Source: Escherichia phage vB_EcoM_PhAPEC2
Reading direction: 5' to 3' (one strand)
Sequence record: NC_024794.1
Length of the DNA stretch: 64,000 bases
Shown: one piece after another, positions 1 to 64,000 of the stretch
Layout of the letters: each line of letters begins with the position of its first letter
How positions within the stretch are numbered: the first letter of the stretch is position 1
Translations under genes and position numbers: made by a program
The notes under the pieces: generated by a model
What the model was told of the DNA's origin: nothing
Database searches by the model: none
What the model saw: the letters and a program-made list of their open reading frames with translations, nothing else

Positions 1-1
1 G

Positions 2-1122
<1,121 letters not shown>

Positions 1123-1123
<1 letters not shown>

Positions 1124-1356
1124 TGGACGATTTAATTCAAGCTATTAAATCAAACGACCTCGTTGCTACTCGAAAGTTTTTTGAAAGTGCAATGGCAGAA
1201 AAAACGGTTCGTTTGATTGAAGCACGCAAAGCAGAAATCGCTTCTCAATTTTTGATTGAAGGCGAAGAACCTGAAGAAGAAGAAAAGAACGCTTCGGAAG
1301 ACGACGCTGATGAAGGCGATGACGACGAAGACGAAGATGATGAGGACGATGAATAA
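1123..1356 (+). CDS. 67: Prohead core protein gp67
   Basis: 77 aa with poly-acidic C-terminus ([19 protein letters not shown]); position between 20 and 68; start overlaps gp20 stop. Confidence 0.85.
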
Positions 1357-1781
1357 TGTATCTTATCCCTGAATCTTATGAATTGGTACTCGAAAATGTC
1401 GAAGCACTTATTCCTGAAGCACAGGGCCGAATCGATGCATTGTCTTCTGCTCTCGATATTGACGATATAAATACTATTATCGAGAACATGCTTGAAACTG
1501 AAACGGATTTAGCTGTTGCAATGGCTTCCATTATTAATGAAGAACAGTTAAATGAGTTTATCGTTAAACATGTTTCTTCTCGTGGTGAAGTCACTCGCAC
1601 TAAAGACCGTAAAACTCGTGAACGTAACGCGTTCCAAACAACTGGTCTTTCTAAAGCAAAACGTAGACAAATCGCTCGTAAGGTCGTTAAAGCTAAAAAA
1701 GCTAACCCTTCAGGCCAAGTTAAAGGCTTGCGTAAGCGTAAAAAAGCTCTTAAACGTCGTAAAGCATTAGGATTAAGCTAA
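1356..1781 (+). CDS. 68: Prohead core protein gp68
   Basis: 141 aa, same length as T4 gp68; basic C-terminus; synteny. Confidence 0.8.
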
Positions 1782-2422
1782 TGAATAAACCCGAGTTACT
1801 TATTGAAACTTGGGGTCAACCCGGTGAGATTATTGATGGCGTTCCAATGTTGGAATCTCATGATGGAAAAGATTCTGGCTTAAAACCAGGGCTTTATATA
1901 GAAGGTATTTTTCTTCAGGCAGAGGTTGTTAACCGAAATAAACGTTTATATCCTAAACGCGTTTTAGAAAAAGCGGTAAGTGACTATATTAAAGAACAAG
2001 TCGCAACCAAACAAGCCCTTGGAGAATTAAACCATCCACCTCGTGCAAATGTTGACCCCATGCAAGCCGCTATCATTATTGAAGATATGTGGTGGAAAGG
2101 AAACGATGTATATGGACGTGCTAGAATTATTGAAGGCGACCATGGTCCCGGCGATAAATTAGCCGCTAATATACGAGCTGGTTGGATTCCAGGTGTTTCC
2201 TCTCGTGGTCTTGGTTCTTTAACCGACACCAATAAAGGGTACCGTATCGTGAACGAAGGATTTAAATTAACCGTCGGCGTAGATGCCGTATGGGGACCTT
2301 CTGCTCCAGATGCTTGGGTTACTCCTAAACAAATATCAGAATCAGAAAATTCGGTGGAAATCACCAAAAACAGTGCTGACGAAGCATTTAAAGCTCTCGC
2401 AGAGAGTTTAAAAGCATTATAA
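1781..2422 (+). CDS. 21: Prohead core scaffold protein and protease gp21
   Basis: 213 aa; N-terminus LLIETWG.PGEIIDGVPMLESHDGKD and remainder near-identical to T4 gp21 as recalled. Confidence 0.9.
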   Translation: MNKPELLIETWGQPGEIIDGVPMLESHDGKDSGLKPGLYIEGIFLQAEVVNRNKRLYPKRVLEKAVSDYIKEQVATKQALGELNHPPRANVDPMQAAIIIEDMWWKGNDVYGRARIIEGDHGPGDKLAANIRAGWIPGVSSRGLGSLTDTNKGYRIVNEGFKLTVGVDAVWGPSAPDAWVTPKQISESENSVEITKNSADEAFKALAESLKAL

Positions 2423-2425
2423 ATA
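2418..2425 (+). promoter_or_regulatory. Late promoter TATAAATA upstream of gene 22
   Basis: Exact TATAAATA about 32 nt upstream of gene 22 ATG. Confidence 0.7.
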
Positions 2426-2456
2426 ATAATGTAATCTTAAACCACAGGACACTAAA

Positions 2457-3269
2457 ATGATCAAAGAACAACTTTTGAAAGAAGCTCAGAACATCGAGAC
2501 TTCAGTTGCTCTTAATAGTGTTTTCGAATCAGTAGAACTGTCTCCGGACGTTAAAGCTAATTTCAGCACTGTATTCGAAGCCACCGTTAAGCAGGAAGCA
2601 GTCAAACTGGCTGAATCTCATATCAAAGCCATCGCCGAAAAGGCCGAAGAAGAAGTTGAAAAGGCTAAAGAAGATGCTGAAGAGAAAGCTGATAAAAAAT
2701 TGACTGAACAAGCTTCTAAATTCCTAGACCATCTTGCAAAAGAATGGCTCGCAGAAAACCAAATCGCAGTTGATAAAGGCATTAAAGCTGATTTGTTCGA
2801 ATCCATGCTTGGTGGTCTGAAAGAACTGTTTGTTGAACATAACGTTGTTGTTCCAGAAGAATCTGTAGATGTTGTAGCAGAAATGGAAGAAGAGCTGGCC
2901 GAACATAAAGAAGAAACCGCTCGTTTGTTCGAAGAAGTTACCAAACGTGATGCATATATCAATTACGTTCAGCGTGAAACCGCTATTAATGAAAGCGTAA
3001 AAGACCTGACTGAATCTCAGAAAGAAAAAGTTATTGGCCTGGTTGAAGGTATGGATTATTCTGACGCATTTGGTACTAAGTTAACTGCTATTGTAGAAAT
3101 GGTTAAAGGTTCTACTAAAGAAGAAGCCGCTATTACCGAAAATATAAATACAGTTGACAATGACGCTGCCGGTCTTAATTTTGTTGCCGAAGCAGTTGAC
3201 ACTACCACAACTCAGGTAGAACAGAATTCTAATGTAAGTTTATATGCGAAAGTCGCATCTCGTTTCTAA
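2457..3269 (+). CDS. 22: Prohead core scaffolding protein gp22
   Basis: 270 aa acidic, helical protein; T4 gp22 is 269 aa; TATAAATA late promoter upstream. Confidence 0.9.
   Translation: MIKEQLLKEAQNIETSVALNSVFESVELSPDVKANFSTVFEATVKQEAVKLAESHIKAIAEKAEEEVEKAKEDAEEKADKKLTEQASKFLDHLAKEWLAENQIAVDKGIKADLFESMLGGLKELFVEHNVVVPEESVDVVAEMEEELAEHKEETARLFEEVTKRDAYINYVQRETAINESVKDLTESQKEKVIGLVEGMDYSDAFGTKLTAIVEMVKGSTKEEAAITENINTVDNDAAGLNFVAEAVDTTTTQVEQNSNVSLYAKVASRF
3143..3150 (+). promoter_or_regulatory. Late promoter TATAAATA for gene 23, inside 3-prime end of gene 22
   Basis: Exact TATAAATA about 137 nt upstream of gene 23 start. Confidence 0.55.
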
Positions 3270-3286
3270 TTTAAAGGTTAACACAA

Positions 3287-4855
3287 ATGACTACTATCAA
3301 AACTAAAGCTCAGCTCGTAGACAAATGGAAAGAACTGCTGGAAGGTGAAGGCCTGCCGGAAATCGCTAATAGCAAGCAGGCTATTATCGCTAAAATCTTC
3401 GAAAACCAGGAAAAAGATTTCGAAGTATCCCCTGAATATAAAGACGAGAAAATCGCTCAGGCATTTGGTTCTTTCTTGACCGAAGCTGAAATTGGTGGTG
3501 ACCACGGTTATAACGCTCAGAACATCGCAGCAGGTCAAACCTCTGGTGCAGTAACCCAAATTGGGCCGGCAGTTATGGGTATGGTTCGTCGTGCTATTCC
3601 TAATCTGATCGCTTTTGATATTTGTGGTGTTCAGCCTATGAACAGCCCTACCGGTCAGGTATTTGCTCTCCGTGCAGTATATGGTAAAGACCCTATCGCT
3701 GCTGGCGCTAAAGAAGCTTTCCATCCGATGTATGCCCCAGACGCGATGTTCTCTGGACAGGGTGCTGCTAAGAAATTCCCAGCTCTGGCTGCCGACACTA
3801 CTACTGTTGTAGGTGATATCTATACTCACTTCTTCCAAGAAACTGGTACTGTATATCTGCAAGCTTCTGCTGTCGTAACACTTGATTCTAGTGCGACTGA
3901 TGCAGCTAAATTAGATGCCGAAGTTAAGAAACAAATGGAAGCTGGTGCACTGGTAGAAATCGCTGAAGGTATGGCTACTTCTATCGCTGAACTCCAGGAA
4001 GGTTTCAATGGTTCTACCGATAATCCATGGAATGAAATGGGCTTCCGTATCGATAAACAAGTTATCGAAGCTAAATCTCGCCAGCTGAAAGCTGCTTACT
4101 CTATCGAATTAGCACAAGACCTCCGTGCAGTACACGGTATGGATGCTGATGCTGAACTGAGCGGTATTCTGGCTACAGAAATTATGCTAGAAATCAACCG
4201 TGAAGTTGTTGATTGGATTAACTACTCGGCACAGGTTGGTAAATCTGGTATGACCCTGACTCCGGGTTCTAAAGCTGGCGTATTTGACTTCCAGGACCCG
4301 ATTGATATCCGTGGTGCTCGTTGGGCCGGTGAAAGCTTTAAATCTCTATTGTTCCAGATTGATAAAGAAGCAGTTGAAATTGCTCGTCAAACCGGTCGTG
4401 GTGAAGGTAACTTCATTATCGCTTCCCGTAACGTAGTTAACGTACTGGCTTCAGTTGATACTGGTATTTCTTACGCTGCACAGGGTCTGGCTTCTGGTTT
4501 TAATACCGACACTACTAAGTCTGTATTTGCAGGTGTACTTGGTGGTAAATACCGCGTATACATCGACCAGTATGCTAAACAGGATTACTTCACCGTTGGT
4601 TACAAAGGCGCTAACGAAATGGATGCAGGTATTTACTATGCTCCTTACGTTGCACTTACCCCACTGCGTGGTTCCGATCCTAAGAACTTCCAGCCGGTAA
4701 TGGGCTTTAAAACTCGTTACGGTATCGGTGTTAACCCGTTTGCTGAAAGTTCCCTGCAGGCTCCAGGTGCTCGCATCCAGTCCGGTATGCCGTCTATCCT
4801 GAACAGCCTTGGTAAGAACGCTTACTTCCGCCGTGTATATGTAAAAGGCATCTAA
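3287..4855 (+). CDS. 23: Major capsid protein gp23
   Basis: 522 aa; sequence matches T4 gp23 (521 aa) as recalled; strong codon bias; tetraloop terminator downstream. Confidence 0.95.
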   Translation: MTTIKTKAQLVDKWKELLEGEGLPEIANSKQAIIAKIFENQEKDFEVSPEYKDEKIAQAFGSFLTEAEIGGDHGYNAQNIAAGQTSGAVTQIGPAVMGMVRRAIPNLIAFDICGVQPMNSPTGQVFALRAVYGKDPIAAGAKEAFHPMYAPDAMFSGQGAAKKFPALAADTTTVVGDIYTHFFQETGTVYLQASAVVTLDSSATDAAKLDAEVKKQMEAGALVEIAEGMATSIAELQEGFNGSTDNPWNEMGFRIDKQVIEAKSRQLKAAYSIELAQDLRAVHGMDADAELSGILATEIMLEINREVVDWINYSAQVGKSGMTLTPGSKAGVFDFQDPIDIRGARWAGESFKSLLFQIDKEAVEIARQTGRGEGNFIIASRNVVNVLASVDTGISYAAQGLASGFNTDTTKSVFAGVLGGKYRVYIDQYAKQDYFTVGYKGANEMDAGIYYAPYVALTPLRGSDPKNFQPVMGFKTRYGIGVNPFAESSLQAPGARIQSGMPSILNSLGKNAYFRRVYVKGI

Positions 4856-4879
4856 TCTTAATTGATTAAATCTTATTTT

Positions 4880-4905
4880 GGGAGACTTCGGTCTCCCATT
4901 TTTGG
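4880..4905 (+). terminator. Intrinsic terminator after gene 23 (UUCG tetraloop hairpin plus U-tract)
   Basis: GGGAGAC-TTCG-GTCTCCC followed by ATTTTTGG. Confidence 0.7.
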
Positions 4906-4907
4906 TT

Positions 4908-5177
4908 TTATTTCTGTGCAATTTCGATGTAAGTTTTCAAAATATTTTGCCAATTAGGCATACCTTCTTGGACATATGCTGGAGAACCGTCTTTGTTTTT
5001 GAATGATGCAAGTTTATCAGTGGCCCAATAACCTTTAGCTCGAGCTTCAGAATCAACTTTCATCCATACTTTGTTGAAGGCATTACCATTAACTTTTGCA
5101 CCATATTTTTCTACTAACTTAACTGCTTCAGCTTCCAGAACTTTTAAAGTATCTCGTAAGAAACGTGCTTTAGTCAT
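4908..5177 (-). CDS. Hypothetical protein (89 aa), opposite-strand insertion between genes 23 and 24
   Basis: ORF with GGAG SD 8 nt upstream of ATG and its own early-type promoter; occupies the position of segD in T4 but is not endonuclease-like. Confidence 0.5.
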   Translation of the reverse strand: MTKARFLRDTLKVLEAEAVKLVEKYGAKVNGNAFNKVWMKVDSEARAKGYWATDKLASFKNKDGSPAYVQEGMPNWQNILKTYIEIAQK

Positions 5178-5207
5178 TTTGTTTACTCCTCTGTAGTTGA
5201 TAAGTCT

Positions 5208-5237
5208 ATAGTATCACATACCAAATACGTTGTAAAC
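5208..5237 (-). promoter_or_regulatory. Early sigma70-type promoter driving the 89-aa ORF between genes 23 and 24
   Basis: Minus strand GTTTAC / 17-18 nt / TGaTACTAT (extended -10-like). Confidence 0.5.
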
Positions 5238-5243
5238 AATCTT

Positions 5244-5251
5244 TATAAATA
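5244..5251 (+). promoter_or_regulatory. Late promoter TATAAATA upstream of gene 24
   Basis: Exact TATAAATA 28 nt upstream of gene 24 ATG. Confidence 0.7.
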
Positions 5252-5278
5252 ATCTATATCACATAAGGAAAAAATGCA

Positions 5279-6562
5279 ATGAGTAAAATCCAAAAATTAT
5301 TGCGTGAATCTACAACGTCTACTAGCAACTCAATTGGTCGCCCAAATCTCGTTGCTTTGACTCGCGCTACGACTAAATTAATATATTCTGACATTGTAGC
5401 AACACAAAGAACTAATCAACCTGTTGCTGCTTTTTATGGTATCAAATATCTTAACCCAGATAACGAATTCACATTTAAAACTGGTGCTACTTATGCGGGT
5501 GAAGTTGGATATGTAGACCGAGAAAAAATTACTGAGCTCACAGAAGAATCAAAAGTCACACTAAATAAAGGCGATTTTTTCAAATATAATAATATCGTCT
5601 ATAAAGTGTTAGAAGATACACCATTTGCAGATATTCAAGAAAGTGATCTAGAATTAGCTCTTCAGATTGCAGTCGTTCATTTAAAGGTACGGTTATTTTC
5701 AGATGCAGCGGTAACAAGCAAATTTGAAAGCTCTGGTAGCGAAATTTCTGATGCAAGATTCCAGATTAATAAATGGCAAACTTCAGTCAAATCTCGTAAA
5801 CTTAAAACCGGCCTCACGGTTGAATTAGCGCAAGATTTGGAAGCGAATGGATTTGATGCCCCTAACTTTTTAGAAGATTTGCTTGCTACTGAAATGGCTG
5901 ATGAAATTAATAAAGATATTCTTCAGTCTTTAATTACTGTATCGAAACGTTATAAAGTTACTGGAATTACTGACACTGGATTTATTGACTTGAGCTATGC
6001 ATCCGCTCCAGAAGCAGGTCGTTCATTATATCGAATGGTGTGTGAAATGGTATCACACATTCAAAAAGAGACAACTTATACTGCGACGTTTTGTGTAGCC
6101 TCAGCTCGTGCAGCTGCTATTCTTGCTGCTTCTGGTTGGTTAAAACATAAGCCAGAAGATGACAAGTATCTTTCACAAAATGCTTATGGATTCTTGGCAA
6201 ATGGATTACCTCTTTACTGCGATACTAACAGTCCGTTAGATTATGTTATTGTGGGTGTTGTAGAAAATATCGGCGAAAAAGAAATTGTAGGGTCCATCTT
6301 TTATGCTCCATACACTGAAGGAGTAGATTTAGATGACCCGGAACATGTTGGTGCTTTTAAAGTTGTAGTTGATCCAGAAAGCTTGCAACCGTCTATCGGA
6401 TTACTGGTTAGATATGCTTTATCAGCAAATCCTTACACAGTAGCAAAAGACGAAAAAGAAGCGAGAATAATTGATGGCGGGGACATGGATAAAATGGCAG
6501 GACGTTCAGACTTGTCTGTTTTACTCGGTGTTAAATTGCCTAAAATTATTATAGATGAATAA
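5279..6562 (+). CDS. 24: Capsid vertex protein gp24
   Basis: 427 aa, same length as T4 gp24; sequence matches as recalled; late promoter at 5244. Confidence 0.9.
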   Translation: MSKIQKLLRESTTSTSNSIGRPNLVALTRATTKLIYSDIVATQRTNQPVAAFYGIKYLNPDNEFTFKTGATYAGEVGYVDREKITELTEESKVTLNKGDFFKYNNIVYKVLEDTPFADIQESDLELALQIAVVHLKVRLFSDAAVTSKFESSGSEISDARFQINKWQTSVKSRKLKTGLTVELAQDLEANGFDAPNFLEDLLATEMADEINKDILQSLITVSKRYKVTGITDTGFIDLSYASAPEAGRSLYRMVCEMVSHIQKETTYTATFCVASARAAAILAASGWLKHKPEDDKYLSQNAYGFLANGLPLYCDTNSPLDYVIVGVVENIGEKEIVGSIFYAPYTEGVDLDDPEHVGAFKVVVDPESLQPSIGLLVRYALSANPYTVAKDEKEARIIDGGDMDKMAGRSDLSVLLGVKLPKIIIDE

Positions 6563-6595
6563 ACAAAAAAAAGGGACCGTAAGGTCCCTTTTTCG
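6563..6595. terminator. Bidirectional terminator between convergent genes 24 and rnlB
   Basis: A-run, GGGACC-GTAA-GGTCCC, T-run. Confidence 0.7.
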
Positions 6596-7594
6596 TTATG
6601 ATACTAATTCAATCCATGCAGGACGCAGAACATCTTGCACCATTCGGACTAATTCTTTCTTAACAAGATTCGGATTATCAGATGATGTTAATACAATACC
6701 TTCACGAGAAGTTTCTTCCAGAATATCTTGAACAGTTAATCCCATCACTTTGCCAAAATCTTTTGGCGTTACAGCCCCAATCTTAGAAATCACATTATTA
6801 ACACGATTTAATGTAACATAACAAGCTAGAACATCAAGCAGGTTTTTGTCAATTTCTGTTAATGGAACCTGAGTTTTAATAGGCTTATCAGACTTTTTCT
6901 TTTCACTGAATTTAGAGTTCTTGCACTTAATAGCTACACGAGTACCGTTTGGCAGCCATTTAGGGAAACAGGGCTTCAGAACATAACCTTCTGCCGTATT
7001 ATCGCCAATAACATTAGCATCAAATACACAATTATTTGCTTCTACAAGGTCTTCTGACGCAGTAGCATTATAAGCGGCTAAGACAGAATCAAGGTCGTTT
7101 GGAATCATGATAAGAGAATCAAATGTTCCACGTCCAAGCATTGGTGCCATTTTAAAACCGAATTCATTACAGAAATCTTGCATTTCGTAATCGGTCAAAT
7201 ACGTATTATCACCACTTTCTGTATTGATAAGGATATCGAACACATAAAAATCTTTTTCACCGTAGTCAACACCTTTCTGGATTCCACCACCAGCGAATTC
7301 ACCGAATACTTGATATGATACGGCTCGAGCTGTGTACATGAATTCCTGAACGGCTTTAATAGCTTTATCATACTTCTTGAGTACGATTTCATAACCATAA
7401 AAATCTTCTGCTGGAAGAATAGGGCCTGTGCGCTTGGCGCATGTGACGTTGTCACGTTCAATTATTAACGAGAAGTTAGTCCCATGGATTTTCTCACGTG
7501 CTACCCAAACACCAGTAGTCAAACCATTAGTGTAGAGTTTTTCAATAAACTTAGAGTTGTAGTGGTTTTCAAGACTGCTGTATTTCTTAAACAT
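6596..7594 (-). CDS. rnlB: RNA ligase 2
   Basis: 332 aa; nucleotidyltransferase motif I KIHGTN near N-terminus; matches T4 Rnl2 as recalled; MotA-box middle promoter upstream. Confidence 0.9.
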
Positions 7595-7685
7595 AAATCA
7601 CCATTATAAATAATAATATCAAAATAATTAGCAGAGACTCTATCTCTGGCCCGATGTTTAATTTGAATGGATAGAACCTAGATTC

Positions 7686-7711
7686 ATTATACCATCAAAA
7701 AATGTAAAGCA
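7686..7711 (-). promoter_or_regulatory. Middle (MotA-dependent) promoter upstream of rnlB
   Basis: On the minus strand: MotA box TGCTTTA, 13-nt spacer, TATAAT. Confidence 0.6.
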
Positions 7712-7713
7712 TA

Positions 7714-7965
7714 TTAGAACTTGATTTCTATCCAATGACCATCGCGCTGGTCGTGATTAATTTTATACTGAAAGCCATTATCACGTAACCACTGCCCGAC
7801 TTGCTCGGTGATAGTTAAATCATTCTTTGACGGGTAGTACGTGAATTGTGTCTGACCTTTATCAGCGGCTTTCTCTGCCATCACAGAGAAGTTAGTAATA
7901 AAATCTTTCAACAAATTGGCTTTAGTGGCCAGGGCCCTTTCTCTTAATTCCTGTGCAAAACTCAT
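7714..7965 (-). CDS. Hypothetical protein (83 aa), 24.x-like
   Basis: ORF between rnlB and hoc; start overlaps upstream ORF stop (ATGA). Confidence 0.45.
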   Translation of the reverse strand: MSFAQELRERALATKANLLKDFITNFSVMAEKAADKGQTQFTYYPSKNDLTITEQVGQWLRDNGFQYKINHDQRDGHWIEIKF

Positions 7966-8162
7966 TTCTTCACCTTTTTGTTAATCAAACGTTTACGGTA
8001 TACAACTTTTTCTTTTGCTTTAAACTTTGACCGAGCTGTCTCGGCTTTAGTCCATAATAATCCAACTTCTTTAGGTTGTAAACCGATTTTTTGAGCAATT
8101 TCTACGAATGAAAATCCCGCCTCATGTAATGTATAAACTTCAACTTCAGCTCTCATAATCAA
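7962..8162 (-). CDS. Hypothetical small basic protein (66 aa), possible helix-turn-helix
   Basis: ORF; segment GFSFVEIAQKIGLQPKEV resembles an HTH; lysine-rich tail. Confidence 0.4.
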   Translation of the reverse strand: MIMRAEVEVYTLHEAGFSFVEIAQKIGLQPKEVGLLWTKAETARSKFKAKEKVVYRKRLINKKVKK

Positions 8163-8220
8163 TCCCGTATTATTTGGTTTGTGCCATTATATACATCAAT
8201 CTCAAGTTGTGTTTTGTATG

Positions 8221-8251
8221 CTTTAAAAACGAAGAAAGGGGCCGAAGCCCC
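8221..8251 (-). terminator. Terminator hairpin downstream of hoc
   Basis: GGGGC-CGAA-GCCCC (UUCG loop on minus strand) followed on minus by a U-rich tract. Confidence 0.6.
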
Positions 8252-8257
8252 TTACGT

Positions 8258-9388
8258 TTATGGATATGTATAGATGATACCAGTTTCCAAAGCAGTTTTA
8301 TGGATGATGTATCCATTACGTGATTCTTGAACATCAACTTCTGGATAGTCTTTCATCATCTTCTGAAGAGTGTAACGATGCAGGTAGTATTTACTATCTG
8401 GATCTTCAGTTTTCCAATCTTTACCTTCTTCAGTCATTTTTTGGATTTCATCCATAACCCACCAACCGCACCAGATGTAAGCTGAAGTACGATGTGGAAG
8501 AGGATGAACATAAGGTAGTTCACCTTCTGGTTCCGGCGCAACTTTATCAGTCACTTGAACTTGACCTTCTGCTGTGATAGTTTTGCTATCATAATCAGTG
8601 GCAGTAACAGTTGCAGTAACTTCAATAGTTTGACTTCCAATAGATGATGTATCAACGGTGTATACATTAGTTGACCCTTCTACAGGAGAAGAATCTTTCT
8701 TCCATGAATAAGTAATTTGTGCTTCTTCTGGTGCACCAGTAACATTGGCTGTAAATGTAGCCGAAGCATCTTGTTGAACGTTAATAGAAGGAGGAGTCAA
8801 TGTAACCTGTGGATTCATTGTCTTCTTATTAACTGTTAATGATACTTCATTAGAAGTAACTGTTTTTGCGTCATAATCCGTTGCTGTTACTTGGGCTACG
8901 CATTTAATTCTTTTTACTCCACTTGTAGTTGGAGTGTAATTGAACGTAGCATTAGTTTCTCCACCAACCTGTGAATCATCTACATACCATTGATAAGTAG
9001 CGTTTGCGCCTGATGGCTGCGAAGCTAAAGCGGCCGTAAATTGAACTGTGGTTCCAATTACTCCTGCTGGAGGACTATCAGGAGTTACTGCCAAAGTAGT
9101 CGTTTGTGTCTTGTTTTGAACTGTGATAGTCGTAGTAATTTCTGCTGTTTCAACGTCAGTATCAGGAATAGTATTTGTTGCAACAACTTTAATTGTTTTT
9201 GTTCCAGCAGGTCCTTTTAACACATAATCAAAAGTTTCTGCCGATCCTACTTGAGGAGCATCGTCTACACTCCATGCATAGGTAATAGTTCCACCTCCAG
9301 TTTCACCACTGGGAGTAGCAGTAAACTGCTTAGTCTCATCTATAACTCCAGTAGGTGTTTTAGGAGTTATATCAACTGTAAAAGCCAT
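8258..9388 (-). CDS. hoc: Highly immunogenic outer capsid protein Hoc (Ig-like repeats)
   Basis: 376 aa, same length as T4 Hoc; repeated T/V-rich Ig-like segments; C-terminal W-rich capsid-binding region. Confidence 0.9.
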   Translation of the reverse strand: MAFTVDITPKTPTGVIDETKQFTATPSGETGGGTITYAWSVDDAPQVGSAETFDYVLKGPAGTKTIKVVATNTIPDTDVETAEITTTITVQNKTQTTTLAVTPDSPPAGVIGTTVQFTAALASQPSGANATYQWYVDDSQVGGETNATFNYTPTTSGVKRIKCVAQVTATDYDAKTVTSNEVSLTVNKKTMNPQVTLTPPSINVQQDASATFTANVTGAPEEAQITYSWKKDSSPVEGSTNVYTVDTSSIGSQTIEVTATVTATDYDSKTITAEGQVQVTDKVAPEPEGELPYVHPLPHRTSAYIWCGWWVMDEIQKMTEEGKDWKTEDPDSKYYLHRYTLQKMMKDYPEVDVQESRNGYIIHKTALETGIIYTYP

Positions 9389-9397
9389 AAGTTATCC

Positions 9398-10066
9398 TTA
9401 TTTTAATGTTACGAAAGAAGAATTACGAGTTTCACGAATTAGAACTGATCCATCGCGATTAATATAATAAATTAAGCTAAATAATGTTTGGTGAGCAGAA
9501 GCATGCACAAAACTAGTTGGGCGAGATTTCCAATCTGGGGTTTCGGCTATCCATTGATAAATCCACCAAGGAACAGTAACATACCCTGGGCCTTTGCCTA
9601 ATTTAATGAGTGTAGGACTAAAATTTTCAGGCAGAACAAAATTTACTTCTTTATTTACCTCTGTCTCAGGCTCTTTTTCAGATTCAACAACCTGAGTAAT
9701 TGCTTCTTCAAATTTATCATGGTCGAATTCTTTTTCTTGTTCGACAACTTCTAATACTTCAACTTGTTCTGTTGGAGAATCAAACAACAGAATAGCTTCT
9801 TCTTTAACTTCTTCGTTGGTGAAATTAACACCGTCCACATCATCTGCGGCAGTAATTAAATCGGTGATAGATAATCCATCAGTTTCAGGTAATGGTTCAT
9901 CAGCCAGTGCGTTAAGAGCTTCTTCGATATCAATAACAATATTATCGAATGATTTTGTTTTCTTAACACTAATGCCAAATTGTTTCGCATATTCGAACAG
10001 TTTAGCTTTGGCTTCCTTTTTATCAGAAAGAGCACGTAACTCTTCAATATAGTCTTTATCGATCAT
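9398..10066 (-). CDS. inh: Inhibitor of prohead protease Inh
   Basis: 222 aa acidic protein directly upstream of hoc, as in T4. Confidence 0.7.
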   Translation of the reverse strand: MIDKDYIEELRALSDKKEAKAKLFEYAKQFGISVKKTKSFDNIVIDIEEALNALADEPLPETDGLSITDLITAADDVDGVNFTNEEVKEEAILLFDSPTEQVEVLEVVEQEKEFDHDKFEEAITQVVESEKEPETEVNKEVNFVLPENFSPTLIKLGKGPGYVTVPWWIYQWIAETPDWKSRPTSFVHASAHQTLFSLIYYINRDGSVLIRETRNSSFVTLK

Positions 10067-10079
10067 GGTATTTCCTCAT

Positions 10080-10087
10080 TATAAATA
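10080..10087 (+). promoter_or_regulatory. Late promoter TATAAATA upstream of uvsW
   Basis: Exact TATAAATA about 30 nt upstream of uvsW ATG. Confidence 0.7.
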
Positions 10088-10116
10088 TAACTATATTTAT
10101 TACATGGTAATTTGAC

Positions 10117-11631
10117 ATGACTGACATTAAAGTACATTTTTATGATTTTAGTCACGTGCGCATTGAATGCGACGAAAGTACGTTTTACGAACTTCGTGAC
10201 TTTTTTAGCTTTGAAGCTGACGGGTATAAATTTAACCCAAAATATCGCTATGGGAACTGGGATGGTAGAATTCGACTTTTAGATTACAACCGTTTGTTAC
10301 CATATGGACTTGTAGGACAAATAAAAAAGTTCTGTAACAATATGAGTTATTCCGTATGGATTGACCCTAAAATCTTTGAGACTGAAGACCTTACCAGGGA
10401 AGATTTTGACGCATGGCTTTCTAAACAAGAGATTTATTCAGGCAACTCCAAAATAGAACCACATTGGTATCAAAAAGATGCAGTATACGAAGGACTAGTT
10501 AATCGTCGTCGAATTTTAAACCTTCCGACATCAGCAGGTAAATCACTAATCCAAGCACTTTTAGCTCGGTATTATCTAGAGAACTATGAAGGTAAAATTC
10601 TCATTATCGTCCCTACAACAGCATTGACAACCCAGATGGCTAATGATTTTGTTGATTATCGCTTGTTTAGTCATTCGATGATTAAGAAAATTGGTGGTGG
10701 TGCTGATAAAGCTGACAAATCTAAAAACGACGCTCCAATTATTGTTGGCACATGGCAAACGGTAGTTAAGCAGCCTAAAGAATGGTTCTCTCAGTTCGGT
10801 ATGATGATGAACGATGAATGCCACTTAGCAACAGGCAAAAGTATTTCTTCAATCATCTCAGGATTAAATAATTGCATGTTTAAATTCGGTTTATCTGGCT
10901 CATTAAGAGACGGAAAAGCCAATGTAATGCAGTACGTAGGTATGTTCGGCGAAATCTTCCGTCCTGTTAGCACGTCTAAATTAATGGAAGACGGACAGGT
11001 AACTGAGCTTAAGATTAATAGTATTTTCCTTCGTTATCCAGACGAATTCACTGTTAAATTAAAAGGTAAAACATACCAAGAAGAAGTTAAAATTATTACC
11101 GGACTAAAACGACGTACAAAGTGGATTGCTCAACTTTCAGTCAAATTGGCTAAGAAAGACGAGAACGCCTTTGTAATGTTTAAACACGTTACACACGGTA
11201 AAGAAATATTTGAAGCTATTAAAGAGCTTGGATACGAAAAAGTTTATTACGTATCAGGTGAAGTTGATACTGAAACACGTAACGCGCTTAAAGTCATGGC
11301 AGAAAATGGTAAAGGCATTATTATTGTTGCATCATATGGAGTATTCTCTACTGGTATTTCAGTCAAGAATCTTCATCATGTTATTTTTGCCCATGGTGTT
11401 AAATCAAAAATTATCGTACTTCAAACCGTAGGTCGTGTGCTTCGTAAGCATGGTTCTAAAGCTGTTGCTACAGTTTGGGATCTAATCGATGACGCAGGTG
11501 TAAAACCTAAATCATTAAATACTAAAAAGAAGTATACTCATCTTAATTACTTGTTAAAACACGGTATTGATCGTATCCAACGTTACGCTGATGAGAAATT
11601 TAACTATGTAATGAAAACAATTAATTTATAA
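10117..11631 (+). CDS. uvsW: UvsW DNA/RNA helicase (SF2)
   Basis: 504 aa; Walker A-like PTSAGKS and DEAH-box-like NDECH motifs; late promoter at 10080. Confidence 0.9.
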   Translation: MTDIKVHFYDFSHVRIECDESTFYELRDFFSFEADGYKFNPKYRYGNWDGRIRLLDYNRLLPYGLVGQIKKFCNNMSYSVWIDPKIFETEDLTREDFDAWLSKQEIYSGNSKIEPHWYQKDAVYEGLVNRRRILNLPTSAGKSLIQALLARYYLENYEGKILIIVPTTALTTQMANDFVDYRLFSHSMIKKIGGGADKADKSKNDAPIIVGTWQTVVKQPKEWFSQFGMMMNDECHLATGKSISSIISGLNNCMFKFGLSGSLRDGKANVMQYVGMFGEIFRPVSTSKLMEDGQVTELKINSIFLRYPDEFTVKLKGKTYQEEVKIITGLKRRTKWIAQLSVKLAKKDENAFVMFKHVTHGKEIFEAIKELGYEKVYYVSGEVDTETRNALKVMAENGKGIIIVASYGVFSTGISVKNLHHVIFAHGVKSKIIVLQTVGRVLRKHGSKAVATVWDLIDDAGVKPKSLNTKKKYTHLNYLLKHGIDRIQRYADEKFNYVMKTINL

Positions 11632-11643
11632 GGGCTTCGGCCC
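11632..11643 (+). other. Intercistronic UUCG-tetraloop hairpin between uvsW and uvsW.1 (no U-tract)
   Basis: GGGC-TTCG-GCCC followed directly by SD AGGAG. Confidence 0.5.
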
Positions 11644-11656
11644 TTAGGAGATAAAA

Positions 11657-11890
11657 ATGGTACTTGAATTTAAACAATTTTTATACGAAGCATCTATTGA
11701 CGAATTCATGGGTAAAATTGCTAATTGTCATACCTTAGAAGGGCTTGAAGAATTGGAAGCTTATTACAAGAAACGTATAAAAGAAACGGAATTAAAAGAT
11801 ACAGATGATATTTCTGTCAGGGATGCCTTAGCAGGTAAGCGTGCCGAACTTGAAGGGGACGATGATGAGGATGAGGAAGAAGACTTCTAA
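11657..11890 (+). CDS. uvsW.1: UvsW.1 small acidic protein
   Basis: 77 aa ORF immediately after uvsW with acidic C-terminus; SD AGGAG upstream. Confidence 0.7.
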   Translation: MVLEFKQFLYEASIDEFMGKIANCHTLEGLEELEAYYKKRIKETELKDTDDISVRDALAGKRAELEGDDDEDEEEDF

Positions 11891-11949
11891 TTAAAAAAGG
11901 CCCGACCTTTTTGGAAGGGCCAAAAACCATAGGCAAAAAAAAGGTAACA

Positions 11950-12117
11950 CTATAGTAAAAGTTGGGTTTCGTTCAATTGCTCTTCTGAACTTTCTGAAAC
12001 CGGCAATTGTTGGACATAATTATAACAAGGACCAGGATGTGCTGGACCTTTGTCTGTTTCAACAACCAATGCAGAATCGATTGGAGTTTTACAGACAACA
12101 CAAATCTTATCTGACAT
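11950..12117 (-). CDS. Hypothetical small Cys-containing protein (55 aa)
   Basis: Hand-translated ORF MSDKICVVCKTPIDS...; below the 60-aa cutoff of the ORF track; convergent with uvsW.1. Confidence 0.3.
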   Translation of the reverse strand: MSDKICVVCKTPIDSALVVETDKGPAHPGPCYNYVQQLPVSESSEEQLNETQLLL

Positions 12118-12149
12118 GATTGCCTCCTAAGTTGAAATTACATATCTAT

Positions 12150-12374
12150 TTATACCACTCGCATGCACATATCGATACCCATATCTTTTGTATAAAAATA
12201 CTCGTCGATGTACCCGGCAAATTTTCCTTTAATATAAAGGACATCTTCACCACATGGGTGGTCGGCCAGGATACGAATATCCTGACGACGTAGACGATAC
12301 TTTTCCATTAAGAATTTAATTTCAGTTTCAAATTCTTCATCATTATTAAAGGCATCTTCAATTGAGTACCGCAT
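12150..12374 (-). CDS. Hypothetical protein (74 aa), uvsY-adjacent
   Basis: ORF overlapping uvsY stop by 1 nt. Confidence 0.5.
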   Translation of the reverse strand: MRYSIEDAFNNDEEFETEIKFLMEKYRLRRQDIRILADHPCGEDVLYIKGKFAGYIDEYFYTKDMGIDMCMRVV

Positions 12375-12787
12375 TATTGCCCCGCTTCAAATTCACGCAT
12401 ATCCTGGATATGTTTAAGTGCAAAACTACGAGACTTAACTGCGTCAAGTGCACCACTACAGAACTCAAGTAAAATTCCCCAGTATTGTAAAGTAGTCTCT
12501 ATTTTAAGCACATCTTTATCTGCAGCCAGGACAGTTTTCATTTCAGATTTCTCGTATCGGTCCATACTGAATTCATCACCATCACCTCGTCCCGAGTAGT
12601 AGTCTAATCTTGCTTTTAGAGCAGTTTTCTTCTGAGTCTCTATACGCAACATTTCTTTACGAATAAATGAATGCTTACGTAGCCATTTGCTGTATAACTT
12701 AACATTATTCGCCGTCTCATATTGCAACTTTGTCGTATCAATAGCTAAGTCTGCGTCTAACTCTTCCTGTAAATCTTCCAGCTTCAT
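12374..12787 (-). CDS. uvsY: Recombination mediator UvsY
   Basis: Start placed at internal Met (MKLEDLQEEL...) giving 137 aa, same as T4 UvsY; the ORF track gives a longer 164-aa frame. Confidence 0.85.
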   Translation of the reverse strand: MKLEDLQEELDADLAIDTTKLQYETANNVKLYSKWLRKHSFIRKEMLRIETQKKTALKARLDYYSGRGDGDEFSMDRYEKSEMKTVLAADKDVLKIETTLQYWGILLEFCSGALDAVKSRSFALKHIQDMREFEAGQ

Positions 12788-12867
12788 AATATTCTCTCTT
12801 TTAACTAATAATCTCCCGGCTGTATCGGAAGGACCTAAAACCATTATACACAGGTTGCCTTGAAGCA

Positions 12868-13266
12868 TTACACTCTATTGCTTGACGCTAACTGAAGTTT
12901 AATTTGTTCAATATCGTCAGGGTTGTCTACGACCGAAAATCTAATCTCTACTATAACCGTATAGTCGTCATATACTGGCGTTACACTTACAGAAAGTTTG
13001 TCGATGCGCGGCTCATAGTTACGGACGGCTGCTTGGATATTACGCTCAATCGTATCGGCTGTAAGCGGTGTCATGTTCTCGAAAAGTTCATCAACCAAAT
13101 CGCATCCAAATTCAGGGTCGAAGGGGCGTGAGCCTTTTCTAGTTGTCACTATGCCAAGAAGACTATTTTTAATAGAACGAAGTCCTACAGAACGAGCAAC
13201 GTCCTTGTTCCAATCCATACGCATTTCTGGGTCGATATCTGAATAAAGTTTATTGATATTAGACAT
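12868..13266 (-). CDS. 25: Baseplate wedge subunit gp25
   Basis: 132 aa, same length as T4 gp25; sequence matches as recalled. Confidence 0.9.
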   Translation of the reverse strand: MSNINKLYSDIDPEMRMDWNKDVARSVGLRSIKNSLLGIVTTRKGSRPFDPEFGCDLVDELFENMTPLTADTIERNIQAAVRNYEPRIDKLSVSVTPVYDDYTVIVEIRFSVVDNPDDIEQIKLQLASSNRV

Positions 13267-13892
13267 TATAGTAACTCAAAGAATTCTTTGAGGCCTCGTA
13301 TTGTGTGAACGTGTGACGCCCCGCATTTGGGACATTTAATAGGGGTTGCCAGATAAATTGATGGCGATACCAAAAGATTTTTAATATTGATCATGTCATC
13401 TTCTGTTATAAGGCCGTAAAGGTCATTTATTTCTGCTTCAGTTAAATCTTCAACAGGGATGGACTCTCCATTGACAAAAACAGCCTCAATACATGAAGCA
13501 ATCATTAATGCGATATTTTTATCATCGAATAATTTAGGTTGACGGAACTTAATTTTAATACCGCTGAACGAATACCAGGGATCGGCCTGTTCATCCAATT
13601 GAGTGTGCAATAAATTCATATAGACTTGAAATGAATGCCCACAGGAACAATTCCAGGTGTGTTCTTGATTCACTTCACCTAACGAATGTGCCCACAGATT
13701 TACCAACAATAGCTCGGCTTCTTGTTTAGTCAAGTTTTTAGCATTAGAGCAATTAGTGATAATATTGTTCACTGCTGATTCAATAGTACCGGTAGCCCGC
13801 GCACCTATGAGTCCTAAATATTCTTTTAAAGTAAAGGCTCTACAATTCACTTCTTTATCGCCTAAACGTACGGTAAACGTATATTTGTACAT
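13266..13892 (-). CDS. 26: Baseplate hub subunit gp26
   Basis: 208 aa; synteny 26-25; divergent late promoter shared with gene 51. Confidence 0.85.
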   Translation of the reverse strand: MYKYTFTVRLGDKEVNCRAFTLKEYLGLIGARATGTIESAVNNIITNCSNAKNLTKQEAELLLVNLWAHSLGEVNQEHTWNCSCGHSFQVYMNLLHTQLDEQADPWYSFSGIKIKFRQPKLFDDKNIALMIASCIEAVFVNGESIPVEDLTEAEINDLYGLITEDDMINIKNLLVSPSIYLATPIKCPKCGASHVHTIRGLKEFFELL

Positions 13893-13910
13893 GTTAACTC
13901 CTTTATTGTG

Positions 13911-13922
13911 TATTTATAAATA
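13911..13922. promoter_or_regulatory. Divergent overlapping late promoters (palindrome TATTTATAAATA) for genes 26-25 and gene 51
   Basis: The 12-bp palindrome contains TATAAATA on both strands, between divergent late genes 26 and 51. Confidence 0.65.
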
Positions 13923-13939
13923 ATAGAAAAGGAGTAATT

Positions 13940-14692
13940 ATGGCTAATATAATTCGTTGTAAATTACCGGATGGTGTTCATCGTTTCAAGCCGTTCACCG
14001 TGGCGGATTATAGAGACTTTTTACTAGTTAGAAATGATATCGAACATCGTTCGCCGCAAGAACAAAAAGAAATAATTGCCGATCTGATTGATGATTATTT
14101 TGGCGAGTACCCTAAAACATGGCAACCATTTATATTCCTGCAAGTTTTTGCAGGCTCTATAGGCAAAACAAAAGTTCCCGTTATTTTCACTTGCCCTAAA
14201 TGCTCTAAAGAAAAAACTGCACCATTTGAGATATATCAAAAAGAACTAGTCGAACCTGAACTTGATGTTGCTGGTATAAAAATACGTTTTTCTTTCCCTG
14301 AAAAGTTTTATGACAATAAAGCATTAATGATAAGTGAAAACATAAAAGAAATATATTATAATGATGAATGGTACCCATGGAATGATTTGACTGAAGAGAA
14401 CCAAATCCAAGTAATAGAAGCAATAGACATTGACTCGCTCGAGAAGGTTATTGCTTCTATGAACCCTATTAATTTGACCCTTAGATTAGGTTGTTGTGAA
14501 CGTCATGTTAAAACATATACTGATATCTTAGAGGTTTTTAAATTGTTAGTTAACCCTGATGAGATTTTTACATTCTATCAGATAAACCATTCACTAGTAA
14601 AGAGTCAATACACATTGGATTCTATTATGCAAATGATTCCTGTTGAACGTGGTATTGCTTTAACATTAGTAGAAAAGGACCATAAAAAATGA
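13940..14692 (+). CDS. 51: Baseplate hub assembly catalyst gp51
   Basis: 250 aa; CPKC...CCERH Cys motifs; late promoter at 13915; SD AAGGAG. Confidence 0.85.
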
Positions 14693-15861
14693 CAGTATTC
14701 CAACGTCCAGGATATCCTAACTTAAGCGTTAAATTATACCAAGATTATTCGGCTTGGCAAGAAAATAGATACGTTGAACTCGCAGCAACAATAACAACTT
14801 TAACCATGCGAGATTCGCTATACGGAAGAAATGAAGGGATTCTTCAATTTTATGACACTAAAAACATCCACACTAAAATGGATGGTAGACAGATAGTCCA
14901 AATCTCTGTTTCAAATTCAAACACACCTCTCCAAGTTAGAACTCGAATTTACGGATGCAGACATTATTCTGTGTCTGTGGACTCAAAAGGTGACAATATT
15001 ATTGCAATTGAGCTTGGAACAATACATTCTATAGAGAACCTTAAATTTGGGCGACCATTCTTCCCAGACGCAGGAGAATCTATACGTGAAATGTTAGGTG
15101 TCATATATAAAGACCGTACATTAATTACTCCGCCAATAAACACTATTAATGCTTATGTTCCTGATATTCCTTGGACAAGCACATTTGATGATTATTTGGC
15201 ATATGTCAGAGAATTAGGACTTGCTACAGCGAGTGATAAGTTCGTATTCGTATGGCAAGATATTTTAGGCGTAAACATGATTGACTACGATACTCTTATT
15301 GGTCAGGAAGGCATTAAGATGATTGTAGGCGAGCCAAATACCGTAGGTCAGTATATTCAAGAGCTTGAGTATCCATTGGTATGGGATTTCACCTGGATGA
15401 CTAAAGCTAACCAATTTACAAGAGACCCTATTAAAAACGCCACGATATTCGCCCATTCATTTTTAGATACATCTATTCCGGTTATTGTTACAGGTGATGG
15501 TGATAACGCTATTGTTGTGTCAAGATCCGGTGGATATTCCGAAATGACCTATCGTAATGGATTTGAAGAAGCAAGTCGTCTTCAGACAATGGCTCAATAT
15601 GACGGATATGCTAAATGCACTACTACAGGTAATTTTAACATAACGCCTGCTACTAAAATTATATTTGTTGACCAAAAGAACCAATTCAAATCTGAATTTT
15701 ACGTAGATGAAGTTATTCATGAGTTATCAAATAACAACTCACAAACTCATCTATACATGTTTACCAACTCAATGGTGTTAGAACCTGTTAACCCAGTTAA
15801 GGTTAAAAATGAACTTAAATCTGATTCTACCTCTAAAGAAAATAATTCTACCACAGTCTAA
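14689..15861 (+). CDS. 27: Baseplate hub subunit gp27
   Basis: 390 aa (T4 gp27 391 aa); start overlaps gp51 stop. Confidence 0.9.
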
Positions 15862-16342
15862 TAAAAAGGTAATGATTCCCAAATTAGGGCTCAAACATTA
15901 CAATCTTTTAAAGGACGTTAAAGGTCCTGATGAAAACATGAAAATCTTAGCTGATTCTATTTGTAAAAATATGAGTCCAGCAGATTTTGATTTTGCATGT
16001 CTACACATATTGGAATTTAATAACAAACTTAAGTCTGAAGTTGAAAAAGATGGATTCACTTATAAACTAGATGACGTCTATGTATGCCAACGAACAGAAT
16101 TCCAATTTCAAGGTAATACTTTTTATTTTAGACCCCCAGGCAAATTTGAACAATTCGCTACAATCAGTGAAATGCTATCAAATTGCTTAATAAAAGTTAA
16201 TGACGAAGAGAAAGAAATTTCTTTCCTTGAGATGCCTGCTTTTGTAATCAAATGGGCAGAAGACCTTTCGACAACTATTGCTATTCCAGGCCCTAATGGC
16301 CCTATTAAGGGTATAGCAGAAATTATTGGATTGCTTGAATGA
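15809..16342 (+). CDS. 28: Baseplate hub distal subunit gp28
   Basis: 177 aa, same as T4 gp28; start as given overlaps gp27 by 53 nt, so the true start could be an internal Met. Confidence 0.75.
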
Positions 16343-18111
16343 AACCTGAAGAAATGAAATCCATGCGTAGAAATAAGGTCATTGCCGATAATAAACCACA
16401 AAAAGTAGCTGCAACAGCAGCTACCGATTCATTAGAAGCATTGAATAACATTTCATCAAAACTAGACGATGTCCAAGCCGCGTCTGAACTCACATCACAA
16501 AGTGTAGAAGATAAAGGCAATGGAATTATTGAATCAATTGGAGACTTAAAGAATTCGACAGATAATACTGCTGAAGGCACAGAGCTTATCGCAGAAGTTA
16601 TTGAAAAACAAACTGAAGTCACTAAAAGTATAAACGAAGTTTCTAGTGCAATAAGCTCTAAGTTAGACAGATTAGCTACATTATTAGAGCAAAAATTACA
16701 AACATCTACCGCTATTCAAAATACAGGAGGCACCTCTCTTGAAGTAATTGAGAACGCGATACCTGTTAAAGTGGTTGAGAACGAAACTTCTGATGAGTTG
16801 TTTAAAGCATTACCTACACCTGAAAAGATTGATAATAAGCCAGACGAAGATTTCTTCCCGGTCCCGGTTCAAGAAAGTGCTAATTCTACTTCCGATTCTA
16901 AAGGCGGAATTAGCTTTAAATTGAGCGATAAAATTGCAATGCTCACCAAAACAGTTCAAACCGGGTTTAATAAATCAATATCAATTTCAGACAGAATTGC
17001 TGGAATGCTTTTCAAATACACTATAACGGCTGCTATTGAAGCAGCAAAAATGGCCGCACTTATTCTTGGTATTGTTATCGGTATTGATTTATTGATAGTC
17101 CATTTCAAATATTGGACAGACAAGTTCACTTCTGCCTGGGATTTATTTGATGAAAACTTTACTAAATTCTCCGACGAAGCTAAAGAGTGGGGTAAATTCT
17201 TAAGTGATATATTCACTTCTATTGACTCGATAAAACAATTGTGGGAAGCTGGAGACTGGGGTGGTTTAACCGTTGCTATTGTCAAAGGTGTAGGAACAGC
17301 ATTAATGAACTTAGGTGAACTAATTCAATTAGGAATGGCTAAACTCTCCGCGTCTATATTGCGTGCTATAGGTTTTGGTGATACCGCGGACGAAATAGAA
17401 GGACGTGCTTTGGAAGGATTCCAAGAAACTACTGGGAACAAATTAAAGAAAGAAGACCAAGAGAAAGTCGCTAAATATCAAATGAAGCGTGACGATGGGG
17501 AATTAGGAACCGTTTCTAAAGGTCTTGATATGTTACAGCGCGGCAAAACATTCGTTACTAACTGGGTTCGTGGTAATGACAATAAAGAAGAGTTTAGTAC
17601 AAGCGATGAGCGTGCTGCGGAATCAGCAAAATTAAAAGAGTTACCTGAAGAGGAGCGTAAAGAAGCGTATATAAAAGCTAATGAAACTCGTGCGGCACTT
17701 GTTAGATTTGAGGATTATATCGATAAAATCGATATGACTAATCCGGAAAATGCTAAAAACGTCGAGAAGTCTTATGCTGATTTAAGTAAACTTATTAAAG
17801 ACCCTGAACTTAATAAAACTCCTGTTGTTAAAAAGGAATTAGATGCTAGATTTGAAAAGCTAAATAATAAAATGGCTGAAGCCAAAAAGGCTCAGACAAC
17901 AGTTAAGCCTGAATCTTCGTCTAAATCTCCGGAAGCAAAACAAGTTCAGTCAATAGAGAAAGGACGTGCTTCTGAATCTAAACAACAGCAACCGGTAGCG
18001 GCGATTAGTAACACAAATAATGTCGTCAAAAAGAATACCGTAGTCCAGAATATGACCCCTGTAACAAGTACAACGGCTCCTGGAATTTTCCATGCCACCG
18101 GTGTTAATTAA
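16339..18111 (+). CDS. 29: Baseplate hub subunit / tail length determinator gp29
   Basis: 590 aa, same as T4 gp29; overlaps gp28 stop. Confidence 0.85.
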   Translation: MKPEEMKSMRRNKVIADNKPQKVAATAATDSLEALNNISSKLDDVQAASELTSQSVEDKGNGIIESIGDLKNSTDNTAEGTELIAEVIEKQTEVTKSINEVSSAISSKLDRLATLLEQKLQTSTAIQNTGGTSLEVIENAIPVKVVENETSDELFKALPTPEKIDNKPDEDFFPVPVQESANSTSDSKGGISFKLSDKIAMLTKTVQTGFNKSISISDRIAGMLFKYTITAAIEAAKMAALILGIVIGIDLLIVHFKYWTDKFTSAWDLFDENFTKFSDEAKEWGKFLSDIFTSIDSIKQLWEAGDWGGLTVAIVKGVGTALMNLGELIQLGMAKLSASILRAIGFGDTADEIEGRALEGFQETTGNKLKKEDQEKVAKYQMKRDDGELGTVSKGLDMLQRGKTFVTNWVRGNDNKEEFSTSDERAAESAKLKELPEEERKEAYIKANETRAALVRFEDYIDKIDMTNPENAKNVEKSYADLSKLIKDPELNKTPVVKKELDARFEKLNNKMAEAKKAQTTVKPESSSKSPEAKQVQSIEKGRASESKQQQPVAAISNTNNVVKKNTVVQNMTPVTSTTAPGIFHATGVN

Positions 18112-18119
18112 GGATTATT

Positions 18120-19229
18120 ATGATTAGTGTAAAAGAAATAGTAGTAGATGCAAAGGATTTAAATAAAGCAATCCCAGTCTCAGAAAGTGCTGGGCAAAGC
18201 ACTAAAACCGAAACAACTACTAAAACTTATGTTGCTCAATTTCCTACAGGAAGAGCAGCCGGAAATGACTCCACAGGAGACTTCCAGGTAACAGACCTTT
18301 ATAAGAATGGATTATTATTTACCGCGTACAATATGTCTGCACGCGATTCAGGATCCCTCAGGAATTTACGTCCAGCATACGCCGGGACTTCATCTAACGG
18401 TATCATATCAGATTTAACTGATAATGTGAAAGATGCAGTGACTAAATTCTCAAACGGATTGCTTCCTGCTGGAGCTAATAAATCTACCATAAATAAAACT
18501 CCTGTTGCTAATATACTTTTGCCGCGTTCCAAATCTGACGTTGATACAACTTCACATCGTTTTAATGATATCGGTGATAGTCTTATTACTAAAGGTGGAG
18601 GTACTGCTACGGGTGTTTTAAGTAACATTGCTTCTACTGCAGTTTTTGGTGCATTAGATTCTATTACCCAAGGGCTTATGGCTGATAATAACGAACAGAT
18701 TTATACGACTTCTCGTAGTATGTATGGTGGTGCCGAGAACCGTACTAAAGTCTTTACATGGGATTTAACTCCACGTTCAACTGAAGACCTTATGGCTATT
18801 ATAAACATTTACCAGTATTTTAACTATTTCTCATATGGTGAGACCGGTAAATCACAGTACGCCCAAGAGATTAAAAGTTATTTAGACGAATGGTACCGTT
18901 CAACGTTTATTGAGCCTATGACACCAGACGATGCTGTAAAAAATAAGACATTGTTTGAAAAGATTACTGCGTCGTTAACAAACGTATTAGTTGTAAGCAA
19001 CCCTACGATTTGGATGGTTAAAAACTTTGGACACACATCTAAATTTGACGGGTTAACTGATGTATTTGGCCCATGTCAAATTCAAAGCGTACGTTTTGAT
19101 AAAACTCCAAATGGACAATTTAATGGTCTCGCTGTTGCTCCTAACTTACCGTCAACATTTACGTTAGAGATAACAATGCGAGAAATTATTACATTAAACC
19201 GTTCTTCACTTTATGCGGGGACTTTCTAA
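18120..19229 (+). CDS. 48: Baseplate tail tube cap gp48
   Basis: 369 aa; synteny 29-48-54. Confidence 0.85.
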   Translation: MISVKEIVVDAKDLNKAIPVSESAGQSTKTETTTKTYVAQFPTGRAAGNDSTGDFQVTDLYKNGLLFTAYNMSARDSGSLRNLRPAYAGTSSNGIISDLTDNVKDAVTKFSNGLLPAGANKSTINKTPVANILLPRSKSDVDTTSHRFNDIGDSLITKGGGTATGVLSNIASTAVFGALDSITQGLMADNNEQIYTTSRSMYGGAENRTKVFTWDLTPRSTEDLMAIINIYQYFNYFSYGETGKSQYAQEIKSYLDEWYRSTFIEPMTPDDAVKNKTLFEKITASLTNVLVVSNPTIWMVKNFGHTSKFDGLTDVFGPCQIQSVRFDKTPNGQFNGLAVAPNLPSTFTLEITMREIITLNRSSLYAGTF

Positions 19230-20191
19230 TGTACTCTTTAGAAGAATTTAATAACCAAGCTATAAATGCAGATTTCCAACGAAACAATATGTTTAGTTGT
19301 GTATTTGCTACTACACCATCAACCAAATCGTCTTCACTAATTTCGTCAATTGGTAGTTTTGCTTATAATAACTTAGGGTTGGATTCTGATTGGCTAGGAT
19401 TGACTCAAGGTGATATCAATCAGGGCGTAACAACCCTGATTACAGCAGGAACACAGAAATTAATTCGAAAATCAGGTATAAGTAAATATCTGATTGGAGC
19501 AATGAGTCAACGTACGGTACAAAGCTTGTTAGGTGAGTTCACAGTAGGAGCTTATCTGATAGACTTCTTCAATATGGCATATAATAATACAGGTTTAATG
19601 ATTTATTCTGTAAAAATGCCTGAGAACCGATTATCTTATGAAACGGATTTCAACTATAACTCACCGAACATCCGAATTACCGGTCGTGAAATGGACCCGT
19701 TAGTAATAAGCTTTAGAATGGATTCTGAAGCATCTAACTTTAGAGCAATGCAAGACTGGGTAAACTCAGTCCAAGACCCTGTAACAGGTCTTCGTGCTTT
19801 ACCACAAGACGTCGAAGCAGATATTCAGGTTAATTTACATGCACGAAATGGTTTACCACATACCGCTGTCATGTTCACCGGATGTATTCCTGTTAGTGTC
19901 TCTTCTCCTGAGTTAACGTATGATGGTGATAATCAGATAACAGTTTTTGATGTAACATTTGCTTATCGCGTTATGCAATCAGGTGCTGTAAATAGACAGG
20001 CTGCTTTAGAATGGCTGGAATCAGGACTTATTAGTAGTGTTTCAGGAATGTTTGGAAATAATCAGAATGATTCTGGACTAGGAAGTGCAGTATCAAGACT
20101 TTCTAGATTAGGTGGGACTGCTGGTGGTGTGTCTAATATAAACACATTGACAGGTGTGGTGAATTCTGCGTCAAGAGTTTTAGGACTATAA
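19229..20191 (+). CDS. 54: Baseplate tail tube initiator gp54
   Basis: 320 aa, same as T4 gp54; bidirectional hairpin terminator downstream. Confidence 0.85.
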   Translation: MYSLEEFNNQAINADFQRNNMFSCVFATTPSTKSSSLISSIGSFAYNNLGLDSDWLGLTQGDINQGVTTLITAGTQKLIRKSGISKYLIGAMSQRTVQSLLGEFTVGAYLIDFFNMAYNNTGLMIYSVKMPENRLSYETDFNYNSPNIRITGREMDPLVISFRMDSEASNFRAMQDWVNSVQDPVTGLRALPQDVEADIQVNLHARNGLPHTAVMFTGCIPVSVSSPELTYDGDNQITVFDVTFAYRVMQSGAVNRQAALEWLESGLISSVSGMFGNNQNDSGLGSAVSRLSRLGGTAGGVSNINTLTGVVNSASRVLGL

Positions 20192-20192
20192 G

Positions 20193-20218
20193 AAAAAAGG
20201 GAGACGTTGTCTCCCTTT
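20193..20218. terminator. Bidirectional terminator between gene 54 and convergent minus-strand ORF
   Basis: AAAAAA, GGGAGAC-GTT-GTCTCCC, TTT. Confidence 0.65.
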
Positions 20219-20224
20219 AGGGGT

Positions 20225-20518
20225 TTATTTACGGAATGAAAGGAATGCTGGTGCTCTGAATGGAGTATCATCTTTAGAGTATTTAACTAATACGACCATT
20301 GGTACCTCTGTTTCTAAATGACCTGTCAATACACCGATAAAAATTTGATCAGTGTGCTCAGGGTCACGAAAGTTTTTAAGAGGTTCCATAGCAATATGGA
20401 ATGCACCTGGGAATACTCGATTCAATTCGTCAATCACAGCTTCGTTAAAAGCATCATCCGCTGGGATAACATCTTCAACTACTAGTTCTTGACCATTAAA
20501 GCGAAGCATAGATTTCAT
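20225..20518 (-). CDS. Hypothetical protein (97 aa), alt-downstream ORF
   Basis: Start moved to internal Met with GAGGAAA SD 5 nt upstream; early-type promoter lies within the 3-prime end of alt. Confidence 0.45.
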   Translation of the reverse strand: MKSMLRFNGQELVVEDVIPADDAFNEAVIDELNRVFPGAFHIAMEPLKNFRDPEHTDQIFIGVLTGHLETEVPMVVLVKYSKDDTPFRAPAFLSFRK

Positions 20519-20547
20519 AACGTTTTCCTCATGTTGTTGATGGGATG

Positions 20548-20577
20548 ATAGTATCACACATCCATGTGTTTGTAAAC
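20548..20577 (-). promoter_or_regulatory. Early sigma70-type promoter within the 3-prime end of alt
   Basis: Minus strand GTTTAC / 18 nt / TGaTACTAT, upstream of ORF 20225..20518. Confidence 0.45.
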
Positions 20578-22664
20578 TATCCTTGGACAAATTTAAACGG
20601 AACTGATTCTAAATCCATTAAAGATGCTAACAATTTCAATCCTTTAGGAGCACTAGTTTTTTCTACAAATGAGGAGAACGATACCGGCTCATCTGATTCG
20701 ATTTCACCCGCCATAGCAACCACCTCGCCTGTTTCCATGAGAACATCGCCGTCGTAAATGACAGCTTCATCCAACTGGTCCGAGGACATGACTTCAGCTT
20801 GAATAAATTTAAGGTTGGATTCTAAACCTGCACCGGTGTCAGATGACGCATCTGTAATTTTATTTATCTGCAAGAGAATGCCTCTAGGCAAAATAATTTC
20901 TTGCTCATTAGGGTGATTACTCAACTGTCCTGGATAAATCACGTTAACTTTATGAGCGCCATCAATAGCCCATCCAACGTTAACACGGATTTGTTCTGGT
21001 GCATGCATAGCTGTTCTTACTTGACTCGGAGAAATAGTAACACCTTCGTCATTATTATCAATGTTAAGCTCTTTGCGAACTTCTTCAGGAGCAAGTCCAA
21101 GGGCAACGTTCTCTTTAAACCCACCGAAAATAATAGGAGCTAGTGAAGTGGAAACATAGTTTCTGAAGTAGAATACCTTATTTTTAACCATTGCTTCGTA
21201 AATAGGCATTCTGATAGACTGAGCTCTATATAACGTTAGTCCTTCAGGTAAACGGTCTCCATTTAAAAACGCCGAATCAAGACCATCAATAGCGCGTTTA
21301 ACTTCATCTTCATCCGCAACATCATAAAAATCTGGTTTATAACGACCTAACAACATATTATTGATATCGGTATACGCAGAAGAGGCATATTCACGAATAG
21401 CTCGTTTTTCAGCAACAGAGTATTGTTTAGGGTCCCGATTCATTGTTATATTAAAGGTGCCTTTAGCCGATTCTCGTGCATAAGTATACATCACATTAGA
21501 CAAGAACGCTGATTTACGTTGTTTCCAAGTTTTTTCAGATACTTCAGCTAAAACGTCGTCAGCCAGTTGGAAATTATCTCGTCTAAAATCTTCAAACCAT
21601 TCGTCTTTAATAGAGTCTGCAATTTCATTTGCAGCTTCAACAAAAGCAGCTAATGCTTTAACAGATGTTGTTTTTTCAGTTTTAATTTTCTTAGCAAACT
21701 TTTCTAAAGTTGGTTTAATAACACTACCATAAGAAACTTCATCAGCAAATCTAAAGGATTCATCAATACGATTATAAATCTTATTTTCGATATCAGCAAC
21801 TAAAGTGCCTTTTGCTGTGGATGATGCTTGGGCTAGTACGATTTCATATGCTTCAGGAAGTAATTCGGCTGTAGCCGGGCCACTAACTTCTTTAGCAGAA
21901 TTTTCGTATTTCTGGAATAACTCACCTTCTTGGCGGTCAGCTTCTAAAGATTGGCTTGCGGCAATAGCGCGCCGAGAAATTTTAGTACGAGCAATAACAG
22001 GCTTATCTTTACGTTTTTCTTCTACAGCAGCAATAGAACCAGCGATAGCCGTTTCTTTGGTGACCTTTTCGCCAGTCTTTTTACTCACATAAACTTCGCC
22101 AACATCAGAATCTACTTTCGTGTACAACTCTGTGTTAATGTTAGGGATGCCTTTAATATCTTCAATGTTGGCATTTTTACGAACCATCATCACATAGGTG
22201 TGTTTACCTGTGAATTGATACATTGCAGACAATACTTTAAAACGACCACCGGTTTTAGTAGAAACTAAACGAGCAAGAAGAGTTTGAAGTTGTTGTCCGC
22301 GTCCTTTCAATTTCTTGGTAGGGAATCGGAACAGAACTGCATCCATACGAAGAGCTTTAACCTGTTCATATACCGTATTGAAAATGGTGTTGATTGCATC
22401 AATAGGAGCAGGACCAAGGCCATTTTTCAATTCAGCGAGATTACCCTTTTCAGACAGACTCATAATAACAACATGAGCGTATTTGTCGCCAAGTTTAACT
22501 TGTTTTACAGCGTCGCCTTCGGAAAGGTAAGAGAATAAACGAACTACGATGTTTGTATCGATATCACCAATTTTCCAGACTTGTGGAACTTTAGCTTTAG
22601 GGTTCAAATTGACGACAGGAAGACTGCCTTCAGATTCAAACACTTCATTTAATTGTTCAGACAT
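20577..22664 (-). CDS. alt: Alt, packaged ADP-ribosyltransferase
   Basis: 695 aa; ART R-S-E signature near C-terminus (LYRAQS ... YVSTSL ... EQEIILP); T4 Alt ~682 aa. Confidence 0.85.
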   Translation of the reverse strand: MSEQLNEVFESEGSLPVVNLNPKAKVPQVWKIGDIDTNIVVRLFSYLSEGDAVKQVKLGDKYAHVVIMSLSEKGNLAELKNGLGPAPIDAINTIFNTVYEQVKALRMDAVLFRFPTKKLKGRGQQLQTLLARLVSTKTGGRFKVLSAMYQFTGKHTYVMMVRKNANIEDIKGIPNINTELYTKVDSDVGEVYVSKKTGEKVTKETAIAGSIAAVEEKRKDKPVIARTKISRRAIAASQSLEADRQEGELFQKYENSAKEVSGPATAELLPEAYEIVLAQASSTAKGTLVADIENKIYNRIDESFRFADEVSYGSVIKPTLEKFAKKIKTEKTTSVKALAAFVEAANEIADSIKDEWFEDFRRDNFQLADDVLAEVSEKTWKQRKSAFLSNVMYTYARESAKGTFNITMNRDPKQYSVAEKRAIREYASSAYTDINNMLLGRYKPDFYDVADEDEVKRAIDGLDSAFLNGDRLPEGLTLYRAQSIRMPIYEAMVKNKVFYFRNYVSTSLAPIIFGGFKENVALGLAPEEVRKELNIDNNDEGVTISPSQVRTAMHAPEQIRVNVGWAIDGAHKVNVIYPGQLSNHPNEQEIILPRGILLQINKITDASSDTGAGLESNLKFIQAEVMSSDQLDEAVIYDGDVLMETGEVVAMAGEIESDEPVSFSSFVEKTSAPKGLKLLASLMDLESVPFKFVQG

Positions 22665-22680
22665 AGTGTTTTCCTTTTAG

Positions 22681-22720
22681 TAATAATTTATATTTATGCC
22701 AAAAAGAGCCCGAAGGCTCT
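22681..22720 (-). terminator. Hairpin with U-tract upstream of alt
   Basis: AGAGCC-CGAA-GGCTCT; minus strand reads UUCG loop then UUUUGG. Confidence 0.5.
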
Positions 22721-22929
22721 TAATCCACAATCGGGAGCAAAGTACGATAAACTTCAAAATTAGGGCCTTTTTCGTACCCATTAACGTTATCTACGAAAAC
22801 CCGATACGAATTTTCATTAGGAAAATCTAATATAATCTGAGAGCAAGAGGTGGAAACATCTCCACCATCCTTCTTAGCTACAATAACTGTTTCTAAATAA
22901 GCTTTCATTATAAACCTGTCTGGGACCAC
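22720..22929 (-). CDS. Hypothetical protein (69 aa)
   Basis: ORF between ligase and alt; overlaps ligase 3-prime end by 22 nt, start uncertain. Confidence 0.35.
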   Translation of the reverse strand: MVPDRFIMKAYLETVIVAKKDGGDVSTSCSQIILDFPNENSYRVFVDNVNGYEKGPNFEVYRTLLPIVD

Positions 22930-24401
22930 GGTCCAAATACGTCTTCAAATGAATCCGCTTCTGTTTTATCAAAACGGAACCCTTTAATAATTGGAAGAAA
23001 AATACCTACAGTACCTTCACGGCCTTTAGAATGAACCCAACCGTTACATTCACAATCAGCGATACGTCCAATTAATTTACCTTCACGAGCTTCGGTCATT
23101 AATCGTTCACGGTCTAAATCATGACGCTCGTCTAAAGGAATAAGAACCTTTACACCATCAACTGTTTTATGAGTTGTATCTTTAAAACCTGAACCACAAT
23201 CGGTTGTAATACGACGACAACGTGATACGAGTTCGACACCACCTAATTTGTTAGGGTCTTTAGAGTGTTCATAGTATCCTACAACTTCTAAAGCGATATC
23301 AATAACTTCTTTAAATTTAATTAGGTTCTTAGAGCGTTTGTTTTCCCAATATGAATCACGGTTTTTAAGGATAATACCTTCAAGACCTTGGTCAACATAT
23401 TTTTTATAAACCACTTTAGCTTCGTCAAGATTACGAACTAACTGATTTTCAATTGGCTCAATTCGCTTAAAGCCTTCAGCCATATTTTCAAGAGCAGCAA
23501 AACGAACATCGTATTTCTGACCTTTAATTTTGCCATCAGAATAGACTTCATCTAAAGGAACATAGTCCCAGGCTTGAAGAACCATACCTTCCGCTTCTTT
23601 AGGAGAAATAGTCCCTTGAAGAGATTTATTTGCTAAACCATTTGAAGTGCTACGGTCTGCAACTTGTACTTCTTCGGATTCTTCATTATCACCAAATAAG
23701 AACGACAGGTCATTTCCTGAGCTCACAGCCTTTTTAATATCAAATGAATGATAAACTAATTCACCGTCGATTAAAACCCCATTAGGGTGTCTTTCACGAG
23801 CTTCTTTAGTCATTTCCATTAGTTCATCTGCTAATAGGGTAAGACCATGGTATTCATTACCAGCACGAGAAAAGAATTGAACACCAGCATCGCGAACTTC
23901 AGCGAAACAACGAGCACCATCGGCTTTTAATTGAGCAAATGCAGGCCATTTAATATTTTTAGTAATCAATTTCTCATCATATGCAGATGCTAACATCTGT
24001 GGTTGCAATTGAATAAGTCCAGGCCACACCTTATTCGCGATAGACACTGAAGCACCTACTTCAAGGTCGCGCATCATTACACGACGAAGGACTTCTACAT
24101 CATCAGGTTTACCGTCAGCGATATAACCCATGAGCTCTTTAATTGCAGCATTACCAGTGAGTTTACGAGTGGCTAATGTGAACTCAATAAAATCCAACAT
24201 GTCATCTAATTCAAGAAGACCATATGCTTGAGACCTTTCACCTGGTCCTGGCCATTTCTTAATATAATACTGGATACCACGTGCATATGCTAAACGATAC
24301 ACACGTTCAAGTAATTTGTTGTCCTTATTTTTCTTAAGGATTTCTTGTTTTGTTTTAGTAGAACCGATCGCAGCTATTTGGTTTAAAATATCTAAAATCA
24401 T
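22908..24401 (-). CDS. 30: ATP-dependent DNA ligase gp30
   Basis: 497 aa; adenylation motif I KADGARC; N-terminus matches T4 DNA ligase as recalled. Confidence 0.9.
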   Translation of the reverse strand: MILDILNQIAAIGSTKTKQEILKKNKDNKLLERVYRLAYARGIQYYIKKWPGPGERSQAYGLLELDDMLDFIEFTLATRKLTGNAAIKELMGYIADGKPDDVEVLRRVMMRDLEVGASVSIANKVWPGLIQLQPQMLASAYDEKLITKNIKWPAFAQLKADGARCFAEVRDAGVQFFSRAGNEYHGLTLLADELMEMTKEARERHPNGVLIDGELVYHSFDIKKAVSSGNDLSFLFGDNEESEEVQVADRSTSNGLANKSLQGTISPKEAEGMVLQAWDYVPLDEVYSDGKIKGQKYDVRFAALENMAEGFKRIEPIENQLVRNLDEAKVVYKKYVDQGLEGIILKNRDSYWENKRSKNLIKFKEVIDIALEVVGYYEHSKDPNKLGGVELVSRCRRITTDCGSGFKDTTHKTVDGVKVLIPLDERHDLDRERLMTEAREGKLIGRIADCECNGWVHSKGREGTVGIFLPIIKGFRFDKTEADSFEDVFGPWSQTGL

Positions 24402-24667
24402 TTGATGTCCTCGATTTTGGTTACGGTTCTATTATAAGCCACTTCATCTAGAAGCGATTTCAGCGTTTTCTGATAAGTGGTAATCCATTTACCGAGCCCT
24501 TCAACATAATATTCTGAAATGTAGATGAACCCTTGTTCAACACACTCTTTAAATATTTCTGCGTCTTTTACTGAACGAAACAATGGCCAGTCTCGAAAGA
24601 ACATGTTAACGTGACCGTAGTCACGTGTGGTATTTTTGCCATCTGTAATATCATGAACTACAAACAT
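24398..24667 (-). CDS. Hypothetical protein (89 aa)
   Basis: ORF overlapping ligase start by 4 nt (translational coupling). Confidence 0.45.
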   Translation of the reverse strand: MFVVHDITDGKNTTRDYGHVNMFFRDWPLFRSVKDAEIFKECVEQGFIYISEYYVEGLGKWITTYQKTLKSLLDEVAYNRTVTKIEDIK

Positions 24668-24676
24668 AATTAACCC

Positions 24677-25501
24677 TTAACAATTTATAGACCAAGTCCA
24701 TTTAGACGAATCTAAAGGAAAGTTTTGAATCGTCCACCACGGCTGCATATCAGTTGGTCCTGGGGTTCGCCAGGTATATGGAGTACGTGTTGTCGAGGGG
24801 CCACCAATTTGATTAGGCCATGCGCCTGGACTTGTTGCACCAGATTCTTTAAGCAAATCCGCCAATCGTTTTAAAAGGTCTTCACGATCTGAATCTGAAT
24901 TATGCTCTGGTGGAACCAAACGAGATTCAATATCATCCCACGTGTGTACACGTTGTGCAGTACGAGGAATGGCATCACGTTCACCACGAGCCAACCAATA
25001 AATCGGTACATTAAGAATTTCTGCCGCATGGTCACAGTGATGAGCTAAATCGTCAACATAACAAATCACGTTATATTTTGTTTTAGCTAGTTCGAATAAT
25101 TGTTCCTTTGAAGAATCATGACCACACATCATTACTTCAGAGAAAGCGCCTGGGAACAAAGCATTCAAATTAAATTGTCTATTCAATCGAGCATCAATTG
25201 AATCACCTAGCGCCGTCACGGCTACAAAATTATAGTCTTCTTTTAGTTTATTGATAACTCGAAGAGCATCCGAATAAGGCGCTAAGTAACGAATAAAATC
25301 AGAGCGATTATATTTTTCTATTAATTGTTTACCAAGGTTATCGTCGGTATTGAACAGTTTACCAGGAGAAATAAATTTTTCGTCCTGAATCATTTTTAAA
25401 ATATGTTCTAATGGAAGGTTATATTTTTGGGCAAAATAAGGAAGTCCAGATTGCCAGCTTAAACATACACCATCAATATCAGTCAAAATAGTAGGCTTCA
25501 T
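24677..25501 (-). CDS. Hypothetical protein with HAD-like phosphatase motifs and Pro/Trp-rich C-terminal tail
   Basis: 274 aa; N-terminal ILTDIDGV (HAD motif I DxDG[TV]) and later YVDD (motif IV-like); C-terminal ~60 aa unusually rich in P/T/W. Confidence 0.5.
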   Translation of the reverse strand: MKPTILTDIDGVCLSWQSGLPYFAQKYNLPLEHILKMIQDEKFISPGKLFNTDDNLGKQLIEKYNRSDFIRYLAPYSDALRVINKLKEDYNFVAVTALGDSIDARLNRQFNLNALFPGAFSEVMMCGHDSSKEQLFELAKTKYNVICYVDDLAHHCDHAAEILNVPIYWLARGERDAIPRTAQRVHTWDDIESRLVPPEHNSDSDREDLLKRLADLLKESGATSPGAWPNQIGGPSTTRTPYTWRTPGPTDMQPWWTIQNFPLDSSKWTWSINC

Positions 25502-25965
25502 AAAGAATCTCTTAATAGGTTTAACACATCAATAAATTCAGCTTCAGTTAGTATTGTATCATCTTTTGTTAGACCACTAGCCATGCTGTGCTTCAAAATT
25601 TTTCCTTTAGAGGCTTGTAAGGCATCACGAAACCCCTTGTTTTGGATCGCGGCTTCAAAATATGCATTTGTGTATAATTCTTTCCACGCTTCGGAGTATC
25701 TTGAAAATGGAACTCCTAACCAGAAGAGAGTCCCGCGGTCCTGAGCTCTTGCATAAGACCTTCCAGCTTGCTGTGCAGCCAATCCAGACAACCCAAATAT
25801 ACGTCTTTGTTGTTCAACATTTTTCACCTTACATCCTTGGAGAAATCCTTCAAGACCTCCGAATTGAATACCATCCATAACAAAAGGCCATTGAGCAAAG
25901 TTACTTAATGCACATGACGGCCACTTGAAATTACTTCTTATTTCTAATTCAGACATCTTTAACAC
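25498..25965 (-). CDS. YbiA/NADAR-like (DUF1768-type) protein
   Basis: 155 aa; segment LSNFAQWPFVMDG...LEGFLQGCK resembles the YbiA/NADAR signature (E. coli YbiA FSNFAAWPIKVDG...SEHYFQAQK, from memory). Confidence 0.5.
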   Translation of the reverse strand: MLKMSELEIRSNFKWPSCALSNFAQWPFVMDGIQFGGLEGFLQGCKVKNVEQQRRIFGLSGLAAQQAGRSYARAQDRGTLFWLGVPFSRYSEAWKELYTNAYFEAAIQNKGFRDALQASKGKILKHSMASGLTKDDTILTEAEFIDVLNLLRDSL

Positions 25966-26167
25966 TTATAATTTCAACATCAGCCCAATGGCCGTATCCT
26001 GGTATACGATCTTCGATAGATAAATTTCTGTCATTTTTAGGCATTTTAATTGACGTAACGTATGGTTCTAAACGGTTTTCTGCATAATATGGAAAAACGT
26101 CCGTCACACGATAAGTAACTTCAATCATTTCTGTACCAAACAATTTCTGGATTAATTTTTTAAGCAT
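25949..26167 (-). CDS. Hypothetical protein (72 aa)
   Basis: ORF in early gene cluster; overlaps neighbour by 17 nt. Confidence 0.4.
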   Translation of the reverse strand: MLKKLIQKLFGTEMIEVTYRVTDVFPYYAENRLEPYVTSIKMPKNDRNLSIEDRIPGYGHWADVEIISVKDV

Positions 26168-26171
26168 TTTA

Positions 26172-26459
26172 TTAGAACCTCATCTGAAAGCCATGTGATT
26201 TAACATTACCGCCGCCAATATCAGAAATGTTAATTTCACTTGCAATCGAAGGATCGATGTCAATTTCACGATTAAGTTTAGTGATAGCTAAAGTATCATG
26301 CCCATTTACTGTACGAAACTCCAAAGGACATACTACGTTGACGTAGTGTTTAATTGACTCGCTAGTAGGTTGCAAATGGGCTGGAAGGTCTTTAGGTGCT
26401 TTAGAGAAAACAACTTCACAAAAGTTTTTGCGGGTATCAAAATAAGTGGTCATAAACAT
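26172..26459 (-). CDS. Hypothetical protein (95 aa)
   Basis: ORF in early gene cluster. Confidence 0.4.
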   Translation of the reverse strand: MFMTTYFDTRKNFCEVVFSKAPKDLPAHLQPTSESIKHYVNVVCPLEFRTVNGHDTLAITKLNREIDIDPSIASEINISDIGGGNVKSHGFQMRF

Positions 26460-26500
26460 AATATTTTCCTCAATTGGGAGCCGAAGCCTCCATTTTAAGA

Positions 26501-26929
26501 TTAGATATCGAATTCGTTAAGAACTACATCAAAGATTGCTTCGAGATGTTCAGGTTTAGCTCGGTTACTCAGGATATGACGAATCCAAGTTTTAACCAGA
26601 AGTTTACGATTAACACCGTTCCAGCAAGGATGAGTACCTAAATCACGTTGACGGAAATCGTCATCTAATGCAATTTTGAAGTTGGAACCTTCCATCGTGA
26701 TTGAAACCGTGATGCCATTTTCAAATCGCATATAAACGTAATTAGGAGTCATATACTGCTCAATTTCGCATACTGAACCGTTATTATGCTTCCATAAGCA
26801 AATCGTATCGATAGAACCAGCGATACCGTTAGAAACATATTTGCGTTCGAAGTTGGTGTAGTTCATTTTATTCTCCAGATGTTTAAGTTGTTTGTTGGTA
26901 CAGGTATATAATAACATATCCTGTACCAA
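26501..26929 (-). CDS. Hypothetical protein (142 aa as given; true start may be the internal Met MNYTNFERKY)
   Basis: ORF; start ambiguity. Confidence 0.4.
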   Translation of the reverse strand: MVQDMLLYTCTNKQLKHLENKMNYTNFERKYVSNGIAGSIDTICLWKHNNGSVCEIEQYMTPNYVYMRFENGITVSITMEGSNFKIALDDDFRQRDLGTHPCWNGVNRKLLVKTWIRHILSNRAKPEHLEAIFDVVLNEFDI

Positions 26930-26940
26930 AGTAAACTGGT

Positions 26941-27309
26941 TTATGCAACTTTAATCCAATTGTCTAAATTTAAAACACCTTTGGCTTTCATTTTTTCGAT
27001 CAGGTTATCTGCTGTAATGCGTCCATTTTGATACCATGTAACATCTTCAGAGTAACCAGTTTCTTCATCAACATATGTTTCTGAACGAATTTTACCGGTA
27101 ATAATAGTTTTTAATTCGTATGTGTCACCTGTGAAAAAGTTTGCTAACACAATTTTCCAAGAGAAATCATTTGAAGGGCCTTCAGGGGTCATACAACCTA
27201 CGAACTCAAATTGCTCTTTGTATAACATCCACTGGAATTCTTTAATTTCGATAGCTTTATAACCGTCGTGGTCTTTACATTTGATGTATGAGTTCAGATT
27301 GATTTTCAT
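26941..27309 (-). CDS. Hypothetical protein (122 aa)
   Basis: ORF; early-type promoter-like sequence upstream at about 27330-27380. Confidence 0.45.
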   Translation of the reverse strand: MKINLNSYIKCKDHDGYKAIEIKEFQWMLYKEQFEFVGCMTPEGPSNDFSWKIVLANFFTGDTYELKTIITGKIRSETYVDEETGYSEDVTWYQNGRITADNLIEKMKAKGVLNLDNWIKVA

Positions 27310-27407
27310 TTTATTCTCCGGTTGTTTTATTGATTAGGTGGTACAAGTCTATAGTAACACATCCTACAGGAGAGTAAACATCTTTTTAAACTTTTTCTGC
27401 CCTAAAC

Positions 27408-27433
27408 GCACAAAAGGGAGACCGAAGTCTCCC
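27408..27433 (-). terminator. Terminator downstream of small basic ORF
   Basis: GGGAGAC-CGAA-GTCTCCC (UUCG on minus) followed by a U-run on minus. Confidence 0.65.
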
Positions 27434-27438
27434 TAAAA

Positions 27439-27618
27439 TTATGCAACAACCTTTCCAAAACGAGAAGCATCATCTCGAAGAACTGCACGTGCTCTGCGCA
27501 TGATCTTCTCAACTGTTTGATTAATACGAGAGTTCGACCCACGCTTGTATCCAGCGCGTTTAGAGGTACCATCAACTTTCTTTTCAACTGCTTTCTTTGC
27601 TTTAGCTTGTTTTGCCAT
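27439..27618 (-). CDS. Hypothetical small lysine/arginine-rich protein (59 aa)
   Basis: Hand-translated MAKQAKAKKAVEKK...; ends just upstream of tetraloop terminator 27416-27433. The alternative frame in the ORF track (27402..27587) reads through the hairpin and was not preferred. Confidence 0.4.
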   Translation of the reverse strand: MAKQAKAKKAVEKKVDGTSKRAGYKRGSNSRINQTVEKIMRRARAVLRDDASRFGKVVA

Positions 27619-27881
27619 TATAAATTCTCTTTAAATGAAAATGCAGGACTTATTGACATTGCCTGCGCAAGCCCTCAAGGGGAACATAGGTTTTGGATAT
27701 TTAACGACAGGATAACCATAAACCCGTCATCATACCAACCACGACTTAGACAGATAACCTTTTTCTGACGCGTGATAGTACAAAATACATTCAAGAGGTA
27801 CACCGTAAAACTGTCGGGGTCTTAAAACTATAATGATTCGCAAATCATTAATCAGACAGTTCGACGGCTCCTCGATTTAAC

Positions 27882-28130
27882 TTACTTCAGGGTAATAACA
27901 AAATGACGTACTGCTTTACGAGCCGCAGAAGCCAAAGGCTTAGCATATTTCAGTTCATCTTTTGCTTCCAGTTCAGAGGCCAATACAGCTTGGGCAGGGT
28001 TCAGATGTTTGAAATAACGCAGGATTTCCAATGCTTCGGCTTCAACATCAATAGATGCACCGTAGTTTTCGTGACCATTATTCCATGCGTTTCGTTGCAG
28101 TTCAAGAGCGTGTTGTAATTGTTTAATCAT
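27882..28130 (-). CDS. rIII: Lysis inhibition accessory protein rIII
   Basis: 82 aa, same as T4 rIII; sequence matches as recalled; position between 30.x cluster and gene 31. Confidence 0.8.
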   Translation of the reverse strand: MIKQLQHALELQRNAWNNGHENYGASIDVEAEALEILRYFKHLNPAQAVLASELEAKDELKYAKPLASAARKAVRHFVITLK

Positions 28131-28246
28131 TTTAAATTCTCAATTCGAGATAATATTTAGTAGCCACGTTCGTCTGAATTTCACCTTCTTTCGACAAGTC
28201 TCTCAGTTGTAGGCTACCGCTTAGAAGAGTGTTCTCTTCATATAGT

Positions 28247-28254
28247 TATTTATA
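28247..28254 (-). promoter_or_regulatory. Possible late promoter (TATAAATA on minus strand) upstream of rIII
   Basis: Plus strand TATTTATA immediately after gene 31 stop; about 117 nt upstream of rIII start. Confidence 0.4.
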
Positions 28255-28587
28255 TCACTTATAAAGACACGGAATAGCTTTATAGTGGCATGTTACGAAT
28301 TTCTGTTTAATTTCTTTAGGTTGTTTAAGTCCCAAAGCCACAAATGGATGTGGAACATTTCGAATTTGTCCAACTGGTAGTGGAGTCAAATCACCGACTT
28401 CAACAAAACCTTCAGGAACATCAGGACCTACAGAATGAACTACACATAGTTCAGGAACTTCACCTTGAACACGTTTACCAATCACAAGTCCTGATTCGGT
28501 AACTTCTTCATCACCTGCTTGAGCGGGTTCAGAAACCAGAATGACATATTCACCAACAGCACGAATTGGGAGTTGTACTTCAGACAT
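28255..28587 (-). CDS. 31: Co-chaperonin gp31 (GroES-like)
   Basis: 110 aa; T4 gp31 111 aa; MotA-box middle promoter upstream. Confidence 0.85.
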
Positions 28588-28607
28588 CTTATTTCCTTGT
28601 TGTTTGA

Positions 28608-28632
28608 CGATAGATTAATAATACCATACTAT
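28608..28632 (-). promoter_or_regulatory. Middle (MotA-dependent) promoter upstream of gene 31
   Basis: On the minus strand: MotA box TGCTTTA, 12-nt spacer, TATTAT, about 20 nt upstream of gene 31 ATG. Confidence 0.6.
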
Positions 28633-28644
28633 TCGTAAAGCATA

Positions 28645-28953
28645 TTACATAAGAAGCAAACGTTCTACCGGAGTACCATCAACAGAAATTACTTTATCAA
28701 GGCGGAAAGAACGCCACTGACCTAACTCGGTATCGAATGCTCTAACTGATTCACGAGGTTCATAACGAACTTCTGTTGCCGGATTGTTATTTTCATATTT
28801 GACTTCAAGTTCATCGCGCGAAGCAAACATAGTGCGTACCTCGCCGTTAGCCTTTTCAAATACAACACAATGAACGCCTACAGACAGAATAGTTTTAATA
28901 CGTTCACGAAGAACCATAGTTTCTTGTTCAGTTAAAATCATATTATTCACCAC
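28645..28953 (-). CDS. Hypothetical protein (102 aa), 31.1-like
   Basis: ORF between cd and 31. Confidence 0.45.
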   Translation of the reverse strand: MVNNMILTEQETMVLRERIKTILSVGVHCVVFEKANGEVRTMFASRDELEVKYENNNPATEVRYEPRESVRAFDTELGQWRSFRLDKVISVDGTPVERLLLM

Positions 28954-29524
28954 AAAAGTTTCGGATTTGTTCCCAATTCAGAGAACGAAGATTATTACGA
29001 GAGTACTGAATTACTTCAATACCAGCTTGTTTTAGAATGTCTGCCCAATTTTCAGGAGACCGGTCATATAATTCTGCATATACAACCTTTTTAATACCTG
29101 ACTGTGTAATAGCTTTAGTGCAATCAGGACATGGAGAAAGCGTCGTATACAACGTAGCACCTTCAATAGAATTACCTTTACGAGCTGCAAACAAAATTGC
29201 ATTCAATTCCGCATGGATTTCATTATTAGCAGACCATGCACTATGAGCGGCCCGATGTTCTTTAGCCAAAACAAAATTATCCACCCGTCCAAATGCTGTA
29301 GTGCCTTCTTTATGCCCAGCAACGATGACCGGGCTTGGTTTATTCTTCAACCAACCGTTTTCGGATGCATGTTCGCAACAGTTTGTACCACCTGAAGGAG
29401 AGCCATTATAACCTGTAGAAATAATGCGTCCATCTTTTTCAATGACGGCACCAACTTTCCATGAACAACATTTTGATTCTTGAGAAATCAGATATGCAAT
29501 CTGAAGGTATGTGCTAGCTTTCAT
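28943..29524 (-). CDS. cd: dCMP deaminase
   Basis: 193 aa, same as T4 Cd; zinc-binding HAE ... PCPDC deaminase motifs. Confidence 0.9.
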   Translation of the reverse strand: MKASTYLQIAYLISQESKCCSWKVGAVIEKDGRIISTGYNGSPSGGTNCCEHASENGWLKNKPSPVIVAGHKEGTTAFGRVDNFVLAKEHRAAHSAWSANNEIHAELNAILFAARKGNSIEGATLYTTLSPCPDCTKAITQSGIKKVVYAELYDRSPENWADILKQAGIEVIQYSRNNLRSLNWEQIRNFCGE

Positions 29525-30516
29525 TATTGAACCTTATTAATATAAGTTAACAGCTCTTTAGTTTGTTCCCAACTGATGCACGCATCGGTAATGGAAACGC
29601 CATAGGACATATTATCAGAAATTTTTTGATTTCCTTCATGTAGGAATGATTCTATCATAATTCCTTTGACCAAATCATTAGCTGCTAAATTTTTACCAAT
29701 ACCAATTTGATTGCTATAATGCCCATCAGCGTTTGCATGGCTACAGTCAACCATTACATAATGATTCAGACCTACTGCCCTTGCTTTGTTAGAAGCTTCT
29801 TGAATATCAGAAGAATGATAGTTCGGGCCGTTGGTCCCGCCACGCAATACGATATGCGTATTCTGATTACCTTCAGCTTCAACAATGCCTACAGTACCAT
29901 CGACGTCCATACCCATATACCGATGAGGCCAGGCGGCACTATACATCGCGTCTGTAGCTACTTTAATAGAACCATTGGTTGCGTTCTTGAAGCCTACGCA
30001 CATCGGTAGACCTGAAGCAATTTCACGATGTGTCTGACTTTCAGTCGTACGGGCGCCAATAGCAACCCATGAGAAAATACCAGAAAGATACTTAATCGTG
30101 AATGGGTCTAATACTTCAGTTGCTAATGGAAGTCCCATACGTAGAAGTTTACGACACAATGTTCGTGCAACTATAAGACCGTGGTTCATATCAAAACTTC
30201 CGTCAAGATATGGATCATTTACAAGACCTTTCCAACCTACGGTAGTTCGAGGCTTTTCAAAATAAACGCGCATCACTAACAGAACATTAGGAAGACGAGT
30301 TTGAAGTTCAGCCAGACGTTTGCCGTATTCAACAGCAGCAATAGGGTCATGAATTGAACAAGGACCTACAACAATAAGTTTGCGTGGGTCTTCACCATTC
30401 ATAATCGAATTAACTTGTTCGCGATGAGAAGCCACTTGTGATGCGTAAGCTTCCGACAAAGGAATAATCTCAGCCAGTTCTTTTGGAGAAATAAGTTTTC
30501 CGACGACAGGTAACAT
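29524..30516 (-). CDS. 3-deoxy-D-arabino-heptulosonate 7-phosphate (DAHP) synthase, class I (AroG/AroF/AroH-like)
   Basis: 330 aa; motifs VVGPCSIHDP, VMRVYFEKPRTTVGWKGL, GARTTESQ, GFKN, ILRGG, DCSHAN, ESFLHEGNQ, SITDAC align with E. coli AroG catalytic and metal-binding residues (from memory); start overlaps cd stop. Confidence 0.85.
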   Translation of the reverse strand: MLPVVGKLISPKELAEIIPLSEAYASQVASHREQVNSIMNGEDPRKLIVVGPCSIHDPIAAVEYGKRLAELQTRLPNVLLVMRVYFEKPRTTVGWKGLVNDPYLDGSFDMNHGLIVARTLCRKLLRMGLPLATEVLDPFTIKYLSGIFSWVAIGARTTESQTHREIASGLPMCVGFKNATNGSIKVATDAMYSAAWPHRYMGMDVDGTVGIVEAEGNQNTHIVLRGGTNGPNYHSSDIQEASNKARAVGLNHYVMVDCSHANADGHYSNQIGIGKNLAANDLVKGIMIESFLHEGNQKISDNMSYGVSITDACISWEQTKELLTYINKVQ

Positions 30517-30636
30517 AACAATCCTTAGGAGATATAAACAGATTCTGATTCAACAATACCTTTAACCGGATTAGACAGGCTAAGTTGGTAGTGCTCAGAT
30601 TTATGACCATTCTCGATAGTAATTAGATAGCTCTCA

Positions 30637-30873
30637 TTATAGTGTTCCATATACTCGAGTTGCTTCAACAAGACCATCACTGCCTAATTTAAGATTAGTA
30701 ATTTGGTCACCATCTTTAGGATTAACGATTATGAGAAAAGAACGTGGAGATTCTTGAATAACTCGTAATGTTGCATCCTGGAAACGTTCAGATACTTTAT
30801 TAATCAAAGTCTGAGCGAACTCTTTTACTTTAACATGAAATTCTTGAAGCGTGATAGGTTTTTCACTTAACAT
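30637..30873 (-). CDS. Hypothetical protein (78 aa)
   Basis: ORF in cd-pseT intergenic cluster. Confidence 0.4.
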   Translation of the reverse strand: MLSEKPITLQEFHVKVKEFAQTLINKVSERFQDATLRVIQESPRSFLIIVNPKDGDQITNLKLGSDGLVEATRVYGTL

Positions 30874-30934
30874 TCTGTTTTCCTCATTGTGTTGGTAGAG
30901 TCATAGTATCACAACTCCACCATGTTGTAAACCA

Positions 30935-31210
30935 TTAAATTGCTTTGCATTCAATTTTTTGTGTACCGAAATTGATATCACATTGGATAACTAAATCGCC
31001 GTCAAGATCAAATACCACGATGACGTGTGCAGACCCAGGGAGAAGAGTAATAGCAATAGAGTCTACTTGGCCTGGGAGCAAAGCATTGAGTACATGAGTT
31101 ACTTGAGCATGAACTCTGAGTTCGGCCGCATTATCAAGCACTTCAAACATATTATTAGCAATAATCTGACTGAAGACTACCTTTACAATTTCAGAATAAG
31201 TTGGGAACAT
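30935..31210 (-). CDS. Hypothetical protein (91 aa)
   Basis: ORF in cd-pseT cluster. Confidence 0.4.
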   Translation of the reverse strand: MFPTYSEIVKVVFSQIIANNMFEVLDNAAELRVHAQVTHVLNALLPGQVDSIAITLLPGSAHVIVVFDLDGDLVIQCDINFGTQKIECKAI

Positions 31211-31217
31211 AATTACC

Positions 31218-31442
31218 TCAGTGCACAGTATTTACTTTAACTCGAACAACAAATCGCTCGGTCGGTTCACCTACAGGAACAAACTCTACATGATATTCAC
31301 CTTTGTAACGAGTATTCAGATCATTACGAATTTCGGTAAGCTTGTTGATTAATGTAGAACTCATATTAAGTCCCACTAGTTTACGAAGCATTTTGTATGC
31401 TTCATCTTCGATTTCATGATGTTTATCGTACATAGTTTTCAT
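31218..31442 (-). CDS. Hypothetical protein (74 aa)
   Basis: ORF in cd-pseT cluster. Confidence 0.4.
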   Translation of the reverse strand: MKTMYDKHHEIEDEAYKMLRKLVGLNMSSTLINKLTEIRNDLNTRYKGEYHVEFVPVGEPTERFVVRVKVNTVH

Positions 31443-31613
31443 TTAACCATTCAATTGCCTGGTCAACGTTATCAAATATACCGCCGTCCAAACGTTCTTC
31501 ATGCTCATAGTCCAGCACATCAATACCGAACTGTCCATTTACTAAAGGCCAGGCTACAAACAAATATTCTTTATGCTGTTCGATGGCCTCAATCACTTCA
31601 TATAATCGTTTCA

Positions 31614-31614
<1 letters not shown>
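31423..31614 (-). CDS. Hypothetical protein (63 aa)
   Basis: ORF whose start overlaps pseT stop. Confidence 0.4.
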
Positions 31615-32700
<1,086 letters not shown>

Positions 32701-32701
<1 letters not shown>

Positions 32702-33000
32702 TATTTTATTCCTAAGAAAGTTTCAAGAATACGAATGTTATGCTCGCGCCGGTCTTTATTAATTTCAGCAACGTTTTTATTAATTGACGTACTTCTAACG
32801 TTTGAAGAAATAAATTTAATCATATGACTTTTGAGTTGTTGCAAATCCAACCCTTTTTCTTTAGCAGCTTTACGAAGAGCTTTACCTGCTTCATCTAGTG
32901 CCTTTGCTGCATCTTTATCATAATTGCCAAGTGACATTCCACGGCAGATATCAATATACTCATCCGACCGTTTGATGTAATTCTCTAGTAATGTTTTCAT
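32701..33000 (-). CDS. Hypothetical protein (99 aa)
   Basis: ORF with GAGGAA SD; preceded by a TTTACA-N17-TATAAT early promoter. Confidence 0.5.
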
Positions 33001-33028
33001 TTAGATTTCCTCAATTATCCATAGGAGC

Positions 33029-33058
33029 ATTATACTCTGCTCCCGAGAGTTTGTAAAC
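33029..33058 (-). promoter_or_regulatory. Early promoter with stem-loop overlapping the -10 element (PeSL-like)
   Basis: Minus strand TTTACA-N17-TATAAT; the -10 is embedded in inverted repeat GGAGCA/TGCTCC; leader with GAGGAA SD. Confidence 0.6.
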
Positions 33059-33282
33059 TATTTTACTAAAGATTCAATATACTCATGAAGAGCTTTAGTC
33101 GCTACTGCCCACTTATTCTGATATTCATTTTTCAGATTAGCACGAGACTGAACTAACAAGCGGTCATTAGTAGGAGGCAAAGATTCTAATCGTTGAATCT
33201 GGCGCCCATAAATCATAGCCGCCATTTCAGATTCATAGATAAGCCCTTTAATATATTCATGTTGTTCTTTAGTCATTGGCAT
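33058..33282 (-). CDS. Hypothetical protein (74 aa)
   Basis: ORF downstream of the o-spanin gene. Confidence 0.4.
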   Translation of the reverse strand: MPMTKEQHEYIKGLIYESEMAAMIYGRQIQRLESLPPTNDRLLVQSRANLKNEYQNKWAVATKALHEYIESLVK

Positions 33283-33563
33283 TTTTCCTCTTTTAAACCA
33301 CTACGATAATAACATAACATAGTCTTCTGGTCATGTACATATCTTTTTACGTCGTTTAACCAGATACGAAATTCTTGAGAGTCTTCAAATGGCATTCCAA
33401 CCCATGGATTACCATCAATAACCTTTACTTGCCATTTCTGGTTATATTCAACAATAGATTCAGGCCATGACGGATGTAAAGTTTCTTTAGGGCTTAAGGG
33501 CACATCCTGGGCACATCCAGCCAAAATGCCAATAGATAATACAACTGCGGTTAATTTAATCAT
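33273..33563 (-). CDS. Outer-membrane spanin (o-spanin) lipoprotein, PseT.2-like
   Basis: 96 aa; signal peptide with lipobox LAGC; overlaps the i-spanin gene stop, the typical spanin pair arrangement. Confidence 0.65.
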   Translation of the reverse strand: MIKLTAVVLSIGILAGCAQDVPLSPKETLHPSWPESIVEYNQKWQVKVIDGNPWVGMPFEDSQEFRIWLNDVKRYVHDQKTMLCYYRSGLKEEKCQ

Positions 33564-33916
33564 TCTGAGAGCTTCCTGAGGTCTTCTGCAAAGGAATCGA
33601 AGGACTTGTTGATTTGTTTTTCGACCAATCCTGGTTTACTTGCCACCACGTTCTTCTTCTTCGAATCCTTACGGAGCTTTTCATTTTCGGCCTTAAGTTG
33701 GTCAACTAAAACACGGTTCTTATAAGTCATTTCTTCGATTGACCGATATTGAACCTTGAAGTCGTCTAATACTTTAGCATTGTTTTTAGCGGTCTCTTTG
33801 ACAGAAGCTAATTCAGTATTCAACGAATCAACTTTGTTGTTTAAGACAACTATTGTTACCGTAGAAACTAGAGCAAAAGCTGCTACTATAGCATAAATCG
33901 GATTTACTTTAAGCAT
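33560..33916 (-). CDS. Inner-membrane spanin (i-spanin), PseT.3-like
   Basis: 118 aa; N-terminal TM helix IYAIVAAFALVSTVTIVVL then a charged coiled-coil-like periplasmic domain. Confidence 0.65.
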   Translation of the reverse strand: MLKVNPIYAIVAAFALVSTVTIVVLNNKVDSLNTELASVKETAKNNAKVLDDFKVQYRSIEEMTYKNRVLVDQLKAENEKLRKDSKKKNVVASKPGLVEKQINKSFDSFAEDLRKLSE

Positions 33917-34404
33917 GTTTTAATAATCTCAATGATTTCATCTCGGGATAATCCATTGATAAGAACGGTTTTCAAACCATCACACTGGATTTTGTACGAT
34001 TCAAACAATACACACAACTCTTCTGCTGTATGATACGGACTTGAAATTCCGAGGCGGTTGAATTTGTCGGTAAGAGGGTCGCAAATAATGTAGAATTTTA
34101 TACCTGCGATATGTACGTTTGGTTGACTAATATTAATGAACACATTAGCGTCATATTTAGTCAAATTGTTTTGAAGAAATTCTACCATGGCATTAACTGC
34201 TTCCGGCATTGCTTCACGTTTCTCTTCAGCGTATCGGGTGGAATACTCTTTTTGTTTTACTTTCTTTTTAAGATTTTTGGCCAGTGTAACACGTAGGTCA
34301 GTAAGATAACCAACTGGACGTCCTTTCTTAAAGACCCGGATTCCGTCAGTTGTATCTCCAAAAGCGGTTACGACCATATCGTTAGTAATCAATTGCATAT
34401 TCAT
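33904..34404 (-). CDS. alc: Alc, inhibitor of host transcription
   Basis: Start placed at internal Met with GAGGAG SD 6 nt upstream, giving 166 aa (T4 Alc 167 aa). Confidence 0.75.
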   Translation of the reverse strand: MNMQLITNDMVVTAFGDTTDGIRVFKKGRPVGYLTDLRVTLAKNLKKKVKQKEYSTRYAEEKREAMPEAVNAMVEFLQNNLTKYDANVFINISQPNVHIAGIKFYIICDPLTDKFNRLGISSPYHTAEELCVLFESYKIQCDGLKTVLINGLSRDEIIEIIKTCLK

Positions 34405-34466
34405 AATTTTCTCCTCGTGTTGTTGATAAAAGCCATAGTAGCACCTTCCTTGGTGTTTGTAAACCA

Positions 34467-35600
<1,134 letters not shown>

Positions 35601-35647
35601 TCAGTTAGTTTTTTTTAAATTGTACCACAATCCTTGTGGTGTGTAAA

Positions 35648-36058
35648 CTACTTTTTCTTATGTTGGATATTCCAAGGCGGGTTGAACTTTTTGATAAAAA
35701 GCGGTTCTTCAAGGTCCATTGTTGCGATGGTCATTGAACCAAGTTCGTTGGTGACTGAAAGGTCAAAACATTGGCGGGCCCAGAATTCAACCTTTTTTCC
35801 TTGCATTAAGGCATCCAAAATCATAAGTGATTTTCTTGAATCTGAAGTCTGGTCTTTTCGATTTATGGCTGTTCGATAATAGTTAATGCGTTTCTTTAAA
35901 TTCTTGGTTTTACCAATATACACAAGTTCGTCATCTATAGCAATAGCGTATATGACATTTTTCTTATTAGGGACATCAACTGTTTTAATTGTTGCATCTT
36001 CTAATAGCTCCAATTCTGTATATTTAATAAAGGAATATTCGGCGGCAATATCTTTCAT
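35648..36058 (-). CDS. denA: Endonuclease II (GIY-YIG family)
   Basis: 136 aa, same as T4 EndoII; GIY-YIG-like VIYAIAIDDELVYIGKTKNLKKRINYY. Confidence 0.8.
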   Translation of the reverse strand: MKDIAAEYSFIKYTELELLEDATIKTVDVPNKKNVIYAIAIDDELVYIGKTKNLKKRINYYRTAINRKDQTSDSRKSLMILDALMQGKKVEFWARQCFDLSVTNELGSMTIATMDLEEPLFIKKFNPPWNIQHKKK

Positions 36059-36066
36059 AATAAAGT

Positions 36067-36080
36067 GGGACCGAAGTCCC
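36067..36080 (-). other. Intercistronic tetraloop hairpin between nrdB stop and denA start
   Basis: GGGAC-CGAA-GTCCC (UUCG on minus) 9 nt upstream of denA ATG; no clear U-tract. Confidence 0.5.
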
Positions 36081-36084
36081 GTCC

Positions 36085-37263
36085 TTAGAAATATTTTTTG
36101 TATGAATTGATTACATTTTGGTCTACATCATTATCAATTTGTGCGACAAGATAAGAACTGATTTCAACTTCCTGAGGAGCTGCTTGAACTAAATCAGAGT
36201 TCAGATATTCACGAATCCAAGGATACGGATGCTTGGTCGGAGCATCAGTGATTGGGCATGGCAAACCACACTGTTTCATACGAGACACAGTCAAGTAATC
36301 AACAAAAGCACACATACTCTGTGTATTGATACCCGGACATGTACCGTCTTTAAAGAGGTGTGCAGCCCATTCCTTCTCTTGTCTATTTACTTCCATAAAA
36401 ATGTCAACTGCTTCTTGTTCACATTCTTTAGCAATTTGAACCCACTCATCACCATCGGTACCGGACTGAAGTTGACGGATAATGTACTGAGTACCCTTGA
36501 GGTGGAGTTGTTCGTCACGAGCGATGAACTTCATAATCTTTGCATTACCTTCCATGATTTCCATGTTCTTATGGAAGTTGAAAGTACATGCAAAAGATAC
36601 ATAAAAACGAATAGCTTCTAAGGCGTTAATAACGTGTAAGCAGAGATAAAGAGACTTCATTAATGCACGTTTACATTCTTCCAAATGCATAAGACTATTT
36701 GAATATGCATCCAAATCATATTCATTTTCGGAAAAACATTTAAAAATTTCTTTAGCATTTTCCCATTCACGTGTTTTAACTAGAACATCATCATAATATT
36801 TGCCGATTGATTCCGCACGTTTCATAATTGCTTCATCTAATACAATCTCATCAAATACCTTCGATGGATCAGTATAAAGATTTCGCATAATATGAGTATA
36901 TGAACGAGAGTGAATAGTTTCACTGAATGTCCATGTAGCAACCCATGTATCTAATGAAGGGTCAGAAATCAGTGCCATAAGTACCGCAGATGGGGCCCTG
37001 CCTTGGATAGAATCTAATAATGATTGATACTTAAGGTTGTTTGTAAAGATGTCCTGTTGGAACTGAGGAAGCTTATTGAACTGCGCAGAGTCCAACATCA
37101 AGTTTACCTCTTCAGGGCGCCAGAAAAATGACAATTGCTTTTCGGTCAAATCTTCAAAAACTTTATGGCGTTGAATATCATAACGCGCAATACCAAGACC
37201 TGAACCAAAAAACATAGGTTCTTTTAAAACATCGACTTGTTGTGTGTTAAAAACGGTACTCAT
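36085..37263 (-). CDS. nrdB: Ribonucleotide reductase small subunit (uninterrupted, no intron)
   Basis: 392 aa single ORF; di-iron ligand regions present; synteny nrdA-nrdB-denA. Confidence 0.9.
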   Translation of the reverse strand: MSTVFNTQQVDVLKEPMFFGSGLGIARYDIQRHKVFEDLTEKQLSFFWRPEEVNLMLDSAQFNKLPQFQQDIFTNNLKYQSLLDSIQGRAPSAVLMALISDPSLDTWVATWTFSETIHSRSYTHIMRNLYTDPSKVFDEIVLDEAIMKRAESIGKYYDDVLVKTREWENAKEIFKCFSENEYDLDAYSNSLMHLEECKRALMKSLYLCLHVINALEAIRFYVSFACTFNFHKNMEIMEGNAKIMKFIARDEQLHLKGTQYIIRQLQSGTDGDEWVQIAKECEQEAVDIFMEVNRQEKEWAAHLFKDGTCPGINTQSMCAFVDYLTVSRMKQCGLPCPITDAPTKHPYPWIREYLNSDLVQAAPQEVEISSYLVAQIDNDVDQNVINSYKKYF

Positions 37264-37317
37264 TATATTTTCTCACTTAGTTTTAACTCATCCATGAGTA
37301 AATTATAATCAAAAGTC

Positions 37318-39573
37318 TTAAAGCTTACAAGCAGAGCAATCTTCAGCTTTAGGTGTTTCTAATTCATAGTCATCTGTACCTGACCCATCACGAGTGTTAT
37401 GATAGTAGAGATTTTTTCCGCCAAAGTACCAGAAGTAAAGCAGATCGTCAAGCATTACTGACATTGGCACTTTACCTTTCTCAAAGACTGAAGGGTCGTA
37501 GTATGTATTAGCAGAAGCAGATTGGCACACCCATTTTAACATGATAACAACTTGTGTCAGATAAGGCTTATTACCTTTCTTAGCGAGTTTCCACGCATAG
37601 TCATAAAGACCCATGTTGTGTTCAATATTAGGAACTACTTGACGGAAATTACCTTCTTTAGATTCTTTAATACTTACTGGGCCACGAGGTGGTTCAATAC
37701 CATTTGTGCTATTTGAGACCTGGCTGCTTGATTCGCATGGCATGAGAGCACTGAGTGTACTGTTACGGATCCCGTGTTCTTTAAGTTCGGCTCGTAGTTC
37801 TTCCCAGTCACAGACATAGTTCGGGGCTGCGATTTGGTCAATCTTTTTATTGTACCAGTCGATAGGTAATTCGCCTCTAGACCATTTAGTGTCTGAATAA
37901 TACTCGCAACGTCCTTTTTCTTTGGCAAGTTTGATTGACGCTTTGATAAGGCCATATTGTAATCTCTCAAACAATTCATGAGTCAAATCGTTAGCATCTT
38001 CGTATGAAGCAAAGTTAGAAGCCAACCAGGCTGCATAGTTAGTAACACCAACACCTAGGTTTCGACGCTTTTTAGCTTTTAAAGCTTCTGGAACCGGATA
38101 GTCTTGATAGTCTAACAAGTTATCAAGTGCACGTACTTGCACTTCAGCAAGTTCATTAATTTTATCTTGGTCTTGCCAATCAAATTTATCAAGAACAAAA
38201 GCAGAAAGAGTGCATAAACCAATTTCAGCATCAGGACCATTCACATCATTAGTTGGAATAGCGATTTCACAACATAAGTTACTCTGACGAATTGGAGCTT
38301 TTTCACGAATAAATGGAGTGTAGTTATTCGTGTTATCAACAAACTGTGGATAAATTCGAGCAGTGCCAGAACGTTCAGTCATGAACAATTCAAAGAGTTC
38401 TAGTGCTTTGATTCTTTTCTTTCTGATTGTTGGGTCTTTTTCAGCTTTCTCATAAAGCTCACGGAATTTATCTTGATCTTCAAAGAATGAGTAATATAGT
38501 TCGCCTGACATTTCGTGAGGGCTAAATAAAGTAATATAATCATTTTTACCAAGGCGTTCCATCATAAGGTCATTAATCTGAATTCCGTAGTCCATATGTC
38601 GAATACGGTTTTCATCCACACCTTTGTTATTTTTCAGAACTAATAGGTTCTCTACTTCTAAGTGCCACATCGGATAATACGCTGTAGCAGCACCGCCGCG
38701 AATACCACCTTGAGAACAAGATTTTACTGCAGTTTGGAAATGTTTCCAGAATGGAATAACACCTGTATGTCGAACTTCACCCATACCGATCTTAGAACCT
38801 TCTGCACGAAGCATGCCAACGTTGATACCGATACCAGCTCGTTTAGAAATATATTCGATAATTGATGCTGAAGTTTTGTTAATAGATTTTAACGAATCAC
38901 CGGCTTCAATAACTACACAACTAGAGAACTGGCGAGTCGGAGTACGAGCACCTGCCATAATTGGAGTAGGCAATGAAACTTGATGAGTAGAAACGGCATC
39001 ATAAAAACGAATAATATGTTTCAAACGGTCACGAGTTTCGTCTTGATGTAAAGCCATACCAATAGCCATGATAGCAAACTGTGGAGTTTCATAAATCTTC
39101 CCAGTTGTTTTATCTTTAACTAGATATTTTTCTTTAAGCTGCATAGCACCAGCATAAGTCAGGTCAAAGTCTCGTTCGTGTTTAATCTGTGAATCGAGAT
39201 AAATGATTTCTTCTGCTGAATATTGAGACAACAACTCAGGGTCATATTTGCCTTCATTAACACAATAAGAAATATGGTCGATAAAAGCAGGAGGTTCAAA
39301 CTGACCATACACATCTTTACGAAGTGCAAACATTAGCCCTTTGGCGGCGACATACTGATAATCAGGTTCTTCGACAGAAATCGAGTTAGCTGCAACTTTA
39401 ATACAAATCTTCTGGATATCTTTGGTGCTCATCCCATCGACAAGATGGGTCTTAATTTCTTCGTACAATTCATATGGGTCAATTTGTGTTCCTTCACATT
39501 GCCAAGTTAAGACTTGAATAATTTTCTGTGCATCAAAATTTTGGGATACACCACTGCTCTTAGTTACTTGCAT
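37318..39573 (-). CDS. nrdA: Ribonucleotide reductase large subunit
   Basis: 751 aa; class Ia RNR active-site regions and C-terminal Cys pair (CSACKL). Confidence 0.9.
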   Translation of the reverse strand: MQVTKSSGVSQNFDAQKIIQVLTWQCEGTQIDPYELYEEIKTHLVDGMSTKDIQKICIKVAANSISVEEPDYQYVAAKGLMFALRKDVYGQFEPPAFIDHISYCVNEGKYDPELLSQYSAEEIIYLDSQIKHERDFDLTYAGAMQLKEKYLVKDKTTGKIYETPQFAIMAIGMALHQDETRDRLKHIIRFYDAVSTHQVSLPTPIMAGARTPTRQFSSCVVIEAGDSLKSINKTSASIIEYISKRAGIGINVGMLRAEGSKIGMGEVRHTGVIPFWKHFQTAVKSCSQGGIRGGAATAYYPMWHLEVENLLVLKNNKGVDENRIRHMDYGIQINDLMMERLGKNDYITLFSPHEMSGELYYSFFEDQDKFRELYEKAEKDPTIRKKRIKALELFELFMTERSGTARIYPQFVDNTNNYTPFIREKAPIRQSNLCCEIAIPTNDVNGPDAEIGLCTLSAFVLDKFDWQDQDKINELAEVQVRALDNLLDYQDYPVPEALKAKKRRNLGVGVTNYAAWLASNFASYEDANDLTHELFERLQYGLIKASIKLAKEKGRCEYYSDTKWSRGELPIDWYNKKIDQIAAPNYVCDWEELRAELKEHGIRNSTLSALMPCESSSQVSNSTNGIEPPRGPVSIKESKEGNFRQVVPNIEHNMGLYDYAWKLAKKGNKPYLTQVVIMLKWVCQSASANTYYDPSVFEKGKVPMSVMLDDLLYFWYFGGKNLYYHNTRDGSGTDDYELETPKAEDCSACKL

Positions 39574-39660
39574 ATATTCCTCAGTATAGGTTGATAGACA
39601 TTACTCCAAACGGGATAGTATTTATCCCGTTAATTTATTATACACTTTTAAACTGAAGCG

Positions 39661-39915
39661 TTAATTATTCTTAGCAATAATTTCTTTATATTCTTTAGGA
39701 GTCAAGACCGTGATATCGAAATAAACTAATGGTTCTTTTTCTATACCGAATCCGCCACAGAATTCACGATATTCATAAATTCGTTCATGTGAATAACAAA
39801 TGAATCGTTCACCTTTAACTGTGATTTCACTATTCGGTGAAGGGATATCTAGTTCGGTAGGATTTTTCATTTCAAAAATTGTGGTGCCATATGAATTAAT
39901 AAAACGTAAAATCAT
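39661..39915 (-). CDS. Hypothetical protein (84 aa)
   Basis: ORF between td and nrdA. Confidence 0.45.
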   Translation of the reverse strand: MILRFINSYGTTIFEMKNPTELDIPSPNSEITVKGERFICYSHERIYEYREFCGGFGIEKEPLVYFDITVLTPKEYKEIIAKNN

Positions 39916-40776
39916 TTATACCGCCATTTTAGCTTTGATAGTTGGATGAGATTCGTAATTTTTAAGAACGAAATCAGAATGTGTCATCGTTCCAGTAACC
40001 CAGTCCATTTGGATTTTTGTAGGCCAATTCTCAAAATTACTAGGCCAATTAATTTCAAGAGAACACAACTCTTTAGGTTCACGACGAAGAACTTCTTTGC
40101 ATTGTTCTACATGATTGCTGTAGATATGCGTGTTGCCGCCTGAGAACACTAAATCACCCGGGATAAGGTTACACATCTTCGCTACAATATGCGTCAAGGC
40201 AGCGTACGAGGCAATGTTGAACGGCAGGCCCAAGAAAACATCTACACTGCGTTGATACCATTGTAAATCAAGATGCCCATTACGCACATTAAATTGATAG
40301 AACATATGGCAAGGAGGAAGAGCCATTTGGTCAATTTCGGCAGGGTTCCATGCAGAAACAATTTGACGACGATCATTAGGAAGAGCTTTAATGCGGTCGA
40401 TAGTTTTGACCAATTGGTCTACACCGCCAAAATCACGCCATTGCTTACCATAAATAGGACCAAGTTCACCACTATGATATCCAAGGTCTTTGGCCTGATT
40501 TTCATAGTTGTCGTCCCAAATAGTTTTACCTTCAATTAGACTACCATGAGTACGAATACGCAAATCATTAACATTGGTAGAACCAGACATGAACCACAGT
40601 AACTCGGCAATACAAGCTTTCCATGCTAATTTCTTAGTTGTTACCGCAGGGAATCCTTTAGTCAGATCCCAACGTAATTTAGTTCCGAACAGGGCAATAG
40701 TGCCGGTACCTGTACGGTCGTCTGTTTCATAACCATTTTCTAGGATATCATTAATCAGGTATTGGTATTGTTTCAT
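39916..40776 (-). CDS. td: Thymidylate synthase (uninterrupted, no intron)
   Basis: 286 aa, same as T4 TS; active-site region MALPPCH present; single continuous ORF. Confidence 0.9.
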   Translation of the reverse strand: MKQYQYLINDILENGYETDDRTGTGTIALFGTKLRWDLTKGFPAVTTKKLAWKACIAELLWFMSGSTNVNDLRIRTHGSLIEGKTIWDDNYENQAKDLGYHSGELGPIYGKQWRDFGGVDQLVKTIDRIKALPNDRRQIVSAWNPAEIDQMALPPCHMFYQFNVRNGHLDLQWYQRSVDVFLGLPFNIASYAALTHIVAKMCNLIPGDLVFSGGNTHIYSNHVEQCKEVLRREPKELCSLEINWPSNFENWPTKIQMDWVTGTMTHSDFVLKNYESHPTIKAKMAV

Positions 40777-41360
40777 TTATATACACTCTCAGTAATTTCG
40801 GTGAGTTCATCGATTCTGTAGTAATGAGATTCTACCATAGAACGTTGAAGCATAATATCCTGGACGAAATCTTTATCAAGTTGAACATCGGAATTAACAC
40901 GACATTTCTTAATGATTTTAGTCATCACAATTTCATCGGCATAAGGCAGTGCTTGTTTTAATAAAGCAGGACCGCCGATAATAGATACATCAACATGTTC
41001 AGTAGAAAGTTTAAACGGTACATCAGTTGAAGGGCTAAACAGGTTAATTTCACCACCTGTTACCAAGGTAATAAATTCAGATTGGGTGATATAGAACCGT
41101 GCAAGTTCATCAGTTTTAGTCCTAGGCAGTTTTCTGGCCATATCAGTGACAACCACATGAGTACGATCTGGGAGTAGACGAGGTAATGATGCAAAAGTCT
41201 TAGCACCCATAACCATTACAGTGTTTTTAGTGCGAGCAACAAAGTTACTCATATCTTGTTTGATATGCTTCCATGGAAGTCCATCACCTAATCCAAAAGC
41301 ATATTCCAGTTTATCATCAACTGTTTTAGACGGTGCGCATGCGAATACTAATTTAAGCAT
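40773..41360 (-). CDS. frd: Dihydrofolate reductase
   Basis: 195 aa; start overlaps td region; T4 order frd-td conserved. Confidence 0.85.
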   Translation of the reverse strand: MLKLVFACAPSKTVDDKLEYAFGLGDGLPWKHIKQDMSNFVARTKNTVMVMGAKTFASLPRLLPDRTHVVVTDMARKLPRTKTDELARFYITQSEFITLVTGGEINLFSPSTDVPFKLSTEHVDVSIIGGPALLKQALPYADEIVMTKIIKKCRVNSDVQLDKDFVQDIMLQRSMVESHYYRIDELTEITESVYK

Positions 41361-41362
41361 TT

Positions 41363-41626
41363 TTATTTCCTCAGATTTTTCTTAACAACTTTCCAATCAG
41401 CTTTAAATGATTCAACATCAGAGTGGTGAATCCAGAATCCTGCACTTTCACCATCTTCGTAGAGTGGACATCCATCACATTCTTCGTTCCAACCCATTTC
41501 ACGTAAAGCTTCTTCGGCTTGTTCAAGGAGTTCAGCATCTTTACCAACGACGTTGAAGTACCATTTACCTCTAACTTCAGAATCTTTGATGCTCTGGCGT
41601 TGCAATCTCATTTTATTCTCCTTCAC
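41363..41626 (-). CDS. Hypothetical protein (87 aa), frd.1-like
   Basis: ORF between gene 32 and frd. Confidence 0.45.
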   Translation of the reverse strand: MKENKMRLQRQSIKDSEVRGKWYFNVVGKDAELLEQAEEALREMGWNEECDGCPLYEDGESAGFWIHHSDVESFKADWKVVKKNLRK

Positions 41627-41672
41627 TTTTATTTGATAGGGCTACTATAACATAGCCCTATCTTGTTATAAA

Positions 41673-42065
41673 CTACTTTTTAAAAGTTTTTTGCAAAAGT
41701 TCGATGATTTCGTCGACGTTGGTTTCATCTACGATACAATGGATTTTTGTTACACCTAAAGTTATACCTTCGTTAGAAGGTTGAGGCTTTACTAAATCTA
41801 CCTCAATAAAGTATTTGAACTCGTCAGGATAAATCTCAAAATAAGTTTCAATTTCACCACCGGCAGAACATACAGTACCATCTTCCATAGTTACACTTAC
41901 TACGTTTGACGTATCGCTATCATAATCAGGTTCCATTCCATTTACAACAAAACTAGGCCCGTGGAGTTCAATCAATTTTAACATCTTAGCGTTATTGTGC
42001 GGTGCTTCTTGAACAAAGTCATCTTTAAATAAAGGGTTAATGATATAAGATTTTCCGATTTCCAT
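41673..42065 (-). CDS. Hypothetical protein (130 aa), frd.2-like
   Basis: ORF with early promoter upstream (GTTTAC-N17-TACTAT on minus strand). Confidence 0.5.
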   Translation of the reverse strand: MEIGKSYIINPLFKDDFVQEAPHNNAKMLKLIELHGPSFVVNGMEPDYDSDTSNVVSVTMEDGTVCSAGGEIETYFEIYPDEFKYFIEVDLVKPQPSNEGITLGVTKIHCIVDETNVDEIIELLQKTFKK

Positions 42066-42093
42066 TTTGATTTCCTCATTTGTTGATAAGTCT

Positions 42094-42122
42094 ATAGTAT
42101 CATGTTTAAAGGAAAAGTAAAC
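42094..42122 (-). promoter_or_regulatory. Early sigma70-type promoter upstream of ORF 41673..42065
   Basis: Minus strand GTTTAC / 17 nt / TGaTACTAT. Confidence 0.5.
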
Positions 42123-42145
42123 AACTTTTTCGGCAATTTACAGAT

Positions 42146-42171
42146 ACTCAAAAGGGAGACCGAAGTCTCCC
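42146..42171 (-). terminator. Terminator downstream of gene 32
   Basis: GGGAGAC-CGAA-GTCTCCC (UUCG on minus) followed by UUUUGAG. Confidence 0.7.
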
Positions 42172-42177
42172 GATTTA

Positions 42178-43080
42178 TTATAGACCAGCTAACAGATCAT
42201 CGAGGTCACCATCATCAGAGGATGAGGTAGAGCTCATGAAGTCGTCTTCAGTTTTTGCAGAACTAAAGGCTTCCATGTCTTTATCAAAATCGTCAAGGTC
42301 AGAAGCAACTTTATCTGCAACAGAAGCTGCGGCAGCTGCTGCACCACCAAGAGCGGCAGTACCAAGAACCTTAGCGAAAGATTCATTTAATTTTTCAAAG
42401 GATTTGAACTGGTCTTTAGCCGTCAAAGTAGTAAGATCTACCATCTGGTCATATAGTTCTTTCTGGAATGCTTCGTCATTAATACGAGGAATTTCAGATT
42501 GACCCAAGAATTTAGATTCATCATAGTTGCTAAAACCGGAAACCTGCTTAGCTTTCAGAACGAAGTTAGCACCTTCAAACGGACAAGTAACATCAACTGG
42601 AGTTTCACCCATTTCGGTATCAACTGCAATCATTGCATTGATTTTGTCCCAAATCTTTTTACCGAAACGATATTTAAATACTTTACCTTCGTTATCTGGA
42701 GCTTGAGGGTCTTTAACAACCAGAATATTAGCCCAATAAGAAGTTTTACGTTTCAGTTGAGAATATTCAGCTTTGTTGGTATTGTACAGGTCATTTTTAC
42801 TAATGTACTGACATACAGGACAAGAGTCATAATCACCATGTGTAGAAGAGCAATTTTCAATATACCATTTACCATTTTTCTTGAAACCGTGGTTAACAAG
42901 AATTGCAAATGGTAGTGCATCATCAGTTTTTGCTGGCAAGAAACGAATTACCGCTTGACCATTACCTGATGCATCTAGCTTCAGCTTCCATTCGCCTTTA
43001 TCTTCTGAAGAGAAACCTTTGTTACCATTCAGTTTAGCCATTTGAGCAGCGAGGTCAGCAGTAGATTTACGTTTAAACAT
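42178..43080 (-). CDS. 32: Single-stranded DNA-binding protein gp32
   Basis: 300 aa (T4 gp32 301 aa); zinc-binding Cys/His region; acidic C-terminus; AU-rich autoregulatory leader upstream. Confidence 0.9.
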
Positions 43081-43160
43081 GGATTATTACCTTTTATTTA
43101 GATTATTTAATTTATTTAATTTATTTACAGTTGGTTGCTACGACACTTATACCTCGTAGC
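43081..43160 (-). promoter_or_regulatory. Gene 32 mRNA leader: AU-rich autoregulatory translational operator with upstream hairpin
   Basis: Minus strand leader has tandem AAATAAATTA repeats before SD AAGG and ATG; upstream inverted repeat GCTACGA...TCGTAGC. Confidence 0.6.
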
Positions 43161-43170
43161 TGGTATAATT

Positions 43171-43178
43171 TATTTATA
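43171..43178 (-). promoter_or_regulatory. Late promoter (TATAAATA on minus strand) upstream of gene 32
   Basis: Plus strand TATTTATA about 91 nt upstream of gene 32 ATG. Confidence 0.5.
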
Positions 43179-43207
43179 AAGTAATTTTAACACACAAGAA
43201 ATAAAGC

Positions 43208-43861
43208 TTAATACTTACATGATTTGATTGTTTCTATGAACAATTTCTTAGCAGCATTTCCATCGATTTGAAGTATTTTTCGATATGCCTTTAATTTGGT
43301 AGAATAATTTTGCCAGACTAAGTTATCGGTGAGTTCGTCGTGCTTATCTATAATATTCAAAAATGAGTCCAACAATAAGAAAGTCTCAAATGAAATTATA
43401 TTGCTTTGTAGCAATTTAAATATGTAGCTCGACTGAACTTTATTATTATAATCAAATATCTCTTGAAGCGCACTAACTTCAACTTTCTTACTGAAATAGT
43501 AGATGTTACGTACATCTTCAGCAAACGTCTCCTTGGCTTGTTTGAGACGTCCAATATATTCCCTATAGAAAACTAATGCATCAGCGTCTGATATCTCACC
43601 AATCCATGCGTCTTGGTTAGCAACTAAGTTGCTTATGAATATCAAGGTGAGTTCCTTCAATTTATATTTCTCTGATAGTTTTTCAAAGAAATATTTATCT
43701 CGGCGTTTTTGATACGCATTATCCGAAACACGCATGCACCAGTTATATTTGATTACGTCATACCGACCATTAAAATGTTGTTTGCACATCAAGTATAGTT
43801 TGTATACCGATTTTCCGTTAATATAACGTTCTCCATCAGGAGGCATGCGTATTTTAATCAT
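43208..43861 (-). CDS. 59: Helicase loader gp59
   Basis: 217 aa, same as T4 gp59; sequence near-identical as recalled. Confidence 0.9.
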   Translation of the reverse strand: MIKIRMPPDGERYINGKSVYKLYLMCKQHFNGRYDVIKYNWCMRVSDNAYQKRRDKYFFEKLSEKYKLKELTLIFISNLVANQDAWIGEISDADALVFYREYIGRLKQAKETFAEDVRNIYYFSKKVEVSALQEIFDYNNKVQSSYIFKLLQSNIISFETFLLLDSFLNIIDKHDELTDNLVWQNYSTKLKAYRKILQIDGNAAKKLFIETIKSCKY

Positions 43862-44196
43862 AATAAGAAATCTAACGTATTAGTTTTTTCACCACGAGCA
43901 ACTGATGGGCGAAGCATGTTTTCGTCAATTGCTTCGCTTGTAATTTTTTCAACAATTCCTGTAGGAATAAATTTAGCAAATTGTGTTTCTGGAATAGAAT
44001 TTTCTTCCAAGAAAGCAGTTGTTGCTTCTAAATAAGACATACCAAATTGTTCAACCATGGATTCGATAATGAATCCGTTTTCTTGTCGGTCAAGCAATTT
44101 AGCGATATCATCTTTATCGTGTTTTACTGCTAATTCTTGTTCAGATAAACCGGCCTCATCAACCGGTTTAATATCACTTAGTGAAAACTGTGTCAT
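43858..44196 (-). CDS. 33: Late transcription accessory protein gp33
   Basis: 112 aa, same as T4 gp33; synteny 59-33-dsbA. Confidence 0.8.
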   Translation of the reverse strand: MTQFSLSDIKPVDEAGLSEQELAVKHDKDDIAKLLDRQENGFIIESMVEQFGMSYLEATTAFLEENSIPETQFAKFIPTGIVEKITSEAIDENMLRPSVARGEKTNTLDFLL

Positions 44197-44461
44197 AAAG
44201 CTCGACTACCTCTTCGTTTTCAGCTTCAAATTGATCACGAGCGTCTTTATGATAAAGAGCTAACAAACGATTAAACATTTTTCCATCGACACCAAGCTCT
44301 TCTTTAGCACGAGTACGAATGTCTTTAATCAGTTCATTATAACCAGAAATTTTAAGTTTGTTATCGGAAGCTTCCTTGACTAGTTTAGCCAGTTCTTCAC
44401 CATGCACATCTTGATTAAATTCAACTGCTTCTTTCTTAGCCATGTTTACCTCAGAATTCAT
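44174..44461 (-). CDS. dsbA: dsDNA-binding protein DsbA
   Basis: 95 aa ORF between rnh and 33. Confidence 0.7.
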   Translation of the reverse strand: MNSEVNMAKKEAVEFNQDVHGEELAKLVKEASDNKLKISGYNELIKDIRTRAKEELGVDGKMFNRLLALYHKDARDQFEAENEEVVELYDTVFTK

Positions 44462-45368
44462 TAATTACACTTGTTAATTTAGAAAGACCAGATTTTACAA
44501 AATATGAATAAATCTTGCCTTTAGGTTGTTGTTTATACGAGTTATAATACTCTATAATGGTTGAAGCAATATTATCAGGGATATAATCAAAATCAATGAG
44601 AACCAAATTTTCTTGGTACCGTTTATATTCTTCTGCACTTAATAATACTTCAGCTTGAGAACGATCATTGGCAATTGCTTCAATGATCGTTGTTTTCATG
44701 CTTGGAGTTCGTTCGCCTTCAACTCGAGTAAACCAGAAATCACCACGAACTCGAACAGACGCAACACCATCTTTACGGTCGCCTTTAAGAATTTTAGTCA
44801 TGCAATCAATTTCGGCAGAACCATTCTTAATTTTAACCCATTTTTTCTGTGGTGGTGACCACTGTTTAACGTTAGGATATTTGTGTAATTGTGTAAAGTC
44901 ACCATCTGATGCAACAATACATACCTTATGTCCAGCTAATGACAAATATTTAGTTAATACACCGATATGGTCATCCGCTTCATATTTGTCAATATCCATT
45001 ACAACGTATGGCATGTATTTCTTAATCTCATCAACAACTTGACGGAGCGCAGTAAAATATCCTTCCCAATCCCACTTTGAAGCTTCACGATCGGTTTTGC
45101 GATTTTTCTTGTAATAGTAAGCAAAGTCACGACGCCAATAACCTGAAGTAGCATTATCCATACACAATACAAATTTTGTATAGCCTTGCTTACGGAACAT
45201 CACTACGTTTTTACGAATTGAATTCAAGATTACATGGCGAACCATCGGAACAGTAATTTTATCGCCGTCTTCAAAGTTGTTTAATGCGGCGGCCAATGCA
45301 ATGTTACTAAAGTCGGCAAGTGCAATACCTTCTTTGTAATCTTCATCCAACATCATTTCTAAATCCAT
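44451..45368 (-). CDS. rnh: RNase H (5-prime to 3-prime exonuclease, FEN family)
   Basis: 305 aa, same as T4 RNase H; acidic active-site clusters. Confidence 0.9.
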   Translation of the reverse strand: MDLEMMLDEDYKEGIALADFSNIALAAALNNFEDGDKITVPMVRHVILNSIRKNVVMFRKQGYTKFVLCMDNATSGYWRRDFAYYYKKNRKTDREASKWDWEGYFTALRQVVDEIKKYMPYVVMDIDKYEADDHIGVLTKYLSLAGHKVCIVASDGDFTQLHKYPNVKQWSPPQKKWVKIKNGSAEIDCMTKILKGDRKDGVASVRVRGDFWFTRVEGERTPSMKTTIIEAIANDRSQAEVLLSAEEYKRYQENLVLIDFDYIPDNIASTIIEYYNSYKQQPKGKIYSYFVKSGLSKLTSVINEF

Positions 45369-45446
45369 ATGAACCTCTTGTTCAGTTAGTCAACTTGGAC
45401 TATAGTAACATACTAGTTCGAAAGCGTAAATAGTCTTTTACTCATT

Positions 45447-45454
45447 TATAAATA
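45447..45454 (+). promoter_or_regulatory. Late promoter TATAAATA upstream of gene 34
   Basis: Exact TATAAATA 35 nt upstream of gene 34 ATG. Confidence 0.7.
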
Positions 45455-45488
45455 GTAAAATAGAACACATAATGATAAGAGGACTACC

Positions 45489-48400
45489 ATGGTTGACATC
45501 AAACGTAAGTTCAGGGCCGAAGATGGTCTTGACGCAGGCGGTGATAAGATAGTTAACGTTGCGCTTGCTGACCGCACAGTTGGCACCGATGGCGTGAACG
45601 TTGACTTTTTGGTGCAAGAAAACACCGTACAGAATTATGACGATACGCGCGCGTATACAAAAGATTTTATTGTTCTTTATGATAATCGTTTTTATCAAGC
45701 TTTAAGTGATATTCCAGCTCCGGCAGGCCCTTTCTCTTTGGCTAAATGGAAGGCAACTCGTACAGATGCAGAATGGATTACAGTTCAAGGCGGAGATTTC
45801 CAATTATCAGTAGGTAACTCTATTGCGGTTGATACTTCAGCTGGCACTGATATTAATTTCACTTTGCCTCAAAATCCTTTAGATGGCGATACAGTTATTT
45901 TGTCTGATATTGGCGGTAGAGTAGGCTATGTAAAAGTTCAAATTACTGCAGCGGCTCAAAGTATTGTAGACTTTAGAGGACAACAGGTTCGTTCAGTTTT
46001 AATGACGCACCCAAAATCTAAAATGGTCTTCATTTTTAGCAACCGCCTATGGCAAATGTATGTTTCCGATTACGAACGTAATGCAGTCACAGTAACTCCT
46101 GCCACGCCATATCAAGCGCAACCTAATGATTTTATCATTCGACGTTTTACATCAGCCGCTCCTATTAATATTACATTGCCTCGTAATGCTAATAATGGCG
46201 ATATTATTAATTTAGTGGATTTAGACAAATTAAACCCATTATATCACACAATTGTCAAAACTTACGATGAAACAACTTCTATACGAGAAGCTGGTGTTCA
46301 TGTAGCAGAAGGACGTAATACTGCGGAAGCATTCTTTGTTTATGATTCTGCCAATAGTTTATGGCGTGTTTGGGAAGGTGACCAGAAATCTCGTTTACGT
46401 ATAGTTCGTAATGATACTGATTTACGCCCTAATGAAGAAGTTCTTGTTTTTGGAACTAATAATGATACAATCTCGACGGTAAATCTTACTTTGCCTACAG
46501 ATATTTTGTCTGGCGATACTGTTAAAATATCGTTGAATTATATGCGTAAAGGGCAAACTGTAAAAATTAAAGCTGCTGAAGGCGATACAATTGCTAGCAG
46601 TATTTCTTTATTACAGTTCCCAAAACGTTCGGAGTATCCACCTGATGCACAATGGGTTTCTGTTAGTGAGCTGGAATTTAATGGTGATACTTCGTATGTA
46701 CCTGTACTTGAGTTAGCTTATATAGAAGATTATTCATCTGAAACAAAATATTGGGTAGTTCAACAAAACACCGTAACCGTTGAACGAGTCGATGCATCGA
46801 GCAATACAACTCGAGCTCGTTTAGGTGTTATTGCTCTTGCTTCTCAAGCGCAAGCAAATGTTGATTTAGAAAATGCTCCTGGTAAAGAACTGGCTATTAC
46901 TCCGGAAACATTAGCAAATCGTACAGCAACTGAAACTCGTCGTGGTATTGCTCGTATTGCAACAACTGCACAAGTTAACCAGAATACCGATTTTGCATTC
47001 CAAGACGACTTGATTATTTCTCCTAAGAAATTGAACGAACGTACAGCAACTGAAACCCGTAGAGGTGTTGCTGAAGTTGCAACTCAGGCTGAAACTAATG
47101 CTGGAACAGATGACACCACTATTATTACTCCTAAGAAATTGGATGCCCGTCAAGGTTCTGAAGTTTTATCTGGTATTGTAAAATACACATCTACGACTGG
47201 TACTACAGCTGCTACTATTCGTGGTAATGCTGGGACTAATGTTTATAACAAAGCCGTAGATAATTTAACTATTTCTCCAAAGGCCCTTGACCAATATAAA
47301 GCTACCCCTACTCAGCAGGGTGCAGTAATTCTTGCTATTGAAAGTGAAGTTATCGCCGGCGAATCACAAGCCGGTTGGGCTAATGCTGTAGTGACCCCTG
47401 AAACTCTGCATAAGAAAACTTCTACTGATGGACGTATTGGTTTAATTGAAATTGCTACGCAAGCAGAAACTAATGATGGGACCGATTATACACGTGCAGT
47501 AACGCCTAAGACATTAAATGATAGGAGAGCGACGGAAGGATTATCCGGCATAGCCGAAATTGCTACGCAAGTTGAATTTGATACTGGAACTGATGATACT
47601 CGTATCTCGACTCCACTGAAAATTAAAACTCATTTTGATTCTTCTGACCGTACCAGTGTTAATTCTGATTCCGGACTTATTGAAGAAGGAACCTTGTGGA
47701 ACCATTATACTCTTGATATTTCTAAAGCAAATGAAACACAACGTGGTACACTTCGCGTAGCGACCCAGGCAGAATCTAATGCAGGAACTTTAGATGATGT
47801 TCTTATTACTCCTAAAAAGCTTTTAGGGACTAAGTCCACTGAAACGTCTGAAGGCGTAATTAAGGTTGCTACTCAGGCTGAAACTGTAACAGGAACTTCT
47901 GCTAATACTGCTGTATCACCTAAGAATTTAAAATGGATTGTTCAATCAGAACCATCATGGACTGCTACTACGGCAATTCGTGGATTCGTTAAAACTTCAT
48001 CTGGTTCTATTACATTTGTTGGTAATGATACAGTTGGTTCAACACAATCTTTAGAATCATATGAGAAAAATAGCTATGCGGTATCACCATATGAATTAAA
48101 CCGTGTACTTGCTAACTACTTACCGTTGAAAGCTAAAGCAGCTGATAGTAATTTGTTAGATGGTCTAGATTCTCTTCAGTTCATCCGTAGAGACATCGAC
48201 CAGACGGTTAATGGTTCTTTAAGTCTTACTAAACAGACCAACCTGAGTGCTCCTTTAGTATCTACAAGCACTGCTTCTTTTGGTTCCGAAGCATCTGTTA
48301 CTCGTAGATTAACTCTTAATGACTCTAGCGGTTCCGAAATAGTTTTCACTAAAGGAACCCAATCTCTTAGTAATAAAGAGAATTTCGTTGTTAGAGCATG

Positions 48401-49322
48401 GGGTAATAGCGCTACAGATGGTGCCCGTGATACAGTATTTGAAGCGGGTGATGAAACCGGATACCATTTCTATTCTCAGCGCGCTGCTGATAATAGAGTA
48501 TCATTTAATATTAATGGAACACTTTATTCAACAGGTATTGTTTCTACAAATGGATTAAATGTTACAGGTGTTTCTACCTTTACAGGGCCTATTAGTGCTA
48601 CAGGCGAAATTGTTTCTAGTTCTCCTATTGCATTCAGAGCTATTAACGGTAACTACGGTGTTATGCTTTATAACGCTGGTAACAGTTCTTATATTGCATT
48701 AACTAACTCAGGTGACCAGACCGGGACGTTTAATAACTTACGCCCGATCACGATTAACAACGCAACAGGCTTAGTTCGTCTTGACAATGGTGTTCAAATC
48801 ACAAGTGGTGCAACAATAACTACCGGTGGGTTAACTGTAAATAACAGAATTATTTCTAACGGCGTTAAAACTGCCACTGTTTATACCGATAAACCAACAG
48901 CTTCTACTGTAGGTTTTTGGTCTATTGACATTAACGATTCTGCTGTATATAGCCAATTCCCTGGATACTGGACGCGTGATAACAAAGGTAACCGTGACCA
49001 AGAAATTAAATATCCTGGTACTTTGACTCAATTCGGTAATAGCTTAGATTCACTTTATCAGGATTGGATTTGTTATCCTACAGGTGCAAATGGTGGTAGC
49101 ATTCGATATACTCGTACCTGGCAGAAAAATAAAGATGCTTGGACTTCATTTGCAATGGTATTTGATAGTGGCAACCCACCTTCACCTAGCGATGTCGGTG
49201 CTATCCCATCTGATAATGCTGTTATTGGAAACCTTACTATTCGAGACTTCTTACAATTAGGAAATGTGAGAATTGTTCCAGACCCGGTTAACAAAACAGT
49301 TAAATTTATATGGGTTGAATAA
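45489..49322 (+). CDS. 34: Long tail fibre proximal subunit gp34
   Basis: 1277 aa; internal ~40-aa repeats (TPKKL...ATE...GIA.IATQAE.N); late promoter at 45447. Confidence 0.9.
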   Translation: MVDIKRKFRAEDGLDAGGDKIVNVALADRTVGTDGVNVDFLVQENTVQNYDDTRAYTKDFIVLYDNRFYQALSDIPAPAGPFSLAKWKATRTDAEWITVQGGDFQLSVGNSIAVDTSAGTDINFTLPQNPLDGDTVILSDIGGRVGYVKVQITAAAQSIVDFRGQQVRSVLMTHPKSKMVFIFSNRLWQMYVSDYERNAVTVTPATPYQAQPNDFIIRRFTSAAPINITLPRNANNGDIINLVDLDKLNPLYHTIVKTYDETTSIREAGVHVAEGRNTAEAFFVYDSANSLWRVWEGDQKSRLRIVRNDTDLRPNEEVLVFGTNNDTISTVNLTLPTDILSGDTVKISLNYMRKGQTVKIKAAEGDTIASSISLLQFPKRSEYPPDAQWVSVSELEFNGDTSYVPVLELAYIEDYSSETKYWVVQQNTVTVERVDASSNTTRARLGVIALASQAQANVDLENAPGKELAITPETLANRTATETRRGIARIATTAQVNQNTDFAFQDDLIISPKKLNERTATETRRGVAEVATQAETNAGTDDTTIITPKKLDARQGSEVLSGIVKYTSTTGTTAATIRGNAGTNVYNKAVDNLTISPKALDQYKATPTQQGAVILAIESEVIAGESQAGWANAVVTPETLHKKTSTDGRIGLIEIATQAETNDGTDYTRAVTPKTLNDRRATEGLSGIAEIATQVEFDTGTDDTRISTPLKIKTHFDSSDRTSVNSDSGLIEEGTLWNHYTLDISKANETQRGTLRVATQAESNAGTLDDVLITPKKLLGTKSTETSEGVIKVATQAETVTGTSANTAVSPKNLKWIVQSEPSWTATTAIRGFVKTSSGSITFVGNDTVGSTQSLESYEKNSYAVSPYELNRVLANYLPLKAKAADSNLLDGLDSLQFIRRDIDQTVNGSLSLTKQTNLSAPLVSTSTASFGSEASVTRRLTLNDSSGSEIVFTKGTQSLSNKENFVVRAWGNSATDGARDTVFEAGDETGYHFYSQRAADNRVSFNINGTLYSTGIVSTNGLNVTGVSTFTGPISATGEIVSSSPIAFRAINGNYGVMLYNAGNSSYIALTNSGDQTGTFNNLRPITINNATGLVRLDNGVQITSGATITTGGLTVNNRIISNGVKTATVYTDKPTASTVGFWSIDINDSAVYSQFPGYWTRDNKGNRDQEIKYPGTLTQFGNSLDSLYQDWICYPTGANGGSIRYTRTWQKNKDAWTSFAMVFDSGNPPSPSDVGAIPSDNAVIGNLTIRDFLQLGNVRIVPDPVNKTVKFIWVE

Positions 49323-49330
49323 GAGGTTAT

Positions 49331-50455
49331 ATGGAAAAATTTATGGCAAGGTTTGGACAGGGATACGTCCAAACGCCGTTTTTATCGGAAAGCAATTCAG
49401 TTAGATTTAAGCTAAGTATAGCGGGTTCATGCCCGCTTTCAACAACTAATCCGTATATTTTGTTCCAAAACGAGCCTTTAGGGTTGCAGTCTTTTGGTAT
49501 TGGACTAAATGTTAGGGTGATAAATCCGGAAAATGGAACTATAGTTGATAGTAAATTATACAATTTTGCGCCTACAAATAATGCAACTTCAGCTGCATTT
49601 ATTTCGTTTGTTAATACATACGCAGATAATTTCATTTTCGCATTTATTTCTAATAACAAATTTAATTTGCCACCGGAAATAATTGAATGGTTTAAAGCTG
49701 CTGGGAGTTCAGTTATACCGTCAATTGAAGTTGCTAGTCTTGTTGATATTTCATATTCAGCGTTTTATGTTTCAGGTAAAAATACTATTGCATTAGAACA
49801 CATAAAATACAGTAATAAGAAAACAATTTCTGATTACGCAACTCCATTAGATATTGTATATGACTCTATTGCTGATATAGGTGCTACCGGCTATCCTAGA
49901 CGTACATATGAAGCTCTAGAAACGTTTTTATCTCCTGTTGGAGGAACTAACAATGAAATAAAAAGGATGCCTACGTCATCCCTTGTTACTCCTATCGCAA
50001 ACTATGGATTAAAGCCTACAGATTTTCTTTATTTGAAATTTCAATTAATGGCTGATGAAGAATTATTAGAGGAAGGAACCACAAGACTTTCAATTCGTTT
50101 CTTTAAGTCTCCATCTAGCTCTCCTATATCATCTAAAGATATAAACTTTGATGGAACTGCCGGGGAGTGGAAGCTATATGAAGAATACGTTGAAATACCA
50201 GCTGAAGCTGATGGCTTTACAGTATATTGTTACCGTACGGCCTCAGTCGGTCAAGGTGGACTAAGAAATGTTATTTTCACTGAAGTATCATGTAACGGAA
50301 GTATAGCAAAACCCGCTGAGTTTGGTATAAATGGTATTCGTGTTAATTATATTGATGAATCGTTAACCGGTAATGATATAATGGACTTGCCTACTCAGTT
50401 ATCTAACGACACAGGTAAGGTATTTGGGCAGGAATTTAAAGAGTACACAGAATAA
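49331..50455 (+). CDS. 35: Long tail fibre hinge protein gp35
   Basis: 374 aa; synteny 34-35-36-37; tetraloop terminator downstream. Confidence 0.85.
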   Translation: MEKFMARFGQGYVQTPFLSESNSVRFKLSIAGSCPLSTTNPYILFQNEPLGLQSFGIGLNVRVINPENGTIVDSKLYNFAPTNNATSAAFISFVNTYADNFIFAFISNNKFNLPPEIIEWFKAAGSSVIPSIEVASLVDISYSAFYVSGKNTIALEHIKYSNKKTISDYATPLDIVYDSIADIGATGYPRRTYEALETFLSPVGGTNNEIKRMPTSSLVTPIANYGLKPTDFLYLKFQLMADEELLEEGTTRLSIRFFKSPSSSPISSKDINFDGTAGEWKLYEEYVEIPAEADGFTVYCYRTASVGQGGLRNVIFTEVSCNGSIAKPAEFGINGIRVNYIDESLTGNDIMDLPTQLSNDTGKVFGQEFKEYTE

Positions 50456-50456
50456 A

Positions 50457-50478
50457 GGAGACTTCGGTCTCCTTTTCG
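50457..50478 (+). terminator. Terminator after gene 35
   Basis: GGAGAC-TTCG-GTCTCC followed by TTTTCG. Confidence 0.7.
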
Positions 50479-50480
50479 CG

Positions 50481-50488
50481 TATAAATA
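50481..50488 (+). promoter_or_regulatory. Late promoter TATAAATA upstream of gene 36
   Basis: Exact TATAAATA 27 nt upstream of gene 36 ATG, after the gene 35 terminator. Confidence 0.7.
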
Positions 50489-50514
50489 CTTTAATATTAA
50501 TAAGGAGACACGAA

Positions 50515-51171
50515 ATGGCCGATTTAAAAGCCGGAAGTACAGTTGGTGGTTCCGTCATATGGCATCAAGGCAATTTTCCTTTAATGCCAGCTGGCGATGA
50601 CATCCTATATAAAACATTTAAATTATACACCGAATATAACAAGCCAAAAGCGGCTGATAACGATTTCGTATCTAAAGCAAATGGTGGGGCATATCTCAAA
50701 AAGGTAATCTTTAACGAAGGTATTGCAGTCAAAACAGCAGATGACCAAACGAATGGTATTTTTTCTGGTGGTGGTGACGCCGCGACATTCGACCAAACAA
50801 ACATGGATATTGTTTCGTGGTATGGTGTTGGGTTTAAATCATCTCAAGGTACAGGTGAAAGAACTGTTGTAATTGATACTCGCACCGGTAATATAAGTTC
50901 TAAAGGTGTTATTGAAGCATCTCAATTCAGAGCCACAACGTTAGCACCTTTAAATAATTACGACCTTACTCGCAAAGATTATGTTGATAGTCAAATAAAT
51001 ACAGTTAATGCTAATGCAAACAGTCGTGTACTCCTTTCAGGAGATACGATGACCGGGGCGCTAACCGCCCCAAACTTTTTCTCACAGAATCCTGCATCTC
51101 AACCCTCGCATGTTCCACGATTTGACCAAATTGTTATTAAGGATTCTGTTCAAGATTTCGGCTATTATTAA
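50515..51171 (+). CDS. 36: Long tail fibre distal subunit connector gp36
   Basis: 218 aa; late promoter at 50481. Confidence 0.85.
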   Translation: MADLKAGSTVGGSVIWHQGNFPLMPAGDDILYKTFKLYTEYNKPKAADNDFVSKANGGAYLKKVIFNEGIAVKTADDQTNGIFSGGGDAATFDQTNMDIVSWYGVGFKSSQGTGERTVVIDTRTGNISSKGVIEASQFRATTLAPLNNYDLTRKDYVDSQINTVNANANSRVLLSGDTMTGALTAPNFFSQNPASQPSHVPRFDQIVIKDSVQDFGYY

Positions 51172-51179
51172 GAGGACTT

Positions 51180-54100
51180 ATGGCTACTTTAAAACAAATA
51201 CAATTTAAAAGAAGCAAAACTGCAGGAGCACGTCCTGCCGCTTCAGTATTAGCCGAAGGTGAATTGGCTATAAACTTAAAAGACCGTGTACTTTTTACTA
51301 AAGATGACCAAGGAAATATTATTGATCTGGGTTTTGCTAAAGGCGGTAGTATTGACGGGAATGTTATTCATACAGGCAATTATAACCAAACTGGCGATTA
51401 TACTTTAAATGGCACCTTCACTCAGACAGGTAATTTTAATTTAACCGGTATTGCTCGAGTAACTCGTGATATTATTGCCGCTGGGCAGATTATGACTGAA
51501 GGCGGAGAACTTATTACAAAAAGTTCAGGTACAGCGCATGTTCGTTTTTTCGATGGCAATAGTCGCGAACGTGGAATCATTTATGCCCCGGCTAATGATG
51601 GATTAACTACACAAGTACTTAATATCAGGGTTCAAGACTACGCCGCTGGTAGCGAAAGCACTTATGCATTTTCAGGCAGTGGCCTATTTACTTCACCTGA
51701 AGTATCAGCATGGAAATCTATGTCAACTCCTCAGATTTTGACTGACAAAGTCATTACAGACGGGAAGAAGACAGGCGATTATGATATCTATTCATTATCA
51801 AATAACACTCCAATGGCAGAAGGCGAAACGGCTATTAACCACCTCCGTGTTATGCGAAATGCTGTAGGAGCAGGTATTTTCCACGAAGTTAATGTTAATG
51901 ACGGAATAACCTGGTATTCCGGAGATGGACTTGACACTTATCTTTGGTCGTTTAACTGGGCCGGTGGATTGAAAGCCGGTCATTCTATTTCTGTAGGTCT
52001 TCCAGGTGGCCCCAAAGGATATTCTGAATTAGGAACGGCCTCAATTGTTCTTGGGGATAATGATACCGGGCTAAAATGGCATCAGGACGGATATTTCTAT
52101 ACAGTAAACAACGGAACAAAAACTTTCATCTATGGTCCAGGAGAAACGCAAAGCCTTAGAAAAATGGTTATGGCTTATTCTCCAGATGGGCTTCTTATGA
52201 CAACGCCGCCGACAGAAAACTATGCTTTGGCTACTGTTGTTACTTACCATGATAATAATGCGTATGGTGACGGTCAAACTCTTTTAGGATATTATCAAGG
52301 CGGTAACTATCATCATTATTTCCGCGGCAAGGGTACCACAAACATTAATACTCATGGCGGTTTGTTAGTTACTCCAGGTAATATTGATGTTATTGGCGGT
52401 TCTGTTAATATAGATGGTAGAAATAATTCTTCTACACTAATGTTTAGAGGCAACACAACAGGATACAGCTCGGTTGATAATATGGATATTAAAGTTTGGG
52501 GTAATACGTTTGTTGATCCAAGCGGAGGTATCCGTAAAAACATTATGGAAATTTCTGATGCAACTAGCTGGATGAGCTATATTCAAAGACTTACTACTGG
52601 CGAAGTAGAAATGAACGTTAATGGTTCATTTGAATCATCTGGTGTTACTGCTGGAGATAGAGGAGTTCACACAACAGGTGAAATTTCATCTGGAGCAGTG
52701 AATGCTCTTCGTATTTGGAACGCAGATTATGGAGCCATTTTTAGACGTTCAGAAGGAAGTCTTCATATTATTCCAACTGCTTATGGCGAAGGCAAAGATG
52801 GCGATATCGGTCCACTTCGCCCGTTTAGTATGGCTTTAGATACCGGTAAAGTTACTATTCCAGATTTACAATCAAGTTACAATACGTTCGCTGCGAACGG
52901 CTATATTAAATTTGTTGGCCATGGTGCAGGCGCAGGTGGATATGATATTCAATATGCCCAAGCGGCTCCTATTTTCCAAGAAATTGATGATGCTGAGGTA
53001 AGCAAATATTATCCTATTGTTAAGCAGAAATTTTTACAAGGAAAAGCAGTTTGGTCTTTAGGTACTGAAATTAATTCAGGTACATTCGTGATACACCATA
53101 TCAAAGAAGACGGGACTCAAGCTCATACATCAAGATTTAATGCTGACGGTACAGTTAATTTCCCTGATAATGTTCAGGTTGGTGGCGGTGAAGCTACTAT
53201 TGCTCGAAATGGTAATATCTTCTCCAACATTTGGAACGTATTTACCTCTGCTGGTGATATAACCAACATTCATGATGCCATTGCCTCCCGTGTGGCTAAA
53301 GAAGGCGACACGATGACAGGTAAGTTGAGTATTAATGCCCCAGACGATGCTTTAGTATTAAATGCTCCTAGTGCAACTAACTCATCTCATATTCGTTCGA
53401 CTGTCGCTGGAGCAAATAGCTGGTTCATAGGTAAAGGTGGAGTGTCAGACACCGTATCTTTTTATAACTATAAGTCCCAGACAGGTATAGATATATCAGC
53501 AGAAGGTAATATTTCATTTAACCCACAATCGGGTAACCTGGTCAGCATGAGCCAGAACCGTATGTATGTTAACGGCGAAAGATGGGTGGCCACAAACCAA
53601 GGTGCAATTAATGTGCAATACGGCGTTGAAGCTCCAGTATTTGTTAACTTAGGCGAGTTAAATGGTAACGTATACTATCCATTGATAAAGGGTCGAAGCT
53701 CTTCCACCGGATATGGTTACCTAAGTAGTGTTGAGCTTGGCCAATTACGTACAGGTGACAATAACTGGGGTATTGGTTGTATAATTGTTCGCTCGGCTGA
53801 AAATACACCAGAACAAGGACATCCGGCAGCAGTATACCAGTTTGACGCTAGAGGTAACTTTAGTGCTCCAGCCGGGGTTTATTCGAACGTTAATATGGGC
53901 ATTGGCACTATTCCTGTATGGGGTGGTCCATCTCTTGCAATCGGTGACAATGATACTGGATTTGTATGGGAAGCAGACGGTATTTTCAACGCATATGCAA
54001 ACGGCCAAGGTGTGTTTAGTTTTAGACCTGGTTTAGCTCAGACATTCGGTAATGTTAACTTCCACTGTAATGCAGGTATGTATGTTCGTGATAACATTGA

Positions 54101-54443
54101 TGTTAACGACGTTTATATTCGTTCTGATATTCGTTGTAAGTCGGAAATTAAGCTTATTAAGAACGCTCAAGAGAAATCTAAACTATTGGGCGGTTATACT
54201 TATCTGCTTAAAAACTCTGTTACAGACGAAGTTAAACCGTCCGCAGGTTTAATTGCTCAGGAAGTTCAAGAAGTATTACCTGAACTTGTTTCTGAAGATA
54301 AAGAGACCGGACTGCTTCGTTTGAACTATAACGGTATTATCGGTTTAAATACTGCTACTATCAACGAGCATACTGACGAAATCAAGGAATTGAAATCTGA
54401 AATTGCTGAATTGAAAGCATTAATTAAATCATTGATAAAATAA
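51180..54443 (+). CDS. 37: Long tail fibre distal subunit gp37 with C-terminal intramolecular chaperone-like domain
   Basis: 1087 aa; C-terminal ~110 aa (YIRSDIRCKSEIK ... LIAQEVQEVLPELV ... coiled coil) resembles the autoproteolytic chaperone domain of fibre/tailspike proteins. Confidence 0.9.
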   Translation: MATLKQIQFKRSKTAGARPAASVLAEGELAINLKDRVLFTKDDQGNIIDLGFAKGGSIDGNVIHTGNYNQTGDYTLNGTFTQTGNFNLTGIARVTRDIIAAGQIMTEGGELITKSSGTAHVRFFDGNSRERGIIYAPANDGLTTQVLNIRVQDYAAGSESTYAFSGSGLFTSPEVSAWKSMSTPQILTDKVITDGKKTGDYDIYSLSNNTPMAEGETAINHLRVMRNAVGAGIFHEVNVNDGITWYSGDGLDTYLWSFNWAGGLKAGHSISVGLPGGPKGYSELGTASIVLGDNDTGLKWHQDGYFYTVNNGTKTFIYGPGETQSLRKMVMAYSPDGLLMTTPPTENYALATVVTYHDNNAYGDGQTLLGYYQGGNYHHYFRGKGTTNINTHGGLLVTPGNIDVIGGSVNIDGRNNSSTLMFRGNTTGYSSVDNMDIKVWGNTFVDPSGGIRKNIMEISDATSWMSYIQRLTTGEVEMNVNGSFESSGVTAGDRGVHTTGEISSGAVNALRIWNADYGAIFRRSEGSLHIIPTAYGEGKDGDIGPLRPFSMALDTGKVTIPDLQSSYNTFAANGYIKFVGHGAGAGGYDIQYAQAAPIFQEIDDAEVSKYYPIVKQKFLQGKAVWSLGTEINSGTFVIHHIKEDGTQAHTSRFNADGTVNFPDNVQVGGGEATIARNGNIFSNIWNVFTSAGDITNIHDAIASRVAKEGDTMTGKLSINAPDDALVLNAPSATNSSHIRSTVAGANSWFIGKGGVSDTVSFYNYKSQTGIDISAEGNISFNPQSGNLVSMSQNRMYVNGERWVATNQGAINVQYGVEAPVFVNLGELNGNVYYPLIKGRSSSTGYGYLSSVELGQLRTGDNNWGIGCIIVRSAENTPEQGHPAAVYQFDARGNFSAPAGVYSNVNMGIGTIPVWGGPSLAIGDNDTGFVWEADGIFNAYANGQGVFSFRPGLAQTFGNVNFHCNAGMYVRDNIDVNDVYIRSDIRCKSEIKLIKNAQEKSKLLGGYTYLLKNSVTDEVKPSAGLIAQEVQEVLPELVSEDKETGLLRLNYNGIIGLNTATINEHTDEIKELKSEIAELKALIKSLIK

Positions 54444-54448
54444 TAAAA

Positions 54449-54462
54449 GGGCCTTCGGGCCC
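54449..54462 (+). other. Intercistronic UUCG hairpin between genes 37 and 38 (no U-tract)
   Basis: GGGCC-TTCG-GGCCC immediately followed by GGAGG SD of gene 38. Confidence 0.5.
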
Positions 54463-54473
54463 TGGAGGTTTAT

Positions 54474-55262
54474 ATGGCAGTAGTAGGAATCCCTGGTTGG
54501 ATTGGGACCTCAGCCGTTGCTGAAACGGGTCAAAGATGGATGACGGCTGCTTCAAGGGAACTTCGTTTAGGAAACCCTTCATGGATGTCCCAATTCGCGG
54601 GCCGTTCAAGAGAAATAATTCATACACTCGGTGCAGACCATAACTTTAACGGACAATGGTTCCGTGACCGTTGCTTTGAAGCTGGCGGCGCTCCTATAGT
54701 GTTTAATATCACTGGAGATTTAGTATCATATTCTAAAGATGTTCCATTGTTCTTTATGTACGGTGATACTCCTAATGAATATGTTACTTTGAATATTCAT
54801 GGTGGTGTTCATATGTGGGGACGTGGCGGTAATGGCGGGACCCGTGTTTGGGTAGCAGGTACAAATGGGGGCGATGTAATTCAAAACGACATTGGAGGCA
54901 GACTCCGTATTTGGAACTATGGTGTTATAGCTTCAGGTGGTGGCGGCGGCGCCGGATGTGCTTCAAATAACTCTTGGGTTGCAGCGGGTACGGCAGGCGG
55001 CGGTGGTGGCAGACCATTTGGATTAGGCGGTACTAATGGCGCAGTAATGCCAGGTGGCGACGCTAGTTATACCAGCCCTGGTGGTGGCGGTAGCTTTGCC
55101 GGTCAGTGGGGCGGCGGCGGTGGCGGTGATGCTGGTGGTGGCGGTGGTGGCGCTTACGGTCGAAACGTTACATACGGCTCGCCGGGCGCTGCTGGCAGAG
55201 CAGTATTCGGAAGTTCACCGACATGGGGTGCTACAGGCACAATCTACGGCTCCTGGATTTAA
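54474..55262 (+). CDS. 38: Tail fibre adhesin gp38, glycine-rich (T2-type)
   Basis: 262 aa; several poly-Gly motifs ([28 protein letters not shown]) separated by variable segments; GGAGG SD. Confidence 0.85.
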
Positions 55263-55280
55263 ACGATAATACCTCTCAAT

Positions 55281-55288
55281 TATAAATA
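55281..55288 (+). promoter_or_regulatory. Late promoter TATAAATA upstream of holin t
   Basis: Exact TATAAATA 20 nt upstream of t ATG. Confidence 0.7.
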
Positions 55289-55307
55289 TTGATAAATGGG
55301 AGGTAAT

Positions 55308-55967
55308 ATGGCAGCACCAAAAGTATCATTTTCGCCTAGTGATATTTTATTTGGGTTGCTAGACCGCATTTTCAAAGATAACGCCACTGGAAATATTCTT
55401 ATTTCAAGAGTTGCTGTTGTAGTTCTTTTGTTCCTAATGGCACTAATATGGTACAAAGGGAATATTTTTATGGATTATTACGTGAGGTCGAAATATGATA
55501 CTTACACAGAAGTAATTCAAAAAGAAAGAAATACACGATTTGAATCTGCGGCTTTAGAACAACTACAAATAGTCCACGTCACATCAAGGGCGGATTTTAG
55601 TTCGGTGTATTCTTTCAGACCTAAAAATCTAAATTATTTCGTCGACCTTATTGCGTATGAAGGTAAGTTACCTAGCACAGTAACTGAAAAATCTATGGGA
55701 GGATTTCCTGTTGATAAAACGACAGCAGAATATTCGGTCCATTTAAGTGGACTTCACTTTACTTCTAAAACAGATTTTGCTTTCTTACCTACCAAATCAA
55801 AAACTCCGGAACTGGCGTATATGTATAGTTGTCCTTACTTCAATTTGGATAACATATATGCGGGAACTGTTTCTATGTATTGGTATAAGGGGTCGGATGT
55901 GTTAAATGAAGAACGCTTGGCTGCAATATGCAACCAAGCAGCAAGGATATTAGGGCGGGCTAAATAA
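55308..55967 (+). CDS. t: Holin T
   Basis: Start at MAAPKVSFSPSDILFG with GGGAGG SD; single N-terminal TM helix and large periplasmic domain; matches T4 T as recalled; late promoter at 55281. Confidence 0.9.
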   Translation: MAAPKVSFSPSDILFGLLDRIFKDNATGNILISRVAVVVLLFLMALIWYKGNIFMDYYVRSKYDTYTEVIQKERNTRFESAALEQLQIVHVTSRADFSSVYSFRPKNLNYFVDLIAYEGKLPSTVTEKSMGGFPVDKTTAEYSVHLSGLHFTSKTDFAFLPTKSKTPELAYMYSCPYFNLDNIYAGTVSMYWYKGSDVLNEERLAAICNQAARILGRAK

Positions 55968-56240
55968 TTAGTTGTTAGAATACATCGTCAAATGGCGATA
56001 AATATTTTCAAAACCTTCATTGAATTCACTAATCAGTGTTTTCTTTTCTTCGGCAGTTAAATTTGTAATTAGTTTTCTGAACGAATTCTGATTTAGCTGC
56101 CGACCATCTTTTTTAATTCCAATCTCATTCAAGAATCCTATGAAATTTGCTCGGTCTTCAACAATATCTTCCCTAGAGAATTTAATCAAAATAGAAGCAA
56201 CAGTAATAATTTCACGTACAATTTCAATATCTTTATTCAT
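55968..56240 (-). CDS. asiA: Anti-sigma70 factor AsiA
   Basis: 90 aa, same as T4 AsiA; N-terminus MNKDIEIVREIITVASILIKFSREDIVE matches as recalled. Confidence 0.85.
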   Translation of the reverse strand: MNKDIEIVREIITVASILIKFSREDIVEDRANFIGFLNEIGIKKDGRQLNQNSFRKLITNLTAEEKKTLISEFNEGFENIYRHLTMYSNN

Positions 56241-56286
56241 AACGTTTTATTCATTCCATTTGGTTGATACGAGTATAGTACCATTA

Positions 56287-56448
56287 TCAGTGTTGATTGT
56301 AAACAGCTTTTTCTACACTTTTAACGTAATCAGTGTAGTCTTCCTGTTCATACGAGTGTAAGGCCAAGAATGTGGCTAATAGTTCATTATAGACTAAAGC
56401 CTCACGCTCACGTTCTGCCTCTACTACGTTCTGAAGATTATGGCTCAT
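56287..56448 (-). CDS. Hypothetical small protein (53 aa from internal Met)
   Basis: AAGGAA SD 4 nt upstream of internal ATG; the longer 71-aa frame would overlap the upstream ORF. Confidence 0.35.
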   Translation of the reverse strand: MSHNLQNVVEAEREREALVYNELLATFLALHSYEQEDYTDYVKSVEKAVYNQH

Positions 56449-56449
56449 A

Positions 56450-56737
56450 TCATTCCTTATAACTATCAATGTAGTCCTGTATGTCAAAGAATGACATTTC
56501 ATATTCTAGGACATTAAGAGCCCGTTCTTCAGTATAGTCAGAACCAAATACGATAGTGATTTCACCAGGCTTCATATGATTGAAATCGACACTAAAAGGA
56601 ATACGAGAACATACTTCGTCTGCCATATCTGCAACAACACTACGATACACTTCTCGGTTAACCTGATAAAGCTCTGCGAGTTCTTCGCAACGAATAACAA
56701 GTTCAGTGGCAGGATTTTCTTTGATTTTAGTAAGCAT
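56450..56737 (-). CDS. Hypothetical acidic protein (95 aa), possibly Arn-like
   Basis: About 20 D/E vs about 9 K/R; located where T4 encodes the acidic anti-restriction protein Arn; no sequence confirmation. Confidence 0.4.
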   Translation of the reverse strand: MLTKIKENPATELVIRCEELAELYQVNREVYRSVVADMADEVCSRIPFSVDFNHMKPGEITIVFGSDYTEERALNVLEYEMSFFDIQDYIDSYKE

Positions 56738-56811
56738 AGTCTTTACCCTTATGTTTTTGTTTGCGTTTAGATTGAAGATCTGATTTCTTCTTGTCCTTAT
56801 GGACAGAAGCC

Positions 56812-57036
56812 TTATTGAAATCGTGTTTTGCTACAAGATTGTTCATAATGATTTATAACCTCATTTAAACATTTATCGGTAAAAGAAAACTTTTTAGCCA
56901 CAGAACATTCGATAATGTGCTCTTTCAAATCTTTAGAGTCGGTATAACCCATCTCAGTAATAAAGTGGCGAATTAAAGCTTTATTCTTATCATTAACAGA
57001 ATTAAAATAATCTGCTTTAGAATCAATTATTCTCAT
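56812..57036 (-). CDS. Hypothetical protein (74 aa)
   Basis: ORF in asiA-motA cluster. Confidence 0.4.
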   Translation of the reverse strand: MRIIDSKADYFNSVNDKNKALIRHFITEMGYTDSKDLKEHIIECSVAKKFSFTDKCLNEVINHYEQSCSKTRFQ

Positions 57037-57304
57037 CGTCTAATTTCCTTAATTGATATTGCAACGAGCTAATAATTTCTTCGTTCATTTTAATATACAT
57101 GTCACGCAAGAAAGGTTTTAACCCTTCACGAATAATTGCTAATGTATCACCTTTACATAGATTGACCAAATAAGGATGATCTAAAGCATCCCAACCCGGC
57201 TGATTAGCATACATGCCATAGTTTTCTTCCATCATATGATTAAGACGTTTGATATCTTGGATACGTGATTCAATAGCATCTTTCTGGAGTTGTTTAATAT
57301 TCAT
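57023..57304 (-). CDS. Hypothetical protein (93 aa)
   Basis: ORF in asiA-motA cluster. Confidence 0.4.
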   Translation of the reverse strand: MNIKQLQKDAIESRIQDIKRLNHMMEENYGMYANQPGWDALDHPYLVNLCKGDTLAIIREGLKPFLRDMYIKMNEEIISSLQYQLRKLDDENN

Positions 57305-57552
57305 TAATAAAGGTCCTCTGAATAAAGTTCTTTCTCACTTCCGCCACGTTCAATACGTACCTGACCAGCATATGTTGCAATAATCATTGCTTCTTCACGC
57401 GTCCAGTAATTAGAGTATTGGTCAATAAAGCCTTGGTCGTCGCCACAAACTTGTTGTGAGACTAATTGAGGACCAACTATATCAAGTACTTCAGCCATAT
57501 CTTTAGAGTAATGACGAACTCCAGGAATAACCAGAGTTCCGCCGCTCTTCAA
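57304..57552 (-). CDS. Hypothetical protein (82 aa)
   Basis: ORF in asiA-motA cluster. Confidence 0.4.
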
Positions 57553-57575
57553 TTTAAACCTATTAGCTGCACATA

Positions 57576-57767
57576 CTATAACACACGTTGAACTTTTTGG
57601 TCATTGTTCCAATAGCACGTTTGCCAACAGATTTCAGGAACTTCATTCATTATATCGTCAGCAGAATAATTATAACCGTAGGACTGGAATTTTTCTGCTA
57701 GACTTTCAGGAGTCTCACGAGACAAGGCCAAATCTAATAGCTCTAAACGTTCTTTAAATGATTTCAT
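57576..57767 (-). CDS. Hypothetical acidic protein (63 aa)
   Basis: ORF in asiA-motA cluster. Confidence 0.4.
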
Positions 57768-58108
57768 TTAAACCATTCCTTAATACGTTGCCAAATAGAT
57801 TTTTGTGCTTGTTTATTTACACCAATCGAACGAATAACCGGTTGTGACTGCTGATATTCTTTATAATCTTCTTTATAGATTTCGTAAGCTGCATCAACAA
57901 ATGAACTGATCGCTGCCATGTAGTTTTTACGTACACCACCAGGAGCTACTCCATTAGGGAATTCAGAATTTTCGCGAATAATTAAATATAACCCAGCTCT
58001 AACTTTAACGATAGTTCCAAGATAAGCCCCGTGGTACCAAATATCCCATCCTTCCTGAGTAGGTTCTGCACATTTACGAAGTTCGTTAATAATATTCAGC
58101 TTATTCAT
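57764..58108 (-). CDS. Hypothetical protein (114 aa)
   Basis: ORF immediately downstream of motA. Confidence 0.45.
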   Translation of the reverse strand: MNKLNIINELRKCAEPTQEGWDIWYHGAYLGTIVKVRAGLYLIIRENSEFPNGVAPGGVRKNYMAAISSFVDAAYEIYKEDYKEYQQSQPVIRSIGVNKQAQKSIWQRIKEWFK

Positions 58109-58118
58109 TATGTATTCC

Positions 58119-58751
58119 TCACAGTACGTTAGTTACAAGGGTAATGATTTCTTTGGACACATTAGGGAAGTCAATGTAAGTATATTTACCACCGATCTTA
58201 ATCTTAACATCATTTTCAAGAGAAGTAAACAGCTTTGATTCAGTTTCTGACATGTTGTATGCAAAGATTCTAAGAGCGCCGTCTCGACGAATTTCGATCT
58301 GACGAATACCTAGAACTCGTTTTGCAAATCGAACTTCCAAGTTACTACGGTTTTCACCAATTTCTTTAACTTCAACTTTATCTTTAATATTTTCAAAAAC
58401 AAAGTTTGCTAGTTCATGCATTTCAGGAGTAACTCCACGTGCTTTTCTAGTGTTACGTTTCTGAAGAAGTTCTGGAGCATTTTCTTGGGCAAAGAGGTCT
58501 GCAGCTTTTTGGATAATATCCATTGCTTCACCAGTTGCCACAAGTCCATCACCAGATTTTTCGACTAAACCTTTCTTAATCAATACACCAATGTTAGAGT
58601 TAACAACCGATGCATTGTATTCCGCTTCTAGAGCTTCACGGACATTGGCAGCAGTGGTGAAGTTGTTCTTAATGATATAAACCATTATTGCAGCAGTTTT
58701 TTCATTCAGAGCGTTTTCAGAAGCTTTGATGATGTAAGTAACTTTAGACAT
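58119..58751 (-). CDS. motA: Middle transcription activator MotA
   Basis: 210 aa (T4 MotA 211 aa); sequence matches as recalled; early promoter upstream. Confidence 0.85.
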   Translation of the reverse strand: MSKVTYIIKASENALNEKTAAIMVYIIKNNFTTAANVREALEAEYNASVVNSNIGVLIKKGLVEKSGDGLVATGEAMDIIQKAADLFAQENAPELLQKRNTRKARGVTPEMHELANFVFENIKDKVEVKEIGENRSNLEVRFAKRVLGIRQIEIRRDGALRIFAYNMSETESKLFTSLENDVKIKIGGKYTYIDFPNVSKEIITLVTNVL

Positions 58752-58808
58752 TTTATTTCTCCAAATTAGTATTTGTTTTGATAGGTCTATAATATCATGT
58801 TTGAAGCA
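58744..58808 (-). repeat. Promoter/leader cassette copy A (upstream of and including the motA start codon)
   Basis: Shares 21-nt and 33-nt identical blocks with 59065-59129 (TTAGACATTTTATTTCTCCAA ... TTTTGATAGGTCTATAATATCATGTTTGAAGCA). Confidence 0.7.
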
Positions 58809-58817
58809 AAAGTAAAC
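58789..58817 (-). promoter_or_regulatory. Early promoter upstream of motA
   Basis: Minus strand GTTTAC-N17-TATTAT; part of a duplicated cassette. Confidence 0.55.
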
Positions 58818-58855
58818 TTTATTTTGGGCTCTTTTTCCAAAAGCCCTGGTAAAAT

Positions 58856-59071
58856 TTACAAACTCATTTCTTTAATAAGGTCAATAAGTTTTGCCTTTTT
58901 AGAACGAAGCTTTTCTAAATGATGACCATTTGAACCGCGAACCACTAAAGAATTGATTTCAACTTCTAAGAAATTTAATTCTTCGACAAGTGCTTTACGG
59001 GGAGCATTCATACCAGGTTTAACTTTACCGAAACGAGTAGTTGTGTTTTGGGTTAATTTCATTTTAGACAT
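58856..59071 (-). CDS. Hypothetical basic protein (71 aa)
   Basis: ORF sharing a duplicated promoter/leader/start (MSK...) cassette with motA. Confidence 0.5.
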   Translation of the reverse strand: MSKMKLTQNTTTRFGKVKPGMNAPRKALVEELNFLEVEINSLVVRGSNGHHLEKLRSKKAKLIDLIKEMSL

Positions 59072-59129
59072 TTTATTTCTCCAATTTGGTTGTTTTGTTT
59101 TGATAGGTCTATAATATCATGTTTGAAGC
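59065..59129 (-). repeat. Promoter/leader cassette copy B (upstream of and including start of ORF 58856..59071)
   Basis: Direct repeat of cassette A about 320 bp away; both genes begin ATG TCT AAA. Confidence 0.7.
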
Positions 59130-59139
59130 ACGTGTAAAC
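59111..59139 (-). promoter_or_regulatory. Early promoter upstream of ORF 58856..59071
   Basis: Minus strand GTTTAC-N17-TATTAT; near-identical to the motA promoter. Confidence 0.55.
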
Positions 59140-59164
59140 TGTTTTGTGAGAAAAATGCACAAAA

Positions 59165-59180
59165 GGGAGCTTCGGCTCCC
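59165..59180. other. Tetraloop hairpin between gene 52 and upstream ORF; loop is UUCG on plus strand
   Basis: GGGAGC-TTCG-GCTCCC; orientation is the exception to the pattern of UUCG on the transcribed strand. Confidence 0.4.
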
Positions 59181-59256
59181 TAATCATGTTTATCCAACCA
59201 ATACAGCCAAATCACTAGTGCAGCTATTGCACCGAGAAATCCTAAGGCTAGGGCAC

Positions 59257-60582
59257 TCAAAGCGCCTCCAAGTCTTTAGTGTACTCTGTCACAACATCAG
59301 TAGACTTCCAATACTCATTTTCTTCTTTCTTAGCTTTAGCTTCTTCTGCTAGTTTACGTGCTTCATCGGAAGTGATATGGAAGATGTTAAGACCTACCAG
59401 TTTATCGACATGTTCTTTATACATTTTTATTTGTGCTAGCTCTTCAGTCAAAGCTTTACGAGTCTTGCCCTGAATCACAATTTCGCCACTGATAACTTTT
59501 TTGATGAAGTGTGCCTTAGCAAAAGCAAGTTTAAATGCTTTTTCAGATTCAAGGATTTTGTTGTCAATACGTTTCTGAACGTAAGTCTTACGGACTTCAA
59601 CAAAATCTTTGATTAAGTCCACTACGTTGTCGTAGACCGCTAATTTACCCTTTTCATTAATCACTGTGATGTTTTGTGAACGACGTTCGATGAGACTAAA
59701 ATCTTTCATGATTTTTTCATGACGTAGCTCTTCATCATCAGGAAGCGAGTACTCTTTACGGAACTTCACCTTAAACCCAAAGCCATGTTCACCGCAATCA
59801 TCTTCCCATGAGATTAGACCTTTGTCTTCCAACGGGTCGAGAACCTTACTCACATACGTTTCACGGTCGAATTTATATGGGATTTCAGTTATCTGCATTT
59901 GAGTGCGAGATGTGAACTTATATGTTCCGTGAATCTCATAACGCCCATCAACTTCATGTACTTCACCACGGAATTCTGGGAATTCAACTTTTGGCTTAGT
60001 GACATTTTTACCTTGAAGAGCTTGTAATACAGCCTTTTTAACTGATTTAAAACTATGAGGCAGAATATTTGTTGCGTAACCGGTTGCAATACCAGAGACA
60101 CCATTCAAAAGAACTGTCGGAATAATAGGAAGATAGAATTTTGGTGGAATGTGTTCTTTATCTTCATGAGCTGGAGCATATTCAGTATCTTTATATACGT
60201 TATAGAAATTTTTACTTACACGAGCAAAAATATAACGAGATGCTGCAGCCTTTTGGACTGTTCTAGAGCCAAAGTTACCTTGACCATCTAACAGTGGATA
60301 GTTGTTGTTCCATGTGTTAGCCATCAATGCACCTGCATCTTGTGCAGAGGATTCACCATGGTGATAACCTAAATCTGCAACACCTCCTGCAATTGACGCA
60401 AGTTTATGAAATTTTTCTTTATTACCACGAGCCAAATCTAACGCACGATGAACCACAAAACGTTGAACCGGCTTAAATCCATCAATCATGTTTGGGATTG
60501 CACGGTTTTCAACGGTGTACATCGCATATGCTAAGGCTTCGTTATCAATAATACTTTTTAGATTACGAGAATTCAATTGCAT
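59257..60582 (-). CDS. 52: DNA topoisomerase II medium subunit gp52
   Basis: 441 aa (T4 gp52 442 aa); GyrA-like N-terminal region; matches as recalled. Confidence 0.9.
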   Translation of the reverse strand: MQLNSRNLKSIIDNEALAYAMYTVENRAIPNMIDGFKPVQRFVVHRALDLARGNKEKFHKLASIAGGVADLGYHHGESSAQDAGALMANTWNNNYPLLDGQGNFGSRTVQKAAASRYIFARVSKNFYNVYKDTEYAPAHEDKEHIPPKFYLPIIPTVLLNGVSGIATGYATNILPHSFKSVKKAVLQALQGKNVTKPKVEFPEFRGEVHEVDGRYEIHGTYKFTSRTQMQITEIPYKFDRETYVSKVLDPLEDKGLISWEDDCGEHGFGFKVKFRKEYSLPDDEELRHEKIMKDFSLIERRSQNITVINEKGKLAVYDNVVDLIKDFVEVRKTYVQKRIDNKILESEKAFKLAFAKAHFIKKVISGEIVIQGKTRKALTEELAQIKMYKEHVDKLVGLNIFHITSDEARKLAEEAKAKKEENEYWKSTDVVTEYTKDLEAL

Positions 60583-60926
60583 ATTTTCACCATATTAATG
60601 AACGAATAACCATTATAACATCTGAAATGAAAAGCACTACTTGGATTAGTCCAAACATCACACCGTAGTACAGAACCGTAAGCAATAACAAGAGCCCGAA
60701 GGCTCCTGCTAAGATTTTCTTAATCATTACTCGCCTTTTAATACGTTAAGAAGAGCTAAGACCGCTAAGGTACCTTGTGATACAGCCTGTTGAAATACTG
60801 ATGTTTCGCCTGTAACTAAAGTGCTAACGAATAAAAACGTCCAACACAGCAATGCAATAATCCATGCTACCATTTTAATTACCTCAAAAAATAAATTAAA
60901 GGCCCAACTTAATAGGCCCGTATAAA

Positions 60927-61373
60927 TTAGTAACTCTGCAGAATGAATTTGAAATTATCTGCCAGAAGACGGTTCATTTCAGTGAGTGTTTGATATTCTG
61001 ATGTATGGTTGCGAGTGAATGCCAGAGCCAATTGTCCTTTACCGTAACCAGTAGTCAGTGGTTTCATGTTCTTAGCTGCAACAAAGATTACATCATATTC
61101 AATATTGTTAGTGCCCATAGTACGAGCCAGTTGCGAACGACCTTGACGAATGTGAGAAAGAATTGCATCTAACCCTTGTTTAGAACGTTGACGTCCTACA
61201 AAGAATCGTGCTGCTACTTGTCGCCAATCAGATGAACCTTTAACAAAGAAGTAAAAACCTTCACGAGAACGAAACTCTTTAGAAACTTCGGAACCGTATT
61301 CGCCATTACGAACTACTGCAACAACTTCACCGCCAACTGCCAGAAGGTCTTTACGAGTTAAATATTTAGACAT
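60927..61373 (-). CDS. ndd: Nucleoid disruption protein Ndd
   Basis: 148 aa; C-terminal region [34 protein letters not shown] matches T4 Ndd as recalled. Confidence 0.85.
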
Positions 61374-61417
61374 GCTAATTTCCTCAATTGATTAATGTTT
61401 TTGTAATCCATGAGAGC

Positions 61418-61446
61418 ATTATACTCTGCTCTCAAGAGTTTGTACA
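61418..61446 (-). promoter_or_regulatory. Early promoter upstream of ndd, with stem-loop overlapping -10 (PeSL-like)
   Basis: Minus strand TGTACA / 17 nt / TATAAT; -10 embedded in inverted repeat GAGAGCA/TGCTCTC; about 40 bp near-identical to the element at 33020-33060. Confidence 0.6.
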
Positions 61447-61449
61447 ATT

Positions 61450-61650
61450 TTATTCGGCTATATCAGAACGTTCAAAAAGCTCTTCAACGGTTAAACATTC
61501 GGTGTCATCCTCAATAAAGAATCGGGTCCAACACGTTGGGGCGATGCAGTTATGAGTTTGTCCGGCTATAGAAGCTACACGAATAAGCTGCTGGCCATTA
61601 TTCAGGACAAATTTTTCACCAATTTCAACATCTTTAAAAAGCTTAGCCAT
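61450..61650 (-). CDS. Hypothetical protein (66 aa)
   Basis: ORF with early-type promoter upstream. Confidence 0.45.
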   Translation of the reverse strand: MAKLFKDVEIGEKFVLNNGQQLIRVASIAGQTHNCIAPTCWTRFFIEDDTECLTVEELFERSDIAE

Positions 61651-61900
61651 TTTGTTTTCCTCTTGATTTGATGTGATTACTATACCATAATCCTATCGTG
61701 ATGTAAACAATTAAATTACATTAAAATATGTTAAAGCCAACCATGTTCCAGTGAACGAACATGCAATGTAAAAACCAGTATCACAAATTGTTCTTAGTAC
61801 AATAAGAAGTGCATTTTTCATAAGTACCTCAATGCAATTGAAAATATTATACAAATCATAGGGATACTAAGCAACCATATTCCAATCCACATTTTAGAGC

Positions 61901-62164
61901 TCATATCTCAACTTCCGCGAGTTCCATATATCCTTTGTTGATAACCTCTTTAAGGTCTTTAGAAAGAATGACATTAAAATGGTCGTTCATATGTCCATTA
62001 ACTAAACGAGTTATTTCGGCTTCAGATGACATATAAGGCACGTCTGAGTCCCAATGAGATAGACCTAAATGGGTATAAATCATCCCTTCGTCGTCTGCAG
62101 TGTTGTACATTGAAACAAATTCGCCTGTTACTTTATGTTTTGCGTAGAAAAATTTAAATTTCAT
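61901..62164 (-). CDS. Hypothetical protein (87 aa)
   Basis: ORF between denB and ndd. Confidence 0.45.
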   Translation of the reverse strand: MKFKFFYAKHKVTGEFVSMYNTADDEGMIYTHLGLSHWDSDVPYMSSEAEITRLVNGHMNDHFNVILSKDLKEVINKGYMELAEVEI

Positions 62165-62232
62165 GATGTTATCCTCTTTTAGATAGGACTACTATATCAT
62201 AGTCCTACTTAGTTGTAAACACTTTTATGAAA

Positions 62233-62790
62233 TTAAAGATGAAGATACCACCCGTTGTAGTTGCTCTTGCGGACGATTTTCTTTAGGTCTTCATGGTCTC
62301 CCACGAACTTTATAGAATAGGAGAAGACGTCAGGTGAGGTTTCTTTGACATCTAATATAATAATGCAATCTGCGACTCGATGGTTCAAGAAGGGCCCTAT
62401 ATTGATTCCATTACCACCAGGATAATCACCACTGTATCCTGTGGTAACCGAAATCCATTTAGAATCTATCTGGTGCGTCTTGACTTCTACACGAATTCCA
62501 CAATACTTGGGATGAGCTAACACGTCCCATGCATACGTGTACGGGTCTTCGACGTCTTCAATACCTTTATTAACATATCCGTCTAGCCAATTTGCTACTA
62601 CATACTCTGCAAAGACTGCAACCTTACAACGTCGAACAACGTCTTCTTTTATTTGACCTGGATCTTGTTTCAACGAGTACCGAGCAGTATCAGCGATCTT
62701 AACCTTCATTTCGCTAGTCAAAAACTCATTCGACAGGATAAATGTCGGAAGACTCTTCAGCCTCAACAGCCCCAAGTTCGTCTTTACCAT
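62233..62790 (-). CDS. denB: Putative endonuclease IV (DenB); start uncertain
   Basis: Start at internal Met with GAGG SD gives 185 aa (the T4 EndoIV length); position between ndd and rIIB. An alternative start at 62709 would remove the overlap with the upstream ORF. Confidence 0.55.
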   Translation of the reverse strand: MVKTNLGLLRLKSLPTFILSNEFLTSEMKVKIADTARYSLKQDPGQIKEDVVRRCKVAVFAEYVVANWLDGYVNKGIEDVEDPYTYAWDVLAHPKYCGIRVEVKTHQIDSKWISVTTGYSGDYPGGNGINIGPFLNHRVADCIIILDVKETSPDVFSYSIKFVGDHEDLKKIVRKSNYNGWYLHL

Positions 62791-63013
62791 AGATACCTCT
62801 GATGTGTAGTTCACCAAAATAAATGCGGTCACCTTCTTCAAGATATTCTGCATCTACAGGCGGAATTTCAATAACAACTTCGTCGCATTCTAACCAGCCG
62901 TAGTGTGCATCGCCAGGATGTTTTACCAATTTAGCACAATAAACTGATTTACACTTATGATGACCACGAAGATTAGCAATTTTGGATTCTGATACGTCAA
63001 ATGGATGAATCAT
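62726..63013 (-). CDS. Hypothetical protein (95 aa), denB.1-like
   Basis: Start placed at MIHPFD; the longer frame in the ORF track would run through the rIIB terminator hairpin. Confidence 0.4.
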   Translation of the reverse strand: MIHPFDVSESKIANLRGHHKCKSVYCAKLVKHPGDAHYGWLECDEVVIEIPPVDAEYLEEGDRIYFGELHIRGIYGKDELGAVEAEESSDIYPVE

Positions 63014-63020
63014 AATTACC

Positions 63021-63050
63021 CCTAAAGAAAAAAAGGGGACCGAAGTCCCC
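63021..63050 (-). terminator. Terminator downstream of rIIB
   Basis: GGGGAC-CGAA-GTCCCC (UUCG on minus) followed by U7. Confidence 0.7.
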
Positions 63051-63055
63051 ATTTA

Positions 63056-63991
63056 TTATTCTGCAAATAATTCAGTAACGTCTGAAATTACTTCATAACG
63101 ACAAGTACGCATCTTAGCATCGCCATAGTCAACTGGGATAGATACAACATCACGTGGATGAACTTTAACCTTAACAACTTTATCTGAGCTAGAACCAAAG
63201 TAACGAATATACGATTTAGCGCAAACATGTAGACCACTGGAGCAGGTTTGAGTATCATCATCGTTAACACGAGTCCGAGGCATTGAAACAACTTTACCTG
63301 GTGAGTTATCAAATGTACCACTATAACAGTCTAAATAGTCCTTACGAACTACTTTCCATGCATAGAAATACCCATCTTCAGTGATTTCAATATCATTTGC
63401 AACCAAGAAGTCGAATAAACGTTGTACAGCTTTTTCGCTTGGGTTTTCTAACAGGTTTTCAAGGAACGGCAGATAGAATTTAAAGTCTTCGCCTTTTTCC
63501 ATGGAATCAATAATACGATTAACCAGTCCTGAACGAATCTCTATACCTTGATAAAATAAACTACCACCTTCAATAGTAACATTACCATCAACAAACTTAG
63601 TAATAGCTTTCTTGATGTTAATAAGTTCGACAGCTTTACTAAGGTTTCCTGCGACCAGATTAGCTTTAATTTCTTCAAAATTTGCATGACTTGATGGAGT
63701 CGCATTGTATGCTACGCGTCCTTCAATAATTGAAATAAATTTAGATGACGCGTTCCATACGATTTCAGGACGATGTCCGCCGATAATAGGTTCATTATTT
63801 TCTGGGACCTGTTCTTCGTCTTCAAATTCAGCTGCTTTCTCTTCAGCTTTAAAATTCTTAACAATCTTACGAAGAGTATCTGTTGAAATGTCAAAGTAAT
63901 CGGCAATTTCTTTACGAGTCCATTTGCCTGATTTAACCAGGCCGTAAGCTTCTAACTGTTCTTCTTGGGACAAGCATTTGATATTGTACAT
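63056..63991 (-). CDS. rIIB: rIIB protein
   Basis: 311 aa (T4 rIIB 312 aa); N-terminus MYNIKCLSQEEQLEAYGLVKSGKWTRKEIADYF matches as recalled; complete within window. Confidence 0.85.
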   Translation of the reverse strand: MYNIKCLSQEEQLEAYGLVKSGKWTRKEIADYFDISTDTLRKIVKNFKAEEKAAEFEDEEQVPENNEPIIGGHRPEIVWNASSKFISIIEGRVAYNATPSSHANFEEIKANLVAGNLSKAVELINIKKAITKFVDGNVTIEGGSLFYQGIEIRSGLVNRIIDSMEKGEDFKFYLPFLENLLENPSEKAVQRLFDFLVANDIEITEDGYFYAWKVVRKDYLDCYSGTFDNSPGKVVSMPRTRVNDDDTQTCSSGLHVCAKSYIRYFGSSSDKVVKVKVHPRDVVSIPVDYGDAKMRTCRYEVISDVTELFAE

Positions 63992-64000
63992 AATGTTTCC

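Follow-up and report, generated by a model that had tools for sequence, protein, structure and literature searches.

What is an 89-amino-acid open reading frame (ORF) doing on the opposite strand between the genes for the major capsid protein and the capsid vertex protein of a T4-like phage? The locus lies in a stretch of 64,000 nucleotides from Escherichia phage vB_EcoM_PhAPEC2 (NC_024794.1), referred to here as the window. This DNA belongs to a Mosigvirus (RB69-like), and over the 751 bp from 4700 to 5450, which span the junction, identity is 99.9% to Shigella phage phi25-307 and 99.7% to many other Mosigvirus records. The original prediction, made from the sequence alone, held that the ORF is an early-type gene cassette inserted between two late genes and furnished with its own sigma-70-like promoter.

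The gap between gene 23 (3287-4855, plus strand) and gene 24 (5279-6562, plus strand) is exactly intergenic and measures 423 bp (4856-5278). Both flanks are conserved. Gene 23, encoding the major capsid protein, is identified by the ORF list and by the same annotation in Mosigvirus records that are 99.7-99.9% identical, and gene 24, encoding the capsid vertex protein, by the ORF list and annotated relatives. Between them, the ORF occupies 4908-5177 on the minus strand, stop codon included, and its C-terminus reads as originally quoted. The Shine-Dalgarno sequence that had been given as GGAG can be read from the sequence as GAGGAG at 5191-5186 (minus strand), 8 nt before the ATG at 5177. The ORF does sit, as claimed, between the gene 23 tetraloop terminator and the gene 24 late promoter. 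The first of these, found by a terminator scan at 4879-4903 on the plus strand, is an intrinsic terminator with an 8-bp stem (TGGGAGAC/GTCTCCCA), a TTCG (UUCG) loop and a TTTTT run. Its fold z-score against shuffles is -3.7 for the plus strand, and the minus strand gives -4.7. Read on the minus strand, this hairpin lies 5 nt beyond the stop codon of the ORF, and no U-run follows it there. The late promoter, TATAAATA, lies at 5244-5251 on the plus strand.

The predicted early promoter of the ORF was located by a motif scan at 5237-5208 on the minus strand, diverging from the late promoter, with only 6 bp between TATAAATA and its -35 box. Written out, it is GTTTACA-N14-TGATACTAT, with GTTTAC at 5237-5232, the TG of an extended -10 element (TGaTACTAT) at 5216-5215 and TACTAT at 5213-5208. 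The sequence upstream of it, TTATTTATAAAGATT, is AT-rich. The site thus combines the elements of a T4-type early promoter, namely the -35 box, the TGn and TAnnnT parts of the -10 region, their spacing and the AT-rich upstream sequence. Transcription is predicted to start near 5201. A generic sigma-70 scan of this short AT-rich junction finds two sites where 2.1 are expected, which is chance level. The motif GTTTAC-N15-TGnTAnnnT, searched for across the whole window, occurs nine times, always on the minus strand, where 0.07 copies are expected, and none of 100 shuffles reaches nine. Three of these nine copies, including the one that serves the 89-aa ORF, have GTGATACTAT in common. The other eight lie at 20548-20577, 30903-30932, 34435-34464, 35619-35648, 56275-56304, 58201-58230, 61679-61708 and 62191-62220. 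When strict and looser matches are pooled, an early-promoter map of the window holds 18 sites against 3.9 expected. An Rfam search of the junction returns sub-threshold noise only.

The ORF is a real protein-coding gene under purifying selection. The codon log-likelihood is 0.57 bits per codon in its own frame and 0.00 or less in the five other frames. Long genes average 0.34 +/- 0.13 by this measure, and the ORF ranks second among the 74 ORFs of 60-120 aa. Values of dN/dS, taken from pairs whose synonymous sites are unsaturated, are 0.10 (JS98 vs Bp7), 0.08 (JS98 vs VR5) and 0.14 (JS98 vs 04086). Together, the codon signal and these ratios show that the frame is not open by chance. The original prediction would have been abandoned for an ORF with neither relatives nor a codon signal, and this one has both. 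It matches the family PHROG 6003 over its full length (E = 2.1e-45; residues 1-89 align with positions 1-90 of a 90-position profile). Because dN/dS is low within types, there is no sign in these comparisons of the ongoing diversifying selection that is often met in arms-race genes.

Among about 119 Mosigvirus records, about 116 keep the frame whole, the disrupted copies being those of the RB69 reference, mogra and 310Ecol104PP. These lesions may reflect dispensability or merely sequencing errors. In RB69 (NC_004928, L023 9255-9540, corresponding to window positions 4900-5185), the gene is annotated as two pieces, ORF188c (41 aa) and ORF189c (29 aa). Compared with the window, the split is due to a clustered block of mismatches with a +1 insertion, followed further on by a -1 deletion, and it is either a real laboratory-strain pseudogene or the product of errors in the 2003 Sanger record. 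In the mogra copy (L004 2001-2269), the loss of one base from an A-run splits the frame, and the copy of 310Ecol104PP (P0019) is truncated to 64 aa. Dispensability and homopolymer sequencing errors are both possible causes of these two lesions.

The distribution of the gene shows how the junction is used. A tblastn search gives matches in 238 phage records, of which about 119 reach at least 80% identity (Mosigvirus) and about 119 fall below 60%. The gene is present in the BASEL phage Bas47 and in AV110, and is missing from T4. The divergent members, at 30-38% identity, include JS98 orf173, VR7 ORF190c and their relatives in Dhakavirus and Gaprivervirus. These are true homologs, annotated as hypothetical, that belong to PHROG 6003 and occupy the same slot in the same orientation, and they form a second allele class. 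Regulatory sequences are retained along with them. In an alignment of the upstream intergenic region from the three genera, neither the -35 box GTTTACA nor the late promoter varies (the latter in all six aligned junctions), and TGnTACTAT and GAGGAG are kept in Mosigvirus and Dhakavirus. The terminator hairpin is also kept in Dhakavirus. In VR7 the stem differs, and T-runs flank it on both sides.

Comparison of the 23-24 junction across T4-like genomes, which had been proposed as a check, shows that it may be empty or may hold segD, other ORFs or homologs of the 89-aa gene. In Tequatrovirus AR1, Jiaodavirus KP179, Bragavirus Pm5461 and Zedzedvirus ZZ1, it is an empty spacer of 81-93 bp that contains the terminator and late promoter only. 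In Krischvirus MIZ2 it holds two unrelated tiny ORFs that share their strand with the capsid genes. T4 carries segD there, as the original prediction had stated, on the strand opposite to the capsid genes. Upstream of segD lies ATTTAC-N15-TGATATTAT, whose -35 box is 5 bp from TATAAATA. The segD gene therefore resembles the 89-aa gene in its slot between the gene 23 terminator and the gene 24 late promoter, in its orientation and in its promoter, which in both cases follows the pattern [G/A]TTTAC-N15-TGnTAnnnT with the -35 box 5-6 bp from TATAAATA. Its RNA belongs to the early class in time-resolved T4 omics (PMC9697503 supplement). The junction is thus a variable 'expression slot', bounded at one end by the gene 23 hairpin and at the other by two diverging promoters, an early one on the minus strand and the late one of gene 24 on the plus strand. 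That segD shares this promoter architecture, and that the contents of the junction are interchangeable, mark the slot as a socket pre-wired for early expression.

The two genes differ in what they encode. SegD is a free-standing homing endonuclease of the GIY-YIG type, 223 aa long instead of 89, and the small ORF gives no indication of spreading itself by DNA cleavage. No nuclease motif had been recognised in the original reading of its translation, and Pfam searches agree. None of 14 family members matches a GIY-YIG or HNH motif or a DNA-binding domain, the combination expected of a homing endonuclease. That the ORF might be a degenerate remnant or a DNA-binding module of an endonuclease such as SegD, as the shared slot, orientation and promoter architecture could suggest, is effectively refuted by an hhalign probability of 1.2% between the family profile and SegD, by the GIY-YIG and HTH_17 profile matches that SegD has and the family lacks, and by the full length of the family (84-93 aa) in every lineage.

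Evidence for mobility comes from comparing the gene with its backbones. Tequatrovirus, which does not have the gene, shares 93-95% identity with Mosigvirus in gp23 and gp24. Between Mosigvirus and JS98/VR7, identity is 84% for gp23 and 70% for gp24, but only 34-37% for the 89-aa protein. A metagenomic contig (L020) has a JS98/VR7-type backbone (gp23 92-93%, gp24 91-94%, duplicated gene 24) and carries an ORF allele that is 62% identical to the Mosigvirus type and 29-30% to the JS98/VR7 type. This mismatch means that allele type does not track the backbone.

Homologs also exist outside T4-like genomes. An exhaustive HMMER search of 1.84 billion representatives yields only two further true relatives, and both are of this kind. 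The first (P0021, 87 aa) is found on an unclassified contig (L009) within an array of small same-strand ORFs. Its nearest relative in an isolate, at 60.7% identity, is in the Vequintavirinae (rV5-like) phage ABPH49, where the gene likewise sits in a same-strand array of small, spaced ORFs. The second (P0023, 84 aa) follows lambda-J-like tail genes on a siphovirus-like contig (L010), at the boundary with the replication module. The tail-tip gene of this contig has 72% DNA identity to Serratia phages of about 42 kb. The copies on both contigs have their own sigma-70-like promoter upstream and a hairpin downstream. Broadening the profile search with the outgroup members and scanning IMG/VR reveal no new lineages, and a plasmid collection has no match to the family. 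PHROG scans of the neighbours in the non-T4 contigs return only families that lack an assigned function, such that guilt by association yields nothing.

Several other database matches were set aside. Two Ig-repeat surface proteins, P0022 (1347 aa, E = 1e-15) and P0024 (3916 aa, E = 5e-7), are repeat-inflated HMMER matches whose best single stretches score 12.3 bits (i-Evalue 1.2e4) and 8.1 bits (i-Evalue above 1e4), respectively. P0020 is a chimeric metagenomic protein of 160 aa, an assembly chimera that carries residues 32-64 of a Dhakavirus-type sequence.

These genome comparisons show that the gene behaves as a mobile accessory cassette, exchanged between backbones and also maintained as a stand-alone unit in unrelated enterobacterial phages. 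The claim of an inserted cassette is supported. Empty junctions, the different cargo of T4, the allele discordance of L020 and the autonomous distant units all speak for it, but a recent insertion is not what is seen. The gene is an old resident in Mosigvirus: it is fixed in essentially all members, it keeps its position in Dhakavirus and Gaprivervirus, where it is likewise fixed, and its base composition is that of the phage (GC 0.35-0.36 for the ORF, similar to gene 24 at 0.33-0.41).

The product is a protein of 10.1 kDa with a pI of 9.6, a net charge of about +5 and no visible hydrophobic segment. Of nine T4-like members, all but one (04086, net charge +2.6) have pI values of 9.3-9.8 and a charge of +4.6 to +5.6. 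M1, K3, F6, G31, N32, N35 and Q70 are invariant in the whole family, and an NGNAxN motif and W51 are invariant among T4-like members. AlphaFold2 predicts the following succession of elements with good confidence (pLDDT 89.1, pTM 0.76): a helix at residues 3-25, a second at 31-48, a beta-hairpin at 56-60/66-70 and a final helix at 76-88. The same topology is obtained when the siphovirus-like homolog, the most distant member, is used as the target (pLDDT 89.6).

Sensitive homology searching and structure prediction, the first checks that had been suggested, thus recover the PHROG 6003 family and a confident fold that has no specific match. Foldseek finds nothing below E = 0.49 in the PDB, and a structure search of BFVD returns the protein's own family only. 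Profile searches of Pfam, NCBIfam, PADLOC and PDB sequences give no consistent match. Known anti-defence proteins with solved structures, among them Ocr, Acb2, Tad1/2 and Gad1, show no similarity in sequence or fold. A Pfam match to DUF4859 was rejected because it reaches 17.9 bits against a cut-off of 22.6 and concerns only two of 14 members, and the predicted fold is mostly helical. A Big_2-like Ig domain was rejected as well, there being no significant single-domain match and the matches to giant Big_2-repeat proteins being repeat-inflated. Two database names, 'glycosyl hydrolase family 25' (EAWsc9, L005 2001-2282) and 'NADPH-dependent curcumin reductase CurA' (P0006, JGI), are backed by no profile and look like annotation artefacts. 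A literature search with the identifiers RB69ORF188c/189c, VR7ORF190c and bas47_0011 finds no mention in the papers covered, and the protein is absent from the supplements of Silas et al. (bioRxiv 10.1101/2023.04.06.535777).

How the gene might act can be proposed from these properties. Host sigma-70 RNA polymerase would transcribe it in the first minutes of infection, as for T4 segD. We infer this timing from the nine-copy family of minus-strand motifs, from the invariance of the -35 box in three genera and from the architecture shared with segD, together with the early class of segD RNA. The product would be a soluble cytoplasmic protein with neither a catalytic motif nor a membrane segment, and it would act stoichiometrically by binding a partner instead of by catalysis. 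The idea of a non-enzymatic binder derives from the lack of profile matches, the confident fold without a specific PDB or BFVD match, the pI of 9.6 and the absence of a hydrophobic segment. The small size and the absence of motifs are also compatible with catalysis or a structural role. The likeliest partner would be a host component or a defence factor of the host or of a prophage, so that the gene would serve host takeover or counter-defence. The net charge of +5 suggests that this partner may be an anionic ligand, for example a nucleic acid or a nucleotide-based signal, though the basic charge is not universal in the family (P0021 has a pI of 8.0). The gene would be dispensable for virion assembly, even though it lies among head genes. 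The whole composite, in which an early cassette gene supplies a non-enzymatic early binder for host takeover or counter-defence, is moderately probable. Its first part, that this is a cassette and an early gene, is highly probable, and its assignment to counter-defence or host takeover is a tentative best guess.

According to one alternative, the protein is not an inhibitor of a host defence protein but a nucleic-acid-binding regulator of the T4 MotB or RegA type that binds phage or host DNA or RNA and modulates transcription, translation or the nucleoid. It is encouraged by the basic pI and positive charge across T4-like members, and by a helix-helix-beta-hairpin arrangement that loosely recalls helix-plus-wing DNA binders; winged-helix domains are among the top Foldseek matches in the PDB. 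We regard a regulator of this kind as unlikely.

In the next alternative, the early promoter is itself the functional element and the ORF is incidental. An 'anti-late' RNA, antisense to gene 23, would silence premature expression of the capsid gene. Read-through into antisense gene 23 is plausible, as the minus-strand hairpin has no U-run in Mosigvirus and Dhakavirus, and the promoter has diverged less from genus to genus (79% column identity) than the ORF (30-38% amino-acid identity). Purifying selection on the ORF (dN/dS of about 0.1), its frame-specific codon signal and its conserved Shine-Dalgarno sequence argue otherwise. So does the presence of the ORF far from capsid genes in three contexts other than T4-like genomes, of which two can be assigned to other phage lineages. 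Most T4-like genera, moreover, have no such promoter at the junction, and the VR7 hairpin has T-runs on both sides. An antisense effect is possible as a side-effect at most; it can hardly be the sole function, a case that is very unlikely.

The location between genes 23 and 24 could also point to a head-assembly or virion-associated accessory protein, and there is a very weak PHROG match to an 'internal virion protein' family (E = 0.09). However, the gene is on the opposite strand and has an early rather than a late promoter, and neither T4 nor four other genera, with head genes at 82-95% identity, possess it. Its copies in ABPH49 and L009 reside in arrays of small same-strand ORFs and away from structural genes, and the L010 copy is an autonomous unit after tail genes. 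A role in the head is highly improbable.

An early binder carried by a mobile cassette, the reading preferred here, can be set beside several kinds of accessory gene already described in phages. Cassettes of ORFans flanked by promoter early stem-loops (PeSLs) have been reported for T4-type phages (Arbiol et al. 2010, PMC2839356; Comeau et al. 2014, PMC4122927); neither paper mentions the gene 23/24 junction. As in those cassettes, an ORFan here has a strong sigma-70-like early promoter with AT-rich sequence upstream and a stem-loop terminator. Related phages also show the same polymorphism of presence, absence and replacement, the junction being empty or holding segD or the ORF. Unlike in a PeSL cassette, there is no stem-loop in or beside the promoter (fold z = -0.44 and -0.35 on the two strands of 5178-5280), the sole strong hairpin being about 310 bp away at the far end of the ORF. 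Furthermore, no homologous PeSL copies bracket the ORF, where only short, chance-level repeat matches are found, and the gene resides inside a conserved virion module instead of a hyperplastic region. With two defining features absent, the locus should not be filed as a PeSL cassette, though similar shuffling may have shaped it.

Morons of lambdoid phages, a concept due to Juhala and Hendrix, are autonomous promoter-gene-terminator units located between genes that are adjacent in relatives. The 89-aa gene has its own promoter and terminator in such a position, but with the difference that its hairpin lacks a U-run on the strand of the ORF. The unit on the siphovirus-like contig L010 has the same structure. 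In contrast to morons, the GC content is not atypical, and the gene belongs to a lytic phage and would be expressed during lytic infection and not from a prophage.

The accessory regions described by Silas et al. (bioRxiv 10.1101/2023.04.06.535777) hold variable cargo between conserved core genes. At this junction the cargo states are empty, segD, ORF type A, ORF type B and other small ORFs, and the gene is small, fast-diverging and horizontally exchanged like the genes of those regions. The difference is that it forms a single-gene locus and not a cluster.

In itself, an early ORFan cassette in a T4-like phage is of a well-known kind, and hundreds of genomes already list the gene as 'hypothetical'. 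What the present comparison adds is the socket shared with segD, the discordance between allele and backbone, the spread across phage families and a confident fold that has no known relatives. A fixed promoter/terminator socket in the conserved head module thus hosts unrelated cargos, namely nothing at all, a homing endonuclease or one of the two allele classes of the gene. Small early ORFans number in the hundreds in T4-like phages, and several have recently proved to be counter-defence or host-takeover factors. Among them, the 89-aa gene is a tractable candidate because it is a single-gene unit with a defined promoter, occurs in more than 230 coliphages, is absent from T4, is mobile and has a confidently predicted fold. 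A published screen of Mosigvirus early proteins (AV110) picked its candidates by homology to T4 early proteins. Since the 89-aa gene has no T4 homolog, it falls outside that selection criterion. Emp/Gp94 is a different protein of 109 aa.

A bolder reading is that the family founds a new class of early effector with a previously undescribed fold, devoted to counter-defence or competition between phages. Its members might, for instance, act as a sponge for an anionic immune signal or block a defence nuclease. Enterobacterial phages of the T4-like, rV5-like and siphovirus kinds would pass the gene among themselves, and in T4-like genomes it and a homing endonuclease would be rivals for the same pre-wired slot. 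We consider this extension doubtful.

The genes around the slot vary in ways of their own. Gene 24 is tandemly duplicated (24a/24b) in L002, L003, L011 and L020, which represent Dhakavirus, Gaprivervirus and related contigs, and is single-copy in Mosigvirus, Tequatrovirus and contig L022. In the Mosigvirus Shigella phage JK36 (MK962754.1, 109301-110598), the match to the C-terminal 151 aa of gp23 consists of two pieces spread over about 1.3 kb, a region annotated as two 'major capsid protein' CDS. This arrangement suggests that JK36 gene 23 might hold an insertion, perhaps an intron or a homing endonuclease gene. Gene 23 also appears to be interrupted or misannotated in the Dhakavirus Escherichia phage 04086 (L007 2768-5046), where it is annotated short (3502-4611) with a gap of about 730 bp after the ORF and an extra opposite-strand CDS for a 137-aa hypothetical protein at 4633-5046. 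On the other side of gene 24, around 6560-6600 in the window, the minus-strand ORF of rnlB (6596-7594) nearly abuts gene 24, and the near-identical record NBG1 has overlapping terminators annotated on both strands between these two converging genes.

What the first reader, a model, noticed from the sequence alone, without database searches (positions are those of the whole stretch)
24677..25965. Adjacent HAD-like hydrolase (with Pro/Trp-rich tail) and YbiA/NADAR-like ORFs: candidate ADP-ribose or nucleotide-damage processing pair
ORF 25498..25965 carries an LSNFAQWP...DG...LEGFLQGCK segment resembling the signature of the YbiA/NADAR family. NADAR proteins are N-glycosidases; members are reported to remove ADP-ribose from guanine bases modified by DarT-type toxins. 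The translationally coupled downstream ORF 24677..25501 has HAD motif I (ILTDIDGV) and a DD motif, and ends in an unusual ~60-aa P/T/W-rich tail. An early-expressed NADAR-like enzyme is a plausible counter-defence factor against DNA ADP-ribosylating toxin systems, but nothing in the sequence proves this.
Basis: partly seen in the sequence, partly recalled or inferred. Interest (0 to 1): 0.55.

Follow-up and report, generated by a model that had tools for sequence, protein, structure and literature searches.

The report
Known anti-DarT enzyme AdfN plus phosphatase
These are genes 30.3 and 30.2 of an RB69-like T-even phage: 30.3 is an intact copy of AdfN, an enzyme already shown to strip ADP-ribose off phage DNA and defeat the bacterial DarTG1 defence. 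Its neighbour 30.2 is an uncharacterised phosphatase that published genetics says is not needed for that job.

Summary
The window comes from a Mosigvirus (RB69-like T-even phage).

**Gene 30.3 (25498..25956, minus strand).** It matches Pfam Phage_30_3 at E=5e-69. It is 97% identical to T4 AdfN and 99% identical to the Bas46 allele. It keeps catalytic E36, K43 and H123. It lacks the one-base insertion that truncates and inactivates the RB69 copy. Its model matches only the three solved NADAR structures. T4 AdfN has been shown, in vitro and in vivo, to be a guanine-ADP-ribose DNA glycohydrolase that neutralises DarTG1 (Johannesman 2025; Toxins 2024; HIDEN-SEQ 2025).

**The "pair" reading is not supported.**
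- T4 transposon sequencing shows 30.2 is dispensable on DarTG1 (log2FC -0.12, against -7.25 for 30.3).
- The two genes lie 57 kb apart in Jiaodavirus.
- A distant 30.3-family NADAR has no HAD neighbour.

Low novelty.

The parts
25498..25956 (-). Gene 30.3 = adfN (anti-DarT factor NADAR), 152 aa plus stop, full-length allele
   Evidence: Pfam PF08010 E=5.1e-69. 97% aa identity to T4 AdfN and 99% to Bas46. AF2 pLDDT 92.4. The top three PDB matches are the three NADAR structures.
25828..25851 (-). Codons for catalytic E36 (25849-25851) and K43 (25828-25830) in the EGFLQGCK motif
   Evidence: Invariant in the 92-sequence family alignment. Codons verified. E36A and K43A impair T4 AdfN (PMC11825919).
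25588..25590 (-). Codon for H123, the histidine in the last strand that marks the phage gp30.3 NADAR subfamily
   Evidence: Invariant in A5. Codon verified. Subfamily feature described in PMC11125620 and PMC11543638.
25501..25545 (-). C-terminal helix of AdfN (aa 138-152). It is lost in RB69 through a T insertion after codon 137.
   Evidence: The DNA alignment shows RB69 has an extra T at this point and the window does not. The protein alignment agrees. Helix 138-151 appears in the model. The truncation reduces activity.
25498..25501 (-). ATGA overlap between the 30.3 stop and the 30.2 start
   Evidence: Read directly from the sequence. T4 has the same arrangement.
24677..25501 (-). Gene 30.2, 274 aa plus stop: HAD-superfamily phosphatase-like protein with a variable tail
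24917..25501 (-). HAD catalytic domain with helical C1 cap (aa 1-195). Motif I D8/D10, W16, motif II T96, motif III K132, motif IV D150/D151.
   Evidence: Invariant or nearly invariant in 84 homologues. Codons verified. dN/dS 0.055 against T4.
24680..24835 (-). Pro/Thr/Trp-rich C-terminal tail (aa 223-274), predicted disordered and hypervariable between phages
   Evidence: Block-mean pLDDT for residues 221-274 is 39-53. 44% P+T+W. Tail length ranges from 0 to 148 aa among homologues. dN/dS 0.62 and 31% identity to T4 over aa 196-274.
25949..26167 (-). Gene 30.4 (72 aa, unknown function), upstream of adfN and overlapping its start by 8 nt. Context only.
   Evidence: PHROG 2042 E=1.5e-35. Overlap read. 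It is the only other significant gene seen in the T4 DarTG1 Tn-seq sheet (genes 1-25 not read).
24398..24667 (-). Gene 30.1 (DUF3045), downstream neighbour. Context only.
   Evidence: Pfam PF11243 E=1.4e-26.

Best explanation
The window is from an RB69-like T-even phage (Mosigvirus). The two ORFs are its genes 30.3 and 30.2, part of the early-transcribed accessory block between genes 31 and 30 (DNA ligase).

**Gene 30.3 is adfN.** It encodes a small stand-alone NADAR-fold N-glycosidase. When a host DarT1 toxin ADP-ribosylates guanines in replicating phage DNA, AdfN hydrolyses the ribose-guanine bond. This releases ADP-ribose and restores the base, so replication continues and the DarTG1 abortive defence fails. 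The activity and the phenotype are shown for the T4 orthologue. For this allele they are inferred from three facts: 97-99% identity to functional alleles, intact catalytic E36/K43/H123, and an intact C-terminal helix. Unlike RB69, this phage is therefore predicted to be DarTG1-resistant.

**Gene 30.2 is a Mg-dependent HAD phosphatase.** It has a DxD nucleophile and acid, and a C1 helical cap typical of small-molecule substrates. It is distantly related to NT5C 5'(3')-deoxyribonucleotidases, so a (deoxy)nucleoside monophosphate is the most likely substrate. That substrate call is an inference, at about 40% confidence. The enzyme carries a disordered, rapidly evolving Pro/Thr/Trp-rich tail. I speculate that the tail is a protein-interaction or localisation appendage.

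**The two genes are syntenic neighbours sharing a transcript, not an obligate functional pair.**
For: **Identity of the locus.** The region is 97-98% identical in DNA to phiC120, RB69, Bas46 and many other Mosigvirus records, with the gene order 30 / 30.1 / 30.2 / 30.3 / 30.4.

**AdfN.**
- PF08010 at E=5.1e-69.
- 97% identical to T4 and 99% to Bas46.
- No RB69-type insertion.
- E36, K43 and H123 are invariant in 92 homologues.
- The family profile hits YbiA 2b3w at E=0.0045.
- The model has pLDDT 92.4. Its top three PDB matches are YbiA, PnNADAR-ADPr and G. lovleyi NADAR.
- Published function: PMC11825919, PMC11125620, and HIDEN-SEQ, where 30.3 has log2FC -7.25 on DarTG1.
- Bas46 is DarTG1-resistant although it has an inactive AdfA allele.

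**gp30.2.**
- The HAD motifs are invariant.
- Model pLDDT is 85, with residues 1-222 confident.
- W16 aligns with the Phe of the cdN motif DGVLADF.
- Weak NT5C hits occur in 18 of 84 members. A distant family member, P0341, passes the NT5C gathering score.

**Not a pair.**
- 30.2 has log2FC -0.12 (p=0.61) on DarTG1 and 0.00 on DarTG2.
- The genes are separated by 57 kb in Klebsiella phage KP01 and by four ORFs in GuL6.
- A distant PF08010 gene has no HAD neighbour.

**Expression.** In T4, both genes have early RNA and both proteins are detected.
Against: No experiment has been done on this exact allele. Four residues differ from T4 AdfN (K11R, E89P, I120V, M125I).

T4 AdfN works fully only during T-even infection and does not rescue DarT1 toxicity in uninfected cells. 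An unidentified phage factor is therefore involved.

The Tn-seq data are from T4, whose gp30.2 tail differs from this one. They also test only two defence systems. Redundancy could hide a contribution.
Confidence: 0.82

Rival explanations
1. Functional pair. In this reading gp30.2 works with AdfN. It would either be the unidentified T-even factor that potentiates or localises AdfN, or it would dephosphorylate an ADP-ribose-derived product.
For: A 4-nt ATGA overlap is conserved in T4 and in the window. Both genes occur in nearly the same sets of Straboviridae: 1437 against 1509 records, with matching genus counts. The block of high T4-window identity covers adfN plus the first ~50 codons of 30.2. 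AdfN-T4 needs an unknown T-even factor.
Against: T4 Tn-seq with 71 TA sites in 30.2 gives log2FC -0.12 and adjusted p=1 on DarTG1, and 0.00 on DarTG2. The genes are 57 kb apart in Jiaodavirus and are separated by four ORFs in Pseudotevenvirus. A distant PF08010 NADAR is followed by a non-HAD protein, with hhalign probability 0.1%. The NADAR reaction needs no phosphatase. AdfN is 97% conserved between T4 and the window, while the gp30.2 tail is 31% identical. That is not what co-evolving partners would show.
Confidence: 0.07
2. The physiological substrate of AdfN is not ADP-ribosylated DNA. Instead it would be a soluble ADP-ribose derivative or signal, or a riboflavin-pathway intermediate as for YbiA. 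The DarTG1 phenotype would then be secondary.
For: Iyer et al. [quoted passage not shown] The best structural match is YbiA. AdfN-T4 does not detoxify DarT1 in uninfected E. coli.
Against: Purified T4 gp30.3 removes ADPr from guanine-modified DNA in two independent studies. adfN deletion makes T4 and T2 DarTG1-sensitive, and the E36A and K43A mutants are impaired. Tn-seq confirms this.
Confidence: 0.05
3. gp30.2 is not a phosphatase. It would be another type of HAD enzyme (a dehalogenase or epoxide-hydrolase type), or a catalytically dead scaffold whose real function lies in the tail.
Against: The second Asp of DxD (D10) is invariant in 84 sequences. By established HAD knowledge it is the general acid/base of phosphotransferases and is absent from dehalogenases. 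K132 is also invariant, and D150/D151 are nearly so. dN/dS for the domain is 0.055, which indicates a constrained active enzyme. Most family members lack any tail, so the domain, not the tail, is the conserved function.
Confidence: 0.08

Closest known systems
AdfN (T4 gp30.3), anti-DarT factor NADAR; Johannesman et al., Nat Commun 2025 (PMC11825919)
   Same: It is the orthologue: 148 of 152 residues are identical. The genomic position is the same, between 30.4 and 30.2. It has the same E36/K43/H123 and the same full-length C-terminal helix.
   Different: Four conservative or surface substitutions. The host phage is a Mosigvirus, not a Tequatrovirus. No experiment has been done on this allele, although the 99%-identical Bas46 phage is DarTG1-resistant.
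RB69 gp30.3 (natural loss-of-function adfN allele)
   Same: The closest classical genome overall. The region is 97% identical in DNA.
   Different: RB69 has a one-base T insertion after codon 137 and loses the last 15 residues. The window does not have it.
DarG1 / DarT1-associated NADAR antitoxins (BC4488 subfamily; G. lovleyi NADAR, PDB 8bat)
   Same: Same fold and the same guanine-ADPr glycohydrolase chemistry. It is the third-best structural match. The literature reports these as the closest relatives of the phage clade.
   Different: Here there is no adjacent DarT and no N-terminal extension. The last-strand catalytic residue is His, not Asp. There is no PADLOC hit. It is an orphan, phage-borne enzyme.
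E. coli YbiA (PDB 2b3w), N-glycosidase of the YbiA subfamily
   Same: It is the best structural and profile match: Foldseek E=8e-5 with TM 0.69, and profile E=0.0045.
   Different: 17% identity. YbiA has Glu where AdfN has His123. YbiA is a housekeeping, riboflavin-related enzyme and does not protect against DarT1 in vivo.
NT5C family: cytosolic and mitochondrial 5'(3')-deoxyribonucleotidases (cdN/mdN; PDB 2jao, 1mh9). Comparison for gp30.2.
   Same: HAD fold with C1 cap. Motif I is D-x-D-G-V, with an aromatic residue at nucleophile+8 (W16 against Phe). These give the lowest-rmsd Foldseek matches (4.4-4.7 A, TM 0.62-0.65). The family link is transitive, through P0341.
   Different: 13-18% identity. 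The window protein is below the Pfam NT5C threshold. It also has a ~50-residue disordered Pro/Thr/Trp tail that is absent from NT5C enzymes. Substrate untested.

Membership tests
Phage gp30.3 / AdfN clade of the NADAR superfamily | Sequence match to Pfam PF08010 (Phage_30_3) above the curated cut-off | tested here: met
   230.9 bits against a cut-off of 36, E=5.1e-69, covering model positions 1-138 of 138.
Phage gp30.3 / AdfN clade of the NADAR superfamily | [quoted passage not shown] | tested here: met
   AF2 model with pLDDT 92.4 and pTM 0.88. The only meaningful PDB matches are YbiA 2b3w, PnNADAR 8bau and G. lovleyi NADAR 8bat.
Phage gp30.3 / AdfN clade of the NADAR superfamily | Catalytic Glu and Lys (E36, K43 in T4 numbering) | tested here: met
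   Present in the window and invariant in 92 homologues. Their role was shown by mutagenesis in T4.
Phage gp30.3 / AdfN clade of the NADAR superfamily | Histidine in the last strand, replacing the Glu of YbiA and the Asp of DarG1-type NADARs | tested here: met
   H123 is invariant. It lies in strand 120-123 of the model. The feature is described.
Phage gp30.3 / AdfN clade of the NADAR superfamily | Intact C-terminal helix, required for full activity and missing in RB69 | tested here: met
   Residues 138-152 are present and identical to T4. There is no T insertion. The model shows helix 138-151.
Phage gp30.3 / AdfN clade of the NADAR superfamily | Hydrolysis of guanine-linked ADP-ribose on DNA, and protection from DarTG1 during infection | not testable with these tools
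   Shown for the 97%-identical T4 protein. Resistance was observed for phage Bas46, which carries a 99%-identical allele.
DarG1 antitoxin (DarT1-associated NADAR of a toxin-antitoxin operon) | Encoded next to a DarT1 ADP-ribosyltransferase and carrying the N-terminal extension | tested here: not met
   The neighbours are 30.4 and 30.2. There is no PADLOC hit. The protein has 152 aa, and the Pfam domain starts about 10 residues after the ATG start (residue 14 of the 155-aa ORF scanned). It works like DarG1 but is an orphan.
HAD (haloacid dehalogenase-like) superfamily | Rossmannoid HAD core fold with a cap inserted after motif I (C1 type) | tested here: met
HAD (haloacid dehalogenase-like) superfamily | Four catalytic motifs: DxD, S/T, K, DD | tested here: met
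   D8, D10 and K132 are invariant. T96, D150 and D151 are at least 90% conserved in 84 homologues. Codons verified.
HAD (haloacid dehalogenase-like) superfamily | Score above the curated threshold of a Pfam or NCBIfam HAD model | tested here: not met
   HAD_2 scores 15.4 bits against a cut-off of 23.8. TIGR01428 scores 12.7 against 125.4. Only distant relatives pass (P0290 Hydrolase 28.8 > 26.4). This family is too diverged for the curated models, so membership rests on fold and motifs.
NT5C 5'(3')-deoxyribonucleotidase family (PF06941) | Pfam PF06941 above the gathering score | tested here: inconclusive
   There is no hit for the window protein. 18 of 84 homologues have weak hits, the best at E=0.002. 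P0341, a distant member of the gp30.2 family profile (E=6e-17), passes at 34.1 > 24.8.
NT5C 5'(3')-deoxyribonucleotidase family (PF06941) | Aromatic base-stacking residue eight positions after the nucleophile (DxDGVLADF) | tested here: met
   W16 is invariant. It aligns with the Phe of mouse cdN in the phmmer alignment. That this Phe stacks on the base is recalled from the cdN/mdN structure papers and was not tested here.
NT5C 5'(3')-deoxyribonucleotidase family (PF06941) | dNMP phosphatase activity | not testable with these tools
   No biochemical data were found for any gp30.2 homologue. No paper mentions gp30.2.

The most novel reading that the evidence does not exclude
The unidentified T-even factor that AdfN needs for full activity could be encoded in the same translationally coupled gene string. 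One candidate is the small upstream gp30.4. It is the only other gene seen to be significantly depleted on DarTG1 in T4 Tn-seq, and it is confined to the same ~720 T-even records that carry the highly conserved AdfN type. The other candidate is gp30.2, acting redundantly through its variable Trp/Pro tail. Alternatively, gp30.2 could be a nucleotide phosphatase that counters a different, untested nucleotide-based defence.
Probability: 0.1. Interest if true: 0.55.

Novelty: already known. Interest (0 to 1): 0.2.

Why it matters
For annotation, gene 30.3 of this phage can be named adfN, and the phage can be predicted to resist DarTG1, unlike its classical relative RB69. That is useful when choosing or engineering T-even phages against hosts that carry DarTG.

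That is a good calibration point, but the biology was published in 2024-2025.

Two questions remain open. The first is the substrate and role of gp30.2, a conserved HAD phosphatase family with ~1,000 representative clusters and no described function. The second is the identity of the T-even factor that potentiates AdfN. Existing Tn-seq data argue that this factor is not gp30.2.

Tried and rejected
1. **Direct sequence searches against PDB sequences.** gp30.2 gave only noise-level hits (cdN at E=0.55) and AdfN gave none. The gp30.2 family profile was no better. Fold comparison was needed.
2. **NCBIfam and PADLOC scans.** Nothing usable.
3. **Generic sigma-70 promoter and terminator scan of 22.6-29.6 kb.** The counts were no higher than in shuffles, so no promoter is claimed. 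MotA-box-like sites are enriched window-wide, but the nearest one is upstream of gene 31.
4. **Literature search for gp30.2.** No papers. A search for 30.1/30.2/30.3 with phage T4 found only an unrelated tRNA paper.
5. **gp30.2 as the AdfN cofactor.** I rejected this as the leading explanation after reading the T4 DarTG1 and DarTG2 Tn-seq tables and finding that synteny is broken elsewhere.
6. **An independent NADAR-HAD linkage in a distant lineage.** In the jumbo-phage-like contigs carrying P0142, the 254-aa gene just downstream of the NADAR is not a HAD.
7. **gp30.4 homologues upstream of AdfN in GuL6 and KP01.** None found.

Full report
**What is there**

The interval holds two minus-strand ORFs, at 25498..25965 and 24677..25501. 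They lie in a co-directional string: alt, 30 (DNA ligase, 22908..24401), 30.1 (DUF3045), the two ORFs, several small ORFs, gene 31 and cd.

Megablast places the region in RB69-like T-even phages (Mosigvirus), at 97-98% identity to phiC120, RB69, G53, Bas46 and more than 130 other records. The RB69 and T4 annotations name the two ORFs 30.3 and 30.2.

The ORF finder starts 30.3 at GTG 25965. The ATG at 25954-25956 gives a 152-aa product that is colinear with the T4 and RB69 genes and reproduces the published residue numbering. The upstream gene 30.4 overlaps this ATG by 8 nt. The 30.3 stop overlaps the 30.2 start in an ATGA. The tail of gp30.2 (residues 223-274) is 44% Pro, Thr or Trp, against 9% in the rest of the protein.

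**Gene 30.3 is adfN**

The protein matches Pfam PF08010 (Phage_30_3) end to end at E=5.1e-69. A 92-sequence family alignment has E36, K43 and H123 invariant. Its profile finds E. coli YbiA among all PDB sequences at E=0.0045. The AlphaFold model (pLDDT 92.4) has exactly three meaningful PDB matches, and all three are NADAR structures: YbiA 2b3w, Phytophthora NADAR with ADP-ribose 8bau, and Geobacter lovleyi NADAR 8bat.

The literature settles the function:
- Schuller et al. 2023 showed that NADARs reverse guanine ADP-ribosylation by DarT1. They noted that phage NADARs have His where YbiA has Glu.
- A 2024 Toxins paper showed that T4 gp30.3 hydrolyses guanine-ADPr DNA in vitro.
- Johannesman et al. 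2025 named the protein AdfN. They showed it is necessary (T4 and T2 deletions) and sufficient (rescue of RB69) against DarTG1. They also showed that E36A and K43A impair it, and that RB69 is DarTG1-sensitive because a T insertion at nucleotide 411 truncates the last 15 residues.
- A T4 transposon screen confirmed this, with 30.3 at log2FC -7.25 on DarTG1.

The window allele is 97% identical to T4 AdfN. It is 99% identical to the allele of Bas46, a phage reported as fully DarTG1-resistant although it carries an inactive AdfA variant. The DNA alignment shows that the RB69 insertion is absent. I therefore predict an active AdfN and a DarTG1-resistant phage. That last step is an inference from identity, not a measurement.

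**Gene 30.2 is a HAD phosphatase of unknown substrate**

Sequence models barely see this protein. HAD_2 scores E=0.02, below its threshold, and mouse cdN scores E=0.55. Three other lines of evidence do place it in the HAD superfamily:
- In 84 homologues the four HAD motifs are fixed: D8 and D10 invariant, T96 nearly invariant, K132 invariant, D150/D151 nearly invariant.
- The conserved second Asp marks phosphotransferases rather than dehalogenases. This point rests on established HAD knowledge.

- These are the lowest-rmsd Foldseek matches.
- Motif I is DxDGV, and the invariant W16 aligns with the cdN Phe at nucleophile+8.
- 18 of 84 homologues have weak NT5C hits.
- An exhaustive profile search reaches 1,034 cluster representatives. 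A distant one, P0341, passes the NT5C gathering score.

I therefore favour a nucleoside-monophosphate phosphatase, at about 40% confidence.

The tail is predicted disordered (pLDDT below 50). Among homologues its length varies from 0 to 148 residues, and most family members lack a tail. It is only 31% identical to T4 with dN/dS 0.62, whereas the catalytic domain has dN/dS 0.055. Its function is unknown. A protein-interaction role is speculation.

**Are they a pair?**

Evidence for a pair:
- The ATGA overlap is shared with T4.
- The two genes have near-identical phyletic spread across Straboviridae (1437 against 1509 records).
- There is an open question in the field. AdfN-T4 works fully only in T-even infections and is thought to need an unknown T-even factor.

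Evidence against:
- I read the supplementary Tn-seq tables of the HIDEN-SEQ preprint. With 71 TA sites, 30.2 has log2FC -0.12 (p=0.61, adjusted p=1) on DarTG1 and 0.00 on DarTG2. It is non-essential on K-12.
- In Klebsiella phage KP01 (Jiaodavirus) the 30.3 homologue sits in the tRNA cluster, 57 kb from the 30.2 homologue. In Buttiauxella phage GuL6 four ORFs separate them.
- In jumbo-phage-like contigs a PF08010 gene is followed by a protein that is not a HAD.
- NADAR hydrolysis yields ADP-ribose and repaired DNA, so the chemistry does not need a phosphatase.

I conclude that the adjacency is inherited synteny within an early operon. In T4, both genes have early RNA, with 30.2 protein appearing in the middle class and 30.3 protein in the late class.

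**Side observations**

- In the same Tn-seq sheet, 30.4 is the only other significant gene I saw (log2FC -1.79, adjusted p=0.014). I read the rows from gene 26 to the end, so genes 1-25 were not checked. Gene 30.5 shows -3.0 (not significant), 30.6 shows -0.3, and downstream 30.2 shows nothing. This upstream-only gradient looks like polarity onto adfN. However, gp30.4 occurs in the same ~720 T-even records that carry the highly conserved AdfN type, so it remains a low-probability cofactor candidate.
- T4-window divergence is mosaic. adfN, the first ~50 codons of 30.2, and genes 30.6-30.7 are 83-97% identical (dS ~0.5-0.6). The ligase, 30.1, the rest of 30.2 and 30.4 are 40-75% identical (dS 1.6-2.3). 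This suggests recent exchange of the adfN block between genera.
- Many database gp30.3 entries are truncated or fused to neighbouring ORFs. Natural inactivation, as in RB69, seems to recur.

**Verdict**

The NADAR counter-defence reading is right but already established experimentally for the orthologue. The HAD call is right at the fold level. The functional pairing is not supported. Novelty is low. The open items are the gp30.2 substrate, the role of its tail, and the unidentified AdfN-potentiating factor.

Noticed in passing
window 25949-26167 (gene 30.4, minus strand): In published T4 Tn-seq on a DarTG1 host, 30.4 is the only gene besides adfN that I saw significantly depleted (log2FC -1.79, adjusted p=0.014; genes 1-25 not read). 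It overlaps the adfN start by 8 nt. It occurs in ~720 T-even records, about the same set that carries the AdfN type with >=80% identity. Polarity is the likelier cause, but it is a candidate for the unknown AdfN cofactor. No homologue lies upstream of AdfN in GuL6 or KP01.
   Followed up: partly
window 25350-26000 and 26184-26960, compared with T4 (L002): Divergence from T4 is mosaic. adfN with the 5' end of 30.2, and genes 30.6-30.7, are 83-97% identical in DNA (dS 0.5-0.6). The flanking ligase, 30.1, the 3' part of 30.2 and 30.4 are 40-75% identical (dS 1.6-2.3). This suggests recent recombinational exchange of these blocks between Tequatrovirus and Mosigvirus.
   Followed up: partly
proteins P0102-P0116, P0119, P0152, P0200 (homologues of window 25498-25956): Many database gp30.3 sequences from T-even phages and metagenomes are N- or C-terminally truncated, or are chimeras with parts of 30.4- or 30.7-like ORFs. 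This points to recurrent natural disruption of adfN, as in RB69. Assembly or annotation errors are not excluded.
   Followed up: partly
window ~26161 (between genes 30.4 and 30.6): T4 gene 30.5 has no counterpart here; the alignment shows a gap. The T4 internal out-of-frame ORF 30.3' is not preserved as an ORF of 40 aa or more inside the window's adfN.
   Followed up: no
L003 (Klebsiella phage KP01) 3001-3450: In Jiaodavirus the AdfN homologue (about 42% identity) is embedded in the tRNA gene cluster, 57 kb from the gp30.2 homologue. A 185-aa unknown ORF abuts it upstream.
   Followed up: partly
L005 4001-8468 (metagenomic contig of 308 kb, jumbo-phage-like): A distant PF08010 NADAR (38% identity) lies in a conserved block with unknown 254-aa and 417-aa proteins, a NUDIX hydrolase and a Thg1-like gene. 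This may be a different NAD/ADPr or RNA-repair context.
   Followed up: no
window, whole (minus strand), e.g. 28618-28642 upstream of gene 31: MotA-box-like middle-promoter patterns (TGCTTNA, then 11-13 nt, then TANNNT) occur 12 times against 3.9 expected. All are on the minus strand, which fits T4-type middle transcription of this region.
   Followed up: no
gp30.2 tails in alignment A4 (e.g. P0023-P0027, P0039-P0043, T4): Many gp30.2 tails, including T4's but not the window/RB69 type, end in a recurring G(I/V)GTGIEYL-x-RQPT-like motif. The window type ends in ...SSKWTWSINC instead. There seem to be at least two tail classes of unknown meaning.
   Followed up: no

Follow-up and report, generated by a model that had tools for sequence, protein, structure and literature searches.

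A type I-alpha DAHP synthase with a remodeled allosteric pocket on a very likely imported cassette between cd.2 and cd of Mosigvirus phages

We analyzed a 64,000-nucleotide stretch of Escherichia phage vB_EcoM_PhAPEC2 (NC_024794.1; hereinafter the window), in which a first-pass annotation made from the letters alone had singled out a gene for a DAHP synthase. The gene and the features around it are as follows:

28943..29524, minus strand: cd, encoding dCMP deaminase, directly downstream of the DAHP synthase gene, with its start overlapping the stop of that gene (ORF and record annotations).
29515..29526, minus strand: right copy of a 12-bp direct repeat, TAATGAAAGCTA, in which the DAHP synthase stop TAA overlaps the cd ATG by one base.
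29524..30516, minus strand: DAHP synthase gene, type I-alpha, phage clade, 330 aa (ORF; Pfam, NCBIfam, PHROG and PDB matches).
30522..30526, minus strand: Shine-Dalgarno-like AAGGA, 5 nt before the ATG (read from the sequence).
30525..30632, minus strand: truncated second cd.2 of foreign type, comprising the C-terminal ~33 codons (PF24005 DUF7320 and Smith-Waterman alignment).
30628..30639, minus strand: left copy of the 12-bp direct repeat, TAATGAGAGCTA, comprising the cd.2 stop and a remnant of the cd start.
30637..30873, minus strand: resident full-length cd.2, DUF7320 (Pfam 6e-36; aligns with the RB69 and T4 cd.2).
30903..30931, minus strand: candidate sigma-70/T4-early-like promoter, TTTACA, 17 nt, TACTAT, with TG (consensus match between cd.3 and cd.2).

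The DAHP synthase ORF, whose strand the first-pass annotation left unstated, opens with an ATG, and the preceding AAGGA overlaps the TAA (30525–30527) of the upstream remnant ORF. It had been described as coupled to cd through an ATGA overlap; it does adjoin cd, but the junction reads TAATG, with a one-base overlap at 29524. Its assignment to the early pseT–cd region stood, as did the statement that T4 has only small ORFs at this position, the same stretch being filled in the T4 record by cd.1–cd.5. The promoter-like site is identical in RB69 and is placed where the T4 record notes the early promoter Pe133295. Promoter and terminator scans of the region gave no excess over shuffles, with the promoter match statistically no better than chance, so that the support for this early promoter candidate is its positional conservation with T4 and RB69. 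No terminator-like site was found on the minus strand between the promoter candidate and cd; the DAHP synthase would probably be made early, on one transcript with cd.2 and cd.

Profile searches placed the window protein above the curated cut-offs of Pfam (PF00793, E 4.3e-75, 252.6 bits; cut-off 25.5 bits) and NCBIfam (TIGR00034 aroFGH, 427.9 bits, cut-off 173.2; NF009395, 455.3 bits, cut-off 343), and below those of the AroG-specific (363; cut-off 568) and AroH-specific (387; cut-off 463) NCBIfam models. The phrog_5045 profile, a phage phospho-2-dehydro-3-deoxyheptonate aldolase of the category 'moron/AMG', was recovered with an E-value of 2.8e-182, residues 1–330 aligning with profile positions 8–337 of 341. 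The best solved structure by sequence is E. coli AroF (PDB 6agm, 7e-105, residues 8–327 aligned). An AF2 model of the protein (pLDDT 92.1, pTM 0.91) displays the (beta/alpha)8 barrel with the N-terminal extension and the beta6a/beta6b hairpin, and in Foldseek searches superposes on E. coli AroG (8e0u, 1gg1) and likewise on the DAH7PS of N. meningitidis (TM 0.96, rmsd 1.4 A in both cases). These matches, along with the active-site residues, bear out the first-pass reading of a complete class I DAHP synthase and confirm that the gene encodes a full-length enzyme of type I-alpha.

Fourteen catalytic positions (C61, R92, K97–T100, G163–R165, K186, R234, H268, E302 and D326; AroG numbering) are invariant across the 31 phage-clade and 98 bacterial sequences that we compared. 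They include Cys61, His268, Glu302 and Asp326, which we take to be the metal ligands from the published AroG structures, and the PEP/E4P-binding R92, K97-P98-R99-T100, G163-A164-R165, K186 and R234. The metal-ligand and PEP-binding residues previously read as retained are hence all intact where checked, as are those for E4P; the motifs GPCSIHD, KPRTT, GARTTESQ, GFKN, DCSHAN, ESFLHEG and ITDAC are present as reported, whereas the claimed ILRGG reads IVLRGG. In all likelihood the phage enzyme is catalytically active, and it would convert PEP and erythrose 4-phosphate to DAHP and Pi in a metal-dependent reaction.

A shifted, KDO8P-synthase-like specificity, e.g., the use of PEP and of arabinose 5-phosphate from the phage KdsD-like isomerase in sugar or DNA-modification chemistry, would be in keeping with PF00793 being common to DAHP and KDO8P synthases, with the weak acceptance of arabinose 5-phosphate by E. 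coli DAHP synthase, and with the presence of both synthase and isomerase in Mosigvirus, Kanagawavirus, Winklervirus and a Proteus phage. We nevertheless give it hardly any credence. KDO8P synthase carries another motif where DAHP synthases have KPRT(S/T), and the window protein has KPRTT, of the DAHP synthase type, which is invariant together with all the E4P/PEP residues. NCBIfam returned DAHP synthase models only, and not KdsA (KDO8P synthase); no protein other than a DAHP synthase was seen among the best 50 Foldseek PDB matches or all 21 sequence matches. Further, RB69 makes arabinosylated DNA without a DAHP synthase gene, and the synthase occurs without the isomerase in at least 22 Klebsiella phage records, as does the isomerase without the synthase in at least 53 Acinetobacter phage records. 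We also rejected a connection with arabinosyl-5-hydroxycytosine, the DNA modification found in RB69-like phages: RB69 is modified but lacks the gene, which is also absent from the NAR 2026 paper on the pathway. A tblastn survey with the RB69 A5P isomerase as query found the isomerase in 57 Acinetobacter phage records against four synthase matches, at least one of which is a bacterial contig, and, in Klebsiella phages, the synthase in 25 records against the isomerase in at most three. We regard it as quite improbable that the role of the enzyme is to drain erythrose 4-phosphate and/or PEP and so turn central carbon, through the non-oxidative pentose phosphate pathway, toward pentose phosphates for nucleotide synthesis and, in these phages, arabinose for DNA modification: by standard pathway stoichiometry, F6P and G3P can give rise to pentose phosphates with no need to drain E4P, and carriage of the gene is untied to the arabinose pathway in either direction. 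Consistent with such a role are the nucleotide-metabolism genes in the neighborhood (cd here; nrdAB, td and frd upstream) and the arabinose-5-phosphate pathway, drawing on ribulose 5-phosphate, that many carriers encode (PMC13326640).

The novelty implied by the first-pass annotation did not survive: the gene is already known and is annotated in over 100 phage genomes, GenBank phage records carry an identical protein under the name DAHP synthase, and the gene belongs to phrog_5045 and has been mentioned as an auxiliary metabolic gene. The databased phage DAHP synthases (phrog_5045; KLB31 of Kanagawavirus, ORF64 of phiC120 and 'AroG' of Shf125875) are the same gene. It is carried by ~138 of 149 Mosigvirus records, many of which annotate as such a protein identical or at least 99% identical to that of the window, and is lacking in RB69 and about five other Mosigviruses, with moha, JK36 and JK42 among those without it. 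Orthologues in other genera (58–77% identity) occupy the same locus, and this position, in the order pseT-cd.2-DAHPS-cd, recurs in six genera or more; the survey of the cd–pseT junction of T4-like genomes proposed earlier returns the gene in Mosigvirus and other genera, with T4 and RB69 lacking it. For work on any phage DAHP synthase, the searchable literature gave only passing mentions in genome papers; no enzyme assay, expression study or mutant phenotype was found in it.

In Mosigvirus, the gene lies on a 1.1-kb cassette with a truncated foreign cd.2 copy, flanked by the 12-bp duplication of the cd start, whose two copies stand at a distance of 1113 bp; in RB69, TAATGAAAGCTA occurs once and cd.2 is joined directly to cd. 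The cd.2 remnant matches the Cd.2 family profile PF24005 (DUF7320; E 1.2e-6, profile positions 44–76 of 78) and aligns with the Kanagawavirus cd.2 with a Smith-Waterman score of 71 (shuffles 22.7 ± 4.4; 0 of 2000 reached 71), against only 30 with the resident cd.2. In some records the remnant is listed as an ORF of 41 aa. Whereas cd.2, the DAHP synthase gene and cd are contiguous in Kanagawavirus and Klebsiella phage VAC36, the Mosigvirus copy instead sits on a cassette together with a piece of a foreign cd.2, and we hold it very likely that this cassette was imported. The source would be another T-even-like lineage and the point of entry the first 12 nt of cd, followed by recent spread through Mosigvirus; metagenomic contigs with the closest non-Mosigvirus proteins share the synteny, and none provides a donor closer than Kanagawavirus. 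The synonymous diversity of the cassette is 10–30 times below that of the neighboring cd, which suggests that its spread through Mosigvirus was indeed recent. Recent capture from the host was ruled out by the 44–51% identity to E. coli AroF, AroG and AroH, and is also disfavored by the nearest bacterial homologues, which are ~50–55% identical and come from unrelated phyla, and by the GC content of the gene (~41–44% against 36–40% locally).

Between genera the DAHP synthase is under purifying selection, with dN/dS of 0.15–0.23 (e.g., the CIP9/PEi26 pair, dS 0.62, dN/dS 0.16). This weighs against the gene being a mere passenger, carried along as recombination spreads the cassette within a hyperplastic region, with no benefit to the phage. 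Such a passenger could account for the discrete imported cassette with repeat-flanked ends, for the dispensability of the gene in RB69, moha, JK36, JK42 and others, and for the within-Mosigvirus differences, which are few and mostly non-synonymous (7 N vs 3 S and 6 N vs 1 S). However, the low dN/dS extends over deep divergence, the catalytic residues are invariant in 31 sequences, the position recurs across genera as noted above, and the cassette has no homing endonuclease or other mobility gene; we consider this alternative highly improbable.

The E. coli isozymes AroF, AroG and AroH are of the same family, fold and length class as the phage protein, with identical metal, PEP and E4P residues. 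The phage protein is 50.5% identical to AroF, 47.1% to AroG and 43.5% to AroH, its distance to AroF being about that between the three host isozymes, and the phage proteins are monophyletic (NJ bootstrap 189/200). It differs from all three isozymes in two short deletions, common to all strabovirus orthologues, and in lacking the first 8–9 residues. Alignment with AroG and AroF confirms the shorter N-terminus that had been noted relative to AroG, the protein beginning at about residue 9 of AroG or residue 10 of AroF. As no in-frame start lies further upstream, the short N-terminus is real; a mis-called start hiding a longer one was also ruled out by all 31 clade members being short. Residues 6–8 are absent in 31 of 31 phage proteins, and the segment before Cys61 measures 48–52 residues in them against at least 58 in bacteria.

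An intact aromatic-amino-acid pocket, comprising residues 6–10 of the partner subunit along with P150, Q151, S180 and F209, was not found. At 151, 180, 150 and 209, where it differs from the host isozymes, the window protein has K, P, I and Y: Q151 (98/98 bacterial sequences) is K or R in all 31 phage proteins, S180 (96/98) is P in all 31, F209 (98/98) is Y in all 31, and P150 is I in 30 of them. When columns that set the clade apart were sought without bias, only 151, 155, 180, 209 and 223 emerged, each of them within the allosteric region. The clade-defining substitutions are Q151K, D155G, S180P, F209Y and T223A; these five support an enzyme that would be either deregulated or re-regulated. 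D146 (AroG numbering) is retained, as is the Gly211 shared with AroF and 96 of the 98 bacterial homologues. In the E. coli enzymes, single substitutions at 150, 151/152 and 180 yield feedback resistance (AroG P150L, AroG S180F, AroF Q152I), as does AroF N8K (PMC11843938). Compared with the engineered AroG P150L, S180F and D146N and AroF Q152I, P148L and N8K, the phage clade is substituted at 150, 151/152 and 180, lacks the region containing AroF N8, has I, K and P where the engineered enzymes have L, I and F, and leaves D146 unchanged; its changes are several, simultaneous and fixed by evolution, and the resistance in its case is predicted. With the N-terminal cap deleted and Q151K, P150I, S180P, F209Y, D155G and T223A in place, Tyr, Phe and Trp most likely no longer inhibit the enzyme. 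The deregulation proposed earlier from the N-terminus, which thus extends to the replacements at 150, 151 and 180, is supported by the alignments, and we lean toward a phage DAHP synthase that is insensitive to aromatic amino acids.

The main alternative to insensitivity is an active but re-regulated isozyme, still under allosteric control by tyrosine or by a different effector, such as another aromatic or a phage-specific metabolite. The pocket-lining positions have a mean major-residue frequency of 0.97 in the phage clade, near-invariant across genera, against 0.74 for the protein as a whole, so that a pocket still functional, with another ligand or a structural role, fits better than a dead site. 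The predicted model retains the beta6a/beta6b hairpin with the whole regulatory subdomain, and the closest solved relative, AroF, shares the G211 that the phage protein keeps. Moreover, in a broader family sample Q151 is found in 84 of 150 sequences and S180 in 98 of 150; because natural lineages vary at these pocket positions, substitution by itself is no proof of insensitivity. Against re-regulation, the replaced residues are exactly those at which single changes abolish inhibition in E. coli (PMC11843938) and include the Gln that hydrogen-bonds the inhibitor, and the N-terminal cap is missing in 31 of 31 members; we deem it rather unlikely. The I-K-P-Y-G signature had no bacterial source among the best 150 of a 50%-identity representative library. 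That library does contain other lineages in which the pocket is variant and the N-terminus short.

Returning to the deregulated enzyme, the phage gene would also be outside host TyrR/TrpR repression, and its product, with an allosteric pocket remodeled by loss of the cap and by clade-wide substitutions and most likely freed from aromatic inhibition, might sustain the entry of carbon into the shikimate/chorismate pathway once the host is shut off, via the remaining downstream enzymes of the host. This would yield aromatic amino acids as well as cofactors derived from chorismate, among them folate and quinones. That this supply is the physiological purpose we put forward tentatively, as a proposition a little short of even. 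Our explanation as a whole, namely a competent, deregulated, early-made DAHP synthase that sits on an imported cassette and feeds the shikimate pathway, is one that we favor with modest confidence. The phage encodes no downstream shikimate enzymes, and RB69 and about five other Mosigviruses manage without the gene, both of which speak against it. A broader reading is possible, if somewhat doubtful: T-even-like enterobacterial phages would have a fourth DAHP synthase isozyme of their own, with an inhibitor pocket rebuilt such that it no longer responds to the aromatic amino acids of the host, and the Mosigvirus copy, after its import from another phage lineage, would very recently have swept through almost the whole genus. 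Such a sweep would imply that driving carbon into the shikimate/chorismate pathway during infection brings a strong current selective advantage.

On present evidence, the gene as such had been annotated before; the remodeled pocket and the sweep are, as far as we found in the literature searched, apparently undescribed. DAHP synthase determines the flux toward Phe, Tyr, Trp, folate, quinones and siderophores, and a phage enzyme that ignores feedback would, if real, be a clear case of a virus overriding an amino-acid or cofactor control point in a model host, and one that is easily testable. Strain engineering might also profit from it as a naturally feedback-resistant enzyme. The near-fixed, apparently very young Mosigvirus allele and its empty-site relatives such as RB69 offer ready-made controls for the worth of the gene. 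T4-like phages carry auxiliary metabolic genes, e.g., the pentose-phosphate and nucleotide genes of cyanophages. The DAHP synthase is like these in being a host-derived enzyme for a flux-controlling step, by which a lytic phage would sustain a host pathway, whereas the shikimate pathway as its target is unusual for cultured enterobacterial phages.

The first-pass annotation had read the gene in the early cd-pseT region as a complete, apparently active and possibly deregulated DAHP synthase (the first enzyme of the shikimate pathway); the finding is real and this interpretation is correct.

29524-30516, minus strand: DAHP synthase ORF, 330 codons, ATG start

The identification is confirmed by the ORF itself, by matches to Pfam PF00793 (4.3e-75), the NCBIfam aroFGH equivalog TIGR00034 (428 bits; cut-off 173), the phage family phrog_5045 ('phospho-2-dehydro-3-deoxyheptonate aldolase'; 2.8e-182) and E. 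coli AroF (6agm; 7e-105, residues 8-327), and by an AlphaFold2 model (pLDDT 92.1) whose superposition on AroG from E. coli and DAH7PS from N. meningitidis gives a TM of 0.96 and an rmsd of 1.4 Å. An AAGGA lies 5 nucleotides ahead of the ATG, and the short N-terminus is genuine, because there is no in-frame start further upstream. At the other end the last base of the synthase TAA is the first base of the ATG of cd, the dCMP deaminase gene; the junction is accordingly TAATG, and not the ATGA overlap first proposed.

In an alignment of 31 phage-clade proteins with 98 bacterial homologues (the best-scoring ones with a length of 300 residues or more, the E. coli isozymes AroF, AroG and AroH among them), 14 positions (AroG numbering) are invariant throughout: Cys61, Arg92, Lys97-Pro98-Arg99-Thr100, Gly163-Ala164-Arg165, Lys186, Arg234, His268, Glu302 and Asp326. 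In AroG these positions supply the metal ligands and bind PEP and E4P, as in its published structures. Between phage genera the dN/dS is 0.15-0.23 (0.16 for CIP9/PEi26, the least saturated pair, with a dS of 0.62), which is the pattern expected of an enzyme retained for catalysis; such deep purifying selection argues against the gene being a selfish passenger.

The phage synthases form a single clade (NJ bootstrap 189/200), with identities of 50.5% to AroF, 47.1% to AroG and 43.5% to AroH, making it about as distant from these isozymes as they are from one another. All 31 phage proteins begin at about AroG residue 9 and hence lack residues 6-8, with 48-52 residues ahead of Cys61 versus at least 58 in the bacterial set. 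A scan for columns that are fixed in the phage clade, in which a different residue accounts for at least 90% of the bacterial set and the phage residue is rare in bacteria, yielded only five positions: Q151K, D155G, S180P, F209Y and T223A. These five and the nearly fixed P150I all fall outside the catalytic core, in the segment forming the inhibitor cavity. Published work is in line with such a role: the Gln that corresponds to Q151 makes a hydrogen bond to the bound amino acid (PMC10349828), and feedback-resistant enzymes result from AroG P150L, AroG S180F, AroF Q152I and N8K (PMC11843938). The altered cavity residues and the missing N-terminal ones thus support a deregulated enzyme, an idea that had initially rested on the N-terminal argument. 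Judged from sequence, insensitivity to feedback inhibition is likely, with two cautions: inside the phage clade conservation is higher for the pocket residues than elsewhere in the protein (0.97 vs 0.74), such that the phage pocket could still bind something, and pocket positions vary naturally among 150 representatives of a broader sample. A re-regulated enzyme, responsive to another effector, is a serious rival explanation. Tandem or fused enzymes of 730-799 aa, in which a DAHP-synthase stretch occurs twice, are also present in the representative library; one such protein is the library's best-scoring match to the phage synthase.

On the best reading, the phage encodes an active DAHP synthase beyond host transcriptional and feedback control, which would maintain supply through the shikimate/chorismate pathway during infection, when the host isozymes would be inhibited by their own end products and no longer replaced. 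Aromatic amino acids, folate and quinones are the candidate products that would matter; a rival holds that the enzyme is an E4P/PEP sink redirecting central carbon. A shifted substrate tied to arabinose chemistry was rejected: RB69 arabinosylates its DNA without a synthase gene, and carriage of the synthase and of phage arabinose-5-phosphate isomerase is mismatched in both directions.

The window comes from a Mosigvirus, an RB69-like T-even phage. Its synthase gene is widespread among phages and already annotated, so that finding it adds little that is new. The gene is 100% identical in nucleotide sequence to the copy in Escherichia phage ST2; megablast recovered it in 144 phage records (138 full-length) and tblastn recovered homologues in 211. 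Full-length Mosigvirus cd occurs in 149 records, of which 11 have an uninterrupted cd.2-cd junction (RB69 x2, ECO111 5-P, vB_Eco_mar005P1 x5, JK36, JK42 and moha), so that about 93% of Mosigvirus records carry the synthase. Orthologues with 58-77% identity occupy the same locus (pseT - small cd.x ORFs - cd.2 - synthase - 0-2 small ORFs - cd) in Kanagawavirus (CIP9, PEi26), Winklervirus (X20), Klebsiella phage VAC36, Bragavirus (PM2), Gualtarvirus (PSTRCR_127) and metagenomic contigs. T4, in contrast, has cd.1 at this position, and RB69 joins cd.2 directly to cd. A distant homologue (37%) in Aeromonas phage HJ05 has a different gene context. In the searchable literature we found passing mentions only, as a domain noted in a paper on phiC120 (PMC8022965) and as a hypothesised auxiliary metabolic gene in Klebsiella phage KLB31 (PMC11845039), and no enzymology or genetics of a phage DAHP synthase.

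Several records call for comment. CAKLQH020000056.1 ('Acinetobacter phage MD-2021a') was rejected as a carrier: this 13-kb contig, with aroF beside cobS, cobT and a ribazole phosphatase, looks like bacterial chromosome under a phage name and inflates phage DAHP synthase counts. The 90% cluster of the phage synthase bears the NCBI name '3-deoxy-7-phosphoheptulonate synthase [Escherichia coli]' from a 170,875-bp contig that is probably a phage genome inside a bacterial assembly. ST2 (OM982647) is placed in Guernseyvirinae; Kagunavirus, yet has a 171-kb T4-like (Mosigvirus-type) genome, and its annotated pseT CDS falls about 120 nt short of the window's 299-codon GTG-initiated ORF (31614-32513). 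OZ035759 ('Mosigvirus mar005p1') has the synthase, whereas the five vB_Eco_mar005P1 records (LR027383-LR027391) have the empty junction; the shared name covers either different isolates or a single phage with presence/absence variants. In Proteus phage PM2 and Providencia phage PSTRCR_127 pseT is separated by a SegD-like homing endonuclease gene from the small ORFs that precede the synthase, and PM2 and Serratia phage X20 have 1-2 additional small ORFs between the synthase and cd, marking the locus as a hyperplastic region.

Relative to RB69, the window carries 1113 bp of additional DNA in one block. The RB69 junction reads cd.2...CTATAATGAAAGCTAGCAC...cd, where the stop of cd.2 and the start of cd overlap in TAATG, and its 12-mer is present twice in the window:

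30639-30628, minus strand: left copy, TAATGAGAGCTA, directly after the resident cd.2
29526-29515, minus strand: right copy, TAATGAAAGCTA, at the synthase/cd junction

In the ~110 nt from the left copy to the synthase ATG, one frame reads ...SYLITIENGHKSEHYQLSLSNPVKGIVESESVYIS* and is the C-terminal half of a second cd.2 of Kanagawavirus/Klebsiella-phage type. Against CIP9 cd.2 this stretch has a Smith-Waterman score of 71 (shuffles 22.7 +/- 4.4, with 0/2000 reaching 71), and against the resident cd.2 only 30. Pfam places it in DUF7320, the Cd.2 family (1.2e-6; profile positions 44-76 of 78). At the junction, five bases, AGCTA, are common to the start of cd and the foreign cd.2. A 41-aa ORF annotated here in some records (30525-30650, minus strand; ST2, HX01_0229) is no independent gene but a chimeric remnant, with the foreign-type cd.2 3' half behind 12 nt of cd start. 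Most simply, an RB69-like empty-site ancestor would have recombined with a donor phage having contiguous cd.2-synthase-cd, with one illegitimate crossover at AGCTA, twelve bases into cd, and a homologous one within or beyond cd. Present-day empty-site phages may represent the ancestral state, or the cassette may have been lost from them again via the 12-bp repeats. Such phages offer natural controls for experiments on the synthase. This route of entry into Mosigvirus is new in this analysis.

Synonymous divergence was compared over the six pairs of four Mosigvirus species (the window phage, Shf125875, phi25-307 and HX01).

dS in the six pairs
29524-30516, minus strand, DAHP synthase: 0.004-0.013
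28943-29524, minus strand, cd: 0.14-0.32
31614-32513, pseT: 0.05-0.18
rnlA: 0.09-0.40
rIII: 0.30-0.65

Only 13 columns vary across ~29510-30800 (0 in 29834-30396), and 51 in the 582-bp cd gene. Database-wide, 131/138 full-length synthase copies, and 0 cd copies, have at least 99% identity to the window's allele of the gene in question. This fits a recent spread of one synthase allele by recombination in Mosigvirus, possibly a selective sweep; mosaicism, common in Mosigvirus genomes, bears on this reading of the low diversity. The remaining interest lies in this well-marked, apparently recent horizontal spread and in a clade of isozymes that is specific to phages and has its allosteric pocket rebuilt.

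The minus-strand gene order is pseT, four small ORFs, cd.2, synthase, cd, 31.1 and 31.

30931-30903, minus strand: promoter-like site (TTTACA, 17 nt, TACTAT, with TG) between cd.3 and cd.2

Early co-transcription of the synthase with cd is a reasonable inference, because this site is identical in RB69 and positioned as the early promoter Pe133295 noted in the T4 record, and no terminator-like site follows it on the minus strand up to cd; the promoter scan gave no statistical excess over shuffled sequence. Across the whole window, a middle-promoter pattern resembling the T4 MotA box (TGCTTNA, 10-14 nt, TANNNT) has 16 matches where 6.7 +/- 2.5 would be expected (0/100 shuffles reach 16). They lie mostly on the minus strand (e.g., 28618-28642, 31897-31921 and 47704-47729, all minus); one match immediately precedes gene 31 and another is within pseT.

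Follow-up and report, generated by a model that had tools for sequence, protein, structure and literature searches.

A dispersed early promoter and hairpin cassette with a RegB-type box at the pseT and ndd loci of an RB69-like phage

The 64-kb window (the whole stretch of DNA that was analysed) belongs to an RB69-like Mosigvirus, and at both sites described here the genes are carried on the minus strand. At the first site (copy 1), the TAG stop codon of pseT.1 (33058..33060; ORF 33058..33282 by RB69 annotation) abuts the -35 hexamer TTTACA (33052..33057; assigned by promoter scan and sequence), which a 17-nt spacer separates from the -10 hexamer TATAAT (33029..33034). The spacer begins with AACTCTC (33045..33051), the part that does not vary within the family described below, followed by the 5′ arm of a hairpin, GGGAGCA (33038..33044), identified from the fold and from family covariation. 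TATAA of the -10 lies inside the loop GAGTATAA (33037-33030), and the 3′ arm TGCTCCT (33023..33029) completes the stem, with G·U as the outer pair. Transcription is predicted to start at about 33022, 7 nt past the -10 by standard sigma70 geometry. The box GGAUAAUUGAG (33010..33020) follows and overlaps the SD sequence GAGGAAA (33012-33006), and the ATG at 33000 opens a 99-aa ORF (32701..33000), a homologue of RB69ORF231c that falls in PHROG 2364 (function unknown). Downstream of this gene are ORF230c (32510-32701, minus strand) and then pseT.

At the second site (copy 2), the TAA stop codon of ndd.1 (61450..61452; ORF 61450..61650 by RB69 annotation) lies 3 nt before the -35 hexamer TGTACA (61441..61446), again with a 17-nt spacer. 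The invariant AACTC occupies 61440-61436, the last T of CTCT is 61435, and the T at 61434 is the first base of the 5′ arm TGAGAGCA (61427..61434), which, like the 3′ arm TGCTCTCA (61411..61418), was defined by folding and covariation. The -10 hexamer TATAAT (61418..61423) lies in the loop, except that its last T opens the 3′ arm. The predicted start is at about 61411-61409, and the RegB-type box GGAUUACAAAA (61399..61409), the SD sequence GAGGAAA (61385-61379) and the ATG at 61373 follow on the same strand. The gene behind copy 2 (60927..61373, 148 aa) is ndd, encoding the nucleoid disruption protein, according to the RB69 annotation and a PHROG Ndd-like match (1.8e-56).

The two sites share one order of elements on the minus strand (stop codon, -35, 17-nt spacer, TATAAT, A-rich box starting with GGAU, SD, ATG), and in both the upstream sequence is A-rich. 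A preliminary description of this DNA had reported near-identical elements of about 40 bp at these places, one of them upstream of ndd, and had set the -10 in the loop and stem of a GGAGCA/TGCTCC inverted repeat. Both statements held when the coordinates were checked: the 39-nt cores (33019-33057 and 61408-61446) are identical at 34 of 39 positions (87%), and in each copy the -10 spans the loop and 3′ arm of a 7-8 bp inverted repeat, with its final T opening the 3′ arm. What separates the two stems is a compensatory change from G-C to A-T. Written on the plus strand, the most similar part is GAGCATTATACTCTGCTCCCGAGAGTTTGTA (33025-33055) in copy 1 and GAGCATTATACTCTGCTCTCAAGAGTTTGTA (61414-61444) in copy 2. 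With up to 3 mismatches allowed, a degenerate 31-nt pattern covering both hit the 64 kb at these two sites only, and it had no match in 100 dinucleotide-preserving shuffles. The two sites are confirmed as true copies of a compact regulatory cassette that T4-like phages carry.

Both sites are predicted to be strong early promoters. In the promoter scan, TTTACA-17-TATAAT of copy 1 agreed with the consensus in 11 of its 12 bases, and copy 2 reaches the same score if its -35 is compared with the T4-type hexamer TTTACA. The possibility that the shared motif is merely the early-promoter consensus was rejected: of the window's 9 intergenic promoters of early type, only 2 have the motif, and a covariance model found only 5 strong copies in the window, positions 1-100 kb of RB69 and about 100 kb of T4 taken together. 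The 31-nt sequence is specific to a family, whereas a hairpin laid over the -10 is a general anatomy, being found at 6 of the 9 intergenic early promoters and at 3 of the 33 remaining matches to the consensus (p = 0.001). The same hairpin register occurs in unrelated early promoters of T4 and RB69, and a second hairpin class, TAGGACTA...TAGTCCTA, is present in the window.

Further copies of the 31-nt family were located in RB69 at 42462-42500, upstream of 55.2, and at 72016-72054, upstream of e.6, and in T4 at 7175-7219, upstream of motB. The pair of copies first described is real, but it understates the family, as an RB69-type genome has at least four (pseT slot, ndd, 55.2 and e.6). The T4 motB module scored 81.7 bits with the family model and differs from the nearer of the two window cores by 5 mismatches in 39 nt. 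A BLAST search with copy 1 returned 730 phage records with 1259 places, with 3-4 places in each of the Mosigvirus genomes listed, and membership was confirmed for the genera Mosigvirus, Tequatrovirus, Dhakavirus and Gaprivervirus. In a pattern scan of IMG/VR, about one third of the distinct matches were look-alikes within coding sequence, such as ACAAACTCTATCAAGACAAGTATAAT, and these were excluded because they have neither the stem nor the GGA box. No Rfam 15 family reached its gathering score anywhere in the window, and nothing rose above chance around copy 1. Stems are at times identical between loci of one genome (ndd and e.6 in Mosigvirus; motB and ndd in one Gaprivervirus), and they can also differ within a genome (GGGAGCA, GAGAGCA and GAGAGAT).

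The local hairpins have minimum free energies of -12.2 kcal/mol (copy 1) and -13.9 kcal/mol (copy 2), with shuffle fractions of 0.013 and 0.000, whereas folds of the whole spacers were not significantly more stable than those of shuffled sequences (z = -1.8 and -1.2), the local hairpin alone being so. Across 19 distinct copies, 97.4% of stem cells were paired as opposed to 84.6% in shuffles, a value that none of 500 shuffles reached, and pairing fell to 35-53% when the partner was slid. Six of the 8 stem pairs have changed on both sides, and stepwise intermediates are preserved at motB loci in the series GGGACCA/TGGTCCC, GGGGCCA/TGGTCCC and GGGGTCA/TGACCCC. To our knowledge, this is the first covariation evidence for selection on such a stem, earlier ones having been known only as predictable folds. 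It argues strongly against the reading that each site is a promoter and nothing more, made similar by recent duplication or gene conversion and carrying the inverted repeat by accident. The 87% identity of the two cores would suit such an origin, and identical stems at different loci of one genome are compatible with conversion between copies. Set against this are the retention of the family in four genera, partly at orthologous loci, the compensatory and wobble changes in a stem whose covariation no shuffle equalled, and a conserved GGA box that is experimentally functional in T4, so that an incidental repeat is very improbable.

The strand on which the stem is maintained bears on what it may do. 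On the sense strand, wobble cells were G·U in 16 cases and C·A in 2, which indicates that a hairpin of the sense strand is selected, in read-through RNA most probably. Since the start predicted for the cassette itself falls downstream of the 5′ arm, the hairpin is confined to read-through RNA or to non-template DNA. A hairpin of the latter kind is possible, since single-stranded DNA also tolerates G·T pairs. An action of the repeat on promoter DNA, as a cruciform, a non-template hairpin or a dyad bound by a protein of phage or host, through which early promoters are tuned or shut off, nevertheless appears improbable. In its favour, the repeat embraces the -10, where the promoter melts, hairpins at this position are enriched at early promoters in a register common to unrelated T4 and RB69 promoters, and early-promoter shut-off is, according to reviews, not understood. 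The wobble asymmetry speaks against a cruciform, whose antisense strand would bear A·C mismatches, and disfavours a role of the -10 hairpin, common to most early promoters here, as a general handle for their shut-off. A stem of 7-8 bp closing a loop of 8 nt is also a poor substrate for cruciform extrusion, and the variation of stems within one genome fits badly with a single sequence-specific dimeric protein. In the T4 ndd leader, moreover, a hairpin has been kept and is followed by TTGGAGTAGAAAA, although the -10 and its spacing are degenerate and the promoter has decayed.

A hairpin in read-through RNA might instead serve as a terminator or attenuator of upstream transcription, which would make the cassette a terminator-promoter pair insulating its neighbours. 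This explanation is somewhat better placed than one at the DNA level, but it is still unlikely. The hairpin sits 12-18 nt past the stop codon of the preceding gene, selection acts on its sense-strand form, and the helix when extended has a fair stability of -14 to -20 kcal/mol. Neither stem, on the other hand, is followed by a U-tract: on the 3′ side copy 1 has UAUGGAUAAU and copy 2 has UGGAUUACAA, and with only 3 U in the 8 nt behind either stem an intrinsic terminator was rejected. A terminator scan of positions 28000-38000 called none at copy 1; copy 2 was judged by its sequence. T4 pseT is a delayed-early gene that needs read-through, and strong termination ahead of pseT would be counter-productive. 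A precedent for termination does exist: this function was first put forward, with reporter evidence, for the PeSL211/210 stem-loop of RB49, and an RB49 PeSL stem-loop lowered lacZ read-through to much the same degree as rrnB T1 did (Arbiol 2010, PMC2839356), but the stems here are short and mixed in AT and GC, unlike the polyG/polyC stems of RB49.

A conserved RegB-type box on the 3′ side of the hairpin, on which the preliminary description was silent, forms a further part of the cassette. A GGA box was found 1-3 nt past the stem in all 19 distinct copies, and in an alignment the box of copy 1 occupies the position homologous to the RegB site of T4 motB, GGAGUAUAAAA. The motB leader belongs to the same sequence family, the window copies preceding ORF231c and ndd instead, and the minimal motB substrate for RegB ends in GGAGUAUAAAA, which in the T4 copy stands directly 3′ of the hairpin. 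RegB cleaves this motB site both in vivo and in vitro, the motB copy being the one family member for which the literature documents S1-stimulated cleavage between G and A, and a primer-extension stop shown for the 'motB promoter' indicates that this promoter is experimentally in use (Durand 2006, PMC1702504). The in-vitro substrate in the same study gives an 18-nt 5′ fragment and, as we read it, contains neither the 5′ arm nor the full hairpin.

The consensus for RegB with S1 is GGAGRAYARAA, and GGAU is cut only when a strict consensus follows (Durand 2006, PMC1702504). Good fits were seen for the T4 motB box and for the RB69 55.2 box GGAUAAUAAAA. Both window boxes begin with GGAU. The copy 1 box matches weakly, deviating by U at position 8 and G at position 11, and the copy 2 box is unfavourable at positions 4 (U) and 7 (C) and has U at position 5 as well. 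With GGAU and imperfect A-rich tails, cutting of the two window boxes by RegB may fail. The RB69 genome encodes regB; the RegB sensitivity of the window copies, like their promoter activity, is putative.

According to published work, secondary structure shields GGAG from RegB, and the spacer of the cassette offers a candidate partner for such shielding. In folding predictions, CUCU of the spacer pairs with GGAN of the box at P = 0.9-1.0 in copies of the GGAG type, and the extended fold of T4 motB reaches -19.7 kcal/mol. The predicted pairing is less certain in the window: P is about 0.47 for CUCU:GGA in copy 1, where with longer flanks the centroid retains the core stem only, and about 0.87 for the two G of the box with CUCU in copy 2. 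CUCU is absent from the spacers of other early promoters. ACAAACTCT is unchanged in 19 of 19 distinct copies, which is partly so by construction as the search pattern demanded it, and for the same reason, the model set having been collected with a pattern that requires ACAAACTCT, the CUCU:GGA extension is beyond the reach of covariation.

A promoter placed within the 5′ strand of a helix, such that long read-through RNAs fold and internally initiated transcripts lack the 5′ arm, is known from T4 e, soc, 49 and I-TevI (reviewed in PMC3014915), and the same logic applies here. Those genes have a late or middle promoter, and the helix blocks translation at the SD/AUG. The window cassette differs in having an early promoter and a core helix without the SD, and the sequestered element, if there is one, would be the RegB-type box. 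Sequestration of the SD as in T4 e, soc and 49 was rejected for the window copies, whose SD is not within the conserved helix and stays unpaired or only weakly paired in full-spacer folds.

Gene content changes at the module. In T4, pseT.1 adjoins pseT, with no module and no ORF231c/230c, and 55.3 adjoins 55.2 where RB69 has ORF075c and a module. VR26 has the order ndd.1, module, an extra 114-aa ORF, module and ndd, as against the single module of RB69-type phages. Three different genes are found behind the same upstream ORF and module in JS98-like genomes, and Dhaka- and Gapriverviruses differ in the gene that directly follows the module at the pseT locus. Three of the 4 RB69 copies abut genes that are absent from T4 or not adjacent there, a count that is only suggestive and carries no statistical claim. 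The modular recombination proposed in the preliminary description finds some support in the gene-content changes at the module in T4, VR26 and the Dhaka- and Gapriverviruses, but not in the L022/L063 indel, which has no module borders. This indel of 475 nt runs from ATG to ATG with a TATGA repeat at both ends, and module-to-module recombination was rejected as its origin.

The elements are of a type that has already been described, and the window sites are a well-supported further example of it. A PeSL as defined by Arbiol 2010 (PMC2839356) comprises an upstream stop, an early promoter of sigma70 type, a stem-loop between the -35 and -10 or over the -10, an SD and an ATG. The window copies have a stop-codon start, a promoter (by sequence), a stem-loop, an SD with ATG, and repetition beside variable genes. 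They resemble the RB49 and phi1 PeSLs in their stop-to-ATG intergenic layout, their type of promoter and the placement of the stem-loop; PeSLs of those phages, too, are repeated in the genome and lie beside ORFans in hyperplastic regions; for them, indels at the elements and ORFs between tandem copies have been described. The RB49 and phi1 elements differ in having a TTGACA -35 and polyG/polyC stems, where the window has TTTACA or TGTACA, mixed stems of 7-8 bp and no U-tract, and the window copies show no sequence homology to the RB49/phi1 PeSL consensus. Terminator activity and mini-circles have been shown for the RB49 and phi1 PeSLs only. The description of PeSLs in print includes no RegB-type box, and the word 'RegB' does not occur in Arbiol 2010 (PMC2839356). 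That paper calls the T-even elements analogues, not homologues. 'PeSL-like', as the elements had first been labelled, is accordingly the right wording, the anatomy agreeing with the PeSL description and the T-even elements being analogues and not sequence homologues of those in RB49 and phi1.

Elements of this kind have also been reported among T-even phages. Comeau 2014 (PMC4122927) describes PeSLs of PST/T4 and nt-1/KVP40 that are alike in being TTTACW-N17-TAYWAT T-even early promoters with stem-loops, and associates PeSLs with the exchange of genes near ndd (ndd.4/.5 versus ORF268/269). Its AGNA-loop-TCNT stem resembles the second hairpin class of the window. The figure legend of that paper sets the stem-loops immediately 5′ of the promoter, and its phages do not include those of RB69 type; in the parts consulted, neither a covariation analysis of the stems nor a link to RegB was found. 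The internal-protein loci of Repoila 1994, to the extent that they are summarised in PMC2839356, are similar in having early promoters of T4 type, AT-richer stem-loops of variable size and small, highly variable genes beside them, and the loci differ from those in the window.

Taken together, the sites are probably copies of a dispersed early T-even cassette of about 60 bp that combines a promoter, a selected hairpin, a RegB-type box and a patch for recombination. On the minus strand, the cassette begins with the stop codon that ends the preceding gene, and its sigma70 promoter would fire the next early gene about 7 nt past the -10, namely ORF231c-ORF230c-pseT at copy 1 and ndd at copy 2. Its conserved block of 40-60 bp could act as a patch of homology at whose borders genes are gained, lost or swapped.

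The function of the hairpin within this cassette is more conjectural; it may distinguish read-through transcripts from those born at the cassette. In read-through RNA, CUCU of the spacer would pair with GGA(G/U), lengthen the helix and mask the RegB box; alternatively, the box would be cut and the upstream cistron left with a hairpin that protects its 3′ end. RNAs that start at the cassette would have no 5′ arm and would expose the box near their 5′ end, and RegB cleavage there might yield a 5′-OH end that is phosphorylated by PNK and leads to decay by RNase E/G. Masking and 3′ protection make opposite predictions for the cleavage of read-through RNA. We regard the promoter-embedded hairpin as a possible, though less likely than not, switch by which RegB would respond to transcript origin, whether through masking or through a 3′-protected upstream fragment.

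PeSL-type cassettes have been proposed as joints for the shuffling of accessory genes in T4-like phages, and the RB69 lineage carries a family of such cassettes that reaches T4 (at motB), Dhakavirus and Gaprivervirus. Two separate literatures are joined by this family, as the conserved 3′ box of the cassette is, in T4 motB, a textbook RegB substrate. For annotation, the compact model R1 marks boundaries of early transcription units and likely recombination joints in the Tevenvirinae. The findings also bear on the standing question of why only some GGAG-bearing transcripts are cut by RegB, and on the differing treatment of immediate-early and read-through messages. If the hairpin does act as a switch, this would explain why the same GGAG can be open to RegB in certain transcripts yet withstand it elsewhere, and the cassette would be a mobile unit that brings together a promoter, an insulator and a setting for mRNA lifetime.

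Near-identical elements were found at both sites named in the preliminary description, approximately 33020-33060 (copy 1) and 61410-61450 (copy 2, upstream of ndd), their cores being identical at 34 of 39 positions. When 2.5 kb around each site was searched by BLAST, the window fell among the RB69-type Mosigviruses, with phage ST2 as the nearest relative (99.5% and 98.3% identity in the copy 1 and copy 2 regions, respectively; 98.0% and 97.2% for RB69). The minus strand is the coding strand for the genes at both sites: copy 1 is bordered upstream by the pseT.1 stop codon TAG (33058-33060) and followed by a 99-aa ORF homologous to RB69ORF231c (ATG at 33000), ORF230c and pseT, and copy 2 lies between the ndd.1 stop codon TAA (61450-61452) and ndd (ATG at 61373). 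On this strand, copy 1 reads TAG-TTTACA-AACTCTCGGGAGCAGAG-TATAAT-GCTCCTATGGATAATTGAGGAAATCTAAATG and copy 2 reads TAA-AAT-TGTACA-AACTCTTGAGAGCAGAG-TATAAT-GCTCTCATGGATTACAAAAAC...GAGGAAATTAGCATG, each predicted by sequence match to be a near-consensus sigma70/T4-type early promoter with a 17-nt spacer. As originally described, the -10 lies in the loop and stem of an inverted repeat (GGGAGCA/TGCTCCT in copy 1, TGAGAGCA/TGCTCTCA in copy 2), with TATAA in the loop and the last T in the 3′ arm in both copies.

Three further features of these loci were noted. The ORF231c start annotated in the RB69 RefSeq record (MSLGNYDK...; L001 2438) looks too short (window 32937-33000); the window homologue starts 63 nt farther upstream, at ATG 33000 behind GAGGAAA, and its product spans the whole of PHROG 2364 (residues 1-99 aligned to 1-105 of 105). 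A plus-strand sigma70-like match at 32931-32960 (GTGACA-18-TATACT, 10/12 matches), antisense inside ORF231c, is probably due to chance. The ~250 nt between ORF270c and ndd.1 (61651-61900) form an unusually long gap for a region so densely packed; RB69 has no gene annotated there, and the stretch contains an early promoter with its -10 at 61684 and no ORF beyond one of 47 aa with a TTG start.

A 31-nt degenerate pattern allowing ≤3 mismatches matched only copies 1 and 2 in the 64 kb, and nothing in 100 shuffles. The concern that the motif is simply the general early-promoter consensus was answered in two parts. The sequence is not the consensus, as copies 1 and 2 alone, among the 9 intergenic early-type promoters of the window, carry ACAAACTCT...GAGTATAAT; the hairpin-across--10 anatomy is in part general, 6/9 of these promoters vs 3/33 other consensus matches having a hairpin of significant stability over the -10 (Fisher p = 0.001). 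Examples on the minus strand are those with the -10 at 62196 (TAGGACTA/TAGTCCTA), 41649 (GATAGGGCTA/TAGCCCTATC) and 26913 (GGTACAGG/CCTGTACC); unrelated hairpins span or abut the -10 at these three positions and at 61684 and 35624. A second hairpin sequence class, TATAGT-AG(N)CCTATC-AAA, was also observed, and the same register recurs in T4 (upstream of dmd; between frd.2 and frd.1) and RB69 (67.9 kb, 19.0 kb). A pair of near-identical early promoter/leader repeats spaced by ~320 bp lies downstream of gene 52 (58760-58800 and 59080-59125, minus strand; GTTTAC-N16-TATTAT-AGACCTATCAAAAC...GGAGAAATAAAATG). These repeats differ from most early promoters of the window in lacking a hairpin over the -10 (z ~0), and the sequence of their SD region, GGAGAAAUAAA, resembles a RegB site.

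The two sites belong to a larger family. Mismatch scanning and a covariance model of the family (R1) located further full-length copies in RB69 at 42462-42500 (between ORF075c and 55.2) and 72016-72054 (between frd.3 and e.6), and in T4 at 7175-7219 (between motB.1 and motB). All five copies (two each in the window and RB69, one in T4) scored 75-82 bits, the next match scoring 28 bits; the weaker matches fall on further early promoters of T4 and RB69, whose hairpins share the register of the cassette's. BLAST with the 71-nt copy 1 returned 1259 places in 730 phage records, with 3-4 places per Mosigvirus genome among the matches listed, and an IMG/VR pattern scan yielded 56 loci. Annotated examples come from Mosigvirus, Tequatrovirus, Dhakavirus (AnYang, JS98-like) and Gaprivervirus (VR26, CJ20), and at least eight different genes follow the module (motB, 55.2, ndd, e.6, the ORF231c family and three unnamed ORFs). 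Stem variants are sometimes shared between loci of one genome, GGGGTCA/TGACCCC by the motB and ndd loci of a Gaprivervirus (IMG/VR 2706795408; L017, L031) and GAGAGCA/TGCTCTC by the ndd and e.6 copies in Mosigvirus (RB69), and differ at orthologous loci of other genera, which hints at conversion between copies. Between modB and modA of RB69 (12785-12823, minus strand), a truncated copy keeps TAGTGTACAAACTCT, has 3 nt in place of the hairpin and TATAAT, and continues with GATGATGATACTATA; this may be a decayed or recombined half-module.

The hairpin was assessed in a gapless alignment of 19 distinct copies, scoring an 8-pair helix. Standard pairs filled 97.4% of helix cells vs 84.6% in column shuffles (reached by 0/500), sliding the 3′ partner left only 35-53% of cells paired, both sides change in 6/8 pairs, and the covariation score was 0.512 vs 0.257 (0/500 shuffles). 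Stems include GGGAGCA/TGCTCC(U/C), GAGAGCA/TGCTCTC, GAGAGA/TCTCTC, GGGACCA/TGGTCCC and GGGGTCA/TGACCCC, and the motB loci present stepwise series (A-U to G·U to G-C; C-G to U·G to U-A). Sense-strand wobbles comprise 16 G·U or U·G cells vs 2 C·A, both at the outermost pair. This asymmetry, together with three different stems in one genome, is at odds with a two-strand cruciform or a sequence-specific dyad protein site, and indicates selection on a sense-strand structure. The hairpin may form in the non-template DNA strand; since transcription from the cassette itself would start past the 5′ arm, the selected structure is most likely a hairpin in read-through RNA from upstream promoters.

The sequence evidence supports the original reading of a PeSL-like (promoter-early stem-loop) cassette. 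An intrinsic terminator is disfavoured, there being no U-run after the stem and no call for copy 1 in a terminator scan, and no curated RNA family matched. RB49 PeSLs have no sequence homology to the cassette, the T-even elements being called analogues (Arbiol 2010, PMC2839356); Comeau 2014 (PMC4122927) took the concept to PST/T4, with promoters TTTACW-N17-TAYWAT and stems AGNA-loop-TCNT.

Gene content changes at the module, as seen in individual cases rather than as a rate against a synteny-break baseline. In T4, pseT.1 abuts pseT and 55.3 abuts 55.2; RB69-type phages carry the module, ORF231c and ORF230c exactly between the former, and RB69 has ORF075c and a module at the latter joint. The RB69 e.6 copy is preceded by frd.3, a non-neighbour of e.6 in T4. 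The pseT-locus module is orthologous in Dhaka- and Gapriverviruses but the gene directly behind differs: either the ORF231c homologue stands there by itself, or a gene of 160 or 153 aa comes first and that homologue second. VR26 has ndd.1, module A, a 114-aa ORF, module B and ndd (26 identical bases in common between A and B) vs a single module in RB69-type phages, the tandem configuration being that from which excision was demonstrated for PeSLs (Arbiol 2010, PMC2839356). Immediately after the pseT-locus module, two JS98-like Dhakaviruses (L022 2555-3038 vs L063 2560-2564) differ by a 475-nt indel that comprises the whole 160-aa gene and extends exactly from one start codon to the next. The indel has a 5-nt TATGA repeat, not modules, at its ends, which points to microhomology rather than an exchange between modules.

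Spacer CUCU is constant in all copies, partly by construction as the collecting pattern required ACAAACTCT, and is absent from other early promoters of the window; we know of no sigma70 requirement for it. Every aligned copy also has GGA(G/U) and an A-rich run 1-3 nt after the stem. In T4 motB, a classic experimental object whose mRNA is efficiently cleaved by the phage RNase RegB after infection, this box is GGAGUAUAAAA, exactly the 3′ end of the shortest motB-derived substrate; the strong-site consensus is GGAGRAYARAA, and GGAU is cut only before a strict A-rich tail, as in T4 55.2 and motB.2 (Durand 2006, PMC1702504). The RB69 55.2 box GGAUAAUAAAA fits the strong-site consensus; the window boxes GGAUAAUUGAG and GGAUUACAAAA fit less well, so RegB sensitivity of copies 1 and 2 is uncertain. 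The T4 ndd.1-ndd spacer (47042-47101, minus strand) has, at the position of copy 2, a GC-rich hairpin (GGCCGT...GCGGCC) whose loop contains a degenerate -10-like TATTCA; TTGGAGTAGAAAATAA and the SD/ATG context of VR26 follow, and no promoter is recognisable beside the hairpin and GGAG box.

The CUCU segment and GGAG are complementary. When read-through sequence was folded by partition function, CUCU paired with the box at a probability of 0.9-1.0 in all GGAG-type copies, ~0.87 in copy 2 and ~0.47 in copy 1, with 13 bp and one bulge (-19.7 kcal/mol) in T4 motB; with longer flanks the core stem alone is robust, and covariation cannot probe the extension. Secondary structure protects GGAG from RegB (Durand 2006, PMC1702504). 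In read-through RNA, CUCU would pair with the box, extending the hairpin and shielding the box, and cassette-born transcripts, starting ~7 nt past the -10, would begin beyond the 5′ arm, leaving the box exposed close to their 5′ end. RegB products carry a 5′-OH that is phosphorylated by T4 PNK, opening the RNA to RNase E/G (PMC3014915). Alternatively, read-through RNA would be cut and the hairpin would then shield the 3′ end of the upstream fragment, a reading suggested by T4 ndd, in whose leader the hairpin (GGCCGU/GCGGCC) is retained right before an unmasked UUGGAGUAGAAAA although the promoter has decayed; 3′-end attack on RegB products is consistent with this (PMC3014915). Box masking and 3′ protection are both possible roles of the hairpin in RegB control, and the logic parallels T4 genes e, soc and 49, with their promoters inside hairpins (PMC3014915). 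The present analysis adds the family's size and spread, the covariation and strand evidence for its hairpin and the RegB-type box integrated in the cassette, and contributes a testable model in which the origin of a transcript would set its exposure to RegB.
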